A DNA stretch of 43,293 bases, taken from contig CAZIEE010000001.1 of NCBI GenBank assembly GCA_964538135.1, forward strand, positions 1 to 43,293. The letters run 5' to 3'. Origin of the DNA: an uncultured Methanosarcinales archaeon (GTDB lineage: Archaea > Nanobdellota > Nanobdellia > Woesearchaeales > GW2011-AR4). The translations under genes were made by a program, and so were the position numbers. Below are positions 1 through 43,293 of the stretch, piece by piece. The notes under the pieces are model-generated. The model made no database searches, was not told the DNA's origin, and was given only the letters and a program-made list of their open reading frames with translations. Each line of letters begins with the position of its first letter. Within the stretch, counting starts at the first letter, position 1.

Positions 1-90
1 ATATTAATAGGATAGAAGGCATCCTTTATAAATCTCATCCAAAGATGTCCAGTGAATTATGTCCAGTGGTATTGGAGGATTTGCTTTCCT

Positions 91-110
91 CCCCTATTTA
101 AAAATAGGGG
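91..110. repeat. Perfect 20-nt palindrome CCCCTATTTAAAAATAGGGG upstream of the first gene
   Basis: Read directly; can form a 9-bp hairpin or a dyad protein-binding site. It is preceded by a 10-nt direct repeat ATGTCCAGTG at 45-54 and 59-68. Confidence 0.5.
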
Positions 111-148
111 TATCCAGCGAATACGCTTTATGAAATGAAACGAATCAA

Positions 149-1699
149 ATGAAATCAAGAATATTTACTAAATTATTTATTTTTGGTGTACTTGGTGTAT
201 TTCTACTTAGCGTATTACCAGCTTCCATTGCATCAGTTGAAGAGTCAAACATTTTCTCAGGAACTGTTTTAACAAATACTGAAAAAATAATTGAAGGGGG
301 TAAATTTAGGTTTATATACGAAAAATCTCAAGACAAGGTTTTTGTAGTAACCCCTTTTGGAGATTTAATTGTAAATAACAATAATTGTGAATCTAATTCC
401 AGATTTAAGGTATGTATAAACAAAGTTAATTTTTCACATAAAAATTTTACTACCTATGCCTATTATTATAATATAGATACAACAATCTATAAGAGGGCTG
501 GAAAATTAATTACAAGTTTCAATGTAGTACCTGACAGATTACTACAACAACAATCTGCAAGGTTTACAATAACTTTTAGTAACCCTACAATATTCCCCAT
601 TTCCAATATTTCATACTCTCAGGAGTTCAAAAATTTTTTAGTGACAGAAATTGATGGGTGTACTTTGGATGGAAATGACAGAAACAAAATTGTATGGTCA
701 GGTTCCATTGAGCCCAATTATCAAGAGTCATGTACTGCTACTATTGTTGCGCAAGAAGATGGAAAATTTGAACTAGAAGGCAATATAAGTTACTTTGACT
801 TTTACGATACCCAAAAAGAAAAAGTAAAATCTATACCAATAGAGGTACTGCCAAAAAAGCTAAAGGTAGTCCAAAATATTGACAAATCTATTGAAGTAAA
901 GAGTCCATTTTACTTCAATATATCATTAACCAATATCGACTTAATAGAGGACATTGATGCTTCAATAAGTATATCTCTGCCTGCTCAAATAGCAATTATT
1001 AATGATGCTGGGTTCAATCAAGATTTAAATTTTTTAAAACATAAAGTAAAAATCGAACATGGTTCTACTAAAAATTATTCATTTTATCTTGAATCAAAAT
1101 CAGAGATTAATGAGGAGATTAAACAAAATTATGCTTATGAAATTAAAAATATAGTAGACACAATAGAAAATAATGTCCTTATTAATGTTGTAGAGCCAAA
1201 GCCAATTATAGAATTGTTTACAGAACACGATGAATTAGAACCAGGTCAAAATTTTGTTGTTATTGTATACATAAAGAATCCTAGCACATACCACCCATTT
1301 AAAGACATAAAAGCAAGTTTGGATTTCGGAGCAGAGAATATAGAAAAAGATCTGGAAAATCTCATGCCAAATGTGAAATTTACAGTTATAAATAAAACAT
1401 TAATTACTCCAAAAAACTTAAGTACAGGAGTTAACAAAACCATAATTAATCTTGATATTTATTATAAATTTGAGGGTATTGAAAGGTCTCTTAATAAGTA
1501 TTTGGAACTGGGAATTAAAAACGAATCAAAGTCAATTAATCAAACAAAAAAAAGTATTCAGACTACAGAACTTAAAACACCTGTAATAGAAAATCCAAAT
1601 AAGCTATCCAAATGGCAGTTTTTAGTTTTATTTGCTTTGATCATTATGATATCCTATTTCTTTTTTATTATTAAGCGCGGGATAAGAAAAAATATTTAA
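149..1699 (+). CDS. Secreted, membrane-anchored surface protein of unknown family
   Basis: 516-aa ORF. N-terminal Sec-type signal peptide (MKSRIFTKLFIFGVLGVFLLSVLPASIASV). C-terminal hydrophobic anchor followed by basic residues (WQFLVLFALIIMISYFFFIIKRGIRKNI). The N/T-rich middle looks like beta-sandwich-rich surface proteins. Confidence 0.6.
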   Translation: MKSRIFTKLFIFGVLGVFLLSVLPASIASVEESNIFSGTVLTNTEKIIEGGKFRFIYEKSQDKVFVVTPFGDLIVNNNNCESNSRFKVCINKVNFSHKNFTTYAYYYNIDTTIYKRAGKLITSFNVVPDRLLQQQSARFTITFSNPTIFPISNISYSQEFKNFLVTEIDGCTLDGNDRNKIVWSGSIEPNYQESCTATIVAQEDGKFELEGNISYFDFYDTQKEKVKSIPIEVLPKKLKVVQNIDKSIEVKSPFYFNISLTNIDLIEDIDASISISLPAQIAIINDAGFNQDLNFLKHKVKIEHGSTKNYSFYLESKSEINEEIKQNYAYEIKNIVDTIENNVLINVVEPKPIIELFTEHDELEPGQNFVVIVYIKNPSTYHPFKDIKASLDFGAENIEKDLENLMPNVKFTVINKTLITPKNLSTGVNKTIINLDIYYKFEGIERSLNKYLELGIKNESKSINQTKKSIQTTELKTPVIENPNKLSKWQFLVLFALIIMISYFFFIIKRGIRKNI

Positions 1700-1739
1700 A
1701 TTGAACGTAAATGTATTGAATAAAATTGTATTGAATAAA

Positions 1740-2054
1740 ATGAAAATAAGCATAGATACCAAAGAAGACTCACATGATGACCTAAAAAGAGTGATAAGAA
1801 TGTTACAAAACCTTGTTGGTGAATCCACTGAACCACTCACAAATCAACCAGGTTTATTTAGTGAGCAAAAAACTGAAAATATAAAAAGTCAAGAGGAAGA
1901 AGATAAATTGCAACAATCTACAGATAATCTATTTGCAGATTTATTTAATCAGGAAGAGATAGATAAAATGAAAGAATCAGAAAACGATGAAACTAAAGAA
2001 GATGAAGATTCATTTATTCCAGAAAACAAAAAACCTATAATAGAATTTTATTAG
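1740..2054 (+). CDS. Small acidic hypothetical protein
   Basis: The ORF-track start at 1701 is TTG; the first ATG is at 1740 (MKISIDTKEDSHDD...). E/D-rich and likely disordered; no recognisable domain. Confidence 0.4.
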   Translation: MKISIDTKEDSHDDLKRVIRMLQNLVGESTEPLTNQPGLFSEQKTENIKSQEEEDKLQQSTDNLFADLFNQEEIDKMKESENDETKEDEDSFIPENKKPIIEFY

Positions 2055-2677
2055 ATCACTATGATTTTTCCCCTTTTACCAACATTTATAACCTTAGTTT
2101 TTCCTATCTTTTCTTCTATACCTTCTGCCTCATGTACATGACTGCAGAGTAAGAAATCTGGTTTAAATACATCTATTGCCTTTTTTATACCTTCACTTCC
2201 TGGAAATATATTAGAGAACTTTTCCATTAACGAGCCAGAAGGGTGAACATGGGTCACCAAAATTTTTTTCCTTGAATTTTTAATTCTTTCATGTCCCTGT
2301 TTTATTAATTCAAAAATTTCGTCTTCTCCTAATTGGAACATTCCAATATTGGCACCTCCACATCCAAATAAACCAACACCTTTGTGCTTAATTGAATATC
2401 CATGCAGGTTTGTTGCTCCATAGAGTTCTGCTAGAAAATCAGCTGTTGCAACAGTTTCATGATTTCCAGGTATTAAAATAACCTTTTTATTTTTCTTGAC
2501 AAATGGGCCTATAATCCCCTCAGTTGATGTTTCTGCATAAGTCAGATCTCCACACAAAACAACAAGATCCACATTTTCCTTTTCTGCCTGATCTGCAAGT
2601 TTTTTAGCGAGATTTGTATCTCCATGAATGTCTCCTGCTGCAAGGATTTTGAGCTTTGTCTTATCTTGTTTCTCCAT
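2051..2677 (-). CDS. Calcineurin-like metallophosphoesterase (YfcE/MJ0936-type)
   Basis: Motifs GDIHGD, CGDLT, GNHE, THVHP and SHVHE occur in the canonical order. Confidence 0.8.
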   Translation of the reverse strand: MEKQDKTKLKILAAGDIHGDTNLAKKLADQAEKENVDLVVLCGDLTYAETSTEGIIGPFVKKNKKVILIPGNHETVATADFLAELYGATNLHGYSIKHKGVGLFGCGGANIGMFQLGEDEIFELIKQGHERIKNSRKKILVTHVHPSGSLMEKFSNIFPGSEGIKKAIDVFKPDFLLCSHVHEAEGIEEKIGKTKVINVGKRGKIIVI

Positions 2678-2710
2678 GTTTTATATTAAAAGTCACATTG
2701 TTTAAAAAAA

Positions 2711-3280
2711 CTATCTATCAATAATCCTTACATTTCTAGTCAAATCAACTATCTTACTTGGCTTTACCTCTTTTTCCCCCTCATATAATATAAAATCAGT
2801 TACTCTTCTTATTTTAGGATCTAAATTTTCCAAGGAGCTCATATAATCCTCTTTACTTAAATTAACAGATGTCGTAATAATGGGTATACCTGCTTCTTTA
2901 ACTAAATTGCTTATCCAATGATATGGTATTCTAATACCTAATGTGTCCAAACCAGGATTGCAGTCTTTTGTAACACAATCTGGATTTTTTAATTTAAAGA
3001 TTAAGGTATATGGACCAGGTAATCTACCCAGCCATTTTTTTCCTTGTTGTTTAACAATACAGTTTTTATTAATCCACTCTAATGATGGTGCAATTACTGA
3101 AAAAGGATTTTGAGGTCTTTCCTTAATCTTTCTAATCTTTTTTACTGAATCAGAAAGTTCTGCATTACAACCTATGCCATAGATTGTGTCTGTAGGATAA
3201 ATGAATATACTTCCTTTTATTATTTCTTCAATAATAGAATGTTTTTGAATATTCAATTCTTCAAAGTTTAAAATCCGCAT
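2711..3280 (-). CDS. tsaC: L-threonylcarbamoyladenylate synthase, YrdC/TsaC/Sua5-domain (tRNA t6A)
   Basis: YPTDTIYGIGCNA motif and YrdC-like length. The track ORF extends to 3364 through a hydrophobic, non-homologous leader. ATG at 3280 (MRILNFEEL) lies 25 nt from a TATA element, which fits a leaderless mRNA. Confidence 0.8.
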   Translation of the reverse strand: MRILNFEELNIQKHSIIEEIIKGSIFIYPTDTIYGIGCNAELSDSVKKIRKIKERPQNPFSVIAPSLEWINKNCIVKQQGKKWLGRLPGPYTLIFKLKNPDCVTKDCNPGLDTLGIRIPYHWISNLVKEAGIPIITTSVNLSKEDYMSSLENLDPKIRRVTDFILYEGEKEVKPSKIVDLTRNVRIIDR

Positions 3281-3300
3281 GAATAAACTGAAAAAAACAC

Positions 3301-3310
3301 AATATAAAAA
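3301..3310 (-). promoter_or_regulatory. TATA-like element for leaderless tsaC
   Basis: Minus strand reads TTTTTATATT, centred about 25 nt upstream of ATG 3280. Confidence 0.4.
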
Positions 3311-3322
3311 GGTTTGTGAAGT

Positions 3323-3514
3323 GGTATGTGCATAGCCGATCTTTACGACACTGAGCAAAATCACGCCTTCAGCGAGTTGCCGTCAGGTTCGCACATGGTT
3401 ATTATTTTTGTGATAACCGACATTCATCTCCGTAGGGGGCATCCCCTTCGCTGCAACGCTCGTAGATGAATTCAGTCCGATTGAATTTTGACCTTATGAT
3501 GCTATGCACATACC
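3323..3514. ncRNA. Candidate structured ncRNA of about 190 nt, family unknown
   Basis: G+C-rich island in an AT-rich divergent intergenic region. Perfect 14-bp closing helix: GGTATGTGCATAGC (3323-3336) with GCTATGCACATACC (3501-3514). Internal hairpins: GGTTAT/ATAACC, TTCATCT/AGATGAA and GGGG-GCAT-CCCC. Strand is uncertain. On the minus strand the helix is followed by a T5 tract and preceded by TATATATA at 3527-3537. Confidence 0.4.
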
Positions 3515-3526
3515 GTTATTCGAAAA

Positions 3527-3537
3527 CTATATATATT
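3527..3537. promoter_or_regulatory. Palindromic TATA element (CTATATATATT)
   Basis: It could drive the pilin/adhesin operon on the plus strand (ATG 3614 with GAGG at 3607-3610) and/or the ncRNA candidate on the minus strand. Confidence 0.35.
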
Positions 3538-3613
3538 CATTAATATGGTTTACTGTATTTAATTGGATTGGTTGTTTAAATGCTGTTTAAAAGTGGTTTA
3601 AAAAAAGAGGTAT

Positions 3614-4735
3614 ATGAAATCAACAAAATCTCAACTTACTATAATCCTGATTGTAGTACTTGTTCTGGTTACCATATCTGGATTGGTAATCTACCTTGCT
3701 AAATCAGGAATTCAGGAAAGAACCAAAATTAACATAGAAAAAACTCAGGAAATTACTACAGAACTCCAACCAATTACAGCATTAGTATCAAATTGCCTTA
3801 ATGGCCTTGCAAAGGATGCAATCTTATTGATAGGCAAGCAAGCTGGATACATCTACACAAGCCAGGGTGGAACACTTAACGATTATTCAGATAGCGATAA
3901 AGGCAATCTTTTTATAAAGTATAATGATGTTAATGTTGGTTACAACATAGTGCCCCCTATTGGTAGTTTTGATGATGGTAGTAGAGTATATTCAGCTTAC
4001 TTGCCAGTTTATCCATGGAAGATATTCCCCTATAAAGATGATACTTCCTATGGTGATTCCAATAGAATCTATAAAGGATATTTTGGTAGAAACAAAATGC
4101 CACTATTAACTAAAGATAATGGTCTTCATTCCATTCAATCCAACATAGAGAGCTATGTTGATAAAAATATTATTAAATGTCTTGATTTTAGTTTGTTTGA
4201 AAACCAAGGTTACAAAATAAAAACAGACACTCCAAAATCAGATGCAATAATAGGAAATAAAGACCTTACGGTTAACCTGATACTTCCACTGAATATAATT
4301 CATCAAAAAATGAAACTTAATGCTGAGTTGAATGAATTTTCAACAATTGTTAATATACGACTTAAGGATATTTATTTTTTCACAGAAGAATTGATAAATA
4401 ATGATATTTCTGACATAAAATTCGATATTGATGCTGATACAAATAATAAGGATTCTATGACTATAGAGTTAATTAAAGATGTGAATAATAAAGATGATAT
4501 AGTAATCATAACTGAACATAATTCACTTGTTTATGGTAATCCTTATCAATATATATTTGCAAGAAAGAACAGAGCACCTGCTCTTCATTATATAAAATCA
4601 GGGAGTACCCCTCCATATAGCCCAAAAGCTGAAGACCCAGATGAAGATAGCTATACATTTACTACTACTATTACTACACCTCCAAAGGTAGAGGTAAGTG
4701 ATGGCTTGCTTATAGACTACCAAGATATAACTTAA
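3614..4735 (+). CDS. Prepilin-like (class III signal peptide) protein, first gene of the adhesin operon
   Basis: N-terminus MKSTKSQLTIILIVVLVLVTISGLVIYL has a short charged tip followed by about 20 hydrophobic residues. The 350-aa extracellular part has no recognisable domain. The stop lies 14 nt before the next gene. Confidence 0.55.
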   Translation: MKSTKSQLTIILIVVLVLVTISGLVIYLAKSGIQERTKINIEKTQEITTELQPITALVSNCLNGLAKDAILLIGKQAGYIYTSQGGTLNDYSDSDKGNLFIKYNDVNVGYNIVPPIGSFDDGSRVYSAYLPVYPWKIFPYKDDTSYGDSNRIYKGYFGRNKMPLLTKDNGLHSIQSNIESYVDKNIIKCLDFSLFENQGYKIKTDTPKSDAIIGNKDLTVNLILPLNIIHQKMKLNAELNEFSTIVNIRLKDIYFFTEELINNDISDIKFDIDADTNNKDSMTIELIKDVNNKDDIVIITEHNSLVYGNPYQYIFARKNRAPALHYIKSGSTPPYSPKAEDPDEDSYTFTTTITTPPKVEVSDGLLIDYQDIT

Positions 4736-4749
4736 AAAAAGACAATAAA

Positions 4750-7700
4750 ATGAAAAAAGAGGTTATAATTTTATTTTTGATGTTGTTTTCAATCTTTGTC
4801 CTACTCTTACCTACAGATGTTTCTGCTCAGATTGGGTGTTGTACAAATCCTGGAGCTGGGACTGCAATATGTTCATCTTTAGCAGTATCTATAGGTTCCT
4901 GTTGCCCAACTCCAGAAAAAGACAATCCTGTATATTATTCTGATACTAATACTCAACTACCAAAAGACTTTTCAACTTGTAAATCTACTTTCTTTTCTGA
5001 AGGTACTAGTTGTAACGATATTAAATGTCAAATAGGTTGTTGTTGTTCTGAACTGGGTGGAGAGATTAAATCAGGAGCAGAATGTAAAGGTCCAGGTTTT
5101 GAATTTAAAAAAGAGCTAACATCTTGTGATACTGCTTGTGCAACTCCAGAGTGTAGCGATAAGATAGACAATGATGGTGATGGTTGTATTGATGGCAAAG
5201 ACAAAGATTGTACCAGTACTTTTGATAAAGAAAAAACAAAACAAACAGGTAGTTCACCTTGCTTAGAGCAATCTATTGATTGCAGCTCTTTAACCTACGA
5301 ACCAAAATTGAGTAATCTGATAATAACTCCAATAAAAGGAGAAAAAAAGTTTTTATTAAGATGGGAAGATGAGTGTACTAATAATGCTCAAAATTATGAT
5401 ATTTTAAGGTGTAATAAAAATCAACAAGATTGTAAAGATTCAGATTTTAAATCTATATCTTCTACAAACACAAATTCTTATACAGACGAATCAGATTTAT
5501 TATTCGATAAAACCTATACTTACAAGGTCATAGCAACCTACACCAATGATAAACAAACAATAATAACCAAAACAGCAAATCTTGGCAATCTGGAATGTTT
5601 TGGTCAGACTAATGATAATATTTTCTGTATACACGGAACTTACTATGATCAATATGAACAATACTTAAAACAAAATAATTTGGGTAGTTTATCCAATTTT
5701 ATTAAAAAAGAGGAAGTAAAAAATAGATTTAATAAAGCATATTCTTGTAATTCTAATAATCTACTTATTTCAAATGGTCCAGATCCACCATGTGATGTTG
5801 ATTCTTTATGTCTTGTAAGGGACGGAGTAGCATCATGTGTGGAAAAAGTTACTTGTAATTATAATGAAGGAAATCCTTTTGGATTGTTTTATACAAAAGA
5901 AGGTTGTGAAGGAACTCCTACTACTACCCCCCCTATTCCCTATAAATACTGCTTCTACGATAGGTCACATACTACCATAAACTCCTGCTTTAATTGTAAG
6001 CCATCAATGGCATGTTATGATTATAAAGAAAAAGATTCATGTTTAAAAGATAATTGTGAGATAGGCTCTTGTGAGTGGATAGATTTAGTTAATGAGATTG
6101 GTGTTGGTGTTTGTCGTAGTACCTCTAAATCTAACTGCAAATGGTGTGAAAGTGAAGGAACAATCTCTTTAGGCAATCTGGAATCTTTCAATAAAGTGTT
6201 TGATTCCTGTACAAAGACAAAATCAGATGCATTATCCATTCCACCTGATCTCAAATGTTACTTTAGCAATGGAAGATCAAAAGATTGTAAAGATGCTGTA
6301 TGTACAGATTATGATCCTGATGAGATAACTCAATGCAGCCAAAAAATAAGTCTCGATCCTAATAATAATATATTACGTTATGGGTCTGGGACTAATAATC
6401 CAATACTGTCATCAGATCCATGTGGTCTAAATATATGTCAGAAAATTGAGGTAACATCTGGAAATTCTATGTGTGTTAAAAATGCAGATGGTGATGCCAA
6501 ACCAGATTGTCAATCCATAAAAGATAACTCTATCATTCCTGAATGTGAAAGTGATTATTTTGCTCCAGAGACAAAATTGACTCAAAAAACTAAAGTATCT
6601 GGAATACTCGACAAAATTAATTTAGAGATAACAGACCTTACAAGTTTTGATAGTCCAGTTATACTAGTTGATGAAAGTAAAGACTATAAAACCTTCCTTT
6701 GTGTTTCTAATGGCAGAGGAGAATCAAGGTGCAGTGATCCTCTAAAACATCCTTATGCTAAATCAACAAAAAAAAAGAGTATAGAAGTGATAGGGCTAGA
6801 AGCTTATGATACTGGAACTGGTAAACCAATTCTATTTTTTAATGAAGGAATAAATACCATAAAATACTATTCCCAGGATCCATCAAAGAACATTGAAGTA
6901 GTTAAAACTGCAGATATTAATGCACAAATTAGTGGAAGTGGTCCAAAGGTATTCAAAATTAATATACTTAATTCTGAGCTTAAAGAGGATTTTACAAAAA
7001 CACTTTATACGAACAGCAAAAATCAGGATATAAATGTTAAATTCTATACTCTTGCAACTTTGACATTTGCAAGGCTTGAGAAAAAAGGATTAATCAACCC
7101 AGTATGGAGTCTTATCAGCTCGGTTCCTACAGATAGTGAGAACTCTGTATTGTTACCAACAAAAGATGTAATGGGAGAGGGAGAGTATCAATTCAGGCTT
7201 AATGCAAAAAACGACAAAGGAATTTTGATGGATAGCGAGTTCTTAGCATCAATCATTGTTGATGTAACTGCTCCCAATCTTGATATTAAATATCTTGATG
7301 GCACTAATGAAAAAGAGTTGGCTGATGTAATCATCACCAGCAAAAATAATCAAGGAACAACTATAAAATTAAAGTTCAATGAAATAGTTAGCATTGAATC
7401 AGTTAAATTAGAAGACAAGGAAATAAAAAATGATTTCTCAACAACTGACAATAAAGAATTTAAACATACAATAATCCTTTTAGATGGAAATAAAAGACTT
7501 GATGTAAGAGCAAAAGATCTTGCAGGCAATGTAATTGAAAAATCAATTCAATTTACTATTAATGCAGATCCAAATCTGAAGATAAAGTTAGTAAATCCAG
7601 AATTTGGAGTTGCATCTGCCCTTACCTTTGATCTTGTTATAAAAACTGATAATGATGCTACATGTAAGTATAATTTAGATGATTCTCTTCAATTTGATTT

Positions 7701-10700
7701 TATGTCTGCTTTTGATCCAAAACCAAAACCATCAACTGAACATAAAAAAATCAGTTTTGATGGAATAAAAAAAGATGGTGAAGTTCATAAACTAAATATA
7801 AATTGTAAAGATGAAGTTAGTGGAAAAAATACTCTTCAATCATTCGATATAAGTGTTGATCTCACTGAACCAGAGATAATAACTGCGTATGCATATCCAA
7901 ATCCAATTACTGAAGATTCAAAAACAACTAGTTTGACTGTTCAGTCAAATGAACCTATAATATGTAAGTTCGGTACAGACCTTGGTAAAGATCCTGGTGC
8001 AATGTTTGACCAAATGAAAGGTTTTGAAGATTTTGATAAGAATAATTTTAAAACTATAACCTCTCAAAAAATTACTTTAGAAAATGAAGGAGAATTTACT
8101 TATTATGTTGCTTGCAAAAATAAAGCAGGACTTAAATCAGATGTTAAAGAAGTTATAATTAAAGTAGATTTATCAATACACCTAATTATTACTTCACATA
8201 CAGAACCTTTGTTTGGATCAGAAAATGTTAAATTATCTATAGAAACTAATAAGGAATCCAGTTGTAACTATAAACTAGGTTCACAAATCACATTGTTTGG
8301 GGAGCAAGGCTACACACATCAAAAAGATATTACTTTAACTAATGGTAAGCATAATCTTTTAGTCAAATGTTCTGCTAAAGGGGGAGTAGAAAATGATCAA
8401 ATTAACGTAGAAGTAATTGTGGATACTCAAAAACCACAAATGGTTTTTGTTGATGACACAAGTAATTTTGAGCAATTCCCAGAAAAGACCTGCTTAACAC
8501 ACAGATTAAGAGTTAAATGGTTAGGGAAGGATGATGAATCTGGTGTAAAAGAGTACTTTTATTCTCTGATTAAATCTGATAATCCTAAAAATACTATTAT
8601 AGGATTTACACAAAGTTTTGATAGTAATGAATTCGTATTTATTGATAAGACTTCAAATAATGAACCTCTAAATCTGAAAGACAATACTAAATATCTTTTC
8701 AAAGTAAAGGCAAAGGACTATGTAGATTTAGAGAGTGAACCTAAAGACAGTAATGGCATAACTGTAGATACATCTGCTTGCAGACCAGAACCAAAATGTG
8801 GAGATGGGGATATAAATAAGGAAGGGGAGGTTTGTGATTACTCTAATGGAAATTTTGTATTTGGTTCATATCCAAATAAATGTATTGATTACACAAATTT
8901 CATTGGAGGTATTTTGAAATGTTCTGGTAATTGTAAGGATTTTGATATATCAGACTGTGTTGAACAAAAATATTGTGGGGATGGGATAATAAACACAGGT
9001 GAGCATTGTGAGAAAGGGAAATCAGGTGTAGATAAATTTGGTAGCTCTAAAGCATGTACAGATTTAAATTTTGCTGGTGGTACATTAACTTGTGATTCCA
9101 GTAGGTGCTTTTTAGATACATCGAGATGTACACCCAAATCAAAATGTGGCAATAATTTGATAGACTTAGGAGAGGAATGCGATGGTACTAATTTTGGGAG
9201 TATATTATTAAATGCTGATTGCAAAGAATATAGTAGTGCATTCACAGGTGGAACATTTAGTTGTAATAAGTGTAAAATTGACACTAGTAAGTGTGAGGGT
9301 ATTCCAAATGGAAAATGTCCTGATAATACTATCAATATAAATGAAAAATGTGATGGTAACAGATTTGGTATCATAGATAATTGTGTTGAACTGGGCTTTA
9401 AGGGAGGGACTATAAGTTGTAGTAACAGATGTGAACTTGATACAAGTAAATGTGAACCAAAACCATTATGTGGAAATGATGTAATAGAGCCTGGAGAAGA
9501 ATGTGATGGAGACAATTTAGGAATAATAAAATCCAGTTGTTCTGAGTACAGTTCTTATTTCAGTAGTGGAACTATAAAATGTGATGACAACTGCAAATTA
9601 GATACATTTAACTGTGTTGAGTCCCCAGTGTGTGGTAATGGTTTTTTAGATGGTTCTGAGGAATGTGATAGAACTAACTTTATAGGGATTGCTGATGATA
9701 AATGCACCTCTTATAGCCAAACTTATGAAAGTGGGATACTTGGATGTGGTAAAGATAACTGTAAGGTATCTACAAATAATTGTGTACCTAAGCCAGAATG
9801 TGGTAATGGAGTAATTGAAAACGGAGAAAGTTGTGAAGGTAATGACTTTGGATCTAATGCTCCTAATGGAAAATGCACTACCTACTCTAATGATTTTATA
9901 GATGGTGACTTAAAATGTAAAAATTGTCAGATAGATGTATCATTTTGTAAATCAGTGCCAGAACCTATTTGTGGTGATGGTGTTATAAACCAAGTAAATG
10001 AGGAATGTGATCTAAAGGATCATAGAGGTAACACCTGTAAAACATTTGGTTATAAAAATGGGGATTTGAAATGTACAAATAATTGTGAATATGATACTAG
10101 TGGTTGTTCTAATCCTGAAAAGACATTTTGCCAAGATGGAAAAGTACAAGAACCAAACAGCGTTGGTTTTAATGAGCAATGTGATAAAAATGATTTAGGA
10201 GACAAAACCTGCAGTTCATTTGAAATTTATACTGGTGGAAGTTTAAGTTGTAATGTTGGTTGTACATTTGATTACACCAAATGTGTTCCTAAAAATCCTA
10301 ATATTCAACCAGTTTGTAATGATGGTGTTATAAACCAAGTAAATGAGGAATGTGATCTAAAGGATCATAGAGGTAACACCTGTAAAACATTTGGTTATAA
10401 AAATGGGGATTTGAAATGTACAAATAATTGTGAATATGATACTAGTGGTTGTTCTAATCCTGAAAAGACATTTTGCCAAGATGGAAAAGTACAAGAACCA
10501 AACAGCGTTGGTTTTAATGAGCAATGTGATAAAAATGATTTAGGAGACAAAACCTGCAGTTCATTTGAAATTTATACTGGTGGAAGTTTAAGTTGTAATG
10601 GTGATTGTACATTTGATTACACCAAATGTGTTCCTAAAGAGAAACCTGTAATATGTGGTGATGGAAAGATAGGTGGGAGTGAAACTTGTGATGGAAATAC

Positions 10701-12909
10701 TTTTGAAAATATAAATATCAAAAAATGCACAGATTATCCCAGCTTTGAAGGGGGGAATTTAAAATGTATACAATGTACCCTCAATACAGATAGTTGTATA
10801 CCCAAGCCTGTATGTGATAATGGTTTATTGGAAACAAGAGAGGTTTGTGACGATAATGATGGTCAAATCCCTGTTTTTGGTGCTATAAAATCATGTGATG
10901 ATTTCAACAATTTTGATGGAGGTATCCTTGGTTGTAATAACTGTGTTTTAGACAAAACAAATTGCATAAGGCACCCATATTGTGGAGACAAATCAATACA
11001 ATCATCTGAAAATTGTGATGATGGTATACTTGGAGTGATTGATAGTTGTGATGACCTTAATTTTGAAGGTGGTAATTTAAAATGTGGCCCAAATTGTTTA
11101 TTAGACACTTCTAAATGTAAACCAAAACAAAAATGTGGTAATGGTCTTATAGATCCTGAGGAGTCCTGTGATGGAAAAAACTTAGGAGCATTAAATGGTG
11201 ATTGTATTCAATATGATTCATCATTTTTTACAGGTGGAGAATTAAAATGCAATAGTAATTGTAAACTTGATACAACAGGATGTTTTGGTTCTAGTGGGAA
11301 ATGCGGAGACAATATTTTAAATATAGGAGAATCTTGTGATGTTGCATATTTTGGTGCAATAAAAGATTGCTCAGATATAAAAGATTTTAGTGGAGGGAGT
11401 CTTAAATGTAGTAATACCTGCACACTCGATACAAGTTTATGTATTCCTGCTGCTGAATGTGGTAATGGCTTGATATCACTAGGAGAAGGTTGCGATGGAA
11501 CTAATTTAGGAAAACTTCCAGATAACAAATGTTCATCTTATAGTCCTTTCTTTAAAAGTGGAATAATTAGCTGTAGAAATGATTGCCAGATAGATACATC
11601 TGGTTGTACTCAAGCTAAGTCTTGTGGTAATACTAAATTAGATCCAGGAGAATTATGTGATGGTTCTAATTTTACTGCTCTAAAGGATATAAGTTGTAAA
11701 AATTATAGTTCACTCTTTATTAATGGAACATTAACCTGTATAAACTGTGGTATAGACACAAAAAATTGTATTGCAAACATTACAAATATAACAATAACCT
11801 GTAGACACAGAGGAAATTGTCAGTTTGATGAAGCCTGTGATGATAATTCTGAGTGTGAAAGCAAGTTCTGCTTAGATAAAAAATGCAAAAAACCAACTTG
11901 CGATGATAAAAAAAAGAATCAGCTTGAATCTGATATAGATTGTGGAGGTGTTTGTACTAAATGTCAAAACAATCAGTCTTGCAATCAGAATGAGCACTGT
12001 CAAAGTAATTTTTGTAGCTTAGGTAAATGTAGATACAAGGGAGCTTGTGAAGATGGAAACCTAACTGGCACAGAAACAGATGTTGATTGTGGTGGTGAGG
12101 TATGCCAAACAAAATGCCCTGAAGGCAAGAATTGTAATGGGGATAAAGACTGTAAAACTGGATTGAGGTGTATTTTATCTAAATGTAAAAAGTGTACAGA
12201 AAATGAAACAGATTGTGATGGTAAAAAAGATACAATAGTTGGTGGTGATGGTGATAGTGATGGAGACGGAATCCCAGATAATTGGGAGCTTCTTCACGGG
12301 CTTAATCCAAATGACCCAAATGATGCTCAACTAGATCCAGACAGTGATGGATTAACCAATCAAGAAGAGTATAATGTAAAGAACACATATGGTAAAAGCT
12401 CTGACCCCAACAACAAAGATAGTGATGGAGATGGTTTTATTGATAAATTAGAACTAGAAGAGGAGACTAACCCAGTAGATGTTTCTGATTTTCCAAAATC
12501 TAATTTTTGGAAGATTTTGTTGTTTGTACTTGGAATAATGTTTTTGCTCTCAGGAATAGGGTTTTTAGCTTATAAAGGGGTGATGAGCAGAAGAGAAGAA
12601 ACTAAAGAAAGAAAACCTGTAAGGGTGCCTCAAATACCTCTAGAGGTTGGGCAGCATATGTTAAAGCCTAAGGTAATGTTAAGTCAAAAACCATACCAGA
12701 AAATTCCAATTAGGGAGATTATAAGGAAGAAAGAAGAAAAAAGGGCAAAAGACAGGGAAAAAATATTTGAGTCATTTGAAGAAAAGAAAGAAACTCCAAA
12801 ATTAGGTGAAAAGCCAAAACAAACTGAGGAAAAAGCTTCTGAAGATGTATTCTCTAAACTCAAAAATATTTCTAAAGAACAGAAACAAAAAGAGAAAGAA
12901 AATAAATGA
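4750..12909 (+). CDS. Giant (2719 aa) cysteine-rich repeat surface adhesin
   Basis: Uninterrupted 8.16-kb ORF. Sec signal peptide (...LLLPTDVSA/QIG). Cys-rich N-terminal region and an Ig/FN3-like beta-rich middle. About 18 modules of CG[DN]G..(x)..E.CDG...C...GG.L.C..C.LDTS.C, resembling DUF4215/Myxococcus-type Cys-rich repeats. Knot-like Cys modules follow. Thrombospondin-type-3-like DSDGDGIPD / DSDGDGFID calcium motifs. C-terminal TM (FWKILLFVLGIMFLLSGIGFLAY) and a K/E-rich cytoplasmic tail. Confidence 0.9.
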   Translation: MKKEVIILFLMLFSIFVLLLPTDVSAQIGCCTNPGAGTAICSSLAVSIGSCCPTPEKDNPVYYSDTNTQLPKDFSTCKSTFFSEGTSCNDIKCQIGCCCSELGGEIKSGAECKGPGFEFKKELTSCDTACATPECSDKIDNDGDGCIDGKDKDCTSTFDKEKTKQTGSSPCLEQSIDCSSLTYEPKLSNLIITPIKGEKKFLLRWEDECTNNAQNYDILRCNKNQQDCKDSDFKSISSTNTNSYTDESDLLFDKTYTYKVIATYTNDKQTIITKTANLGNLECFGQTNDNIFCIHGTYYDQYEQYLKQNNLGSLSNFIKKEEVKNRFNKAYSCNSNNLLISNGPDPPCDVDSLCLVRDGVASCVEKVTCNYNEGNPFGLFYTKEGCEGTPTTTPPIPYKYCFYDRSHTTINSCFNCKPSMACYDYKEKDSCLKDNCEIGSCEWIDLVNEIGVGVCRSTSKSNCKWCESEGTISLGNLESFNKVFDSCTKTKSDALSIPPDLKCYFSNGRSKDCKDAVCTDYDPDEITQCSQKISLDPNNNILRYGSGTNNPILSSDPCGLNICQKIEVTSGNSMCVKNADGDAKPDCQSIKDNSIIPECESDYFAPETKLTQKTKVSGILDKINLEITDLTSFDSPVILVDESKDYKTFLCVSNGRGESRCSDPLKHPYAKSTKKKSIEVIGLEAYDTGTGKPILFFNEGINTIKYYSQDPSKNIEVVKTADINAQISGSGPKVFKINILNSELKEDFTKTLYTNSKNQDINVKFYTLATLTFARLEKKGLINPVWSLISSVPTDSENSVLLPTKDVMGEGEYQFRLNAKNDKGILMDSEFLASIIVDVTAPNLDIKYLDGTNEKELADVIITSKNNQGTTIKLKFNEIVSIESVKLEDKEIKNDFSTTDNKEFKHTIILLDGNKRLDVRAKDLAGNVIEKSIQFTINADPNLKIKLVNPEFGVASALTFDLVIKTDNDATCKYNLDDSLQFDFMSAFDPKPKPSTEHKKISFDGIKKDGEVHKLNINCKDEVSGKNTLQSFDISVDLTEPEIITAYAYPNPITEDSKTTSLTVQSNEPIICKFGTDLGKDPGAMFDQMKGFEDFDKNNFKTITSQKITLENEGEFTYYVACKNKAGLKSDVKEVIIKVDLSIHLIITSHTEPLFGSENVKLSIETNKESSCNYKLGSQITLFGEQGYTHQKDITLTNGKHNLLVKCSAKGGVENDQINVEVIVDTQKPQMVFVDDTSNFEQFPEKTCLTHRLRVKWLGKDDESGVKEYFYSLIKSDNPKNTIIGFTQSFDSNEFVFIDKTSNNEPLNLKDNTKYLFKVKAKDYVDLESEPKDSNGITVDTSACRPEPKCGDGDINKEGEVCDYSNGNFVFGSYPNKCIDYTNFIGGILKCSGNCKDFDISDCVEQKYCGDGIINTGEHCEKGKSGVDKFGSSKACTDLNFAGGTLTCDSSRCFLDTSRCTPKSKCGNNLIDLGEECDGTNFGSILLNADCKEYSSAFTGGTFSCNKCKIDTSKCEGIPNGKCPDNTININEKCDGNRFGIIDNCVELGFKGGTISCSNRCELDTSKCEPKPLCGNDVIEPGEECDGDNLGIIKSSCSEYSSYFSSGTIKCDDNCKLDTFNCVESPVCGNGFLDGSEECDRTNFIGIADDKCTSYSQTYESGILGCGKDNCKVSTNNCVPKPECGNGVIENGESCEGNDFGSNAPNGKCTTYSNDFIDGDLKCKNCQIDVSFCKSVPEPICGDGVINQVNEECDLKDHRGNTCKTFGYKNGDLKCTNNCEYDTSGCSNPEKTFCQDGKVQEPNSVGFNEQCDKNDLGDKTCSSFEIYTGGSLSCNVGCTFDYTKCVPKNPNIQPVCNDGVINQVNEECDLKDHRGNTCKTFGYKNGDLKCTNNCEYDTSGCSNPEKTFCQDGKVQEPNSVGFNEQCDKNDLGDKTCSSFEIYTGGSLSCNGDCTFDYTKCVPKEKPVICGDGKIGGSETCDGNTFENINIKKCTDYPSFEGGNLKCIQCTLNTDSCIPKPVCDNGLLETREVCDDNDGQIPVFGAIKSCDDFNNFDGGILGCNNCVLDKTNCIRHPYCGDKSIQSSENCDDGILGVIDSCDDLNFEGGNLKCGPNCLLDTSKCKPKQKCGNGLIDPEESCDGKNLGALNGDCIQYDSSFFTGGELKCNSNCKLDTTGCFGSSGKCGDNILNIGESCDVAYFGAIKDCSDIKDFSGGSLKCSNTCTLDTSLCIPAAECGNGLISLGEGCDGTNLGKLPDNKCSSYSPFFKSGIISCRNDCQIDTSGCTQAKSCGNTKLDPGELCDGSNFTALKDISCKNYSSLFINGTLTCINCGIDTKNCIANITNITITCRHRGNCQFDEACDDNSECESKFCLDKKCKKPTCDDKKKNQLESDIDCGGVCTKCQNNQSCNQNEHCQSNFCSLGKCRYKGACEDGNLTGTETDVDCGGEVCQTKCPEGKNCNGDKDCKTGLRCILSKCKKCTENETDCDGKKDTIVGGDGDSDGDGIPDNWELLHGLNPNDPNDAQLDPDSDGLTNQEEYNVKNTYGKSSDPNNKDSDGDGFIDKLELEEETNPVDVSDFPKSNFWKILLFVLGIMFLLSGIGFLAYKGVMSRREETKERKPVRVPQIPLEVGQHMLKPKVMLSQKPYQKIPIREIIRKKEEKRAKDREKIFESFEEKKETPKLGEKPKQTEEKASEDVFSKLKNISKEQKQKEKENK
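8785..11770 (+). repeat. Array of about 18 coding repeats (50-58 aa each, 6 Cys) inside the giant adhesin
   Basis: The periodic CGNG/CGDG ... GEECDG ... LDTSKC pattern is read directly from the translation. Confidence 0.85.
9976..10641 (+). repeat. Near-identical 345-bp tandem duplication (two-module unit, 115 aa)
   Basis: 9976-10255 is identical to 10321-10600 (280 nt). After a 5-nt divergent patch, identity resumes to about 10296/10641. Confidence 0.9.
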
Positions 12910-12910
12910 A

Positions 12911-13438
12911 ATGAGTACAAAAAAGTCAGAGGTTCATAGTCAGATATTTGTTTATATTTTAACTGTTGTGGTAACTTCTTTACTCCTGGTCTATGGTTTC
13001 AATTCAATTCAGAAATTCAGAAAAAGCACTGAAGAGTTAGAGTGTCTGAAGTTAAAAAAGGATTTAAGTGGAGCAATTAAGTCCATTTTAGGAGATTTTG
13101 GTAGTGTAAAGAAGAAAGATGTTAGATTATGCAAGAACTACAAAGAGATTTGTTTTGTTGAAACTTTAGAGTTTAATTCAATTAATTTAGATAATATAAA
13201 CTGGATTAGGTACCCTTTTGAGATATCATCACCTAATCCGCCTGATCCAATAATATCTGGAGAAATAAAATCTGGTACTGGAAAAAATGCTTTCTTAGTT
13301 GATAAAATAGCAAAAGAGTCATTTAATATTGGAACAATATCTGTTAATAAAGATGTCTTGTGCATCAAAGCTCAAAATAATTTAATAAGCCTAAAATTAG
13401 AAGGTAAGGGAGATCATGTTTTAATAGATAAATGGTAA
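12911..13438 (+). CDS. Prepilin-like protein
   Basis: ATG lies 2 nt after the adhesin stop. N-terminus MSTKKSEVHSQIFVYILTVVVTSLLLVYGF. The track start at 12806 overlaps the adhesin tail and is rejected. Confidence 0.55.
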   Translation: MSTKKSEVHSQIFVYILTVVVTSLLLVYGFNSIQKFRKSTEELECLKLKKDLSGAIKSILGDFGSVKKKDVRLCKNYKEICFVETLEFNSINLDNINWIRYPFEISSPNPPDPIISGEIKSGTGKNAFLVDKIAKESFNIGTISVNKDVLCIKAQNNLISLKLEGKGDHVLIDKW

Positions 13439-13467
13439 TCTTGAGATATTTCTTATCGAGATAAAAA

Positions 13468-14517
13468 ATGAATAAAAAAGGATTTGAAATGCAGTTTAAT
13501 TGGATTTTTATTTTAGTTGCAGGAGTATTCATCCTTATACTGGTTGGTTTATTTATTTCCAGGAATACAGAAATTGCTGAAAGATCTGCCAAAACCAATT
13601 TAATTAGAAGTATTGAATCTATAATAACAAGTGCTAGTGTAAGCACAGACATAACAAATGTTGTTGAAATATCCAAATTAGAGATAGATATAAGTTGTAA
13701 TAAGATTTCTGTTGGGGGAGTGCCTAAACAATATCAGAATTTAATACTGTTTGCTCCATCAAAAATTAAAGGCAGTAAACTTATAACCCAAACATTAACT
13801 TTTAGTGTTCCATACAAAGCAACAAACCTTCTTTATATCACAAGTCCACAAGTGAGATACATAATAGTAGGGGATGGAGATAACTCTCTTGTAAAAAAAA
13901 TAGATGCTCTACTACCTAAGGATTTGAATAAAAAGCTTTACTCTACAACTGATCCAAATATTGCAAATATAGAAAACGAAAATAATTATAATATAAAATT
14001 TATAGTTTTTGGAGATAGTATGATTAATATCCCTGATAACTTAAAAAATATGCCAGATAAGTCAGTTACTGCTGTAAGAATACCCTATCCTGTAAGTGAT
14101 GAGATTACTGAGGATGATGAGATTACTGGAACAGTAGAATTTTATAAAAAAGAAGGGAACTCATGGGCGACTAATTCTCTTCAAGATACCTCCCCTTATA
14201 TTGGAATAGAATCCTTAATTGGAGCTATTTATTCAGATACAGTAGAATTATATAATTGTAATATGGGAAATACATTTTCGAGACTTAATCTTGTTACTCT
14301 TGTTTTAAAGCACAGATCTGAAAAATTAAAGAACTCAGATAAAACAAACGAAAACTGTTATGAGGTATATGCTTCCATATCATCTGATCTACAACAAATT
14401 ATTGATAAATCTTTAAACTTTAACTCAGAAAATGTAAATACCATTTTATCTGCTGCTTCAAATCTAGAATATGAAAATAAAAAGTTAGAAAAAGAATCGT
14501 GTCCCCTAATATATTAA
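13468..14517 (+). CDS. Prepilin-like protein
   Basis: MNKKGFEMQFNWIFILVAGVFILILVGLFI: a KKG/F class III cleavage-type motif followed by a hydrophobic helix. Confidence 0.6.
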   Translation: MNKKGFEMQFNWIFILVAGVFILILVGLFISRNTEIAERSAKTNLIRSIESIITSASVSTDITNVVEISKLEIDISCNKISVGGVPKQYQNLILFAPSKIKGSKLITQTLTFSVPYKATNLLYITSPQVRYIIVGDGDNSLVKKIDALLPKDLNKKLYSTTDPNIANIENENNYNIKFIVFGDSMINIPDNLKNMPDKSVTAVRIPYPVSDEITEDDEITGTVEFYKKEGNSWATNSLQDTSPYIGIESLIGAIYSDTVELYNCNMGNTFSRLNLVTLVLKHRSEKLKNSDKTNENCYEVYASISSDLQQIIDKSLNFNSENVNTILSAASNLEYENKKLEKESCPLIY

Positions 14518-15041
14518 TGGATAAGCAATCACAAATTCAAATAACAGAAACAATAGTCGTATTGTTTGTATTCTTCATATTAATGTTTGTTGGTTTAATC
14601 TTTTATTTAAAGATCTTTAAAAGTAATATAGAGTCAGAGAAGGAAGAGTTAAATCAACTTAATTCTATAGGTGTAGCACAAAGAGTTATGTTCATGCCAG
14701 AATTACAATGCAGTCAATCTATTGTAAAGGAGATAACTAATTGCATTGATATTATAAAACTAGATGCCATTAAAAGTGGAAATATAATTAAAACAAATCT
14801 GGCTTATTTTGATATATTTGGATTTAGTGAGATAACTATATCTCAAATTTATCCTATCGAACCTGGAAAAGAATCAGCTGATCCTACAGATTTATCTTTA
14901 ACTGAAAACCATTTACAAATCTATTCAAGAAAAGCAGAAGATTTGAAGCAAAGCTTTTCTACAAACGTACCAATATCATTATATGATCCAATAGAAAAAA
15001 AATATAGTTTTGGAATTTTAAACATAGTAACATACTCTTAA
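14517..15041 (+). CDS. Prepilin-like protein
   Basis: TAATG stop/start overlap with the upstream gene. N-terminus MDKQSQIQITETIVVLFVFFILMFVGLIFY. Confidence 0.5.
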   Translation: MDKQSQIQITETIVVLFVFFILMFVGLIFYLKIFKSNIESEKEELNQLNSIGVAQRVMFMPELQCSQSIVKEITNCIDIIKLDAIKSGNIIKTNLAYFDIFGFSEITISQIYPIEPGKESADPTDLSLTENHLQIYSRKAEDLKQSFSTNVPISLYDPIEKKYSFGILNIVTYS

Positions 15042-15058
15042 TTAATAACTCTAGATTA

Positions 15059-15541
15059 ATGATAATGAAAAAAGCACAAATGGAAATGTTAGGACTTGCA
15101 ATTTTTGTTGTATTATTAGTATTGGGATTTGCTTTTGTAGCTAAGTTATGGCTTTTAAAAAATCCAGTAGAGCATAGGCAGAGTTTTATCAGATCACAGC
15201 TTAGTTCAAACATGATTAATACATTGATTAAGACAAGTACAACTTGCTCTCAGCTATCCATGACAGAATTATTACAGGATTGTGCTCAGGCAAAAAGCAT
15301 ATCCTGTGGGAGTAAATCGTCATGCGAATTTGTTAAGGATACATCAAAAGAAATATTTGGAAAATCACTTGACAAATGGAAAATGACCTATAAATTTTTA
15401 GCTTATACCGACATTAATTCCCCTAGAACTTCAAGTATAATAAATTTAGGAGAGGATTGCAAAGCAAAAGAACGTGATTCAGAGATATTCCCTATAAGGA
15501 TAAGTGGAGGGACATTATATATAAGATTAGATATATGTTAG
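15059..15541 (+). CDS. Prepilin-like protein
   Basis: MIMKKAQMEMLGLAIFVVLLVLGFAFVA: a KKA/Q motif plus a hydrophobic helix, followed by a small Cys-containing globular part. Confidence 0.6.
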   Translation: MIMKKAQMEMLGLAIFVVLLVLGFAFVAKLWLLKNPVEHRQSFIRSQLSSNMINTLIKTSTTCSQLSMTELLQDCAQAKSISCGSKSSCEFVKDTSKEIFGKSLDKWKMTYKFLAYTDINSPRTSSIINLGEDCKAKERDSEIFPIRISGGTLYIRLDIC

Positions 15542-15558
15542 TAAAATTACAAATTACC

Positions 15559-15930
15559 TTAATTAAGTCCTTTTAATTTATCCTCAATTGCACGAATTTC
15601 AAACTCTAAGCTCTCTAGTTCTGACATTGGCTTTTTGGAAATATTTTCTTTTGGTGGTTCCTTTTCTTTTTTTTCAGGTATTTTTTTAGTTTTTTTAATA
15701 TCAGTTTTTATATTAACTTTTGGTAGTTTAAGCTTTAAATCTGCTAGAAGCTTATTTGCATCCCTGATATCATTTTTAAGTTTGCGTATTTTTTTGCCCT
15801 TTTCATTCGCAAAGCTTTTAAATTTCTCAAAGCCCTTAAGTACATTTAAGGTCTCCCTTAAAGTCTCAAAAACAGCTTTCCTTGTTTTTTGAGGAGCCTT
15901 TAATTCCACAAAAAAAGAATCTTTAGTCAT
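15559..15930 (-). CDS. K/E-rich coiled-coil hypothetical protein
   Basis: 123-aa ORF, third gene of a tight three-gene minus-strand cluster (gaps of 3 and 6 nt). Confidence 0.45.
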   Translation of the reverse strand: MTKDSFFVELKAPQKTRKAVFETLRETLNVLKGFEKFKSFANEKGKKIRKLKNDIRDANKLLADLKLKLPKVNIKTDIKKTKKIPEKKEKEPPKENISKKPMSELESLEFEIRAIEDKLKGLN

Positions 15931-15936
15931 TTGTAT

Positions 15937-16161
15937 CTAAAAAATTATTTTGTTTATTTCTTCTATTTTTCTTTCTATCCCCTCTATTGTATTACTCCAA
16001 TTTGTAAGTTCTTCTTTCTCTGAATCTCTCAATCTATTAAGCTCACTTAATGTAGTCTTTACTTCTTTTACTTTTTCTTTTATTAAATCTATAACTTTTG
16101 ATATTTCTTTGCTTTCTTCTATCTTTACAAATACTGGTACTTTTGTTTTTTCTTCTTCCAT
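15937..16161 (-). CDS. Small coiled-coil hypothetical protein
   Basis: 74-aa ORF. The VPVFVKIEESKEISKVIDLIKEKV... pattern resembles the C-terminus of the upstream 225-aa protein. Confidence 0.45.
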   Translation of the reverse strand: MEEEKTKVPVFVKIEESKEISKVIDLIKEKVKEVKTTLSELNRLRDSEKEELTNWSNTIEGIERKIEEINKIIF

Positions 16162-16164
16162 TTT

Positions 16165-16842
16165 TTACTCACCTTTGAATAAACTTTTATCAATAAGAAT
16201 AAGTTTTTTATGCAAATCATGAACATAAGGAGTTGCAATCCCCAACAAATTTTCTTTTTGATTTTCTATTTCCTCTAATTTAATTAACCCATTGCTGAAA
16301 TTTTTTAGGCTGATTTTTATTGATTCAATGTTTCCAATAATACTTCTAAAGTTTTCTAAATCTATATAATTAATATTCTCATTTATTTTTTTGACAGGTA
16401 TTGTCTTTATTTCAGTTTCTTGAATCACAGGCATATCTGGTATTTTTGTAAATTCAGTATTGATTTTTGGACTAGACATTACTTCTTGCAAAGAATTTAT
16501 CAGTTCATCCTCTACATGAACTGTACTGGGATATTCCAGTGAAACCTTTTCTTGAAAACCTTTATTGAAAGTTTGTGGTGGATAATCCAGGTCAGCGTGC
16601 TGTAATTCTGGGAGTTCAGGAAATCCTTGAAAATCTTTTTCAGAATCAGATTGGACATATCCTGGTGGGGAAGGTATATCTTCAAATCCTTCCAATCCTT
16701 CAAGTGATGGAGGAAGTGGAGGTAAATCTAGATCTTCTGATTCATGTTCTTTCTTCTCTCTTTTTAAAAAACTTAAAAACTTCATCATAATGTCTTCTCC
16801 AAATTGAATGGAACTTGGTTTTATTAAAACTTTTGTTAACAT
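16165..16842 (-). CDS. Hypothetical protein with acidic/proline-rich linker and C-terminal helical domain
   Basis: 225-aa ORF. ATG 16842 lies 25 nt from the shared TATA. Alternative starts MMKF are at 16788/16785. Confidence 0.45.
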   Translation of the reverse strand: MLTKVLIKPSSIQFGEDIMMKFLSFLKREKKEHESEDLDLPPLPPSLEGLEGFEDIPSPPGYVQSDSEKDFQGFPELPELQHADLDYPPQTFNKGFQEKVSLEYPSTVHVEDELINSLQEVMSSPKINTEFTKIPDMPVIQETEIKTIPVKKINENINYIDLENFRSIIGNIESIKISLKNFSNGLIKLEEIENQKENLLGIATPYVHDLHKKLILIDKSLFKGE

Positions 16843-16861
16843 TGTACAGTAACAATCAAAA

Positions 16862-16872
16862 AAATATTTAAA
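16862..16872. promoter_or_regulatory. Shared near-palindromic TATA element (AAATATTTAAA) between divergent leaderless genes
   Basis: Its centre (about 16867) is 25 nt from ATG 16842 (minus strand) and 29 nt from ATG 16896 (plus strand). Confidence 0.4.
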
Positions 16873-16895
16873 CCATAAACAAATCTACATGGTTT

Positions 16896-18368
16896 ATGTC
16901 AAAACACAATGTTTCCAGGACAATGTCAACACAGCATCCTGATAATATTAATCATCCATTTTTTTCTGATAGCCAGGAACTTGGAGGGGAAGATGAGATT
17001 AAAGAAGCATTCTATTTATATTCAAATATAGGATCAAGGGAACAACTTTGGGACTGTGAAGGCAAGGAAGTTGACAATTTTGTTGTTAAAAAGCTTTTGA
17101 GTAAGTACGAAAATTATTTCACAAGACATAAATTAGGCAAAGATGTTTTTCTAACATTAAGGGTACCAAACCCTTCAGTTGAAAAAAATGAAGCAAAACT
17201 TTTGCTTGAAACTCTGGAAAGCATTCCAAGAAATTTTGATGCTGCAAATTTATTTTATAATGATGACATTGCACCTATTTTTGAGATTGCTCTGCCAATG
17301 ACTACTGATTACAGGGAGCTGGTAAGAATCTCTAATTATTACAAGCATTATGTAGTTGGCAAGCAGCATCATAAGTTTAGTGACATAACAATTTCTGAAT
17401 GGATGGGCAAGTTCAATCCTGAAAAGTTGAGAGTAATACCCCTGATTGAAACAAAAGAGAGCATACTTAACCCAAACGAAATAGTTGAAAATTATTTAAA
17501 GAAAGAAAAAGTTGAGGATTATCAAAGAGTATGGCTTGCAAGAAGTGATCCTGCTTTGAATTATGGAAATCTTGCAACAATCTTAATGTTAAATGTTTCT
17601 TTTCAAAAACTTTATGATATGCAAAAAAATCTTTCAATAGATCTTCTCCCAATTCTTGGTTGTGGAAGTTCCCCTTTTAGGGGAAATTTTAATCCAATTA
17701 ATGTAAATAATTGCTCGAAGAATCACCCAAGTGTTTATACATTTACACTGCAATCGGCATTTAAGTACGATTATAACATTCATGATGTTAAAAATGCCGT
17801 GAACTTTTTGAATGAAACAAGTCCTTCAAAGCCAATTACTGTTGATGAGCACAAATGCAATTTAATTATTGAAAAACTTATAGATGAGTACCAAAAACAG
17901 GTTAGCCTTCTTGTAGACTCTATAAATAATATATCCCCACACATACCCTCAAGAAGGAAAAGAAAGCTTCATATTGGATTGTATGGCTATTCAAGAAGTG
18001 TTGGCAGTTTGAAACTACCAAGGGCAATCACATTTTGCGCTGCTTTGTATTCTTATGGATTACCTCCAGAAGTTTTGAGTTTGAATGCTTTGACTGAGAA
18101 TGAAATAGATTACATAAAAAACATTTATCCAAATTTTGAAAATGATTTGAGGGATTCATTGCAATATTTGAATGAAGAAAACCTAAGGGTATTCCCTCAT
18201 GAGATAGTTGAAAGGATTGGAATGTTAAAGAAAATTGTTGATTATGATATTAATGAAGAACATAAAAATATAACTTCTACAATAATAGAAGATTTGAAAA
18301 GAAAAGATTACAGGTTACTTTCTGAAAATATAGCAAGGGCTGGTTTTGTAAGGAAGTTTTTGGGGTGA
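16896..18368 (+). CDS. ppcA: Archaeal-type phosphoenolpyruvate carboxylase
   Basis: N-terminal signature RTMSTQHPDN and a length of about 490 aa are typical of the archaeal PEPC family. Confidence 0.85.
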   Translation: MSKHNVSRTMSTQHPDNINHPFFSDSQELGGEDEIKEAFYLYSNIGSREQLWDCEGKEVDNFVVKKLLSKYENYFTRHKLGKDVFLTLRVPNPSVEKNEAKLLLETLESIPRNFDAANLFYNDDIAPIFEIALPMTTDYRELVRISNYYKHYVVGKQHHKFSDITISEWMGKFNPEKLRVIPLIETKESILNPNEIVENYLKKEKVEDYQRVWLARSDPALNYGNLATILMLNVSFQKLYDMQKNLSIDLLPILGCGSSPFRGNFNPINVNNCSKNHPSVYTFTLQSAFKYDYNIHDVKNAVNFLNETSPSKPITVDEHKCNLIIEKLIDEYQKQVSLLVDSINNISPHIPSRRKRKLHIGLYGYSRSVGSLKLPRAITFCAALYSYGLPPEVLSLNALTENEIDYIKNIYPNFENDLRDSLQYLNEENLRVFPHEIVERIGMLKKIVDYDINEEHKNITSTIIEDLKRKDYRLLSENIARAGFVRKFLG

Positions 18369-18398
18369 ACTTTATCGTGCTTCGTGCTTCGAATTTAG

Positions 18399-18405
18399 TT
18401 TTTTT
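18399..18405 (+). terminator. Oligo-T tract after ppcA
   Basis: A T7 run about 30 nt after the stop codon. Archaeal termination commonly uses oligo-T. Confidence 0.35.
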
Positions 18406-18413
18406 GTACCACT

Positions 18414-18426
18414 AAATTTATATATT
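18414..18426 (+). promoter_or_regulatory. TATA box (AAATTTATATATT) upstream of ncRNA candidate 2
   Basis: Centred about 26 nt upstream of the first base of the closing helix at 18448. Confidence 0.45.
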
Positions 18427-18446
18427 CCTCCTCTTTCTCTTTCAAT

Positions 18447-18556
18447 AGCCCGTCACGAGACAAGCGTGAGAGCAAGATTGCACGCTAGCGTGTAAGTACC
18501 CAATGGAGTTGACGATGAACATCAAGCAATGAGCTTGGGGGTTAGTGTAACGGGCA
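18447..18556 (+). ncRNA. Candidate structured ncRNA of about 110 nt, family unknown
   Basis: About 53% G+C by my count (57 of 108 nt) in flanks that are visibly far more AT-rich. Closing helix GCCCGTCAC (18448-18456) with GTGTAACGGGC (18545-18555). Internal hairpins: CACGC-TA-GCGTG, CAAGC-AATGA-GCTTG, GAT-GAAC-ATC and ACCCAA/TTGGGGGT. Correctly spaced TATA on the plus strand. Confidence 0.45.
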
Positions 18557-18756
18557 ACACAAAATATTAAAGGTATTAGAACAACTTTAATCATTATTTT
18601 CATTTATTGTTATCTCAGTGTTAGTGAATTAGAAGTATAGTAAATTAGTTCATAAAATTATAAGTGAAATAGTATCGGTGCTATAAATAAAGGATAGCTT
18701 CAAATAAACTTGTTCTAATGCTTTATACTGTTATAAATCGTATTGAGGTGTTTAAA

Positions 18757-19989
18757 ATGGGTAAAATAAGTCCAGTTGTAGCAAAATATATAGTTCATTC
18801 AAATATAGATATTGAGGGTGTTGTTGACAGGCCAGATGTAATTGGGGCAATATTTGGTCAAACAGAAGGTTTGTTAGGTGCAGATCTTGAGTTGAGGGAA
18901 CTTCAAAAATCCGGTAGAATTGGTAGAATAGAAGTAGATACAGAAATAAGAACTGGAAAAACCAAAGGTTCAATCACAATTCCTTCTTCTTTGGATAAGG
19001 CTGAGACATCAATAGTTGCAGCAGCATTGGAGATTATACAGAGAATAGGTCCCTGTAATGCCAAGATTGAGGTTCTCAGGATAGAAGATGTAAGGATAAG
19101 CAAAAGAAATATGGTTATAGAGCGAGCAAAGGTATTGCTTAAGAATATGATGGATTCCACAATGCCAGATTCACAAGAAATTGCAGATGAGGTATCTGCA
19201 GCTGTTAGAGTTATGGAACTTGTTGAGTATGGGAAAGACAGGCTTCCAGCAGGTCCTGCAATTGATGAGAGTGATGAAATTATAATTGTTGAGGGTAGAG
19301 CTGATGTACTAAACTTGTTAAAACAAGGATTTAAGAATGTTATTTCACTTAATGGAACATCTGTACCCCAAACAATAGTAGATCTTTGCCAAAGAAAGGT
19401 GGTTATTGCCTTTGTAGATGGAGATAGGGGGGGTAGTCTAATAGTTAAGGAACTAACATCCATCACAGATATAGATTTTGTGGCAAGAGCTCCTGATGGT
19501 AAAGAAGTAGAGGAAATTACAAAAAAAGAGATTCACAAGGCATTAAGAAGCAGGGTTTCAGGAGAGCAAGCTAAGTTAGAACTTTTAAAAGAACCAGAAA
19601 AACCATCAGGAAGTTTTTTTAGGCCTCAGAACCAAATGGTCAGGCCACAACAAAAGCCTTTTGTACCACCTCTACCAACTATTAAAAAAACACAGGTTTC
19701 AAACGAAGAAAAAAATAAATTTAGATCTATGCTTGAAGATTTAATTGGAACAAAAGGGGCAGAGGTTCTTGACAACAAATTTGCTATTTTAGTAAAAACT
19801 CCGATAAACGAGCTAAAAACTTCACTAAAGGGCATATCCAATGCATATGCTGTTATCTTTGATGGGAGTATAGATGGAGATATAGTAAAAATTGCAGAAG
19901 AGCTTAATATCAAATTTTTAGTGGGCATGGATTCAAAGGTCAGGCAGAGTGAATCTACTACCATCTTATTAACAGTAAATGATATTTAA
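18757..19989 (+). CDS. dnaG: Archaeal DnaG-type primase (TOPRIM; exosome-associated family)
   Basis: [42 protein letters not shown]-terminus. TOPRIM motifs IIVEGRADV and [14 protein letters not shown] sits 7 nt upstream of ATG 18757. The track start at 18718 is rejected. Confidence 0.85.
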
Positions 19990-20001
19990 ATAGAGAACCA
20001 A

Positions 20002-20748
20002 ATGACAACCACCTTGTTTTATATTCTAGCTTCAGTCCTATTGGTAAGTCTAGTTTCTATTATTGGTATTTTCTTTTTCATAAGAAGGAAAATAATTAAA
20101 ACAACACTATTTTTTATGGTGAGCTTCGCAGCAGGTACTTTATTAGGGGTTGCATTGCTCGATTTGCTTCCAGAAGCCCTTGAGGAACAAACAACAATTT
20201 CAAATAAAATTATCCCTTTATTTGTTTTGTTAGGAATCACATTCTTCTTCATTCTTGAAAAATTTTTATATTGGCACCATCACCATACTCATGAAAAAGA
20301 GGTTCATGCTTTTACCTCTCTTAATCTAATTGGAGATAGCATCCATAATTTTTTAGATGGTGTTCTTATTGCAGTAAGCTTTTTAAGTAGCACAGAGCTA
20401 GGAATAGTTGTTACAGTTGCAGTGATTATGCATGAAATTCCTCAAGAAATAGGGGATTTTGCAATATTAATTTATGGTGGTTTTTCCAGATTAAAGGCAC
20501 TAATCTATAATTTTTTAACAGCATTGACTGCAATTTTTGGAGCTTTATTAACCTATTTTTACTCTAATTATATACAGAACTTAAATGCTCCCCTGACAGC
20601 TTTTGTTGCTGGAGGATTCATTTACATAGCAAATGCAGACTTGATTCCAGAGATAAAAAAGGAAAAGAATTTGAAAAGGTCATTTTTGCAGTTAATCTTC
20701 CTGATAGGAGGCATTCTATTAATTTGGATTATTACAACCATACTTTAA
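20002..20748 (+). CDS. ZIP-family divalent metal transporter
   Basis: Multi-TM protein with a His-rich loop (HHHHTHEKEVH) and the ZIP signature HEIPQEIGDFAIL. Confidence 0.8.
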   Translation: MTTTLFYILASVLLVSLVSIIGIFFFIRRKIIKTTLFFMVSFAAGTLLGVALLDLLPEALEEQTTISNKIIPLFVLLGITFFFILEKFLYWHHHHTHEKEVHAFTSLNLIGDSIHNFLDGVLIAVSFLSSTELGIVVTVAVIMHEIPQEIGDFAILIYGGFSRLKALIYNFLTALTAIFGALLTYFYSNYIQNLNAPLTAFVAGGFIYIANADLIPEIKKEKNLKRSFLQLIFLIGGILLIWIITTIL

Positions 20749-20781
20749 TACTTTAACAAAATTTGTCAAAATCTGTTTAAA

Positions 20782-21960
20782 ATGAATATAGCAATCCTTT
20801 TAGGAGCAGGAAAAGGAAAGAGGGTAGGTTCTGAAAAAAATAAAGTATTATTAAATCTATTGGATAAGCCGCTAATTTTCCATACAATAGATATTTTTGA
20901 GAAATCTGATTTAATTGATTATATAATTCTTGTTGTAAATAAAATAAATGAAGGAGAAATAAAAAATATTATTAGTAAGTTCAGATTCAAAAAAGTAAAA
21001 AAAATAGTTTATGGTGGTAAAAAAAGACAAGATTCAGTTTATAATGGAGTAAAATCACTTGATAGATGTAATGATGGGGATATTATATTAATACACAATT
21101 CTGCAAATCCTTTTTTAAGTCAATCTACAATAAAAAAAGCGATTGAAGGGGCAAAAATTTATGGTGCTTCAGTAGCAGCAATCCCATCAGTAGATACAAT
21201 TAAGGAAGTAGATGTAAATAATTTTGTAATTAAAACATTAGACAGATCTAAATTATTGAGGGCACAGACTCCTCAGGCATTTAGGTATGACCTCTTAATT
21301 AATTCATTAAAACAAGCACATAAAGACAGATTCTATGCAACAGATGATGCAGCGCTGGTTGAGAGATTGGGGCATAGGGTCAAGATTGTTGAAACTGAAG
21401 CTGATAACCTAAAAATAACAACTCAACAGGATTTAATAATTGCAGAAGCCATTATGAATAATAAATCCAATGTATTGGATACAAAATCATTTAGAGTTGG
21501 GTTTGGTCAGGATAGCCATCGCTTTTCAAATAAAAAGAAAAAATTGGTTTTGGGAGGTTATTTGTTACCAAACGAAACCGGGTTAGAAGGAAATTCTGAT
21601 GCGGATGTTTTATTGCATGCTTTGTTTAATGCACTAAGTTCAGGAATTGGGGAAAGATCACTTGGTTATTATTCTGATTCAATGTGTAAAAAAGGAATAA
21701 TGAATAGCAAGGAATATTTGAAATTAATTTTAAATAAGATGAAGGAAAAGAATTTCAGAATCAATAATATATGCGTTAGTATAGAAGCAGCTAAACCAAG
21801 ATTTGAGGTACACACAAACAAAATCAAGGATTCATTATCAAAAATATTAAACATAGAAAAGAATGATATAGGTGTTACCTATACCTCTGGAGATGGTTTA
21901 ACCAAATTTGGCCAGGGAAAAGGAATTCAATGCTTTGTTGTGGTTAGTTTGGTAAAATAA
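20782..21960 (+). CDS. ispDF: Bifunctional IspD/IspF-like protein (cytidylyltransferase + MECDP-synthase domains)
   Basis: N-terminal half has LGAGKGKRVG and QTPQAF (IspD). C-terminal half has FRVGFGQDSHRF and GNSDADVLLHAL (IspF). Confidence 0.75.
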   Translation: MNIAILLGAGKGKRVGSEKNKVLLNLLDKPLIFHTIDIFEKSDLIDYIILVVNKINEGEIKNIISKFRFKKVKKIVYGGKKRQDSVYNGVKSLDRCNDGDIILIHNSANPFLSQSTIKKAIEGAKIYGASVAAIPSVDTIKEVDVNNFVIKTLDRSKLLRAQTPQAFRYDLLINSLKQAHKDRFYATDDAALVERLGHRVKIVETEADNLKITTQQDLIIAEAIMNNKSNVLDTKSFRVGFGQDSHRFSNKKKKLVLGGYLLPNETGLEGNSDADVLLHALFNALSSGIGERSLGYYSDSMCKKGIMNSKEYLKLILNKMKEKNFRINNICVSIEAAKPRFEVHTNKIKDSLSKILNIEKNDIGVTYTSGDGLTKFGQGKGIQCFVVVSLVK

Positions 21961-21981
21961 AGTAAATTGCAAAATTTCTTG

Positions 21982-22395
21982 TTAAATCTTCGCCTTTACA
22001 ATATTCTTTGCTCCACAAGCAGTACATTTCATGTACAAAAGATCATCTACGCTTTCTAATTTTGTATCTGGTTTACCACATTCAAAGCAAAGCACAAAAT
22101 CATTTGCATATTGCCTTATCTTTTCATTTATTCTTAAAGCAGGTACCTTGGCACCAATAATTAATGTTCTGTTCTTCTTAATTTCACCTGGGGTTGCAAG
22201 TTCTTTTAGGATATACTTAAGTAAGTGATCAACATCTCTCCTCAAAATTGAAGCTATTTGTAGAAAATTAGTTATTATAGTTCTGTTGCCTTGTATATGG
22301 CCTAAAACTTTAGGTATCTCAAATCTTTCTTTAATAAATACAATGTCTGGTAGATTTTTTCTTACTTCTTCAAGCATTGTTTTGTAGTCTTGCAT
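21982..22395 (-). CDS. eif2b: Translation initiation factor aIF2 beta subunit
   Basis: 137 aa. C-terminal zinc ribbon CFECGKPDT...CTACGA and typical aIF2-beta/eIF5 core. Confidence 0.85.
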   Translation of the reverse strand: MQDYKTMLEEVRKNLPDIVFIKERFEIPKVLGHIQGNRTIITNFLQIASILRRDVDHLLKYILKELATPGEIKKNRTLIIGAKVPALRINEKIRQYANDFVLCFECGKPDTKLESVDDLLYMKCTACGAKNIVKAKI

Positions 22396-22511
22396 TCATT
22401 AAAAGAATCTAAATCTGTATATAAATCTAGCGGGATAGGTTTTATTCATGTTTACACTTGTATAATGGCATTGCAACTTTGGGTGATACATACGATATTT
22501 TTTACCGAAAT

Positions 22512-22520
22512 TCTTATATA
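22512..22520 (+). promoter_or_regulatory. TATA-like element upstream of L11 gene
   Basis: CTTATATAT is centred about 30 nt upstream of ATG 22546. Confidence 0.35.
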
Positions 22521-22545
22521 TGGAGGATAATTCCATCAGAAATAT

Positions 22546-23346
22546 ATGTCTACTACAACTGTACAAGCATTGGTGCCTGGAGGTGGAGCTAAGGCTGGTC
22601 CCCCATTGGGTCCTCAATTAGGTCCTCTAGGAGTGAATATTGGACGAGTAGTATCTGAAATCAATAAAAAAACATCTATATTCGATGGTATGAATGTTCC
22701 TGTCAAGATTATAGTAGATACAACCACAAAAGATTTTGAAATTTCAATTGGAACTCCCCCTGCTTCTGGCCTAATAAAGAAAGAAGCAAATCTTGAAAAA
22801 GGTTCTGGCAAGGCAAAACATGAAATGGTTGCTAACCTCCTTATTGAACAAATTATAAAAATAGCAAAGATGAAGGAAACTGTTACATTAGGTATTTCAC
22901 TTAAAGAAAAAATAAAAGAGATTGTTGGAACATGTCAATCTATGGGTATATTTGTTGAAGGTAAGCCAGCAAAAGAGATCATAAAAGATATTGATATGGG
23001 AGTTTTTGATGAAGAGATAAGACTTGAGAAAACCGAGTTGACTGCAGAAGAGCTTGCAAAGCTTGAACAAGAAAAGAAAATGTTTGCAGAAGAGCTTGCA
23101 AAACATAAAGCAGAACTTGATAAGATTGCTAAGGATATTCTTGCTGAGATGACTGGTAAGCCAAGAGGAGAGATTAAAGCTAAGTTAGTATTAGCTGGAA
23201 TTCCAGATGACATGATAACTGCATTGTTGTCTGTTGAAGGAGTTGCTGCAGCTACAACAACAGATTCAAAGACAGCTACAGCTTCAACTACAGCTACAAA
23301 AGGTGAAGTAAAAAAAGAAGTTAAGAAAGAAGAAAAGAAGAAATAA
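22546..23346 (+). CDS. rpl11: Ribosomal protein uL11 with about 108-aa C-terminal extension
   Basis: N-terminus ALVPGGGAKAGPPLGPQLGPLGVNIG is archaeal uL11. After about 158 aa the ORF continues into a helical K/E-rich segment, an A/T-rich linker and a KKEVKKEEKKK tail. Confidence 0.8.
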   Translation: MSTTTVQALVPGGGAKAGPPLGPQLGPLGVNIGRVVSEINKKTSIFDGMNVPVKIIVDTTTKDFEISIGTPPASGLIKKEANLEKGSGKAKHEMVANLLIEQIIKIAKMKETVTLGISLKEKIKEIVGTCQSMGIFVEGKPAKEIIKDIDMGVFDEEIRLEKTELTAEELAKLEQEKKMFAEELAKHKAELDKIAKDILAEMTGKPRGEIKAKLVLAGIPDDMITALLSVEGVAAATTTDSKTATASTTATKGEVKKEVKKEEKKK

Positions 23347-23530
23347 CCTCCTCCTAAATTAAAATTATTATCTTAACCTACTTTTTTAACCTACTTTTGA
23401 TTATAAAATCGTAGGGAGTTTTCAGATAAATGTCTATTATTTAGATACTAGGACTAACATTAAAACGCCAGAAATCAATGAATTAAAAGAAAGCATAAAA
23501 TACTATTCCAGTACTGAAGAAAGCACATAT

Positions 23531-23926
23531 TTGACATTTCCAGAATGGTACACTGTTTATAGCTATCAGGAGTATGCCAATTTTATAGAAAAGAATCGCC
23601 CAAGCCAATTTCCTTATTTTTCTGCTGTGAAACAATTTTGGAGCGGTTACTGTGATATGTATGGGATTACTTATGAAAGTTACTCATTCAGAACCAAGGA
23701 TCAAAAAAGTAAAAGATATGGGGGAAATGTCTTATATAATAACAATGCCGCATTATCAGGATTTTACAGATGTGATGAAATAATGCTGACAGCTATTGCA
23801 CGATCTGATTGGAACCATAAAATAAGCAACAGTGAACAGATATTCTCAATGAAAATTTTAACTCAGCCTTATCTTAAAAGATTAGAATCCAATGGTGTAA
23901 AAATTGAACACATTTATGATTATTAA
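23531..23926 (+). CDS. Hypothetical protein, possibly a 5'-truncated gene
   Basis: The frame is open from 23390 but has no ATG; the track start is TTG. W/Y/C-rich composition is unlike the neighbours. No domain recognised. Confidence 0.25.
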   Translation: MTFPEWYTVYSYQEYANFIEKNRPSQFPYFSAVKQFWSGYCDMYGITYESYSFRTKDQKSKRYGGNVLYNNNAALSGFYRCDEIMLTAIARSDWNHKISNSEQIFSMKILTQPYLKRLESNGVKIEHIYDY

Positions 23927-23927
23927 A

Positions 23928-24135
23928 TCAGAATTCTTTCAAAATCTCCTCAGGTTTAACAATTTTTATTTTTTTATACTCTTTCAGCTTCAATAAATGC
24001 CTATCATAAGTGATTATATAATCAGAAGAAGATTCAATAGCACATTCTATAACTTTGTTATCGTCAGGATCATCTTTTATTATCTCTATTTTTTGTTTCG
24101 GTTCAATCAGCTTAGCAAAATACAGTAACTTTCAT
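23928..24135 (-). pseudogene. Truncated/frameshifted PIN-domain toxin remnant
   Basis: ATG 24135 gives MKVTVFC then a stop. The +1 frame continues as ...KDDPDDNKVIECAIESSSDYIITYDRHLLKLKEYKKIKIVKPEEILKEF. That matches only the C-terminal half of PIN (COG1569-like) toxins, so the N-terminal catalytic half is missing. Confidence 0.6.
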
Positions 24136-24136
24136 T

Positions 24137-24412
24137 TTATCGTCTTGATTTTCTAACTCTTTGGATCATTTCAGGCACATTACTTTCTTTGATTCCCAAT
24201 CTTTCCACTCTTTTTCTGCCCTCTAATGCAATTGCTCCTATCTCTTTGATTAAATCTTCTTTGGATGGAATTAATATTTTTTTTAGGATAATTGCATCTT
24301 TTGAAGAAACAACTGAAAAGATAGTTCCCTCACTAGCGTTTAATTCTTCCCTTATATCTTGAGGAATTACAATTTGTCCTCTTGAAGACATTTTAATAGT
24401 TTCTGCTGGCAT
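24137..24412 (-). CDS. AbrB/SpoVT-family antitoxin
   Basis: MSSRGQIVIPQDIREEL motif. Start chosen at ATG 24412, preceded by GGAGGT. The track start is the TTG inside TTGGAGGTCAAAATG. Confidence 0.7.
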   Translation of the reverse strand: MPAETIKMSSRGQIVIPQDIREELNASEGTIFSVVSSKDAIILKKILIPSKEDLIKEIGAIALEGRKRVERLGIKESNVPEMIQRVRKSRR

Positions 24413-24537
24413 TTTGACCTCCAATAATTCTTATTTTCTTATAGTAAGATATACTTATTTATAAACTTTTCTGTTTTCTGCTTAATAACAACGGAACTCC
24501 CCCTAACAAACGAAACGACTACGACGAAATGTTCCCC

Positions 24538-25464
24538 TTAATGTAAGTTCTGATTTTTTTTATTACTTTTTATAATCCTACTCAAGCTTTGGTTGACTGG
24601 ACATTTAATATTATACTTTTTTCCTAATCTAACAACAGCTCCATTTAAGTAATCAATTTCTGTAGGATTCCCTTTTATTAAGTCTTGCAACATAGATGAA
24701 AGATTTTTTGAATCTTTTATCCTCTTATTGAGGTCATTAACAAAGTTCCTGACAAAATCTTTGGATTTAATATTAAATTTTATTCCGTCTTTTGTTGCTA
24801 CCATCAAACATTCTTTTACAATGATTTCTTTCAATGGGTTTAATCCTTTATCTGCAATGTATCTATTTTCTTTTCTCAAAATTGCTGTAAGAGGGTTCAT
24901 GATACAATTAAATATAAGCTTTTTCCATACATCTAATCTGATGTCAGTTGATACAGAACATTTTAAACCACACTTATTGAAATTATTGACTAAAGATTTA
25001 CTCACAAAACTATTTTCAATTATAGTATAACCTAAACTATTGCATTTGATAATACCTGGCTTTGAGAAAACCACCCCTAAACTTGTTACTGCTCTTAAAA
25101 CAAGGCAATTATTTTTAACAACATCCTTTACTATATCCTCACTGTTGAGTCCATTCTGAAGACATAATATAATTGTGTCTCTCCTAATAATATTTTTTAT
25201 ATTGCTTATAGCTTTTTTGCTGTCATAAACTTTTGTAGTTAGTAATATCAAAGTGTTTTCATCAATCTTGTTGATATTTGTTTCTGCTTTTATATTGTAA
25301 GTCTTGCTCTCTAATCCAGTAATATTCCAGACAATCTTCAAGCCATCTTTATTTATTTTGTCAACATGTTGCTTTTTTGCTATTAAGGTAACATCATTTA
25401 ACTTAGATAATCTTGCCCCATAAAAGCTACCAACTGCTCCTGCCCCTAAAATTATTATGTTCAT
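24538..25464 (-). CDS. panE: 2-dehydropantoate 2-reductase (ApbA/PanE family)
   Basis: N-terminal Rossmann motif IIILGAGAVGSFYGARL and a length of about 300 aa. Confidence 0.7.
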   Translation of the reverse strand: MNIIILGAGAVGSFYGARLSKLNDVTLIAKKQHVDKINKDGLKIVWNITGLESKTYNIKAETNINKIDENTLILLTTKVYDSKKAISNIKNIIRRDTIILCLQNGLNSEDIVKDVVKNNCLVLRAVTSLGVVFSKPGIIKCNSLGYTIIENSFVSKSLVNNFNKCGLKCSVSTDIRLDVWKKLIFNCIMNPLTAILRKENRYIADKGLNPLKEIIVKECLMVATKDGIKFNIKSKDFVRNFVNDLNKRIKDSKNLSSMLQDLIKGNPTEIDYLNGAVVRLGKKYNIKCPVNQSLSRIIKSNKKNQNLH

Positions 25465-25480
25465 ATCTTCTTATAAACTA

Positions 25481-26356
25481 TTAATCTTTAAACTTATTAG
25501 TTACTGGCATTCTCCATTCCAAATTATGGAATGAGCGTTCAGAAACCCTAATTAGCATAGCTGATCTTCTTTTATGCTCATTAATCCTTATCCTGTTAAT
25601 TGTATTATCAACAATTTTTTTGTTAAAACCCTTACTGATTATCTCTTGTCCAGATAAATCTCCTTCTATGTAAAGTTTACATATCTTATCCAATAATTCA
25701 TATGACGCCCCAAGCTCTTTGACAGCAGTCCTTCCAGTAATTAGTTCAGCACTGGGTTCTTTACTTAGTATCGAAGAAGGAACTCCTAAAAACCTGCCAA
25801 GTTCTAAAACTTCAGTTTTCCATAAATCTCCTATGACCAATATATCTGCTGCATTATCTCCATATTTTGTAGTATAACCAAGAGCAATTTCTGATTTATC
25901 AGAAGTACCTATAACCATTGCACTGTATAGATTTGAAAAATAATAAAGCAATAACATTCGGATTCTGGCTTTTGCATTTGCAATTGGATTAGGAAAAAAT
26001 GTATTTTCAGGAAACATCAATCTTTTTGATATTCTGTTTTTTTTATTAATCCTTTTAATGCACTCCAAAAAATCATCTATTTCTAAAATATAGTATTTAA
26101 TTTTTAATTTTTTAATTACTTTAAGTGCATCATCCATGCTTTTTTTTGAAGTAACTTCTGTATCTGGCATTATTAATGCTGTTAAATTCCTGCTACCCAA
26201 AGCTTTACATACAAGATAAGTAGAAACAGAACTGTCTACACCCCCACTTAATCCAATTACTGCTTTTTTGCAACTATTTTTTCTAAAATAATCTCTAATC
26301 CCCAATATTAAAGCACTGTAAACTTCATTAACTCCTTTTATATTTTTCATATCCAT
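25481..26356 (-). CDS. nadE: NAD+ synthetase, ATP-pyrophosphatase (synthetase) domain
   Basis: SGGVDSS PP-loop (GLSGGVDSSVSTYL). Confidence 0.85.
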   Translation of the reverse strand: MDMKNIKGVNEVYSALILGIRDYFRKNSCKKAVIGLSGGVDSSVSTYLVCKALGSRNLTALIMPDTEVTSKKSMDDALKVIKKLKIKYYILEIDDFLECIKRINKKNRISKRLMFPENTFFPNPIANAKARIRMLLLYYFSNLYSAMVIGTSDKSEIALGYTTKYGDNAADILVIGDLWKTEVLELGRFLGVPSSILSKEPSAELITGRTAVKELGASYELLDKICKLYIEGDLSGQEIISKGFNKKIVDNTINRIRINEHKRRSAMLIRVSERSFHNLEWRMPVTNKFKD

Positions 26357-27085
26357 TCATTTTAAAATGTTTATGATTTTAATATCTTCCTCAAAATCCT
26401 TGCATTTTTCCATTATCCTTCCATAATTGAAGTACATACTATGTCCATAATAAACTATCCCATCCTGGGAACCAACATGGTTTACATAAATTATAGGAAG
26501 ATTATTTTCTGACCATCTTTTTTTTAGAATATTCTCTATAATTTCTATCTTACCTTTGCTATAAGGAGAGGCAGAAATATTTATTATCAGCTCAGCACCT
26601 TTGCCTTTTTGGGCTTTTAATATTTCAGGAAACCATATATCTTCACAAATACTTAAACCAATCTTAAATTTGTTATTTTTATTTGTCTCATTAAATTCAA
26701 AAACTGTTGAATCTTTGCCAGAATTAAACCATCTTTTTTCATCAAATATTTTATAATTTGGCAAACATATTTTTTTGTGAACTGCTATAACCTGTTGATT
26801 TTTTATGACAGCAGAACTGTTATACAAAAGTTCATTGTCCAATTGAATAAATCCAACAATAGCTGATTTATTTTTTGTATTTTGGACTATCTTATTCAAA
26901 GCAAGATTACATGTATTAATTAAATTATGATTTAATATTAAATCCTGAGGGCTATACCCTGTAATGGAAAGCTCTGGAAAAACAACAATATCTGCATTTG
27001 TTCTTTTAATAATTGAGATTATCTTCTTTGTATTCTCTTCTATGTCTCCAACAACAGGATTTATCTGAGCTAATGCAATTCTCAT
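26357..27085 (-). CDS. Carbon-nitrogen hydrolase (glutaminase-type domain of glutamine-dependent NAD synthetase)
   Basis: Nitrilase-superfamily triad context: FPELSITGY, HKKICLPNY, LSICEDIWFP. Its TGA (26357-26359) directly abuts the nadE ATG and is in the same frame. Confidence 0.75.
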   Translation of the reverse strand: MRIALAQINPVVGDIEENTKKIISIIKRTNADIVVFPELSITGYSPQDLILNHNLINTCNLALNKIVQNTKNKSAIVGFIQLDNELLYNSSAVIKNQQVIAVHKKICLPNYKIFDEKRWFNSGKDSTVFEFNETNKNNKFKIGLSICEDIWFPEILKAQKGKGAELIINISASPYSKGKIEIIENILKKRWSENNLPIIYVNHVGSQDGIVYYGHSMYFNYGRIMEKCKDFEEDIKIINILK

Positions 27086-27306
27086 ATAATTTCAAATGGT
27101 TCACTCATAATCTTTCCATCTTTCTCAATTATCTTTTCTATCTTTTTTTGTGCACTTTCTAATTCCTTAGTGCATAATTTTGATAATTCACTCCCTTCTT
27201 CATATTTTCTTATAGTTTCCTCTAAAGTCAGTTCTCCTTCTTCCAAAGATTCCAGGATGTCCTCAAATTTCTTCAAATTTTCCTCAAAAGATCTATTCTT
27301 TTCCAT
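27082..27306 (-). CDS. xseB: Exodeoxyribonuclease VII small subunit
   Basis: SFEENLKKFEDILESLEEGELTLEETIRKYEEGSEL is XseB-like. ATG 27306 is preceded by GAGGT. ATGA overlap with the downstream gene. Confidence 0.75.
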   Translation of the reverse strand: MEKNRSFEENLKKFEDILESLEEGELTLEETIRKYEEGSELSKLCTKELESAQKKIEKIIEKDGKIMSEPFEII

Positions 27307-28453
27307 CTTTAACCTCAACAATTCTGCTTTTAATTTTTCCTTTGTAAAATATAACATCCAGTGACTCATCTATTTTGAGATGGCTTGAATCTTTTATTAT
27401 TTTTTCTTCTTTCATAACAATACTATACCCTCTGCTTAAAACAGCTTTAGGATCCAGATTGTGTAACTTGGCTTTTAGAATTTCCAACTCTGCCTTTTTT
27501 TGTTTTATTTTATTTGATATAGCTTTGCTGAATCTCAACATTAATTCGTCAATCCTCTGTAAATAAGGCTCAATAATTCTTTTTGTTTTAATCAATAGTT
27601 TTTCATTCAGATGAGACAGATATATTAACAACTCATTTTTGTCAGGAACAGCAATCTCAGTAGCAGTTGATGGAGTTGATGCACGGATATCTGCAACAAA
27701 ATCTGCTATTGTAAAATCTGTTTCATGACCTATTGCAGATATTATAGGTATTCTTGAATTAAAGATTGCTCTTGCAACTACCTCCTCATTAAAGCACCAT
27801 AAATCCTCTAAAGAGCCTCCCCCTCTTGCCAGTATTATAATATCTATATCTTGTTTATTAAGTAATTGAATGGATTTAACTATTGATTCTGGAGCCATGG
27901 TACCCTGTACCAGACTTGGTGAGAACTTGATATTTATACTTGGAAATCTTCTTGTTAGATTAGTTATCAAATCCCTTATAACTGCACCAGTAGGAGAAGT
28001 AATAATTCCTATGGTTTTTGGGAATTTTGGGAGATTTCTTTTATGTTCTTGAGAGAATAATCCTTCTTTTTCAAGTTTTTCTTTTAATTGTAAAAATCTT
28101 TGATGAAGCGCTCCCAGTCCATCTGGTTGCATTTCTGATACAATTAATTGGTATTTGCCATATGGCTTATACACCCCTATTGAAGAAAGCAATAAAACTT
28201 TCATCCCCTGTTCAGGTTCAAAATTAAGAGATGAAGAATCATTAAACATTACACAACTTATCTGGCTTAATTCATCCTTTAATGTGAAGTATAAACGACC
28301 ATTAGAGTGCCTGGTCAAGTTAGATATTTCTCCTTTCACCCATATTTTCTTTAACTTCAAATCAGTCTCAAGCTTGTATTGTATATAATCATTTATTTTA
28401 CTTACAGTAAAGATTTCAGAATCTGTGTTTAGGTGTAATTGTTTGGATTTCAT
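27293..28453 (-). CDS. xseA: Exodeoxyribonuclease VII large subunit
   Basis: N-terminal OB-fold region (IWVKGEISNLTRHSNGRLYFTLKD) and AIGHETDFTIADFVADIRASTPS motif. ATG 28453 forms an ATGA overlap with the proB stop. Confidence 0.85.
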   Translation of the reverse strand: MKSKQLHLNTDSEIFTVSKINDYIQYKLETDLKLKKIWVKGEISNLTRHSNGRLYFTLKDELSQISCVMFNDSSSLNFEPEQGMKVLLLSSIGVYKPYGKYQLIVSEMQPDGLGALHQRFLQLKEKLEKEGLFSQEHKRNLPKFPKTIGIITSPTGAVIRDLITNLTRRFPSINIKFSPSLVQGTMAPESIVKSIQLLNKQDIDIIILARGGGSLEDLWCFNEEVVARAIFNSRIPIISAIGHETDFTIADFVADIRASTPSTATEIAVPDKNELLIYLSHLNEKLLIKTKRIIEPYLQRIDELMLRFSKAISNKIKQKKAELEILKAKLHNLDPKAVLSRGYSIVMKEEKIIKDSSHLKIDESLDVIFYKGKIKSRIVEVKDGKE

Positions 28454-29262
28454 CTTTCCATACACTTTGGGTAAAATATAGTACCAATATCCTCATTGTT
28501 GAGAACTTTAATCAAAACATTGCTTGCTCTGCCATTTGCAATTACAACTGTTATGCCTGAATTCGTTGCCAGCTTTGCTGCATCAATCTTTGTTTTTATT
28601 CCACCAATGCCGAGATGGTTTTTATCACGTAAATCAGCCAGGTCATCTATCTTAATTTTTTTATTATCATAAACTTCTTTTATCAAAAAAGGATTCTTAT
28701 TGTTTTGGTTTTTATTGAATAGCCCATCAACATTTGTTAGCATAACAAGTAAATCTGCATGCATTTTATTTGCAATCAAAGCTGAAAGTAAATCATTGTC
28801 TCCAAAAGAAGCTCCAATTTCATCAATGGAAATAGGGTCATTCTCATTTATTATTGGGATTACACCTAATTTTAGCAATCTGTTTATGCTATTACTTAGG
28901 TTAGTATATGTTTTAATGTTTGAGAAATCATCATAAGTTAAAAGTATTTGTGCAATTTTTATTTTAAATCTTCTAAATAATGAATGGTACGCAGCCATTA
29001 ATATACTTTGACCAACTGCAGCACATGACTGCTTTGTTATTACATCATTTTGTTTTATTCTTTTTTTAAGGTTCAATTCCTTTTTGCCAGCTCCTATTGC
29101 ACCACTTGTTATTATTATAATTTCCTTTTTTTTATTTTTTATATTTGCAATTTGAGCAACTAAATCAGACATAGCCTTTATGTCCAGTGTTCCAGTGCTG
29201 TCTGTTAATGTACTGGTACCTATTTTAACAACAATTCTATTTGCTTTTATATTTCTTGACAT
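28450..29262 (-). CDS. proB: Glutamate 5-kinase (no PUA domain)
   Basis: IVVKIGTSTLT N-terminus and amino-acid-kinase fold length. Confidence 0.85.
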   Translation of the reverse strand: MSRNIKANRIVVKIGTSTLTDSTGTLDIKAMSDLVAQIANIKNKKKEIIIITSGAIGAGKKELNLKKRIKQNDVITKQSCAAVGQSILMAAYHSLFRRFKIKIAQILLTYDDFSNIKTYTNLSNSINRLLKLGVIPIINENDPISIDEIGASFGDNDLLSALIANKMHADLLVMLTNVDGLFNKNQNNKNPFLIKEVYDNKKIKIDDLADLRDKNHLGIGGIKTKIDAAKLATNSGITVVIANGRASNVLIKVLNNEDIGTIFYPKCMER

Positions 29263-29271
29263 CTGATTATT

Positions 29272-30603
29272 TTATTTACTTATGAATTCATCTCGATTGA
29301 ATTTTGACCTTTTGACCTTATGGTGATGTGTAAATTTTTTTGCAGATTTTCCAATATAATCTTTTACCACCTGACCAGTTCCAACTAATTTATATTTATA
29401 GATTACAAGGCCTTCCAAACCAACAGGGCCTCTGCTATGGATTTTTGCAGTGCTTATACCAATTTCAGCGCCTTTTCCATATCTAAATCCATCTGCAAAT
29501 CTTGTTGATGCATTCCACATAACTGATGAAGAGTCTACTAACCTCATAAATGTAGTAGCGCTGTTTTTATTTTCTGTAATTATTGAATCTGTGTGTTTTG
29601 AGCTGTATTTATTGATGTGGTTTATTGCATCATTCAAGTTATCAACTACTTTTACAGAAAGTATAAGCTCATTATATTCAGTTGACCAATCTTTTTCAGA
29701 TGCTTTATTAATCCCCTTTATAATTTGCATTGTTTTATCCTCGCCTCTTATCTCAACCTTTGCTTCTTTAAATTTTTTTACAATCAAAGGAAGAAATTTT
29801 TTAGCAATGTCCTTATGCACCAGCATGGTTTCCATGGCATTGCATGCAGCAGGATACTGGCATTTTGCATCAAAGCAAATATCAATTGCTTTTTTTATGT
29901 CAGCAGATTTATCAACAAAAACATGGCATATTCCTTCTGAGTGGCCAAGCACAGGAATTTTTGTATGGGTTTGAACATATCCAACAAATTTATTACTCCC
30001 TCTTGGAATTATTAAGTTAACCCAATCATTTAATTTTAGCATCTGAGCTACATCCTCTCTTGTTTCTAATAATTGTACAGTTCCATCTGGTATTTTATTT
30101 TCCTTAGATGTTTCTGATATTAAATTAAATAAAAATTTGTTTGTGTTTTTTGCCTCTGAACCCCCTTTTAAGATTACTGCATTGCCAGATTTTATGCAAA
30201 GACTGCTAATTTGAGGAATTGCATCTGGTCTCGATTCGAATATTGCACCTATAACTCCAATAGGGCAAGTAACCTGATAAAGCATTAAGTCATCATCCAT
30301 CTCTACTTGGGATATGAGCTTACCAACAGGGTCTTCTAATTTGACAACCGTATTAATTCCAGTTACCATTTCATTTATTTTATCTTTGTCTATCTCTAAT
30401 CTTTTAATCAGAATCTGGCTTAGCTTTGATTTTTTTGCTTCTTCTAAATCTTTTTTGTTTGCAGCAATTATTGATTTTGAGTTATTTTTAATAGATTTAG
30501 CTATTTCAATCAATGCCTTATTTTTTACATTTACGGATAACACAGCCAGCTTTATTGATGCTTCTTTAGCTAATTGTGCAATTTTTAGTGTTTTGTTTTG
30601 CAT
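29272..30603 (-). CDS. proA: Gamma-glutamyl phosphate reductase with about 25-aa basic C-terminal tail
   Basis: ALDH-type core with AACNAMETMLVH. The tail ...KFTHHHKVKRSKFNRDEFISK is encoded by the element shared with ncRNA candidate 1. Confidence 0.85.
   Translation of the reverse strand: MQNKTLKIAQLAKEASIKLAVLSVNVKNKALIEIAKSIKNNSKSIIAANKKDLEEAKKSKLSQILIKRLEIDKDKINEMVTGINTVVKLEDPVGKLISQVEMDDDLMLYQVTCPIGVIGAIFESRPDAIPQISSLCIKSGNAVILKGGSEAKNTNKFLFNLISETSKENKIPDGTVQLLETREDVAQMLKLNDWVNLIIPRGSNKFVGYVQTHTKIPVLGHSEGICHVFVDKSADIKKAIDICFDAKCQYPAACNAMETMLVHKDIAKKFLPLIVKKFKEAKVEIRGEDKTMQIIKGINKASEKDWSTEYNELILSVKVVDNLNDAINHINKYSSKHTDSIITENKNSATTFMRLVDSSSVMWNASTRFADGFRYGKGAEIGISTAKIHSRGPVGLEGLVIYKYKLVGTGQVVKDYIGKSAKKFTHHHKVKRSKFNRDEFISK
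29282..29330. repeat. Copy of about 40-nt element shared with ncRNA candidate 1 (3466-3506)
   Basis: ATGAATTCA + 3 divergent nt + CGATTGAATTTTGACCT (17 nt exact) + TATG.TG. This copy carries an internal 8-nt tandem duplication (TTTGACCT). Confidence 0.75.
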
Positions 30604-31385
30604 AGTTCTTTGCTTCTTTTTACTGTAGCATTAATAGTTTTTTCAATTATAACCTTAATATCTGATTTATTTAAAATTTCTAACCCAGCCATTGTGGTGC
30701 CTTTTTTTGAGGTGATCATGTTTATTAATTCCTGTGAATTTAAATTAGTTTCTAGCATCAATTTTCCTGTGCCTAATGCAGTTTGAGATGCAAGCTTGAA
30801 AGCTGTATTTTTTGGCAATCCACTTTTAATTCCAGCTTCAGCAATTAAACCAATAAAGTAAGCAAAAAAAGCAGGACCTGAACCACTCACAGCAGTTACA
30901 GCATCCAACAAATCCTCCTTAATCAATATTGAGAGGCCTGCAACATTCAATATTTTAGATACTATTTTTATATCATCACTTGTTGCATATTTTCCAGCAG
31001 AAAATCCAGCTGCCATTTCTCCAACCAAGCAATTTATGTTTGGCATTACCCTAATTACTCTTTTATTTTTTAAAATAAATTCAATGTGTTTAATAGTTAC
31101 ACCAGCAGCTATAGAAACAACAAGTTGATTTTTTACAACATCTTTAACTTCATTCAAAACAGCATCAATGTCTTGAGGTTTAACACAAATAAAAACAATA
31201 TCAGAATCTTTTACAGCTTCTTTATTATCCTTTGTTGTTTTTATTGGAAATTGTTTTTTTATTTTTTTTAATGAATCTTCATTTTTATCGCTTGCAATTA
31301 TGGATTTTGCTAATTTATTCTTATAAATGCAGCTAATCAAAGCTGTTGACATTTTTCCTGTTCCGATAAAGCTAATCGATTTCAT
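30585..31385 (-). CDS. proC: Pyrroline-5-carboxylate reductase
   Basis: ISFIGTGKMSTALI Rossmann N-terminus and P5CR dimerisation-domain length. Confidence 0.85.
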   Translation of the reverse strand: MKSISFIGTGKMSTALISCIYKNKLAKSIIASDKNEDSLKKIKKQFPIKTTKDNKEAVKDSDIVFICVKPQDIDAVLNEVKDVVKNQLVVSIAAGVTIKHIEFILKNKRVIRVMPNINCLVGEMAAGFSAGKYATSDDIKIVSKILNVAGLSILIKEDLLDAVTAVSGSGPAFFAYFIGLIAEAGIKSGLPKNTAFKLASQTALGTGKLMLETNLNSQELINMITSKKGTTMAGLEILNKSDIKVIIEKTINATVKRSKELCKTKH

Positions 31386-31386
31386 T

Positions 31387-31671
31387 TTATAATTTAATCT
31401 CTTCTTTTAAATCTTCTATAGAATACCCTGATTTAAAACCACGATCTACAAGGTACTTTTCCATATCCCATATACTTATTTCTGCTTTAGCAGCAGCTTC
31501 CGAAATAGTTATTTTCCCTTCCATATATTTTTGAGCAACTTTTTTTGTAATTAAATCCTTGTATCTTATCACAACAAGTTTCTTAATTATAGTGCTTCTA
31601 TCAACAGACTCTTCTTTTTCTAGTTCCTTTACTTTTTTTAATGTATCATTGTTTAACTTTACTTTTATCAA
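31387..31671 (-). CDS. UPF0175-family antitoxin-like protein
   Basis: EGKITISEAAAKAEISIWDMEKYLVDRG helix-turn-helix pattern, paralogous to 32221-32538. Putative TTG start at 31671 with AGAGG 5 nt upstream. The track ORF continues in frame into a PIN remnant. Confidence 0.45.
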   Translation of the reverse strand: MIKVKLNNDTLKKVKELEKEESVDRSTIIKKLVVIRYKDLITKKVAQKYMEGKITISEAAAKAEISIWDMEKYLVDRGFKSGYSIEDLKEEIKL

Positions 31672-31794
31672 ATCTGCCTCTTTTTCCCAATATAAAGCTA
31701 TAGCTTCAGCCTCCCCTCTTTGTATATTGCATTCATTTGCTTTTTTAATAAGACTTTTTGATTTGTATTCGTTTTCATTTAAAGAATTTTGCAT
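31672..31794 (-). pseudogene. C-terminal remnant of a DUF3368-type PIN toxin, fused in frame to the antitoxin ORF
   Basis: ...RGEAEAIALYWEKEADLI aligns with GEAESIILFLQEKADFL of the intact PIN at 32531-33049. The catalytic N-terminal part is absent. The apparent ATG lies inside the 56-nt ATPase-gene fragment. Confidence 0.5.
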
Positions 31795-31827
31795 CTATAA
31801 AGAAATAAATATAACCGAAATAAAAAA
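31772..31827 (+). repeat. 56-nt fragment duplicated from the DUF4143 ATPase gene (33830-33885), 1 mismatch
   Basis: Direct comparison. Both copies encode FSFKEFCIYKEINITEIKK in the plus frame. Confidence 0.9.
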
Positions 31828-31848
31828 ATAAAGTTTAGTCTGATAATT

Positions 31849-32040
31849 TTATTTCAACCCATTAGCATGAACAGGAACAGGAACTGTAATCTTAATTGTT
31901 TTCTCTCCTGTATACCTTTCTAGTCTTACATGGGATCCTTTCTGTCTTGTAGCAATAAATCCTGCCCTCTTTAGTCGCTTAATAGCCTCAATATTAACTT
32001 TTCTAATGGTATATAAAGTATAAAATCTCAAAGTTTCCAT
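31849..32040 (-). CDS. hicA: HicA-like mRNA interferase toxin (orphan, short C-terminus)
   Basis: RQKGSHVRLER motif and IKRLKRAGF. No HicB partner is adjacent. Confidence 0.55.
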   Translation of the reverse strand: METLRFYTLYTIRKVNIEAIKRLKRAGFIATRQKGSHVRLERYTGEKTIKITVPVPVHANGLK

Positions 32041-32204
32041 GAGAAAAGCCACTATCTATAATAGTAAAGTATATCTTTATTTTTAGTTTTAAGGAATATT
32101 TGAGAACAACCAACTTCAAAGAAGAAATAAGTGGTTTAAAACTCCACCCTTTAGGGTGATATTTTTGGGTATACTACACCGAAAATGTCTTGAATTTCTA
32201 AGTG

Positions 32205-32238
32205 TCCTGAAAATTCGCTGTCAAAGGCGGATTTTCAT
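32205..32238. repeat. 34-nt hairpin element, copy 1 (TCCTGAAAATTCGCTGTCAAAGGCGGATTTTCAT)
   Basis: Imperfect 10-bp inverted repeat GAAAATTCGC/GCGGATTTTC overlapping the stop codon of the UPF0175 gene. It matches 42925-42958 at 31 of 34 positions. Confidence 0.8.
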
Positions 32239-32538
32239 GATATGTCTTACAGATTCGTTAAGATCTTCTAATGTTAGATTGCTTTCTATCCCCTTTTGTC
32301 TCATCAATTCAAAGAAATCCCCAATATACATATCTGCAAATTTTGCAGCTTGCTCAATTGAAAATTTGCCTTCTATATAAAGGTTCAAAGCCTTTTCTTT
32401 TTTGTCTTCTTGTATCCCTTTTTTTAGTATATCCCTAAAGGCTGTGGATTTATCCAAATTAAATATTCTGCTTACTTTCTTTATATATTCAAGACTATCA
32501 ATACTAAGTCTTGCTGTGACAGATACCAGCTTAGCCAT
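32221..32538 (-). CDS. UPF0175-family antitoxin-like protein
   Basis: EGKFSIEQAAKFADMYIGDFFELMRQKGI pattern. ATG 32538 is preceded by GGAGGT. 8-nt overlap with the PIN gene. Confidence 0.65.
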   Translation of the reverse strand: MAKLVSVTARLSIDSLEYIKKVSRIFNLDKSTAFRDILKKGIQEDKKEKALNLYIEGKFSIEQAAKFADMYIGDFFELMRQKGIESNLTLEDLNESVRHIMKIRL

Positions 32539-33049
32539 TTTTACCTCCAATATAATTCAATGTTTTGTTAATCAATTCATCTTTATACCTTCCATAAATA
32601 CCTAAATCCCTTATCATTTTATCTGCTTGATTTTTTGTGATAATGTGCATATCCAAGGCAGATATGACAAAAGTTAATGCTGTAATAAATGGAATTTTAT
32701 AAATTTTGCATACATTTATTGCTTTATGGTCATCGGTTGCTAAAAAATCTGCTTTTTCTTGCAAAAATAAAATGATAGATTCTGCTTCTCCTTCTGCCAA
32801 TCCAAATTCATTTACAATTTGGTTAAATTTTTTTTTCTCTTTTATATTTTTAACTTTAATCAAATTTTTATTGATTTTATTTTCTATTGAGTACGCATTT
32901 TCATATTTTGCATTTTTTCCTTTGATTACTGCTTCACTATAAACTTCCTGTGAGATTATAAAATTAAAATTTTTGAATAAATTATCTAGTAAAGCAATCT
33001 TCTCTAACAAAATCAGAGTTGATGCATCAGAGATGATTACTTTAGTCAT
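32531..33049 (-). CDS. PIN-domain protein (DUF3368-type toxin)
   Basis: VIISDASTLILLEKIALLDNL N-terminus and GEAESIIL...LATDDHKA core. Confidence 0.75.
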   Translation of the reverse strand: MTKVIISDASTLILLEKIALLDNLFKNFNFIISQEVYSEAVIKGKNAKYENAYSIENKINKNLIKVKNIKEKKKFNQIVNEFGLAEGEAESIILFLQEKADFLATDDHKAINVCKIYKIPFITALTFVISALDMHIITKNQADKMIRDLGIYGRYKDELINKTLNYIGGKNG

Positions 33050-33076
33050 TTATTACATCGTAATACAATGTTATAT

Positions 33077-33322
33077 TTAAAACTTTCTATGTTTTAGACG
33101 AACAAGAAATGATTTTAATCTTATACCTTTCAATACAACAATATTTTTAACTTCATCTAAAAAGAAGGTATCTGCTTTGCCGAAAAGTTCTATGCACATT
33201 TCATATAGTTTATTAAAGTCATTCAGCTCAAAATCTGCAAGCCCCTCATCTTCAAAATTAACATAGTAGAATTTATCGAAGAAATTTTCTATTATAGGTA
33301 AACATTTTAATAAAGTTTCCTG
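33077..33322 (-). pseudogene. Fragment of an AAA_14/DUF4143-family ATPase gene
   Basis: Open frame without a start codon: ...FYYVNFEDEGLADFELNDFNKLYEMCIELFGKADTFFLDEVKNIV... This parallels YGYINFDDESL...YELYGEIDYFVFDEIQNV of the intact gene. The Walker A region is missing. Confidence 0.55.
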
Positions 33323-33336
33323 TTATAATAGTAAAC

Positions 33337-33346
33337 TTTATATATA
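33337..33346 (+). promoter_or_regulatory. TATA box (TTTATATATA) for leaderless ATPase gene
   Basis: Centred about 27 nt upstream of ATG 33368. Confidence 0.45.
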
Positions 33347-33367
33347 TACTATCCTATCTGTTGATTT

Positions 33368-34645
33368 ATGAACACAGTTGAGATAAAAAGGATAGTACAA
33401 CAACAGGCAAAAGAAAGGGACTCCATACTAGCCAGCGAAATAATTGAGAGGGATATTCCAAATTTAATGAGCTTCCTAAAACACCCAAATATATTGGCTA
33501 TTTTAGGCATAAGAAGATGCGGAAAATCTGTTTTGTCATGGCTATTAATGAAAAAGGTGATATACGGCTACATTAATTTTGATGATGAATCCCTATATGG
33601 GACAAACGCGAGCGACCTTAATTCTATACTACAAGCATTTTATGAACTATATGGAGAAATAGATTACTTTGTTTTTGATGAGATACAGAATGTCACAGGA
33701 TGGGAGCTTTTCGCTAATAGATTGAGGCGTACAAAGAAAATTATCATCACAGGCAGCAATTCGCAGCTTTTATCAAGTGAATTGTCCACACATTTAACAG
33801 GAAGACACATTGATTTTCATCTGTTTCCATTTTCATTTAAAGAATTTTGCATCTATAAAGAAATAAATATAACAGAAATAAAAAAGTCTGAATTTACTAC
33901 AACTACATCTGCTTTAATGAGTAAATCTTTAGAGGAATATACTGAGTTAGGAGGCTTTCCTGAATCCTACAAAATAGGTACTCCAATTCTAAAGTCTATT
34001 GTAGGTGATATCATAACCAAGGATATCATAAAAAGGTATAGAGTTAAGAATGTCAAAGTGATAGAAAGTTTGGCTAAATACCTTATATCAAATTTTGGGA
34101 ATGAGATAAGCTTTAACAAACTGAAGAATATTTTTACAATTAAAAAGGTTGAAACTATAAAAAATTATGTTGGATATTTTGAAAATGCCTATTTAATTTT
34201 TGTTGTGGAAAGGTTTTCTCCAAAACTTAAACTACAGATAATAGCCCCAAAGAAAATATACTGCATAGATACTGGAATAATCAATGCCATATCTTTTGGC
34301 TTGAGCAAAAATATTGGAAAGATTTTTGAGAATATAGTCTACATCCAATTGTTAAGAACTAAAAATTATAGCACTGAACTATATTATTGGAAAGACCACC
34401 AGCAAAATGAGGTTGATTTTGTAGTTAAGCAAGGAACAAAAATTAAGGAGCTTATTCAGGTTTGTTATGATATTGATTCTGACAAAACAAAAGCAAGGGA
34501 AATTAGAGCGCTCCTTAAAGCAAGCGAAGAACTGGGCTGTAGAAATCTTTTTATTATTACACAAACTAAGGAAATGGAAGAAAAAATTGAAAATAAAAAA
34601 ATAAAGTTTATTCCTCTATGGAAATGGCTGATTGAAAGAGTTTAA
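33368..34645 (+). CDS. AAA_14 ATPase with DUF4143 C-terminal domain
   Basis: Walker A GIRRCGKS, Walker B FVFDEIQ and about 425 aa, typical of this archaeal/bacterial family. Confidence 0.8.
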   Translation: MNTVEIKRIVQQQAKERDSILASEIIERDIPNLMSFLKHPNILAILGIRRCGKSVLSWLLMKKVIYGYINFDDESLYGTNASDLNSILQAFYELYGEIDYFVFDEIQNVTGWELFANRLRRTKKIIITGSNSQLLSSELSTHLTGRHIDFHLFPFSFKEFCIYKEINITEIKKSEFTTTTSALMSKSLEEYTELGGFPESYKIGTPILKSIVGDIITKDIIKRYRVKNVKVIESLAKYLISNFGNEISFNKLKNIFTIKKVETIKNYVGYFENAYLIFVVERFSPKLKLQIIAPKKIYCIDTGIINAISFGLSKNIGKIFENIVYIQLLRTKNYSTELYYWKDHQQNEVDFVVKQGTKIKELIQVCYDIDSDKTKAREIRALLKASEELGCRNLFIITQTKEMEEKIENKKIKFIPLWKWLIERV

Positions 34646-34696
34646 AGTTATATAAAAAAGGGGATGGTAAAAATTTTTATAGATGCATCTGGGATA

Positions 34697-37399
34697 TTAA
34701 CCGCCAGATTGACCAGGTTTGAATATATCTTTTGTCAAGCTATTTGTCCATCTACCTAAATTTGGACCAATATCATAGCCTTCTGTTTTATCAGCAATAG
34801 CTCGCAATAATTGCAATGCACCAACTTTGCCCTCTGCATGACCAAAATATTTAGCTTCTTCAATTACTCTATACAATATGTACATTGCTGCTCCTCTGGT
34901 TGTTATAGTTGGATTTATTGACATTTCCGTATTATCTTGAAGGTCATAGTAATAAACTTTCCCTATATGTTTATCCACTCTTGATGCCCTAACATCAAAA
35001 GCAGGATTTAAATGATTTGGCCTCATAGTCATCTTAATATAATTAGGCAAATTTGAAGGGGCAAGATCTGATGAAGTTGCCAAATCATTCAATTTTATTT
35101 CTACTTTAGCTTGCGTTACCTTTTTATCCTTCCAGTAGCCTTCTTCCCTTTCCTCTCTAGAAACCGTTCGTACATGTTTTAAATATGGAGAATATGTTTC
35201 GCTCATGATGCGATCCATAACTGTAATAGCATTTTTATGATACCTTCCATCCCTCATATCATCTCTGTAAGGATCATATGCAACATACATCCAAGTAACA
35301 ATATCCAAAGGATCACATAACCCAATAAATTCCTCTGGCACTCTTCTAATACTAGGAACGCTTCTTCTTTTTGGAGACTTTGGATTAGGAACCTTTGGCA
35401 TATAAATATCACTCAAGACAACACCCTTTTCTAATACAGTTCCATCAAATAATGTGATTCCATCACCTACTTCAAGAGGCCATCCGTTTTCATCTAATCC
35501 TATACCTTGTTCCCAATCCCATTTTTCGAAGTTTGGTTTTCTATAGTTATTGTACATTTCATATTTTTCCTTTTCTATTTCAGCCTGCTTTTTTTTCCTT
35601 ATACTTTCCCTAATTTGAGAAATTTCATTTTCAATGACAAATTTTCTTTGCAATGGATTTATCATGCGATTCAGAATATTTTGTTTTATATTGCTAAACT
35701 TAGAGAAATATAAAATCCATAAGTAAGCCGCTATCAATTTTTTTAATAAAATAGCCATGTCTTTATCTAATTTAATTTCTTTAAATACGTTAAGGACGTT
35801 TTCAAAAGCTTCTAAAATTCTTGGATCTTTTGATTGATCTGTTTTTAGAATTTGTCCGATATTACTGGTTTCAAGCTTAACAATTTTTATGAGTTCTTCG
35901 ATTTTTTCCTTTGAAACATCTTTCAATTTTTTATTCATACTTTCTACTATCCCTTTTTTTAAATTTTCTATGTTTGTTTTAATATTATCAATTAAACCCA
36001 ATGTTTCTTTTTCACCTGATTTTTTAAGCTTAGTCGTATCTATTTTAGGATTCTCAGTTTTCATTTGCTCGGTAATCCTTTTGTAGAGTTCAAGTTTGAA
36101 TTTATTATCTAAAAAATTATTTATTCTATTTTCAAAACTTTGATCAAATATTCTTCCAGCCCTTTTATCTAATTCAAATAATCTTTTATTTAATGGATCC
36201 ATGATTTCATTTATCTCTTTTAGTTCAGTTCTTAGAGTCAATAGTTGTGATATTTTTTCATTAAGATTAATCTTGTTAAACTCTATTTGGGCATCTTCAA
36301 GAAGTCTTAGATATGGTTGCTTACTTGGATCAAAAAAAACCATTATTTCAACATCTTGAGAACTTAGAGTGACTTTTTGCAAAAGTTCAACCTCAATATT
36401 TACAATTTGTACTATATCAGTAACATTTCTGGTTTTTGCATTGAATTCTTCGTCAAATTTTTCTTCATCAATCAACTTTGGCATATCTGCCTTTATTTTA
36501 TATTTTGCAAATTGTTTTATTATATGGTAAGTGTGTGTAAAAAAAATCTTTTCTTGGGTCAACTTAAATTTTTCCAATGATCCACCTTTTTTCATAATAT
36601 TATTTATCTTATCAGTTATGATCGTCCTGACACCACTACTTGAAATCAGTGCATCTCTATGATTTAATTCAAAATTTTTTATTTTGGTTTTCAAATGGAT
36701 TATTGCCTTTTCAAAATAACTCTTGATAAATTCAATGTTTTTAGCAAGGTTTTCTAGCTTTTGTTTGTCAGTAGTTCTAGATTCATGCCAGACCCGGCAT
36801 TTTTCTATTATTTCATTTACCTCTGATATCAACGTATTCCAGTATACCTCATTTTCATAACCAAAAAAAACCACACTGTAAGTAGTTCCAAATTCGTCAT
36901 AACCCCTTCCATCAGTATAATAAATTGGCTCTTTATCTGGTCTGTGAAATACTCCTTTAATTTTATCATCACCTTTTTTGATTGTAATGTTATCCCTTAC
37001 TATTTTAGTACCCTTTTCGGCAAACCTTCCTTCCCTCTCTATTGCATCAAGTTCCGTGTAAGGTCCCAAACTTGTTTTAATAATTTCTGCACCTTCCTCA
37101 TTCTCTCCATCTTTGGAATAGTATTCAATCATCTCATTCATTATTTTTTCAACACTTTCCTTCCCTTCCCAATCAACTTCTGTCTCTACCATTTTTTTGT
37201 TCATTGCACCTAAGTGTTCTAAGTTTATTTCTTCCTGCAAATCAGTAAATGTTGGTATTACTGTTGGAGCTTCTCCTTTGGGAACAGTATAATGATAATC
37301 AAGTCCTTTCTTTCTGAAAATTCTAACATAAAAATTTCTTAACTTTCCAAAACCTTTATTTATAATAGTTTCTTCTTTTCTTGATGGTTCTTCAGCCAT
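34697..37399 (-). CDS. Large (900 aa) protein of unknown function, gene 5 of the novel operon
   Basis: ATG 37399 with GAGGT 8 nt upstream; 8-nt overlap with gene 4. Long K/E/N-rich helical middle. C-terminal 280 aa is rich in W/Y/R/P. No NTPase, nuclease or protease motif recognised. Confidence 0.75.
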   Translation of the reverse strand: MAEEPSRKEETIINKGFGKLRNFYVRIFRKKGLDYHYTVPKGEAPTVIPTFTDLQEEINLEHLGAMNKKMVETEVDWEGKESVEKIMNEMIEYYSKDGENEEGAEIIKTSLGPYTELDAIEREGRFAEKGTKIVRDNITIKKGDDKIKGVFHRPDKEPIYYTDGRGYDEFGTTYSVVFFGYENEVYWNTLISEVNEIIEKCRVWHESRTTDKQKLENLAKNIEFIKSYFEKAIIHLKTKIKNFELNHRDALISSSGVRTIITDKINNIMKKGGSLEKFKLTQEKIFFTHTYHIIKQFAKYKIKADMPKLIDEEKFDEEFNAKTRNVTDIVQIVNIEVELLQKVTLSSQDVEIMVFFDPSKQPYLRLLEDAQIEFNKINLNEKISQLLTLRTELKEINEIMDPLNKRLFELDKRAGRIFDQSFENRINNFLDNKFKLELYKRITEQMKTENPKIDTTKLKKSGEKETLGLIDNIKTNIENLKKGIVESMNKKLKDVSKEKIEELIKIVKLETSNIGQILKTDQSKDPRILEAFENVLNVFKEIKLDKDMAILLKKLIAAYLWILYFSKFSNIKQNILNRMINPLQRKFVIENEISQIRESIRKKKQAEIEKEKYEMYNNYRKPNFEKWDWEQGIGLDENGWPLEVGDGITLFDGTVLEKGVVLSDIYMPKVPNPKSPKRRSVPSIRRVPEEFIGLCDPLDIVTWMYVAYDPYRDDMRDGRYHKNAITVMDRIMSETYSPYLKHVRTVSREEREEGYWKDKKVTQAKVEIKLNDLATSSDLAPSNLPNYIKMTMRPNHLNPAFDVRASRVDKHIGKVYYYDLQDNTEMSINPTITTRGAAMYILYRVIEEAKYFGHAEGKVGALQLLRAIADKTEGYDIGPNLGRWTNSLTKDIFKPGQSGG

Positions 37400-38819
37400 A
37401 GTAATCAACCTCGAATTTTCTTATTAAATCAATTTTTTTTCTGAAAAAAGTAGGCGCCCCGATTGAAATCAAAATTTTAATCAATCTTTTATACCTATCC
37501 ATACATTTCCAGACAAGCAATTTGATTTCTGTAATGTCCAAGTTTTTTGATTTTTCTTCTTTTATTTTTGATCTTTCGAAAATATCGTTAATCATTTTTA
37601 ATATACCCTCATATTTTTTCAATACAAATGCAAATAATACTATGGAACCAAAATTTTTATAATTAGAAGGATCTACTGATTTACCAAGTTTTGATCCATA
37701 TTCACTGTAATCAATAAGTTTTTGGTAATTACTTGTAAGTTCCTGTGCCTCTTTTTCTAATTCAATCTCTTCCAAAACACTGGTTATAGAAGTCACTATG
37801 GGGACATACAGTAATTCCAGATTATTTTTTATTCTTTTGAATTCCTTCTTTTTTTCATCAAATAATTTTTTCAATTCCATTTCTATTGTTTCAAAAAAAT
37901 CAATAATTACTTTTTTTAAGCCTTCATTTAAGGTGATCACCCTTCCCCTAAAAATTGATAATAAGCTCTTCATAGCTTCTTCTATAGCTTTACTTCTTCT
38001 TACAAAAAATTGACCTGAAATATCTTCCTTTTCCTTTTGCAATACTTCTATCCAGGAAAAAGGGTTTTCTCCAATAGTGATATTTTTTAATAATAATTCG
38101 TAAGTTTCCTGACTCCAGTAATCATTATTGAATTCTGCAGCGATTGACTTTATATTCTCAAAAAATTTTTTTGTAGATACATTTTTTTCCCATCTGTTGG
38201 TGTTTTTGTCAATATCCATGTATAAATAATCTATCCAATACTGCAACCTGCTGCTTATACCTGGCATATTAATAAGATAGTTAATTTCATGATTTTGGTC
38301 TAAAGCTATCTTAAGATGCCTGTCTCCAAACCTATCTAGGGCAACAAAAGCGTTTGTATTTTCAAGAAAAAAACCTGTAAAGTAATCCTTAAATCTTTTA
38401 ATAAAAAATGTGATATCATTGCCCCTTTGCATATACACAGACCATTTATCCAAATCAGTAATGCACGCATTTAATGCTTCAATCTCTTTATCTACTCTTA
38501 ACATCAATCGAAGTATCTTAATTAATCTTTCCATTATCTTGTTGGAATCTAATTTTCCTAACATTTTCATGAACTCTGCATAAAGTATGTTAATATCACC
38601 CTCTCTTTTTAAAAATTTTTTTTTGATGTCCTCTAAACTTAAAATACCTTTATTGTACATGAAAAAATCATTGACCTTATCAAGCTCTCCATTGAAGTAA
38701 TATAGCAATTCCAGTGCATCCTTCAGGAACCTTGTATTTTCATTACCCAGGAAACCTGGATTACTAACTCCCTTGAGATTTGTAATTTTCTCTTCATCAG
38801 TTAAATTATTTATTTTCAT
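37392..38819 (-). CDS. Helical protein of unknown function (475 aa), gene 4 of the novel operon
   Basis: ATG 38819 lies 1 nt after the gene 3 stop. Alternative ATG 38864 or GTG 38870 would overlap by 44-50 nt. No recognisable motif. Confidence 0.7.
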   Translation of the reverse strand: MKINNLTDEEKITNLKGVSNPGFLGNENTRFLKDALELLYYFNGELDKVNDFFMYNKGILSLEDIKKKFLKREGDINILYAEFMKMLGKLDSNKIMERLIKILRLMLRVDKEIEALNACITDLDKWSVYMQRGNDITFFIKRFKDYFTGFFLENTNAFVALDRFGDRHLKIALDQNHEINYLINMPGISSRLQYWIDYLYMDIDKNTNRWEKNVSTKKFFENIKSIAAEFNNDYWSQETYELLLKNITIGENPFSWIEVLQKEKEDISGQFFVRRSKAIEEAMKSLLSIFRGRVITLNEGLKKVIIDFFETIEMELKKLFDEKKKEFKRIKNNLELLYVPIVTSITSVLEEIELEKEAQELTSNYQKLIDYSEYGSKLGKSVDPSNYKNFGSIVLFAFVLKKYEGILKMINDIFERSKIKEEKSKNLDITEIKLLVWKCMDRYKRLIKILISIGAPTFFRKKIDLIRKFEVDYYG

Positions 38820-38820
38820 T

Positions 38821-40491
38821 TCAACTTGTTTTCTTTTTTTCTGGCTTTTTTTCCAATTGTTCATAACCACTTTTGTAATATTCTTCTAAATACATTTTTG
38901 CTAATTCATTCTCTTTAGTACTCTTTTCTGCAAAATTATTTATAAACATCCATAATCCAACCATACTCACTGTGGGTAAAGGATTTATAGGCTTAACTTG
39001 TAAAAGACTATCATGTGTTCCTTCATGATATTTCTTTTTTGCCCAGTAAAAGAACTTTCCCCCATTTTTTAGCGCTTCTCTGTCAAAAGCAATATCCTCA
39101 TAATCAAGCAATTTTTTAAATTTTGCATTATCAAGATTATAATAACCCTCCAAAATTTCGTAATCAGTGATTTTTTTGCTAAAACGATGGTATGTGCCAA
39201 AGCTAAGATCATTAATATACCATACCCAGTCTTTCATCGCAAAGTCTAATATATGACTGAATCTCGGAACTATTACACTTGAATCAGGGTAATATAAATA
39301 CTCTATGTCTTCTTTTTTCCATCTCCTTATTGACGTATCGATTCTGCCTTCAACTTGAATTTGATTTATATCAGTAATAGAGTAACCGTATAAATTGACT
39401 TCTTCAAGGTAATTTGTACCTGGCTCTAAGTTCACTACATTTCCAGTGAAAGTCCTGTCCAATTTCACTTTTGTCCAATCTATTTCTCTAAAAAATCCCT
39501 CATCTCCTAGCCCTCCTTCTTCAATTTTATAGATATCAGGCTTTGCATCTTTTCTGGCAAATCCATAACCCCTTTGATAACTTCCATACATATTATACAT
39601 ATCAAGAAACTTTAATCTTATATTCCTAGTTAAATTATAAGTCCTATACCTTTTCACATATGCCAGGAATTTAACATAATAAGATTTAATTTGTATGGAG
39701 TACTCATTATTGAGTTGGGTTTCATAAGTAGTAAAGGCGTCACTAACTCTAGTGCTTACTGCTTGTTCAGTATCCTTAACTGTTAAATCCTTTTCCAAAT
39801 ATGATTTTAATTCCTCCATCAACTTATAAACAAAATAATCCTGTCTTGCCCAACCTATAGCAGGCCTTTTATTTTCTGGATTTATTTCAATTTCCCATCT
39901 ACCTTCACCTTCAGGATCCTTTTCAATTCTTGCACCTTCAACATAGCTTCGCATAATTTTGGCTAAGAATTTTGCAGTCATTATATTATTAGTTAGTCTC
40001 TTTTCTTTTTTGCTGAGGTCTTCATACATTTTCTTAATTCCTCCTGTTTTAGTATCACTAAGTCCCTCATATTTAGCACGAAATATTTCATGCCTTAACA
40101 TATAATTCATCAAAACATAGAGTTCAATCCTCATATTTTGCAAGCTAAATGGGAGTTCTCCTGGCAATGTTGGTGTTCTTAATAGCCCATATCTGCTCAG
40201 GAATTTTGCTAAATACTCTCTACCCCTAATTTTTCTGTAAAGTATTTCTAGTAATCTTGTAAATCCCTCCTTTTTCATTGCTTCTAGTTTTTCCCCCCCA
40301 CTAATCCCAAAAACTACCCCACCACCTAGCACAACTATCACTAAAATTCCTAAAAGTATCTTCCAACTAACACCTACCAATCCAATTAATCCAGGATTAT
40401 CTGGATATACAAGGAAGTGAAAAGCTGCTGTCACTAAAAATGCAACTATAATTGCACCTATCCAGTCAATCAAACCATTAGATTCGGTCAT
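38821..40491 (-). CDS. Membrane-anchored protein (two N-terminal TM helices + about 480-aa soluble domain), gene 3 of the novel operon
   Basis: IDWIGAIIVAFLVTAAFHFLVY and WKILLGILVIVVLGGGVVFGI helices. ATGA overlap with gene 2. Confidence 0.75.
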   Translation of the reverse strand: MTESNGLIDWIGAIIVAFLVTAAFHFLVYPDNPGLIGLVGVSWKILLGILVIVVLGGGVVFGISGGEKLEAMKKEGFTRLLEILYRKIRGREYLAKFLSRYGLLRTPTLPGELPFSLQNMRIELYVLMNYMLRHEIFRAKYEGLSDTKTGGIKKMYEDLSKKEKRLTNNIMTAKFLAKIMRSYVEGARIEKDPEGEGRWEIEINPENKRPAIGWARQDYFVYKLMEELKSYLEKDLTVKDTEQAVSTRVSDAFTTYETQLNNEYSIQIKSYYVKFLAYVKRYRTYNLTRNIRLKFLDMYNMYGSYQRGYGFARKDAKPDIYKIEEGGLGDEGFFREIDWTKVKLDRTFTGNVVNLEPGTNYLEEVNLYGYSITDINQIQVEGRIDTSIRRWKKEDIEYLYYPDSSVIVPRFSHILDFAMKDWVWYINDLSFGTYHRFSKKITDYEILEGYYNLDNAKFKKLLDYEDIAFDREALKNGGKFFYWAKKKYHEGTHDSLLQVKPINPLPTVSMVGLWMFINNFAEKSTKENELAKMYLEEYYKSGYEQLEKKPEKKKTS

Positions 40492-41669
40492 TGTGGATTG
40501 CCTCCTGACTGTTCTGCTTGAGGAGTTGCTGAATCTCCTGTGCCTTCTGGTGATGATGTAGGTGATTGTACTTGTGATGGTATAGGTGCTGGTGATGGTG
40601 CAGATTCTTGACTTGATTCAGCAGGTGCACTTGATGTAGTTTTAGTTCTTATTTTCTTTATTCCTTTCAAAGCAATTATCAAAATACCGAAAAATACTAC
40701 TATTTCGATACCTGCTTTAAACATTGTTCCACCAGTTAAGCCACCTTTATCAGTTAATGAATCACAATCAATAGGACTAAGCTTACAAGCTATCTTTCCT
40801 AACAATCCTCTATATTCTGGAGTAGCAGTAGTTAATGCAGCTGAGAACCATGAAACCAGAACAATTGCTAAAATCCATCTTCCGCTTTTGTTAGTTACTG
40901 TGCCTTCAAGAGCTTGGGCAAACATTATCACTAATAAAATTTCTCCCATTTGTATTACAGCTCCAAGTTTAGCCCCTTGACTAGCCATGCTTATAGACAA
41001 AACTAAAGCTAACAAGTAATTTAGTGTATTTTTACCACCTACCCCTCCCTTTAACAAAAAGCCATTAAAGAAAAAGGACAGTAATACAAATGAACCAATA
41101 AAAACAAATAGACCACCTTGTGGATTTAATATCCCATTTTGCTTATTAAACAAGAGCCCAATTAATTGTTTAACAGCAGGCTCTGACCATATCCATTTAT
41201 CTCCTATGTTAACTGCCCATACTGAAGAAAATATGAATATCAATAAACCAGCTCCGATTTGTCCTGGCTTTGATTGTAATTTTACCCCAATGGGTGACAT
41301 AACCAGTATAAAGTACAAAACAGATGAAATAATTAAAGAGTTAACTAATTTATGCCTACTGAAAAACTGAGCAAAAGGCCCAACATTCCATATCAAACCA
41401 GTTTGTCCATAAAGGAAAGCAATCAAAAATGATGCAACTAAGATTATAATCCAAATAACTGTCTTTTCTTTGCCAGGTTTGTCAGGTAGTAATAATGATT
41501 GTAACAAAAATAGGATTATTCCAATTACTGCTGTATTAATTAACAAGAACCATATTTTTGTTCCTTGGAAAGGAATAGCATGGGCTAATGGCAAGCTGAT
41601 TATAGCTACCAAAATCACTCCAATAGCCCAAATAAATTTATTTTTTGTAATTGTCATATTTCTTGTCAT
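40488..41669 (-). CDS. Polytopic membrane protein (about 10 TM) with S/P/Q-rich C-terminal tail, gene 2 of the novel operon
   Basis: Ten hydrophobic segments read from the translation. Tail is TTSSAPAESSQESAPSPAPIPSQVQSPTSSPEGTGDSATPQAEQSGGNPQ. ATGA overlap with gene 1. Confidence 0.75.
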   Translation of the reverse strand: MTRNMTITKNKFIWAIGVILVAIISLPLAHAIPFQGTKIWFLLINTAVIGIILFLLQSLLLPDKPGKEKTVIWIIILVASFLIAFLYGQTGLIWNVGPFAQFFSRHKLVNSLIISSVLYFILVMSPIGVKLQSKPGQIGAGLLIFIFSSVWAVNIGDKWIWSEPAVKQLIGLLFNKQNGILNPQGGLFVFIGSFVLLSFFFNGFLLKGGVGGKNTLNYLLALVLSISMASQGAKLGAVIQMGEILLVIMFAQALEGTVTNKSGRWILAIVLVSWFSAALTTATPEYRGLLGKIACKLSPIDCDSLTDKGGLTGGTMFKAGIEIVVFFGILIIALKGIKKIRTKTTSSAPAESSQESAPSPAPIPSQVQSPTSSPEGTGDSATPQAEQSGGNPQ

Positions 41670-42850
41670 AGTTCTTTTTCAATCTCATCCAAAGTTTTGT
41701 CATCAGGAATATCATCAAACTCATAGCCTTGAGAGGTTAACTTAATCCAAAGCCTAAGCACATTATCACTAAAGTAGAATCTGTTGTCTTTCTTGTAAAT
41801 AATATCAACATCCATTAACCTTTCAAGAATACTTTTTGTTACAGGTGCGCTTCTATAGATGTGTTTTGCTATCTCGCTTAGCCTGAGTTCGTCTTTTGCA
41901 ACAACTTTTAGAATTGTTTTTAGTAGAGTCTGGCCTCTTGCATGATTGTAGTAATAATTAAAGCATTCATTACAGTAATCATAGATTGCGTTTTTCTTTT
42001 TGAGCAACTCAATCAAAAATGTTCGCTTTAAGCTCACATTTTTGTCAACAGATAATTTTTTTAGAAGTAGTAATGTAATGTATAAATTTCCATTTGTCAA
42101 GGAAAAAACCTCTCCAGAAATTTTTTCATTGTCCACTTCTTTCTTTCCAAAGAAACTTTCAACTAAATTAAAGATTTCTTTTTTGTCAAAATTTTTTATT
42201 TCATAGCAATCAAAATTTTTTAATCTGGATATGCACTCTTTAATTGCAGAACTTGTTACAACATAACAAACATTTTGTGAATTAAAATTGATAATAGATA
42301 AAATATCTTTAATCTGAGAAAAATTATTCAAATCAAAAATATTATCAAAATTATCCAATATTACCAAAAACTTTTTGTTGTTTTCTTTAGCTAATATTTG
42401 AATAAAATCAAAAGCAGTTTGAACAAGAAGTTTTTGCTCTGGTTTTATCTTTAATAACTCATTATCAATAGTTTTTATTAAAGAAAAAGAATCTTTACTT
42501 AATTGACTCTCAAATTTCAGTAAACTATTCAAATGCAAAAACTCTTTGTATTCAGTTATTGGTCTATTCAAAAAATTAAAGAGAATGTTCCCAATAAATT
42601 CAATTGAAAAGTTTTCTGGGTTTAGGCTTATCTTTTCTAAATCAATATAAACTGGAACAAGCTCTTTAATATCCTTGATATTTTTAATGTGTTCTTTAAC
42701 AATAAAGGTTTTTCCTGATTTTCTAGAGCCAAGCAATGCAATGTTTTTCACATCACCTTTAATAAAAGAATTTGTATTTCTCTTTAATATATCAAGATAG
42801 TACTCTCTATCTACAGATTCCAATTTTCTCTCAGACAATGTCAAACCCAT
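41666..42850 (-). CDS. Arch_ATPase-like (STAND-type) P-loop NTPase with C-terminal winged-helix-like domain, gene 1 of the novel operon
   Basis: Walker A LLGSRKSGKT and Walker B FLVILDNFDN. C-terminal LRLSEIAKHIYRSAPVTKSILERLMDVDIIYKKDNRFYF resembles the DUF234/wHTH tails of archaeal ATPases. Confidence 0.7.
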   Translation of the reverse strand: MGLTLSERKLESVDREYYLDILKRNTNSFIKGDVKNIALLGSRKSGKTFIVKEHIKNIKDIKELVPVYIDLEKISLNPENFSIEFIGNILFNFLNRPITEYKEFLHLNSLLKFESQLSKDSFSLIKTIDNELLKIKPEQKLLVQTAFDFIQILAKENNKKFLVILDNFDNIFDLNNFSQIKDILSIINFNSQNVCYVVTSSAIKECISRLKNFDCYEIKNFDKKEIFNLVESFFGKKEVDNEKISGEVFSLTNGNLYITLLLLKKLSVDKNVSLKRTFLIELLKKKNAIYDYCNECFNYYYNHARGQTLLKTILKVVAKDELRLSEIAKHIYRSAPVTKSILERLMDVDIIYKKDNRFYFSDNVLRLWIKLTSQGYEFDDIPDDKTLDEIEKEL

Positions 42851-42924
42851 CTATTCCCTACTATCTGCCAATTATTCCTATACCATTTGGAATATATACT
42901 GTTAATATAAATATCTTTCCATTA

Positions 42925-42958
42925 TCCTGAAAATCCGCTGTCAAATGTGGATTTTCAT
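42925..42958. repeat. 34-nt hairpin element, copy 2 (TCCTGAAAATCCGCTGTCAAATGTGGATTTTCAT)
   Basis: 31/34 identical to 32205-32238 in the same orientation, 10,720 bp away. It lies just upstream of the operon promoter region. Confidence 0.8.
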
Positions 42959-43099
42959 AACTGTTATACTTTTCGGTATATTTTTTTAAAAATAATATAC
43001 TCAAAATAAAATATTCCATTTTGTATAGAAGATATATTTAAAGTTTTGCATAAAATATTTATTCCTATTAGAATATATACTTTTTGGTATAAAAAATAA

Positions 43100-43252
43100 A
43101 TAGAAAACCACATTAGCAAAAGATTTATTGTCGCGCTGACGGGACTTAGAAGAATTGGAAAAACTACAATTATGTACCAATTAGTGCATAAATTACTGCA
43201 GGAGAAAGTTGAGCATTCAAATATTCTGTTTTTTTCTTTCGGCAGGCTGTAA
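43100..43252 (+). pseudogene. N-terminal fragment of another AAA_14/DUF4143-type ATPase
   Basis: Frame reads ...FIVALTGLRRIGKTTIMYQLVHKLLQEKVEHSNILFFSFGRL then stop. It holds a Walker A region only, bounded by stops at 43097 and 43250, with no start codon. Confidence 0.55.
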
Positions 43253-43293
43253 TACAATACCAATAATTTAATCCAGTAACAGCATCGTCTACC

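Follow-up and report, generated by a model that had tools for sequence, protein, structure and literature searches.

A conserved Woesearchaeota gene cassette as a candidate trans-assembled minor-pilin-like set with an anchored giant adhesin

The type II secretion pseudopilus is tipped by a set of four minor subunits, GspH-GspI-GspJ-GspK, of which GspK (~330 aa) is by far the largest, has an extra helical domain and lacks E5. The Sulfolobus bindosome contains class III-signal proteins that do not serve as pilus subunits. Pseudomonas aeruginosa encodes T4a minor pilins together with the PilY1 adhesin in fimU-pilVWXY1E, the products of which form a priming and tip complex (PMC5979040). Among archaea, the pilus genes of Methanococcus maripaludis are spread over at least four distinct loci, and in Haloferax the pilin genes and the ATPase gene are not co-transcribed (PMC3875500). 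In cultivated DPANN symbionts, type IV-like genes have been proposed as host-interaction factors, as have very large surface proteins (PMC6642349, PMC11291902).

Here, we describe a six-gene cassette within a 43,293-nucleotide stretch of DNA (hereafter, the window), in which five genes for prepilin-like proteins (A, C, D, E and F) flank one for a giant surface protein (B). On balance, and with moderate confidence, we read the cassette as a trans-assembled minor-pilin-like set, accessory to a type IV filament (TFF) system, that comes with an anchored adhesin.

Operon layout and the giant surface protein

The six genes are co-directional on the plus strand (3614-15541) and separated by gaps of 14, 1, 29, −1 and 17 nt; the coordinates and gaps, re-read, are those of a preceding sequence-only reading, which had described a near-contiguous, same-strand gene row. 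Gene A (3614..4735) encodes a 373-aa pilin-like protein without a known domain, and is followed by B (4750..12909; 2719 aa) and by the pilin-like genes C (12911..13438; 175 aa), D (13468..14517; 349 aa, the largest pilin-like protein, with four conserved Cys), E (14517..15041; 174 aa) and F (15059..15541; 160 aa, or 158 aa if translation starts at 15065, with six conserved Cys). Alignment with 60 homologues showed the ATG at 12911, which the same reading had assigned to C, to be the conserved start, as opposed to the GTG at 12806 in the mechanical ORF list. A single nucleotide separates the B stop from the C start, and the D stop and the E start share 1 nt. A 4-nt overlap between the giant-gene stop and the start that follows, present in 29 of 59 loci, is indicative of translational coupling. 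Direct reading of the upstream region (3575..3613, plus strand) suggested a putative promoter-proximal segment and ribosome-binding site, with A/T-rich TTTAAA boxes and a GAGGT 5 nt before the ATG of A.

We scanned the window for N-termini carrying [KR][GAS] followed by a hydrophobic stretch. This picked A, C, D and F within the operon. The only hit of 100 aa or more elsewhere was a Sec-type protein, accompanied by a few tiny ORFs or internal starts that are probably spurious. E was included through its family consensus, KK[AGS]↓Q (the arrow denoting the predicted cleavage site). Five of six operon genes, as compared to at most one of ~29 other ORFs of at least 100 aa, correspond to a hypergeometric p of ~1e-4.

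B, a protein of type I membrane topology, contains all that had been ascribed to it from the letters alone: giant size, richness in Cys (192 residues, 7.1%), calcium motifs, a Sec signal and a C-terminal transmembrane (TM) segment. The Sec-type signal peptide spans aa 1-26 (4750..4827, +; MKKEVIILFLMLFSIFVLLLPTDVSA↓QIGCC, with the junction DVSA↓QIGCC), and the N-terminal hydrophobic segment is conserved in B homologues, too. An Ig-like/fn3-like array at ~aa 680-1340 (6787..8769, +) was delineated by Pfam (Big_13 at 871-937, 5e-6), NCBIfam (an OmpL47-type domain at 684-723) and homologue coverage; with 46-59 loci covering aa 900-1340, it belongs to the two best-conserved regions of B. Downstream, a regex count returned 18 tandem Cys-rich modules of ~55 aa (8797..11784, +; CG[DN]G..x..EECD..., with a weak Pfam DUF4215 match). 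This region varies between homologues (low coverage, 4-19 loci) and harbors a recent tandem duplication of 345 bp (9968..10638, +; 1.9 copies, 98% identical, identified with Tandem Repeats Finder).

A motif search for D-x-D-x-D-G-x-x-D (TSP3-like) returned one copy at aa 140 and two beside the membrane. The latter, DSDGDGIPD and DSDGDGFID (12247..12459, +), are of the TSP3 calcium-binding type and sit in a highly conserved region (coverage 61 loci) that matches Pfam TSP3_bac at 7.9e-5, below the curated cut-off. A hydropathy scan placed the C-terminal TM anchor at ~aa 2586-2608 (12505..12573, +); most of the 59 giant homologues examined likewise have a TM segment in the final 250 residues, usually at a distance of 150-200 aa from the C-terminus. 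The 111-aa, K/E-rich cytoplasmic tail (12574..12906, +) carries the motif (E/K)DVFxKLKxI, conserved among homologue C-termini, and is covered in 56-61 loci. The best-conserved extracellular part of B comprises the membrane-proximal Cys-rich modules and TSP3 motifs (aa 2350-2580), followed by the TM segment and juxtamembrane tail. B homologues were present in 72 fetched loci and ranged from 1617 to 2740 aa, with a variable middle region in which repeat arrays are gained and lost.

These features bear on a reading of the locus as an envelope module, with B as an S-layer-like main coat protein held by its C-terminal TM anchor and the pilin-like proteins as envelope accessory factors—opening or priming the coat for filaments, for example—rather than adhesion devices. 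Ig-like arrays and calcium motifs are typical of surface-layer proteins, Cys-rich, C-terminally TM-anchored S-layer-like proteins are known from within archaeal T4P loci (Makarova et al. 2016, PMC4858521), and a 2026 TFF preprint suggests a role for them in priming the cell wall so that filaments can pass (10.64898/2026.04.22.720090). However, the spread in B length, the repeat turnover and the near-identical duplication fit adhesins under diversifying pressure better than a lattice-forming S-layer, several relatives encode two or three different giant proteins at the locus, and a Pfam scan of B returned no S-layer domain. We consider an envelope module improbable.

Class III signal sites and predicted folds

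All five pilin-like proteins start with a short basic leader, a small residue and a hydrophobic helix, the arrangement from which the sequence-only reading had derived its class III assignment. A begins MKSTKS↓QLT (MKSTKS↓QLTIILIVVLVLV), C begins MSTKKS↓EVHSQIFVY (MSTKKS↓EVHSQIFVYILTVVV), D begins MNKKG↓FEMQFNW (MNKKG↓FEMQFNWIFILVAG), E begins MDKQS↓QIQITETIVV (MDKQS↓QIQITETIVVLFVFF) and F begins M(IM)KKA↓QMEMLGLAI (MIMKKA↓QMEMLGLAIFVV). Each of the five families has G/A/S at −1 in at least 95% of its homologues, preceded by K/R at −2 at frequencies that range by family from about 79 to 97%. The residue after the site (+1) is Gln in 87-100% of homologues from the A, C, E and F families and Phe in 95% of those from D.

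Individual alignments reflect this pattern. In the A family (alignment A6), −1 is S/A/G in 22/23, −2 K/R in 20/23 and +1 Gln in 22/23 sequences; the 61 sequences of the C family (A4) gave 60/61 (A/S/G), 48/61 and 53/61, respectively, the window's own C being deviant in having Glu at +1. For D (A2), −1 is A/G/S in 95/96 sequences, Phe(+1) occurs in 91/96, and Glu(+2), Gln(+4) and Trp(+7) are invariant; its leader measures 5-6 aa in 86/96 public gene calls. Among the 68 E sequences (A5), −1 is A/S/G in 68/68 and +1 Gln in 67/68, and in the F family (A3), −1 is S/A/G in 52/52 sequences with an N-terminus and Gly(+6) is invariant (66/66). An early Glu is invariant in three families, at +2 in D (96/96), +3 in F (66/66) and +6 in E (68/68), echoing the pilin E5 principle. 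The conserved Glu is never at +5, and the A and C families have none. Conservation is strongest exactly at +1 to +13, with the invariant Glu located inside the hydrophobic segment, and according to hhalign the five families share no similarity besides the cleavage-site signature. A conserved +1 Gln has been reported for EppA-processed pilins of M. maripaludis (PMC3875500).

With the −1/−2/+1 pattern conserved in all five families and an early Glu invariant in three, the N-termini of A and C-F are class III signal sites, predicted to be cleaved, rather than generic signal anchors. The initial assignment thereby gains support from five mutually unrelated families and dozens of species. That these are ordinary signal-anchored (type II) proteins of an unrelated membrane complex, with uncleaved anchors bearing a superficial class III resemblance, strikes us as highly improbable. 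In its favor, the searches produced no pilin match at the level of family or fold, neither peptidase nor ATPase is encoded nearby, and within the window the sites of A, C and E, with Ser at −1 (plus Gln instead of K/R at −2 in E), are less canonical than those of D and F. Yet a positive-inside anchor needs no small residue at one exact position followed by Gln. Both are maintained in four unrelated families behind constant short leaders, conservation peaks at +1 to +13, and relatives carry, next to the cassette, genuine small pilin-like genes that have this motif.

Confident AlphaFold2 models were obtained for D (pLDDT 93, pTM 0.87) and F (pLDDT 91). That of D has a helix at residues 3-56, a beta and alpha/beta head and a three-helix bundle; that of F has helices at 5-32 and at 36-58, then two short helices and, at the C-terminal end, a four-stranded sheet and a Cys. 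In both models, the helices reach ~residue 56-58, ~30 residues past the membrane-spanning part and straight into the alpha/beta head. Of the pilin fold suggested for these proteins, the predicted topology—a helix of ~55 residues plus an alpha/beta head—is pilin-like, but confirmation by Foldseek was absent: best E-values were 0.069 (D) and 0.039 (F), TM-scores did not exceed 0.36, and no solved pilin or other neighbor was retrieved. No cassette member matched the curated pilin models of Pfam and NCBIfam at E-values up to 1, D and F had no match to any model in either collection, and profile searches against PDB sequences yielded nothing significant. As judged from these three databases, the composition of the cassette appears undescribed, as the sequence-only reading had surmised.

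Conservation of the cassette and the machinery in trans

Homology searches found 102 homologues of D (2007 clusters at 50% identity) and 70 of F. Relatives of D occur at 194 places in species-representative genomes, all of which are archaeal DPANN by title, with one exception; the cassette is no one-off and occurs throughout tiny uncultured Woesearchaeota archaea. Going by the source-genome names of homologues, the window derives from a Woesearchaeota-type DPANN archaeon. Synteny in related lineages, which had been proposed as a check, proved strong: giant-C-D-E-F persists as the gene order in about 90% of the loci that extend far enough for assessment (63/72, 63/70 and 57/60 evaluable loci of the species set), and the genes on either side differ. 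Of 72 loci with room for this neighbor, 63 have C directly ahead of D. Among the 80 species loci, 60 have room for the giant gene, and 57 of these encode a protein of 900 aa or more no further than three genes upstream of D. A homologues, present in about 43-46 fetched loci, always precede the giant gene.

In most relatives, the cassette forms the first part of a ~20-gene cluster that also holds small major-pilin candidates and about ten further pilin-like proteins, all of which the window lacks. Specifically, small Cys-rich proteins with a K[AGS]↓Q site, KKAQ(S/G)ISINTIIIAAIALAVLVVLF, are encoded within six genes after F in 44 of 71 loci, and the family is present in 57-68 loci. No small major-pilin gene was found in the window.

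Pfam scans of the window's larger ORFs revealed no secretion ATPase, TadC/FlaJ platform or A24 peptidase, in agreement with the sequence-only reading, nor was any secretion ATPase, polytopic platform or peptidase found within 10 kb in 80 related loci (0/80). Homologues of flaI, flaJ and flaK (PMC5994134) and CpaF/TadC loci (PMC11291902) have been reported in Woesearchaeota; one preprint describes type IV pilus components as missing in DPANN genomes (10.1101/2020.05.14.094862). Given the reported homologues and the precedent of M. maripaludis and Haloferax, provision of the machinery in trans is plausible.

The pilin-like proteins might alternatively be processed at their class III sites and never polymerize, forming a short pseudopilus or membrane-proximal stalk that organizes, supports or positions B. 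Models for such a non-filament surface complex are the bindosome and a T2SS-like pseudopilus. It would fit a B that is TM-anchored and whose best-conserved extracellular part is membrane-proximal, where unassembled pilin-like proteins reside. Further in its favor, a small pilin gene is adjacent neither in the window nor in about a third of relatives, no locus has an ATPase in cis, and the large extra alpha/beta domain and helical domain of D are atypical of filament subunits. Conversely, most relatives do have adjacent small pilin genes with the same cleavage motif, and four distinct families in fixed order are the pattern of bacterial tip and priming sets. Since a pseudopilus also requires the same ATPase and platform, this explanation differs only in filament length; we regard it as rather unlikely.

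According to the reading we favor, of a minor-pilin-like set with an anchored adhesin, the five unrelated prepilin-like proteins would first reside in the membrane through their long N-terminal helices. Their basic leaders of 4-6 residues would be removed after G/A/S by an EppA/PibD/FlaK-type class III signal peptidase encoded elsewhere, leaving mature proteins that start with Gln, or with Phe in D (Glu in the window's C). A FlaI/CpaF-type ATPase and a FlaJ/TadC-type platform, equally encoded elsewhere, would build from them a heteromeric complex of fixed stoichiometry that may initiate or cap a thin pilus of small, ~90-aa pilins, whose genes lie directly downstream in most relatives. B, presumably co-translated with this set, disulfide-rich, calcium-binding and membrane-held by its C-terminal helix, could serve as a long adhesive or spacer fiber beside the pilus base. 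B and the pilin-like set together may mediate attachment to other cells or surfaces, including a host, making the cassette a concrete candidate for how Woesearchaeota cells hold partners or surfaces.

Comparison with known systems

Like fimU-pilVWXY1E, the cassette has four or five dissimilar pilin-like proteins, a gene for a large non-pilin, calcium-binding adhesin among the pilin-like genes, a fixed gene set, and a location away from ATPase, platform and peptidase genes (PMC5979040). Unlike it, the cassette has the cleavage motif K[GAS]↓Q instead of G↓F...E5, and we found no sequence or fold similarity between the two. B is 2.3 times larger than PilY1, combines a Sec signal with a C-terminal TM anchor and cytoplasmic tail, and did not match PilY1/PilC-type domains in the Pfam scan. 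The likeness to minor-pilin and large-adhesin operons, noted at the outset, therefore holds for the general plan but not for B as a straightforward PilY1-like tip adhesin: TM-anchored in type I orientation and with a conserved cytoplasmic tail of ~110 aa, it cannot ride the pilus tip as PilY1 is thought to.

The GspH-GspI-GspJ-GspK set resembles C (~160 aa), D (~340 aa), E (~160 aa) and F (~160 aa) in subunit sizes and in the additional helical bundle of D. It differs in that D, as opposed to GspK, keeps an invariant early Glu; the cassette, moreover, has no homology or Foldseek match to any Gsp structure, comes without a secretin or T2SS context and belongs to an archaeal lineage.

The Epd pilus genes of M. 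maripaludis are archaeal, too, encode several minor pilins of very different sizes, and share the +1 Gln after a short leader with a terminal small residue, adhesin-like proteins in the locus, and an ATPase and platform at a separate locus (PMC3875500; 10.64898/2026.04.22.720090). In contrast, the cassette matches neither DUF361/Class_IIIsignal nor another pilin model, has its Glu at +2, +3 or +6 (or none) rather than +5, lacks an EppA gene in cis, and differs in all five families as well as in its giant protein.

With archaeal TFF loci of systems 1, 2, 4A and 4G (Makarova 2016; 2026 TFF census), which include large Ig-rich/PilY-like adhesins or S-layer-like proteins, the cassette shares the general plan, in which several proteins with class III signals occur alongside Cys-rich components and a large protein that has a signal peptide, a C-terminal TM segment or both (PMC4858521; 10.64898/2026.04.22.720090). 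Those loci, however, have an ATPase gene and a TadC gene as their defining core, neither of which the cassette ever has within 10 kb. In cultivated DPANN archaea, the proposed host-interaction factors are of a similar kind, namely giant surface proteins (the SPEARE proteins of Ca. Nanohaloarchaeum antarcticus) and type IV-like genes (CpaF/TadC loci with coiled-coil proteins). Their loci have other gene families and another architecture, and keep ATPase, platform and coiled-coil proteins together, whereas the cassette consists only of pilin-like proteins and a Cys-rich repeat protein.

The cassette and its distribution

The window is AT-rich (~31% GC) and archaeal by gene content, encoding aIF2-beta, an archaeal-type L11, an archaeal PEP carboxylase and a DnaG-type primase. 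Its plus strand carries the cassette of genes A to F, comprising the giant surface protein B (4750-12909; 2719 aa) and five pilin-like proteins: A (3614-4735; 373 aa; N-terminus MKSTKS|QLTIIL..., with | marking the predicted leader cleavage site), C (12911-13438; 175 aa; MSTKKS|EVHSQIFVY...), D (13468-14517; 349 aa; MNKKG|FEMQFNWIF...), E (14517-15041; 174 aa; MDKQS|QIQITETIVV...) and F (15059-15541; 160 aa; MIMKKA|QMEMLGLAI...). The sequence-only reading had described six same-strand genes separated by 14, 1, 29, -1 and 17 nt, and our coordinates reproduce these gaps exactly. Its start codon for C, ATG 12911, is the one conserved among homologues; a mechanical ORF list had used a GTG further upstream. 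Downstream of F follow unrelated minus-strand genes.

Several other features of the window were recorded alongside. Between a Sua5/YrdC gene and A lies a GC-rich island (3330-3500; 47-55% GC against a background of ~30%), in which searches for tRNAs and for Rfam families above threshold came up empty and the folding z-score was not significant. A fused IspD/IspF protein of the MEP pathway is encoded at 20782-21960; IspD and IspF enzymes are typically bacterial, and the fusion on an archaeal contig may reflect horizontal acquisition. In the stretches 33368-34645 and 31387-33049, an AAA_14/DUF4143 ATPase matches the PADLOC candidate defence family PDC-S01 (3.5e-112) and lies beside two small UPF0175-family proteins and a possible nuclease-fold protein, so that these stretches may represent a toxin-antitoxin or defence islet.

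In a set of 5.8 billion proteins, D has 102 relatives with 26-54% identity across the full length, the named ones stemming from Candidatus Woesearchaeota, Nanoarchaeota or Nanoarchaeia MAGs, and a D profile search returned 2007 cluster representatives (50% identity clusters, E up to 1e-3). Scanning one genome per GTDB species revealed 194 D-relative sites. The best 80 of these were fetched with 10-kb flanks, and their ORFs were called and classified by jackhmmer seeded with the window proteins. In most of the 80 locus titles, the lineage given is Woesearchaeota, Nanoarchaeota or Nanoarchaeia. About half of the loci, from third-party assemblies, are labelled ‘uncultured Methanosarcinales’ (L008, L009, L014 and ~35 others), and one (L076) is titled ‘Candidatus Aminicenantes bacterium’; since gene content and synteny match those of the Woesearchaeota loci, we suspect placeholder or mis-binning labels.

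Gene order proved highly stable. C lies directly upstream of D in 63 of the 72 loci with room, D is followed by E and then F in 63/70, and a protein of at least 900 aa is encoded just upstream in 57 of 60, with A-family members ahead of the giant gene in ~45 loci. Conservation of the operon in related lineages, proposed earlier as a check, was thus borne out, the giant-C-D-E-F order being kept in the large majority of judged loci. Because this order persists while the genes flanking the cassette vary between loci, the cassette is a self-contained conserved unit. The stop codon of the giant gene overlaps the next start by 4 nt in 29 of 59 loci, suggesting translational coupling.

N-terminal signals and predicted folds of the small proteins

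All five pilin-like proteins begin with a basic leader, K/R at position -2 relative to the cleavage site, G/A/S at -1 and a stretch of ~20 hydrophobic residues, a pattern conserved in their families; within the window, -1 is Ser in A, C and E, and -2 of E is Gln instead of Lys. Leaders span 4-8 aa, that of D 5-6 residues in 86 of 96 public gene calls. The small residue at -1 occurs in at least 95% of the 23-96 homologues per family (A, 22/23; C, 60/61; D, 95/96; E, 68/68; F, 52/52), and K or R at -2 in ~79-97%, depending on the family. The +1 position is Gln in the A (22/23), C (53/61), E (67/68) and F (52/52) families and Phe in the D family (91/96). Conservation peaks over the first 13 mature residues, and three families contain an invariant Glu, at +2 in D (96/96), +3 in F (66/66) and +6 in E (68/68). 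When the window was scanned for such N-termini, the matches among ORFs of at least 100 aa were confined to the pilin-like genes of the cassette and one Sec-type protein (149-1699); the few others, in tiny ORFs or at internal starts, are probably spurious.

Past the N-terminus, hhalign detected no relationship among the five families, and this confinement of similarity to the N-terminus rules out recent paralogues. The proposed archaeal class III signal architecture therefore holds in the form of one precise N-terminal pattern shared by five mutually unrelated families, and the assignment of A and C-F as putative class III signal proteins is well supported. Their basic leaders would also suit ordinary signal anchors, for which positive charges are required. 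A generic anchor, however, has no need of a small residue at -1 combined with Gln or Phe at +1, whereas a class III peptidase site does, making this alternative highly improbable.

In the EppA-processed pilins of Methanococcus maripaludis, the leader is described as short, with -1 occupied by a small residue and +1 by Gln (PMC3875500). The +1 Gln is common to these methanococcal pilins and to the A, C, E and F families, although the window’s own C has Glu; D, with Phe at +1, is unlike them. EppA-type pilins further combine Gly at -1 with Glu at +5 (PMC3875500), a combination missing from the cassette proteins, whose Glu lies at +2, +3, +6 or nowhere, never at +5, and whose -1 residue is mostly Ala or Ser, not Gly. 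None of them shows the EppA-type/DUF361 signature, in which a Gly-terminated leader precedes Gln at +1 and Glu at +5, and Pfam gave no DUF361 match among them.

Of the five small proteins, for which a test for a pilin fold by structure prediction had been advised, D and F were modelled. The AlphaFold2 model of D (pLDDT 93.1, pTM 0.87) comprises a helix (residues 3-56), a beta-rich segment (62-125), alternating alpha/beta elements to ~245 and a three-helix bundle (246-342), while that of F (pLDDT 91.4) has helices at 5-32 and 36-58, broken at a Pro, followed by a pair of short helices and, at the C-terminus, a four-stranded sheet that closes with a conserved last-residue Cys. Both models fit pilin-type secondary structure, in which a long N-terminal helix leads into an alpha/beta head, but Foldseek searches against the PDB returned neither a pilin nor any significant neighbour (best E 0.069 for D and 0.039 for F; TM-score ≤0.36). 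The predicted topology is pilin-like, and a pilin fold of D and F would be compatible with it but unproven.

Sequence searches placed the proteins in no named pilin family: Pfam and NCBIfam scans of A, C, D, E and F retrieved no pilin-type model at E up to 1, and PDB-sequence profile searches with these five and with profiles of the small pilins described below gave no significant match, the best pilin-type entries (6w8u, E 1.2; 8rey, E 0.8) aligning over the hydrophobic helix only. A cadherin-like nature of the C-terminus of A (NRAPAL...AEDPDED...VSDG) was considered as well and found no support in a per-member Pfam scan of family A.

The giant protein and the wider cluster in relatives

B contains 192 cysteines. 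Behind a Sec-type signal peptide (aa 1-26), its Cys-rich N-terminal region is followed by an Ig/fn3-like array (~aa 680-1340), 18 tandem Cys-rich modules of ~55 aa each (aa 1350-2345), with more such modules beyond this array, two TSP3-type calcium motifs (aa 2502 and 2557), a TM helix (~aa 2586-2608) and a K/E-rich cytoplasmic tail of 111 aa (12574-12906). Conservation among homologues peaks in the Ig array (aa 900-1340) and in a membrane-proximal block running from aa 2350 through the TM helix into the tail. From signal peptide, TM helix, tail and conserved membrane-proximal block we therefore conclude that B has a type I membrane topology and an ectodomain of ~2550 aa, which rules out a free secreted adhesin. 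Its TM anchor and cytoplasmic tail also speak against a literal PilY1-type tip adhesin. The tail ends in the motif (E/K)DVFxKLKxI, which recurs at the C-termini of most homologues and is sometimes duplicated; its conservation in Lys-rich tails suggests a binding partner in the cytoplasm. When scanned against Pfam and NCBIfam, B gave weak matches only (Ig, TSP3, DUF4215), the NCBIfam Amuc_1099 match of B covering just the TSP3 motif at a score under the cut-off, and B had no significant match among PDB sequences. In more divergent relatives (L006, L061, L064, L067, L053, L055), the giant protein is split into two consecutive genes (~2100 and ~1000 aa), with the C-terminal TM anchor confined to the second.

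The module array of B varies among homologues, and within it the window harbors a tandem duplication of 345 bp (1.9 copies, 98% identical; 9968-10638), indicating recent repeat expansion. One could read the cassette as an S-layer or envelope module; yet a variable, recently duplicated repeat array speaks against a lattice-forming S-layer protein, and we regard this reading as improbable. Should a role in attachment hold, the same array would be the obvious site for host specificity.

In most relatives, two or three small Cys-rich pilin candidates (~90 aa) come first after the cassette. Within six genes after F, small proteins of 80-120 aa, one to three per locus, occur in 44 of the 71 evaluable loci, and jackhmmer finds the small-pilin family in 57-68 loci. 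They begin M(x)KK[AGS]|Q[SG][IL]S[IL]N-TIIIAAIALAVLVVLF and, sharing the K[AGS]|Q site, would be obvious candidates for the major pilin; no curated pilin or archaellin N-terminal model in Pfam or NCBIfam matched them at E up to 1. Behind them, many loci encode some ten further proteins with similar pilin-like N-termini. One of these, a protein of ~350-380 aa, joins a class III-like N-terminus (MKSKKG|TEGIEWIF...) to a domain resembling Peptidase_M15/VanY D-Ala-D-Ala dipeptidases (Pfam 1.4e-10; NCBIfam as low as 2.7e-15), with family members in 27 fetched loci (among them L028:18089-19219, L012:17766-18806 and L029:17586-18719). Such a protein would be a ‘modular pilin’ bearing a possible peptidoglycan-cutting enzyme, in an archaeon. 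The relatives’ cluster also includes a giant secreted protein upstream of A and, after the further pilin-like proteins, a protein of 592-604 aa whose N-terminus bears a TM segment; it amounts to ~20 genes without Pfam annotation (e.g. L028:12042-20996, L012:12254-20622, L029:12242-20503). The window holds none of the second part of this cluster, be it small pilins, further pilin-like proteins or the M15 protein, and thus no small major pilin gene paired with the minor-pilin set.

Proposed assembly in trans and comparison with known systems

That the window is devoid of an assembly ATPase, a TadC/FlaJ-type platform and an A24 (class III signal) peptidase had been noted from the sequence alone, and Pfam scans indeed found none. 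The search was extended to the 80 related loci, whose precomputed Pfam annotation contains no machinery. An A24-type peptidase gene (PibD/FlaK/EppA) is absent from the window and from all 80 loci; a Walker A scan of the loci within ±10 kb uncovered no secretion ATPase, only an MCM and an SMC-like protein, and no conserved polytopic membrane protein was found near the cassette in a scan of the same loci. Neither the window nor the 80 loci encode an ATPase and platform together with the pilins, as a type IV filament (TFF) cluster would. Since both are free of machinery, the system must be assembled in trans, if at all.

Such separation has precedents. In Pseudomonas, the minor-pilin operon likewise stands apart from the ATPase and platform genes. 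The pilus genes of M. maripaludis are spread over four or more loci, those for ATPase and platform lying separately, and Haloferax pilin genes do not share a transcript with the ATPase gene (PMC3875500). The literature is split on type IV pilus systems in DPANN: homologues of flaI, flaJ and flaK were described in Woesearchaeota (PMC5994134) and CpaF/TadC loci across cluster-2 DPANN, Woesearchaeota included (PMC11291902), whereas one preprint makes the opposite claim for DPANN generally (10.1101/2020.05.14.094862).

On the minus strand, 34697-42850 is an operon of five overlapping genes, encoding two coiled-coil-rich proteins (903 and 492 aa), a membrane protein (556 aa), a 9-TM protein (393 aa) and an ATPase (394 aa). 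It was considered as divergent machinery and rejected: its ATPase does not belong to the secretion type, the products match no Pfam or PADLOC family except for a weak ‘archaeal ATPase’/STAND-like match, and the operon shows no linkage to the cassette in the fetched loci.

On the evidence assembled here, the cassette probably encodes a trans-assembled, minor-pilin-like set together with a membrane-anchored, adhesive B. A and C-F would be minor-pilin-like subunits, cut at K[GAS]| by a trans-acting peptidase and assembled by a FlaI/CpaF-FlaJ/TadC machine, also acting in trans, into a fixed heteromeric initiation or cap complex that would serve a pilus of small pilins. B, co-produced and anchored in the membrane, would act as a long adhesive fibre; through its conserved tail and membrane-proximal part, it may be linked to the pilin set or to a partner in the cytoplasm. 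Instead of a filament, the same subunits might form a pseudopilus or a bindosome-like complex organising B, which we think unlikely.

Extending the trans-assembled set with anchored B to the wider cluster leads to a bolder reading, possible though doubtful, in which the cassette would be the conserved core of a Woesearchaeota-specific, pilus-derived surface organelle attaching the symbiont to its host cell. The ~20 genes of most relatives would then almost entirely encode class III-signal proteins, namely members of families A and C-F, some ten further pilin-like proteins including the M15 protein, and two or three small pilins, plus one to three giant Cys-rich proteins. Its subunits would have new folds, the EDVFxKLK tail of B would anchor the device to the symbiont cytoplasm, and the device might even cut the host cell wall. 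If this holds, DPANN episymbiosis would, in the most widespread of the uncultured DPANN groups, rest physically on this organelle.

Within DPANN, Woesearchaeota rank with the most abundant and widespread archaea; to our knowledge, no member has been cultured. The cassette provides a defined, extremely conserved six-protein set to seek in metaproteomes, cryo-ET maps and enrichment cultures, including five unannotated families, one of which (D) spans ~2000 clusters at 50% identity. It also supplies archaeal candidates for a minor-pilin tip or priming complex, a concept that derives almost entirely from bacterial work.

The sequence-only reading had likened the layout to bacterial operons of minor pilins plus a large adhesin. 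In organisation the likeness stands, as an analogy of arrangement only: several dissimilar pilin-like genes occur in fixed order with a large non-pilin surface protein. The cassette resembles FimU-PilVWXE-PilY1 in this respect, as it does GspHIJK, where a single large subunit accompanies smaller ones, and the Epd and further TFF loci of archaea, in which minor pilins occur with large adhesin-like proteins (PMC4858521; 10.64898/2026.04.22.720090). As homology the likeness fails: Pfam, NCBIfam, PDB-sequence and Foldseek searches revealed no relationship to bacterial minor pilins or PilY1, and homology to FimU-PilVWXE-PilY1, GspHIJK or archaeal TFF loci is undetectable. The cassette further departs from these systems in the D and F heads, which lack a solved structural neighbour, in its strict uncoupling from ATPase and platform genes, and in its adhesin, a type I membrane protein of giant size whose cytoplasmic motif is conserved. 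Familiar as the concept is, the cassette itself is very widespread and wholly unannotated.

Follow-up and report, generated by a model that had tools for sequence, protein, structure and literature searches.

Archaeal ATPases of the ATPase_2 (PF01637), AAA_14 and AAA_16 types carry Walker A and Walker B motifs and a C-terminal winged helix, in the order ATPase then wHTH; to our knowledge, the function of PF01637 proteins is largely unknown. In STAND NTPases (NACHT/NB-ARC/AP-ATPase) a P-loop NTPase is likewise followed by a helical or winged-helix module. Zorya pairs a ZorAB membrane module with the large cytosolic ZorC/D, and Kiwa is likewise a membrane-anchored multi-gene defence system. The five-gene operon analysed here (g1–g5), contained in a stretch of 43,293 nucleotides (the window), resembles each of these in part: its first product has both Walker motifs and the same succession of domains, and the operon as a whole shares the general layout of Zorya and Kiwa, a membrane module with large cytoplasmic proteins. 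Our preferred reading, which we hold with about even confidence, is that this is a vertically inherited Woesearchaeota/Nanobdellota (DPANN) operon encoding a membrane-anchored cytoplasmic complex, part of the cell's own machinery rather than a mobile defence module.

Direct reading of the window bore out the ORFs and junctions claimed in an earlier note on this DNA. All five ORFs lie on the minus strand, at exactly the coordinates first described: g1 at 41666–42850 (394 aa; P-loop ATPase with a C-terminal winged helix), g2 at 40488–41669 (393 aa; polytopic membrane protein), g3 at 38821–40491 (556 aa; two TM helices and a large, putatively cytoplasmic domain), g4 at 37392–38819 (475 aa counted from the ATG, all-helical; an alternative GTG start at 38870 is likewise open) and g5 at 34697–37399 (900 aa from the ATG at 37399; a long form, cytoplasmic). 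Coordinates given below for the operon and its promoter region also refer to the minus strand. No TM segments are present in g1, g4 or g5. The g1/g2 junction is an ATGA overlap, the g3/g4 junction a 1-nt spacer (TGA-a-ATG) and the g4/g5 junction an overlap of 8 nt preceded, at 9 nt, by GAGGT (...cGAGGTtgattactATGGCTGA); the ATGA overlap of g2/g3 was deduced from the ORF coordinates. The g1/g2 overlap is kept in 13/13 loci, and in 9/15 g5 starts at an ATG within the last codons of g4. Translational coupling in a real operon, as proposed earlier, is borne out by these junctions and by the gene order, whose co-occurrence across DPANN genomes had been set beforehand as a refutation test: the order is shared by at least 13 further independent loci, from Woesearchaeota/Nanoarchaeota of groundwaters, lakes and the sea (L004, L005, L006, L008, L011, L014, L015/16, L017, L018, L019, L020, L021, L022).

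The family is narrow, being confined to Woesearchaeota/Nanoarchaeota names plus one partial protein labelled Aenigmatarchaeota. Downstream of g5, marine and freshwater genomes carry proC-proA-proB-PAC2-DUF192-Xer, and upstream of the operon lies Peptidase_M17/TrxR or Peripla_BP_2; this position among housekeeping genes is kept across marine and groundwater lineages. On synteny and cluster counts, the operon is probably near-universal among Woesearchaeota. When the window was compared with L015, housekeeping enzymes were 62–75% identical (PEPC 75%, ProC 69%, ProA 73%, ProB 62%), as was g1 at 64%, whereas identity was 33% for g2, 27% for g3 and 30% for g5. By this measure g1 evolves at a housekeeping rate and g2–g5 much faster.

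The slowest-evolving gene of the operon, g1, is 57–68% identical among orthologs and 36% identical to the distant L017 protein. Alignment of 12 orthologs placed Walker A (GSRKSGKT) at residues 41–48 (42707–42730), with K44, G46 and K47 invariant and T48 nearly so, and Walker B (LVILDNFD) at residues 162–169 (42344–42367), where an Asn follows the Asp in place of the usual catalytic Glu; D166 and N167 are kept in 11/12. Such a D-N Walker B may mean slow hydrolysis or switch-like behaviour, and in the proposed mechanism g1 would bind ATP and probably hydrolyse it slowly. The winged-helix region (about residues 306–368; 41747–41935) is nearly invariant in the alignment (GQTLLKTILKV..ELRLSEIA..IYRSAPVTKS..ERL) and gave weak HTH_45/TrmB/Cmi2 and CasR-type wHTH matches. 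Matches of the whole protein were similarly weak: 29.4 bits to Pfam ATPase_2, under the gathering threshold of 33.2, and weak AAA_14 and TrmB/HTH profile matches, with AAA_14 matched by 11/12 orthologs, ATPase_2 by 8/12 and HTH_45 by 5/12. The sole PADLOC match was the wHTH-type CasR model (E 1e-4), similarities to NACHT (19 bits) and CED-4 (E 0.73) were below threshold, and no relative was detectable by PDB sequence search. The earlier description of g1 as a STAND-like ATPase is right as to the P-loop ATPase and its winged-helix tail, but g1 has none of the sensor repeats that true STAND proteins carry, and it resembles ATPase_2/AAA_14 only weakly.

The motifs reported earlier in g1, the hydrophobic segments and S/P/Q tail of g2 and the two N-terminal TM helices of g3 were all found again. 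g2 has about 9–10 hydrophobic segments in an alternating positive-inside pattern, K+R counts alternating between loops. It shares 42–47% identity with the first ~290 aa of longer proteins whose residues ~300–900 align with g3; g2 and g3 correspond to the two halves of one protein, which most genomes (~30/40 clusters) encode in fused form and the window genome in split form. The low-complexity S/P/Q tail of g2 (residues ~342–393 in the translation; 40491–40646) lacks an equivalent in the fused proteins and is specific to the split form of the window lineage. Within the membrane, N39, Q51 and N104 are invariant and E240 and S276 are kept in >90% of sequences; a P-x-A-x-A-Q motif and the external loops GILNP, W88 and W156 are also conserved. 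Because intramembrane Asn/Gln residues are invariant and the Glu >90% conserved, g2 may work as a channel or be coupled to an ion or substrate, and its likely role in the membrane would be that of a functional polytopic module, not a mere anchor. The large soluble domain of g3 is probably cytoplasmic by the positive-inside rule, since 9.3 K+R are counted over the 36 residues that follow the last TM; g2 would be linked to it covalently in most genomes and non-covalently in the window genome. An AF2 model of a fused homolog had a pLDDT of 80–95 in the soluble part and 65–77 in the membrane part, which is taken with moderate confidence.

The C-terminal domains of g3 (about residues 365–540; 38872–39399) and g5 (residues 620–900; 34700–35542, with invariant alignment columns) are paralogs, as judged from hhalign (probability 99.2%, E 9.7e-20) and from tblastn cross-matches (E 3.5e-4 to 5.8e-8). 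Motifs of the g5 domain include GLDENGxPLEV, DxYRDDxRDGRYH, NPAFD, GRxYYY, TTRG and DIGPN. The rest of g5 consists of an N-terminal alpha/beta and helical-bundle domain (residues 1–300; 36500–37399), which aligns with the N-terminal halves of short forms, and a K/E-rich helical insertion (residues ~300–619; 35543–36499), which is missing from the short forms (560–620 aa); other long forms have insertions elsewhere. Homologs of g5 fell into 57 clusters in one search and 264 in an exhaustive search of 1.84 billion representatives. For P0007, a short-form homolog, the AF2 model (pLDDT 87.3, pTM 0.82) had no PDB or BFVD match. We propose that g3 would recruit its soluble paralog g5 through the common C-terminal domain, the likely pairing being a pseudo-symmetric heterodimer, and that g4 may be a helical adaptor produced in a fixed ratio with g5. 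g4 is the fastest-evolving gene of the operon; it ends in YYG, is 47% identical to its L001 ortholog and had no family or PDB match, and although BLASTP failed to detect it against L004, its position is kept in all loci.

That g2–g5 are unrecognisable, as had been stated before, was upheld by family, defence, viral, PDB sequence and Foldseek searches. None matched in Pfam, NCBIfam or PADLOC, none significantly in PHROGs, and none in the PDB, either by sequence or by Foldseek with AF2 models. Foldseek covered the PDB and BFVD, and BFVD likewise returned no structural match; a remote structural relative could exist among uncharacterised cellular proteins. No relatives were found in 2.9 M IMG/VR contigs or among the phages and plasmids of INPHARED and PLSDB. 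On their sequences, g2–g5 would be previously undescribed protein families.

An 18-nt operon-specific palindrome, TATAYNCCAAWNGGTATA, a new element of the present analysis, separates a TATA-like box from g1. In the window it forms site C (TATATTCCAAATGGTATA, 42879–42896), 28 nt upstream of the g1 ATG and the sole exact match; with up to two mismatches, all three window matches fall inside 42879–43093, against 0.25 expected. Eleven loci have exactly one exact palindrome each, always just upstream of g1. The TATA-like box (GATATTTATATT, 42904–42916), read from the sequence 7 nt upstream of site C, probably acts as the promoter, and the arrangement TTTTTATATT-N(5-7)-site C is also present in L014, L015, L019 and L022. 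Distal related sites in the window (TATACCGAAAAGTATA, 42965–42980; TATATTCTAATAGGAATA, 43060–43077; TTTATACCAAAAAGTATA, 43076–43093) match sites A and B of a three-site array found in at least 9 loci with fixed spacing (A-B 80–82 nt, B-C 53–54 nt). A conserved RHH gene adjoins the operon and is divergently encoded. Its product and g1 are equally good candidates for binding the conserved palindromes, which lie over the promoter of the operon, and such binding would make expression autoregulated.

The earlier note had placed the operon among PIN/UPF0175 and HicA genes with one intact and three decayed DUF4143 ATPases. The window contains two UPF0175 genes (31387–31794 and 32221–32550), HicA (31849–32052), a DUF3368-type PIN gene (32531–33049, assigned from its L001 ortholog) and an intact AAA_14+DUF4143 gene (33368–34645); two decayed DUF4143 fragments were detectable (31757–31828 and 33137–33265), not three. 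From this setting abortive-infection-like defence in a defence island had been proposed. As a chromosomally fixed system, in which g1 senses infection and activates a membrane-disrupting g2–g5 effector, defence is unlikely in our estimate, for all that a P-loop ATPase is combined with a membrane protein, g2–g5 evolve fast as arms-race genes do, g5 carries variable K/E-rich insertions and TA modules repeatedly adjoin g5 (window, L001, L017, L019). Those TA neighbours vary in type and are missing from L011, L020 and L022, and since other genomes lack them and the DUF4143 genes or have different ones, both are lineage-specific secondary insertions. Nor does PADLOC recognise anything except the g1 winged helix, the housekeeping rate of g1 is not that of typical sensors, and the conservation of the promoter/operator array points to regulation that is native and stable. 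The insertions and the fixed synteny near proC-proA-proB/PAC2 in divergent genomes argue against a defence island and a provirus alike. That the genes are a remnant of a cryptic provirus, as also suggested earlier, or of a mobile element, and code for structural proteins, is hardly credible: such a remnant would account for large unrecognisable proteins and for a Xer-like integrase ~8–10 kb downstream in L004, L014, L020 and L022, yet the integrase is part of the conserved synteny and so probably chromosomal XerA, the housekeeping flanks are identical in divergent genomes, and the PHROG, BFVD, IMG/VR, INPHARED and PLSDB searches were negative, which brings this reading close to refutation.

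Two further readings keep the operon as a cellular system. DPANN biology predicts import machinery specific to the lineage, and g2 might be the conduit through which a reduced-genome symbiont imports lipids, nucleotides, DNA or peptides, gated or powered by g3, g4 and g5. The invariant polar residues inside the TM helices, the conserved external loops and the large cytoplasmic domains fused to the membrane domain suit this reading, which we nevertheless consider improbable: no internal repeat was found, no transporter fold is similar, a transport-type ATPase is absent (g1 has a domain of the DNA-binding type, and its Walker B is degenerate), and the membrane model is of moderate confidence. 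We give only a slim chance to a chromosome-to-membrane tether or segregation device, with g1 or the RHH protein docking the three-site array, as a centromere-like element, on the membrane complex. ParR/parC and SegB-type layouts are formal analogues, in that 3–4 palindromes at fixed spacing adjoin an ATPase-wHTH gene coupled to a membrane protein gene in 13/13 loci and a divergent RHH gene; but site C, between TATA-like box and start codon, occupies a classic operator position, cooperative repression of two divergent promoters explains the array equally well, a motor of the ParA, actin or tubulin type is missing, and no likeness of g1 to known partition proteins was found. Vertical inheritance, families unlike any known and a conserved palindromic promoter element make the operon look like undescribed cell machinery. 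The evidence is best matched by one alternative of the earlier note, a membrane apparatus belonging to an episymbiotic archaeon; host contact, or envelope or membrane organisation, would be candidate roles.

Set against the described systems, g1 agrees with the ATPase_2 type in profile matches that are weak yet consistent across most orthologs and in a precomputed PF01637 match on the L017 ortholog; it departs from that type in its sub-threshold score, in a D-N rather than D-E Walker B and in forming a tight subfamily always translationally coupled to a membrane protein. It differs from STAND NTPases in its small size and lack of C-terminal sensor repeats, and its slow evolution in a fixed operon argues that it is not a diversifying sensor. 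The operon differs from Zorya and Kiwa in other respects. PADLOC gave no likeness in sequence or profile, no PDB entry resembles the proteins in structure, domains of the nuclease or helicase type are absent, and the genomic position is conserved rather than island-like. Autoregulated archaeal operons with palindromic operators over TATA/TSS (TrmB, Lrp, MDR1-type) and RHH-regulated operons are matched here by an 18-bp palindrome directly downstream of the TATA-like box, by extra upstream sites at ~5 helical turns, and by a first gene encoding a wHTH protein beside a divergent gene for an RHH protein. No described operator was found for the motif and its A-B-C array, and the candidate regulator g1, in contrast to those of such operons, has an ATPase domain, and its gene is coupled in translation to that of a membrane protein.

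The ORF listing of the window contained five consecutive minus-strand genes where an earlier note had placed an operon: g1 (41666–42850), a P-loop ATPase with a winged helix (wHTH); g2 (40488–41669), a polytopic membrane protein; g3 (38821–40491), with two transmembrane (TM) helices and a soluble domain; g4 (37392–38819), a helical protein; and g5 (34697–37399; 900 aa). The gene junctions were as that note had read them, with ATGA overlaps at g1/g2 and g2/g3, a 1-nt spacer at g3/g4 (TGA-a-ATG) and an 8-nt g4/g5 overlap with GAGGT upstream (junction cGAGGTtgattactATGGCTGA). The g1 motifs GSRKSGKT and LVILDNFD, the ~10 hydrophobic segments and S/P/Q tail of g2, and the two N-terminal TM helices of g3 were also confirmed. 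The g1/g2 ATGA overlap was kept in 13 of 13 loci, and the g5 start codon lay within the last codons of g4 in 9 of 15, typically as T-ATG-GC in Tyr-Gly. The window has this arrangement at 37392–37399, in the terminal Tyr/Asn-Gly codons of g4, with equivalent junctions in the operon-bearing loci L001, L004, L005, L006, L014, L017 and L021. Because the g5 ATG is inside the end of g4, one stretch of bases encodes, in two frames, both the C-terminal YYG(R) that is conserved in g4 and the Met-Ala with which g5 begins. No tRNA or Rfam element was found in the window.

Relatives of the operon were found in other genomes in the same order. A g5 relative 61% identical to the window protein was present on Logan contig L001, with g3 and g4 upstream, and the full gene set is present in L004, a groundwater MAG of Woesearchaeota (identity to the window 66% for g1, 42% for g2, 26–34% for g3 and 29% for the g5 C-terminus; g4 recognisable by position only). 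Nine further metagenome loci were obtained with g1 as anchor, and contig look-ups supplied more contexts. The genes co-occur, a point that the earlier note had proposed to check: every locus long enough has the ATPase followed by the membrane and soluble parts, the helical protein and g5, even in L017 and L018, the most distant of the family, and in the marine TARA contig L020. A search with full-length g5 recovered the query and a single relative, its K/E-rich middle having probably swamped the word index; g5 clusters were then found with an alignment omitting this region. A pattern scan of genome contigs (F[EQ]KWDWE, HYTVPKG[EQ]), too specific to the window's clade, gave one locus, L004. The word-indexed searches produced 57 g5-type clusters and 40 of the g2g3 type (g2 and g3 fused), none with a Pfam domain; all named ones are from Woesearchaeota or Nanoarchaeota MAGs, the one exception being a partial protein with the label Aenigmatarchaeota. 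When 1.84 billion representatives were searched exhaustively with HMMER for the g5 family, only 264 proteins were returned at E ≤ 1e-3 (170 at E ≤ 1e-30), and the few named distant members were again from Nanoarchaeota. Between the window and L015, identity was 62–75% for housekeeping enzymes, 64% for g1, 33% for g2, 27% for g3 and 30% for g5, and g4 homology was undetectable at the sequence level. By these identities, g1 is under housekeeping-like constraint and the other operon genes are fast-evolving.

The window carries a split version of a protein that is fused in most of the 40 g2g3 clusters; g2 and g3 form a single polypeptide of 781–1002 aa in L004, L005, L006, L008, L011, L014, L018, L020 and L022. 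By the Rosetta-stone argument, this fusion indicates a joint function of the two. In their C-terminal domains, g3 and g5 are paralogous (hhalign probability 99.2%, E = 9.7e-20, 155 columns) and have the common motifs iRR, DxRxGxYHxxS, AFDxxA, GRxYY and NPxPxxSxxG. Cross-hits between g3 and g5 had already been seen by tblastn; BLASTP of g3 against g5 was not significant, and the paralogy is detectable with profiles only. No other internal paralogy was detected for the g3 middle, g4 or the g5 N-terminal half (probabilities ≤3%). In 32 fused proteins, the K+R counts of the loops alternate cleanly, with 9.3 K+R after the last TM segment, which places the large g3 domain in the cytoplasm. TM segments are absent from g1, g4 and g5, and these proteins are likewise predicted to be cytoplasmic. 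The length of g5 varies between about 500 and 1150 aa, with K/E-rich helical insertions of 200–500 aa at different positions in different lineages (in P0011, P0013, P0115, P0144, P0164 and other family members; 35543–36499 in the window); g3 of L004 also bears one. Their variable length suggests that these stalks act as a spacer or a kind of ruler. Proteins with N-terminal extensions, considered as g4-g5 fusions, turned out to be long-form g5 with helical insertions.

The earlier description of g2–g5 as unrecognisable was sustained, with zero matches in Pfam, NCBIfam, PADLOC and PHROGs. Profile searches of g1, g2g3, g4 and g5 against PDB sequences gave helical-bundle noise only. An AF2 model of P0007, a short-form g5 homolog lacking the insertion, was confident (pLDDT 87.3, pTM 0.82; 49-sequence alignment), and that of the fused g2g3 protein P0058 had pLDDT 80–95 in the soluble part and 65–77 in the membrane part. 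Foldseek comparison of the two models with PDB, and comparison with BFVD, gave nothing at E < 0.1 (P0007, best PDB E 0.2 with TM about 0.07 and best BFVD E 0.16; P0058, best PDB E 0.29 with TM 0.06). The operon was not described in the papers searched, in which PF01637 (the Pfam ATPase_2 family) was little covered.

Comparison of g1 upstream regions revealed a palindrome, TATAYNCCAAWNGGTATA. Its exact copy in the window (site C, 42879–42896) lies between a TATA-like box (7 nt upstream of it) and the g1 ATG (28 nt downstream), and is a conserved, operon-specific element. Allowing ≤2 mismatches, the 43-kb window has three matches, all within 42879–43093 (0.25 expected; three reached in 0 of 100 shuffles). 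Each of 11 loci has the exact pattern once, in all of them immediately upstream of g1, and a mismatch-tolerant search resolved an ordered same-strand array, site A (TATATACCAATTAGTATA), 80–82 nt, site B (TATATACCAAAAAGTATA), 53–54 nt, site C. This array holds in at least 9 loci, with only about four stray matches in the remaining ~300 kb. Conservation of this degree in non-coding DNA, in genomes with 30% identity between their g5 proteins, points to a putative protein-binding operator array. Candidate binders, judged from sequence, are the near-invariant g1 wHTH and a divergently encoded RHH-like protein. The latter (MKHKLSVTLDE..GKFRNKSHVVEFAVKKLLEEE; 46–65 aa, 63–83% identical among loci) is encoded upstream of g1 in most loci, paired with a ~270–315-aa G/A-rich protein without a Pfam family, and the intergenic region holding the array is common to this pair and g1. 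The pairs, sometimes duplicated in tandem, are on the minus strand at L005:583-1455, L008:8593-9468, L009:2367-4237, L011:1077-1973, L014:7594-8563, L015:1606-3996 and L019:2061-3141; the window contig reaches 440 nt beyond g1 on this side and stops short of these genes. The palindrome core (TTCCAAATGG) bears a resemblance to archaeal ORB elements, but its spacing differs and g1 had no Orc1/Cdc6-type match in Pfam scans.

Several other genes of the window are of separate interest. A giant 2719-aa ORF (4750–12909, plus strand) weakly matches Ig-like (Big_13), bacterial TSP3-repeat and DUF4215 models and probably encodes a very large surface protein or adhesin; such proteins have been reported in DPANN symbionts. 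Bacterial-type genes in this archaeal window include an IspD/IspF fusion of the MEP pathway (20782–21960, plus strand) and an exonuclease VII large subunit (27293–28465, minus strand). The 266-aa ribosomal protein L11 ORF (22546–23346, plus strand) is covered by two L11 domains at residues 8–137 only; either the C-terminal part, about 130 aa long, is an extension without explanation, or the stop codon was read through or mis-assembled.

The earlier note proposed abortive-infection-like defence, for which the operon's neighbours in the window gave a pretext. Between g5 and proC is a patch of selfish and toxin-antitoxin (TA)-type genes (31387–34645): two UPF0175 genes (31387–31794, 32221–32550), HicA (31849–32052), a DUF3368-type PIN (32531–33049), two short DUF4143 fragments (31757–31828, 33137–33265) and an AAA_14+DUF4143 ATPase (33368–34645, plus strand). 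At the equivalent junction elsewhere, the TA pairs differ (HEPN/NT in L017, PIN/MazE in L019) or are absent, so the TA and DUF4143 genes of the window are secondary insertions at a tolerant junction; such neighbours made the core operon resemble a defence island, a caution for similar cases. In L005, L006 and L008, 172-aa ORFs follow g5, and tblastn rejected the idea that they are the window's PIN protein; annotated 172-aa genes of this kind are MarR-type (L015, L016, L019). The remaining flanks are conserved housekeeping genes. L020 and L022 share the order g1-g2g3-g4-g5-proC-proA-proB-PAC2-...-DUF192-...-Xer-like integrase; g5 is followed by proC or PEPC-proCAB in L011, L015/16 and L017 and by PAC2-DUF192-integrase in L004 and L014, and Peptidase_M17/TrxR or Peripla_BP_2 recurs upstream. 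The window has the same proC-proA-proB genes (28450–31385) and an archaeal-type PEP carboxylase (PEPC; 16896–18368, plus strand). Directly before PAC2, a helical ~333-aa protein without a family (L004:7839-8843, L020:11602-12603) is a possible further conserved neighbour. Instead of the patchy, mobile location of a defence island, proCAB, PAC2, Peptidase_M17 and TrxR flanks are conserved in the divergent genomes examined, which argues against this setting. In PADLOC-DB v2, g2–g5 had zero matches and g1 only one of CasR wHTH type (E = 1.3e-4). We consider a defence or Abi system unlikely.

An uptake or translocation system is, in our view, doubtful. In the membrane domain, N39, Q51 and N104 are invariant and E240 and S276 are >90% conserved, all within TM helices, and an invariant P-x-A-x-A-Q motif follows the first hydrophobic segment; no internal (inverted) repeat was detected in it (hhalign of the two TM halves, probability 1%). 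That the operon is a chromosome-membrane tether seems quite improbable. The provirus remnant raised earlier has almost negligible probability: PHROGs matches were noise (E > 0.003), the best BFVD match had E 0.16, and no operon relatives were found in IMG/VR, INPHARED phages or PLSDB plasmids. The best-supported reading, to which we give about an even chance, is that the operon is inherited vertically, regulates itself natively and encodes a cytoplasmic complex that is anchored in the membrane and specific to the lineage. A long shot is the larger proposal of a new archaeal membrane machine across Woesearchaeota, probably ancestral, whose ATPase-wHTH would recognise the three-palindrome array and couple locus or expression state to a new-fold membrane complex, as a centromere-like tether or the core of an episymbiont contact/exchange apparatus.

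Few DPANN archaea are as abundant as Woesearchaeota, or as little understood, and we know of no molecular handle for any part of their lineage-specific cell biology. The operon is an experiment-ready module of four or five genes. Three or four of its protein families are new, and for one of them a confident structure prediction matches nothing in PDB; the module also has a precisely defined cis-regulatory array. The g2g3 fusion links two of its components, and the paralogous g3/g5 domain pair predicts a specific interaction. If the complex were envelope, division or host-contact machinery, the order would have its first described machine of this kind. The operon offers structural and cell-biological studies of Woesearchaeota a well-defined target.

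Among known systems, g1 belongs with the P-loop NTPases: Walker A and B are present, and GSRKSGKT and LVILDN are conserved in orthologs, but its Walker B has Asp then Asn, not Glu. It scored 29.4 bits against Pfam ATPase_2, below the gathering threshold of 33.2, and is therefore a divergent relative rather than a clear family member. It also weakly matches AAA_14 and wHTH models; the same weak set recurs across 12 orthologs, 8 of which match ATPase_2 at E ≤ 0.01. The label 'STAND-like' used in the earlier note did not hold. Unlike STAND NTPases, g1 ends at residue 394 after the wHTH, with no match to TPR, WD40 or LRR sensor repeats, and no STAND profile matched significantly (NACHT 19.1 bits against a cut-off of 26.7; CED-4 E 0.73). 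For g2, no structural similarity to known folds of transporters or channels was detected with a model of only moderate confidence in its membrane part, and no internal inverted repeat. By exclusion, the operon falls outside every kind of known system tested.
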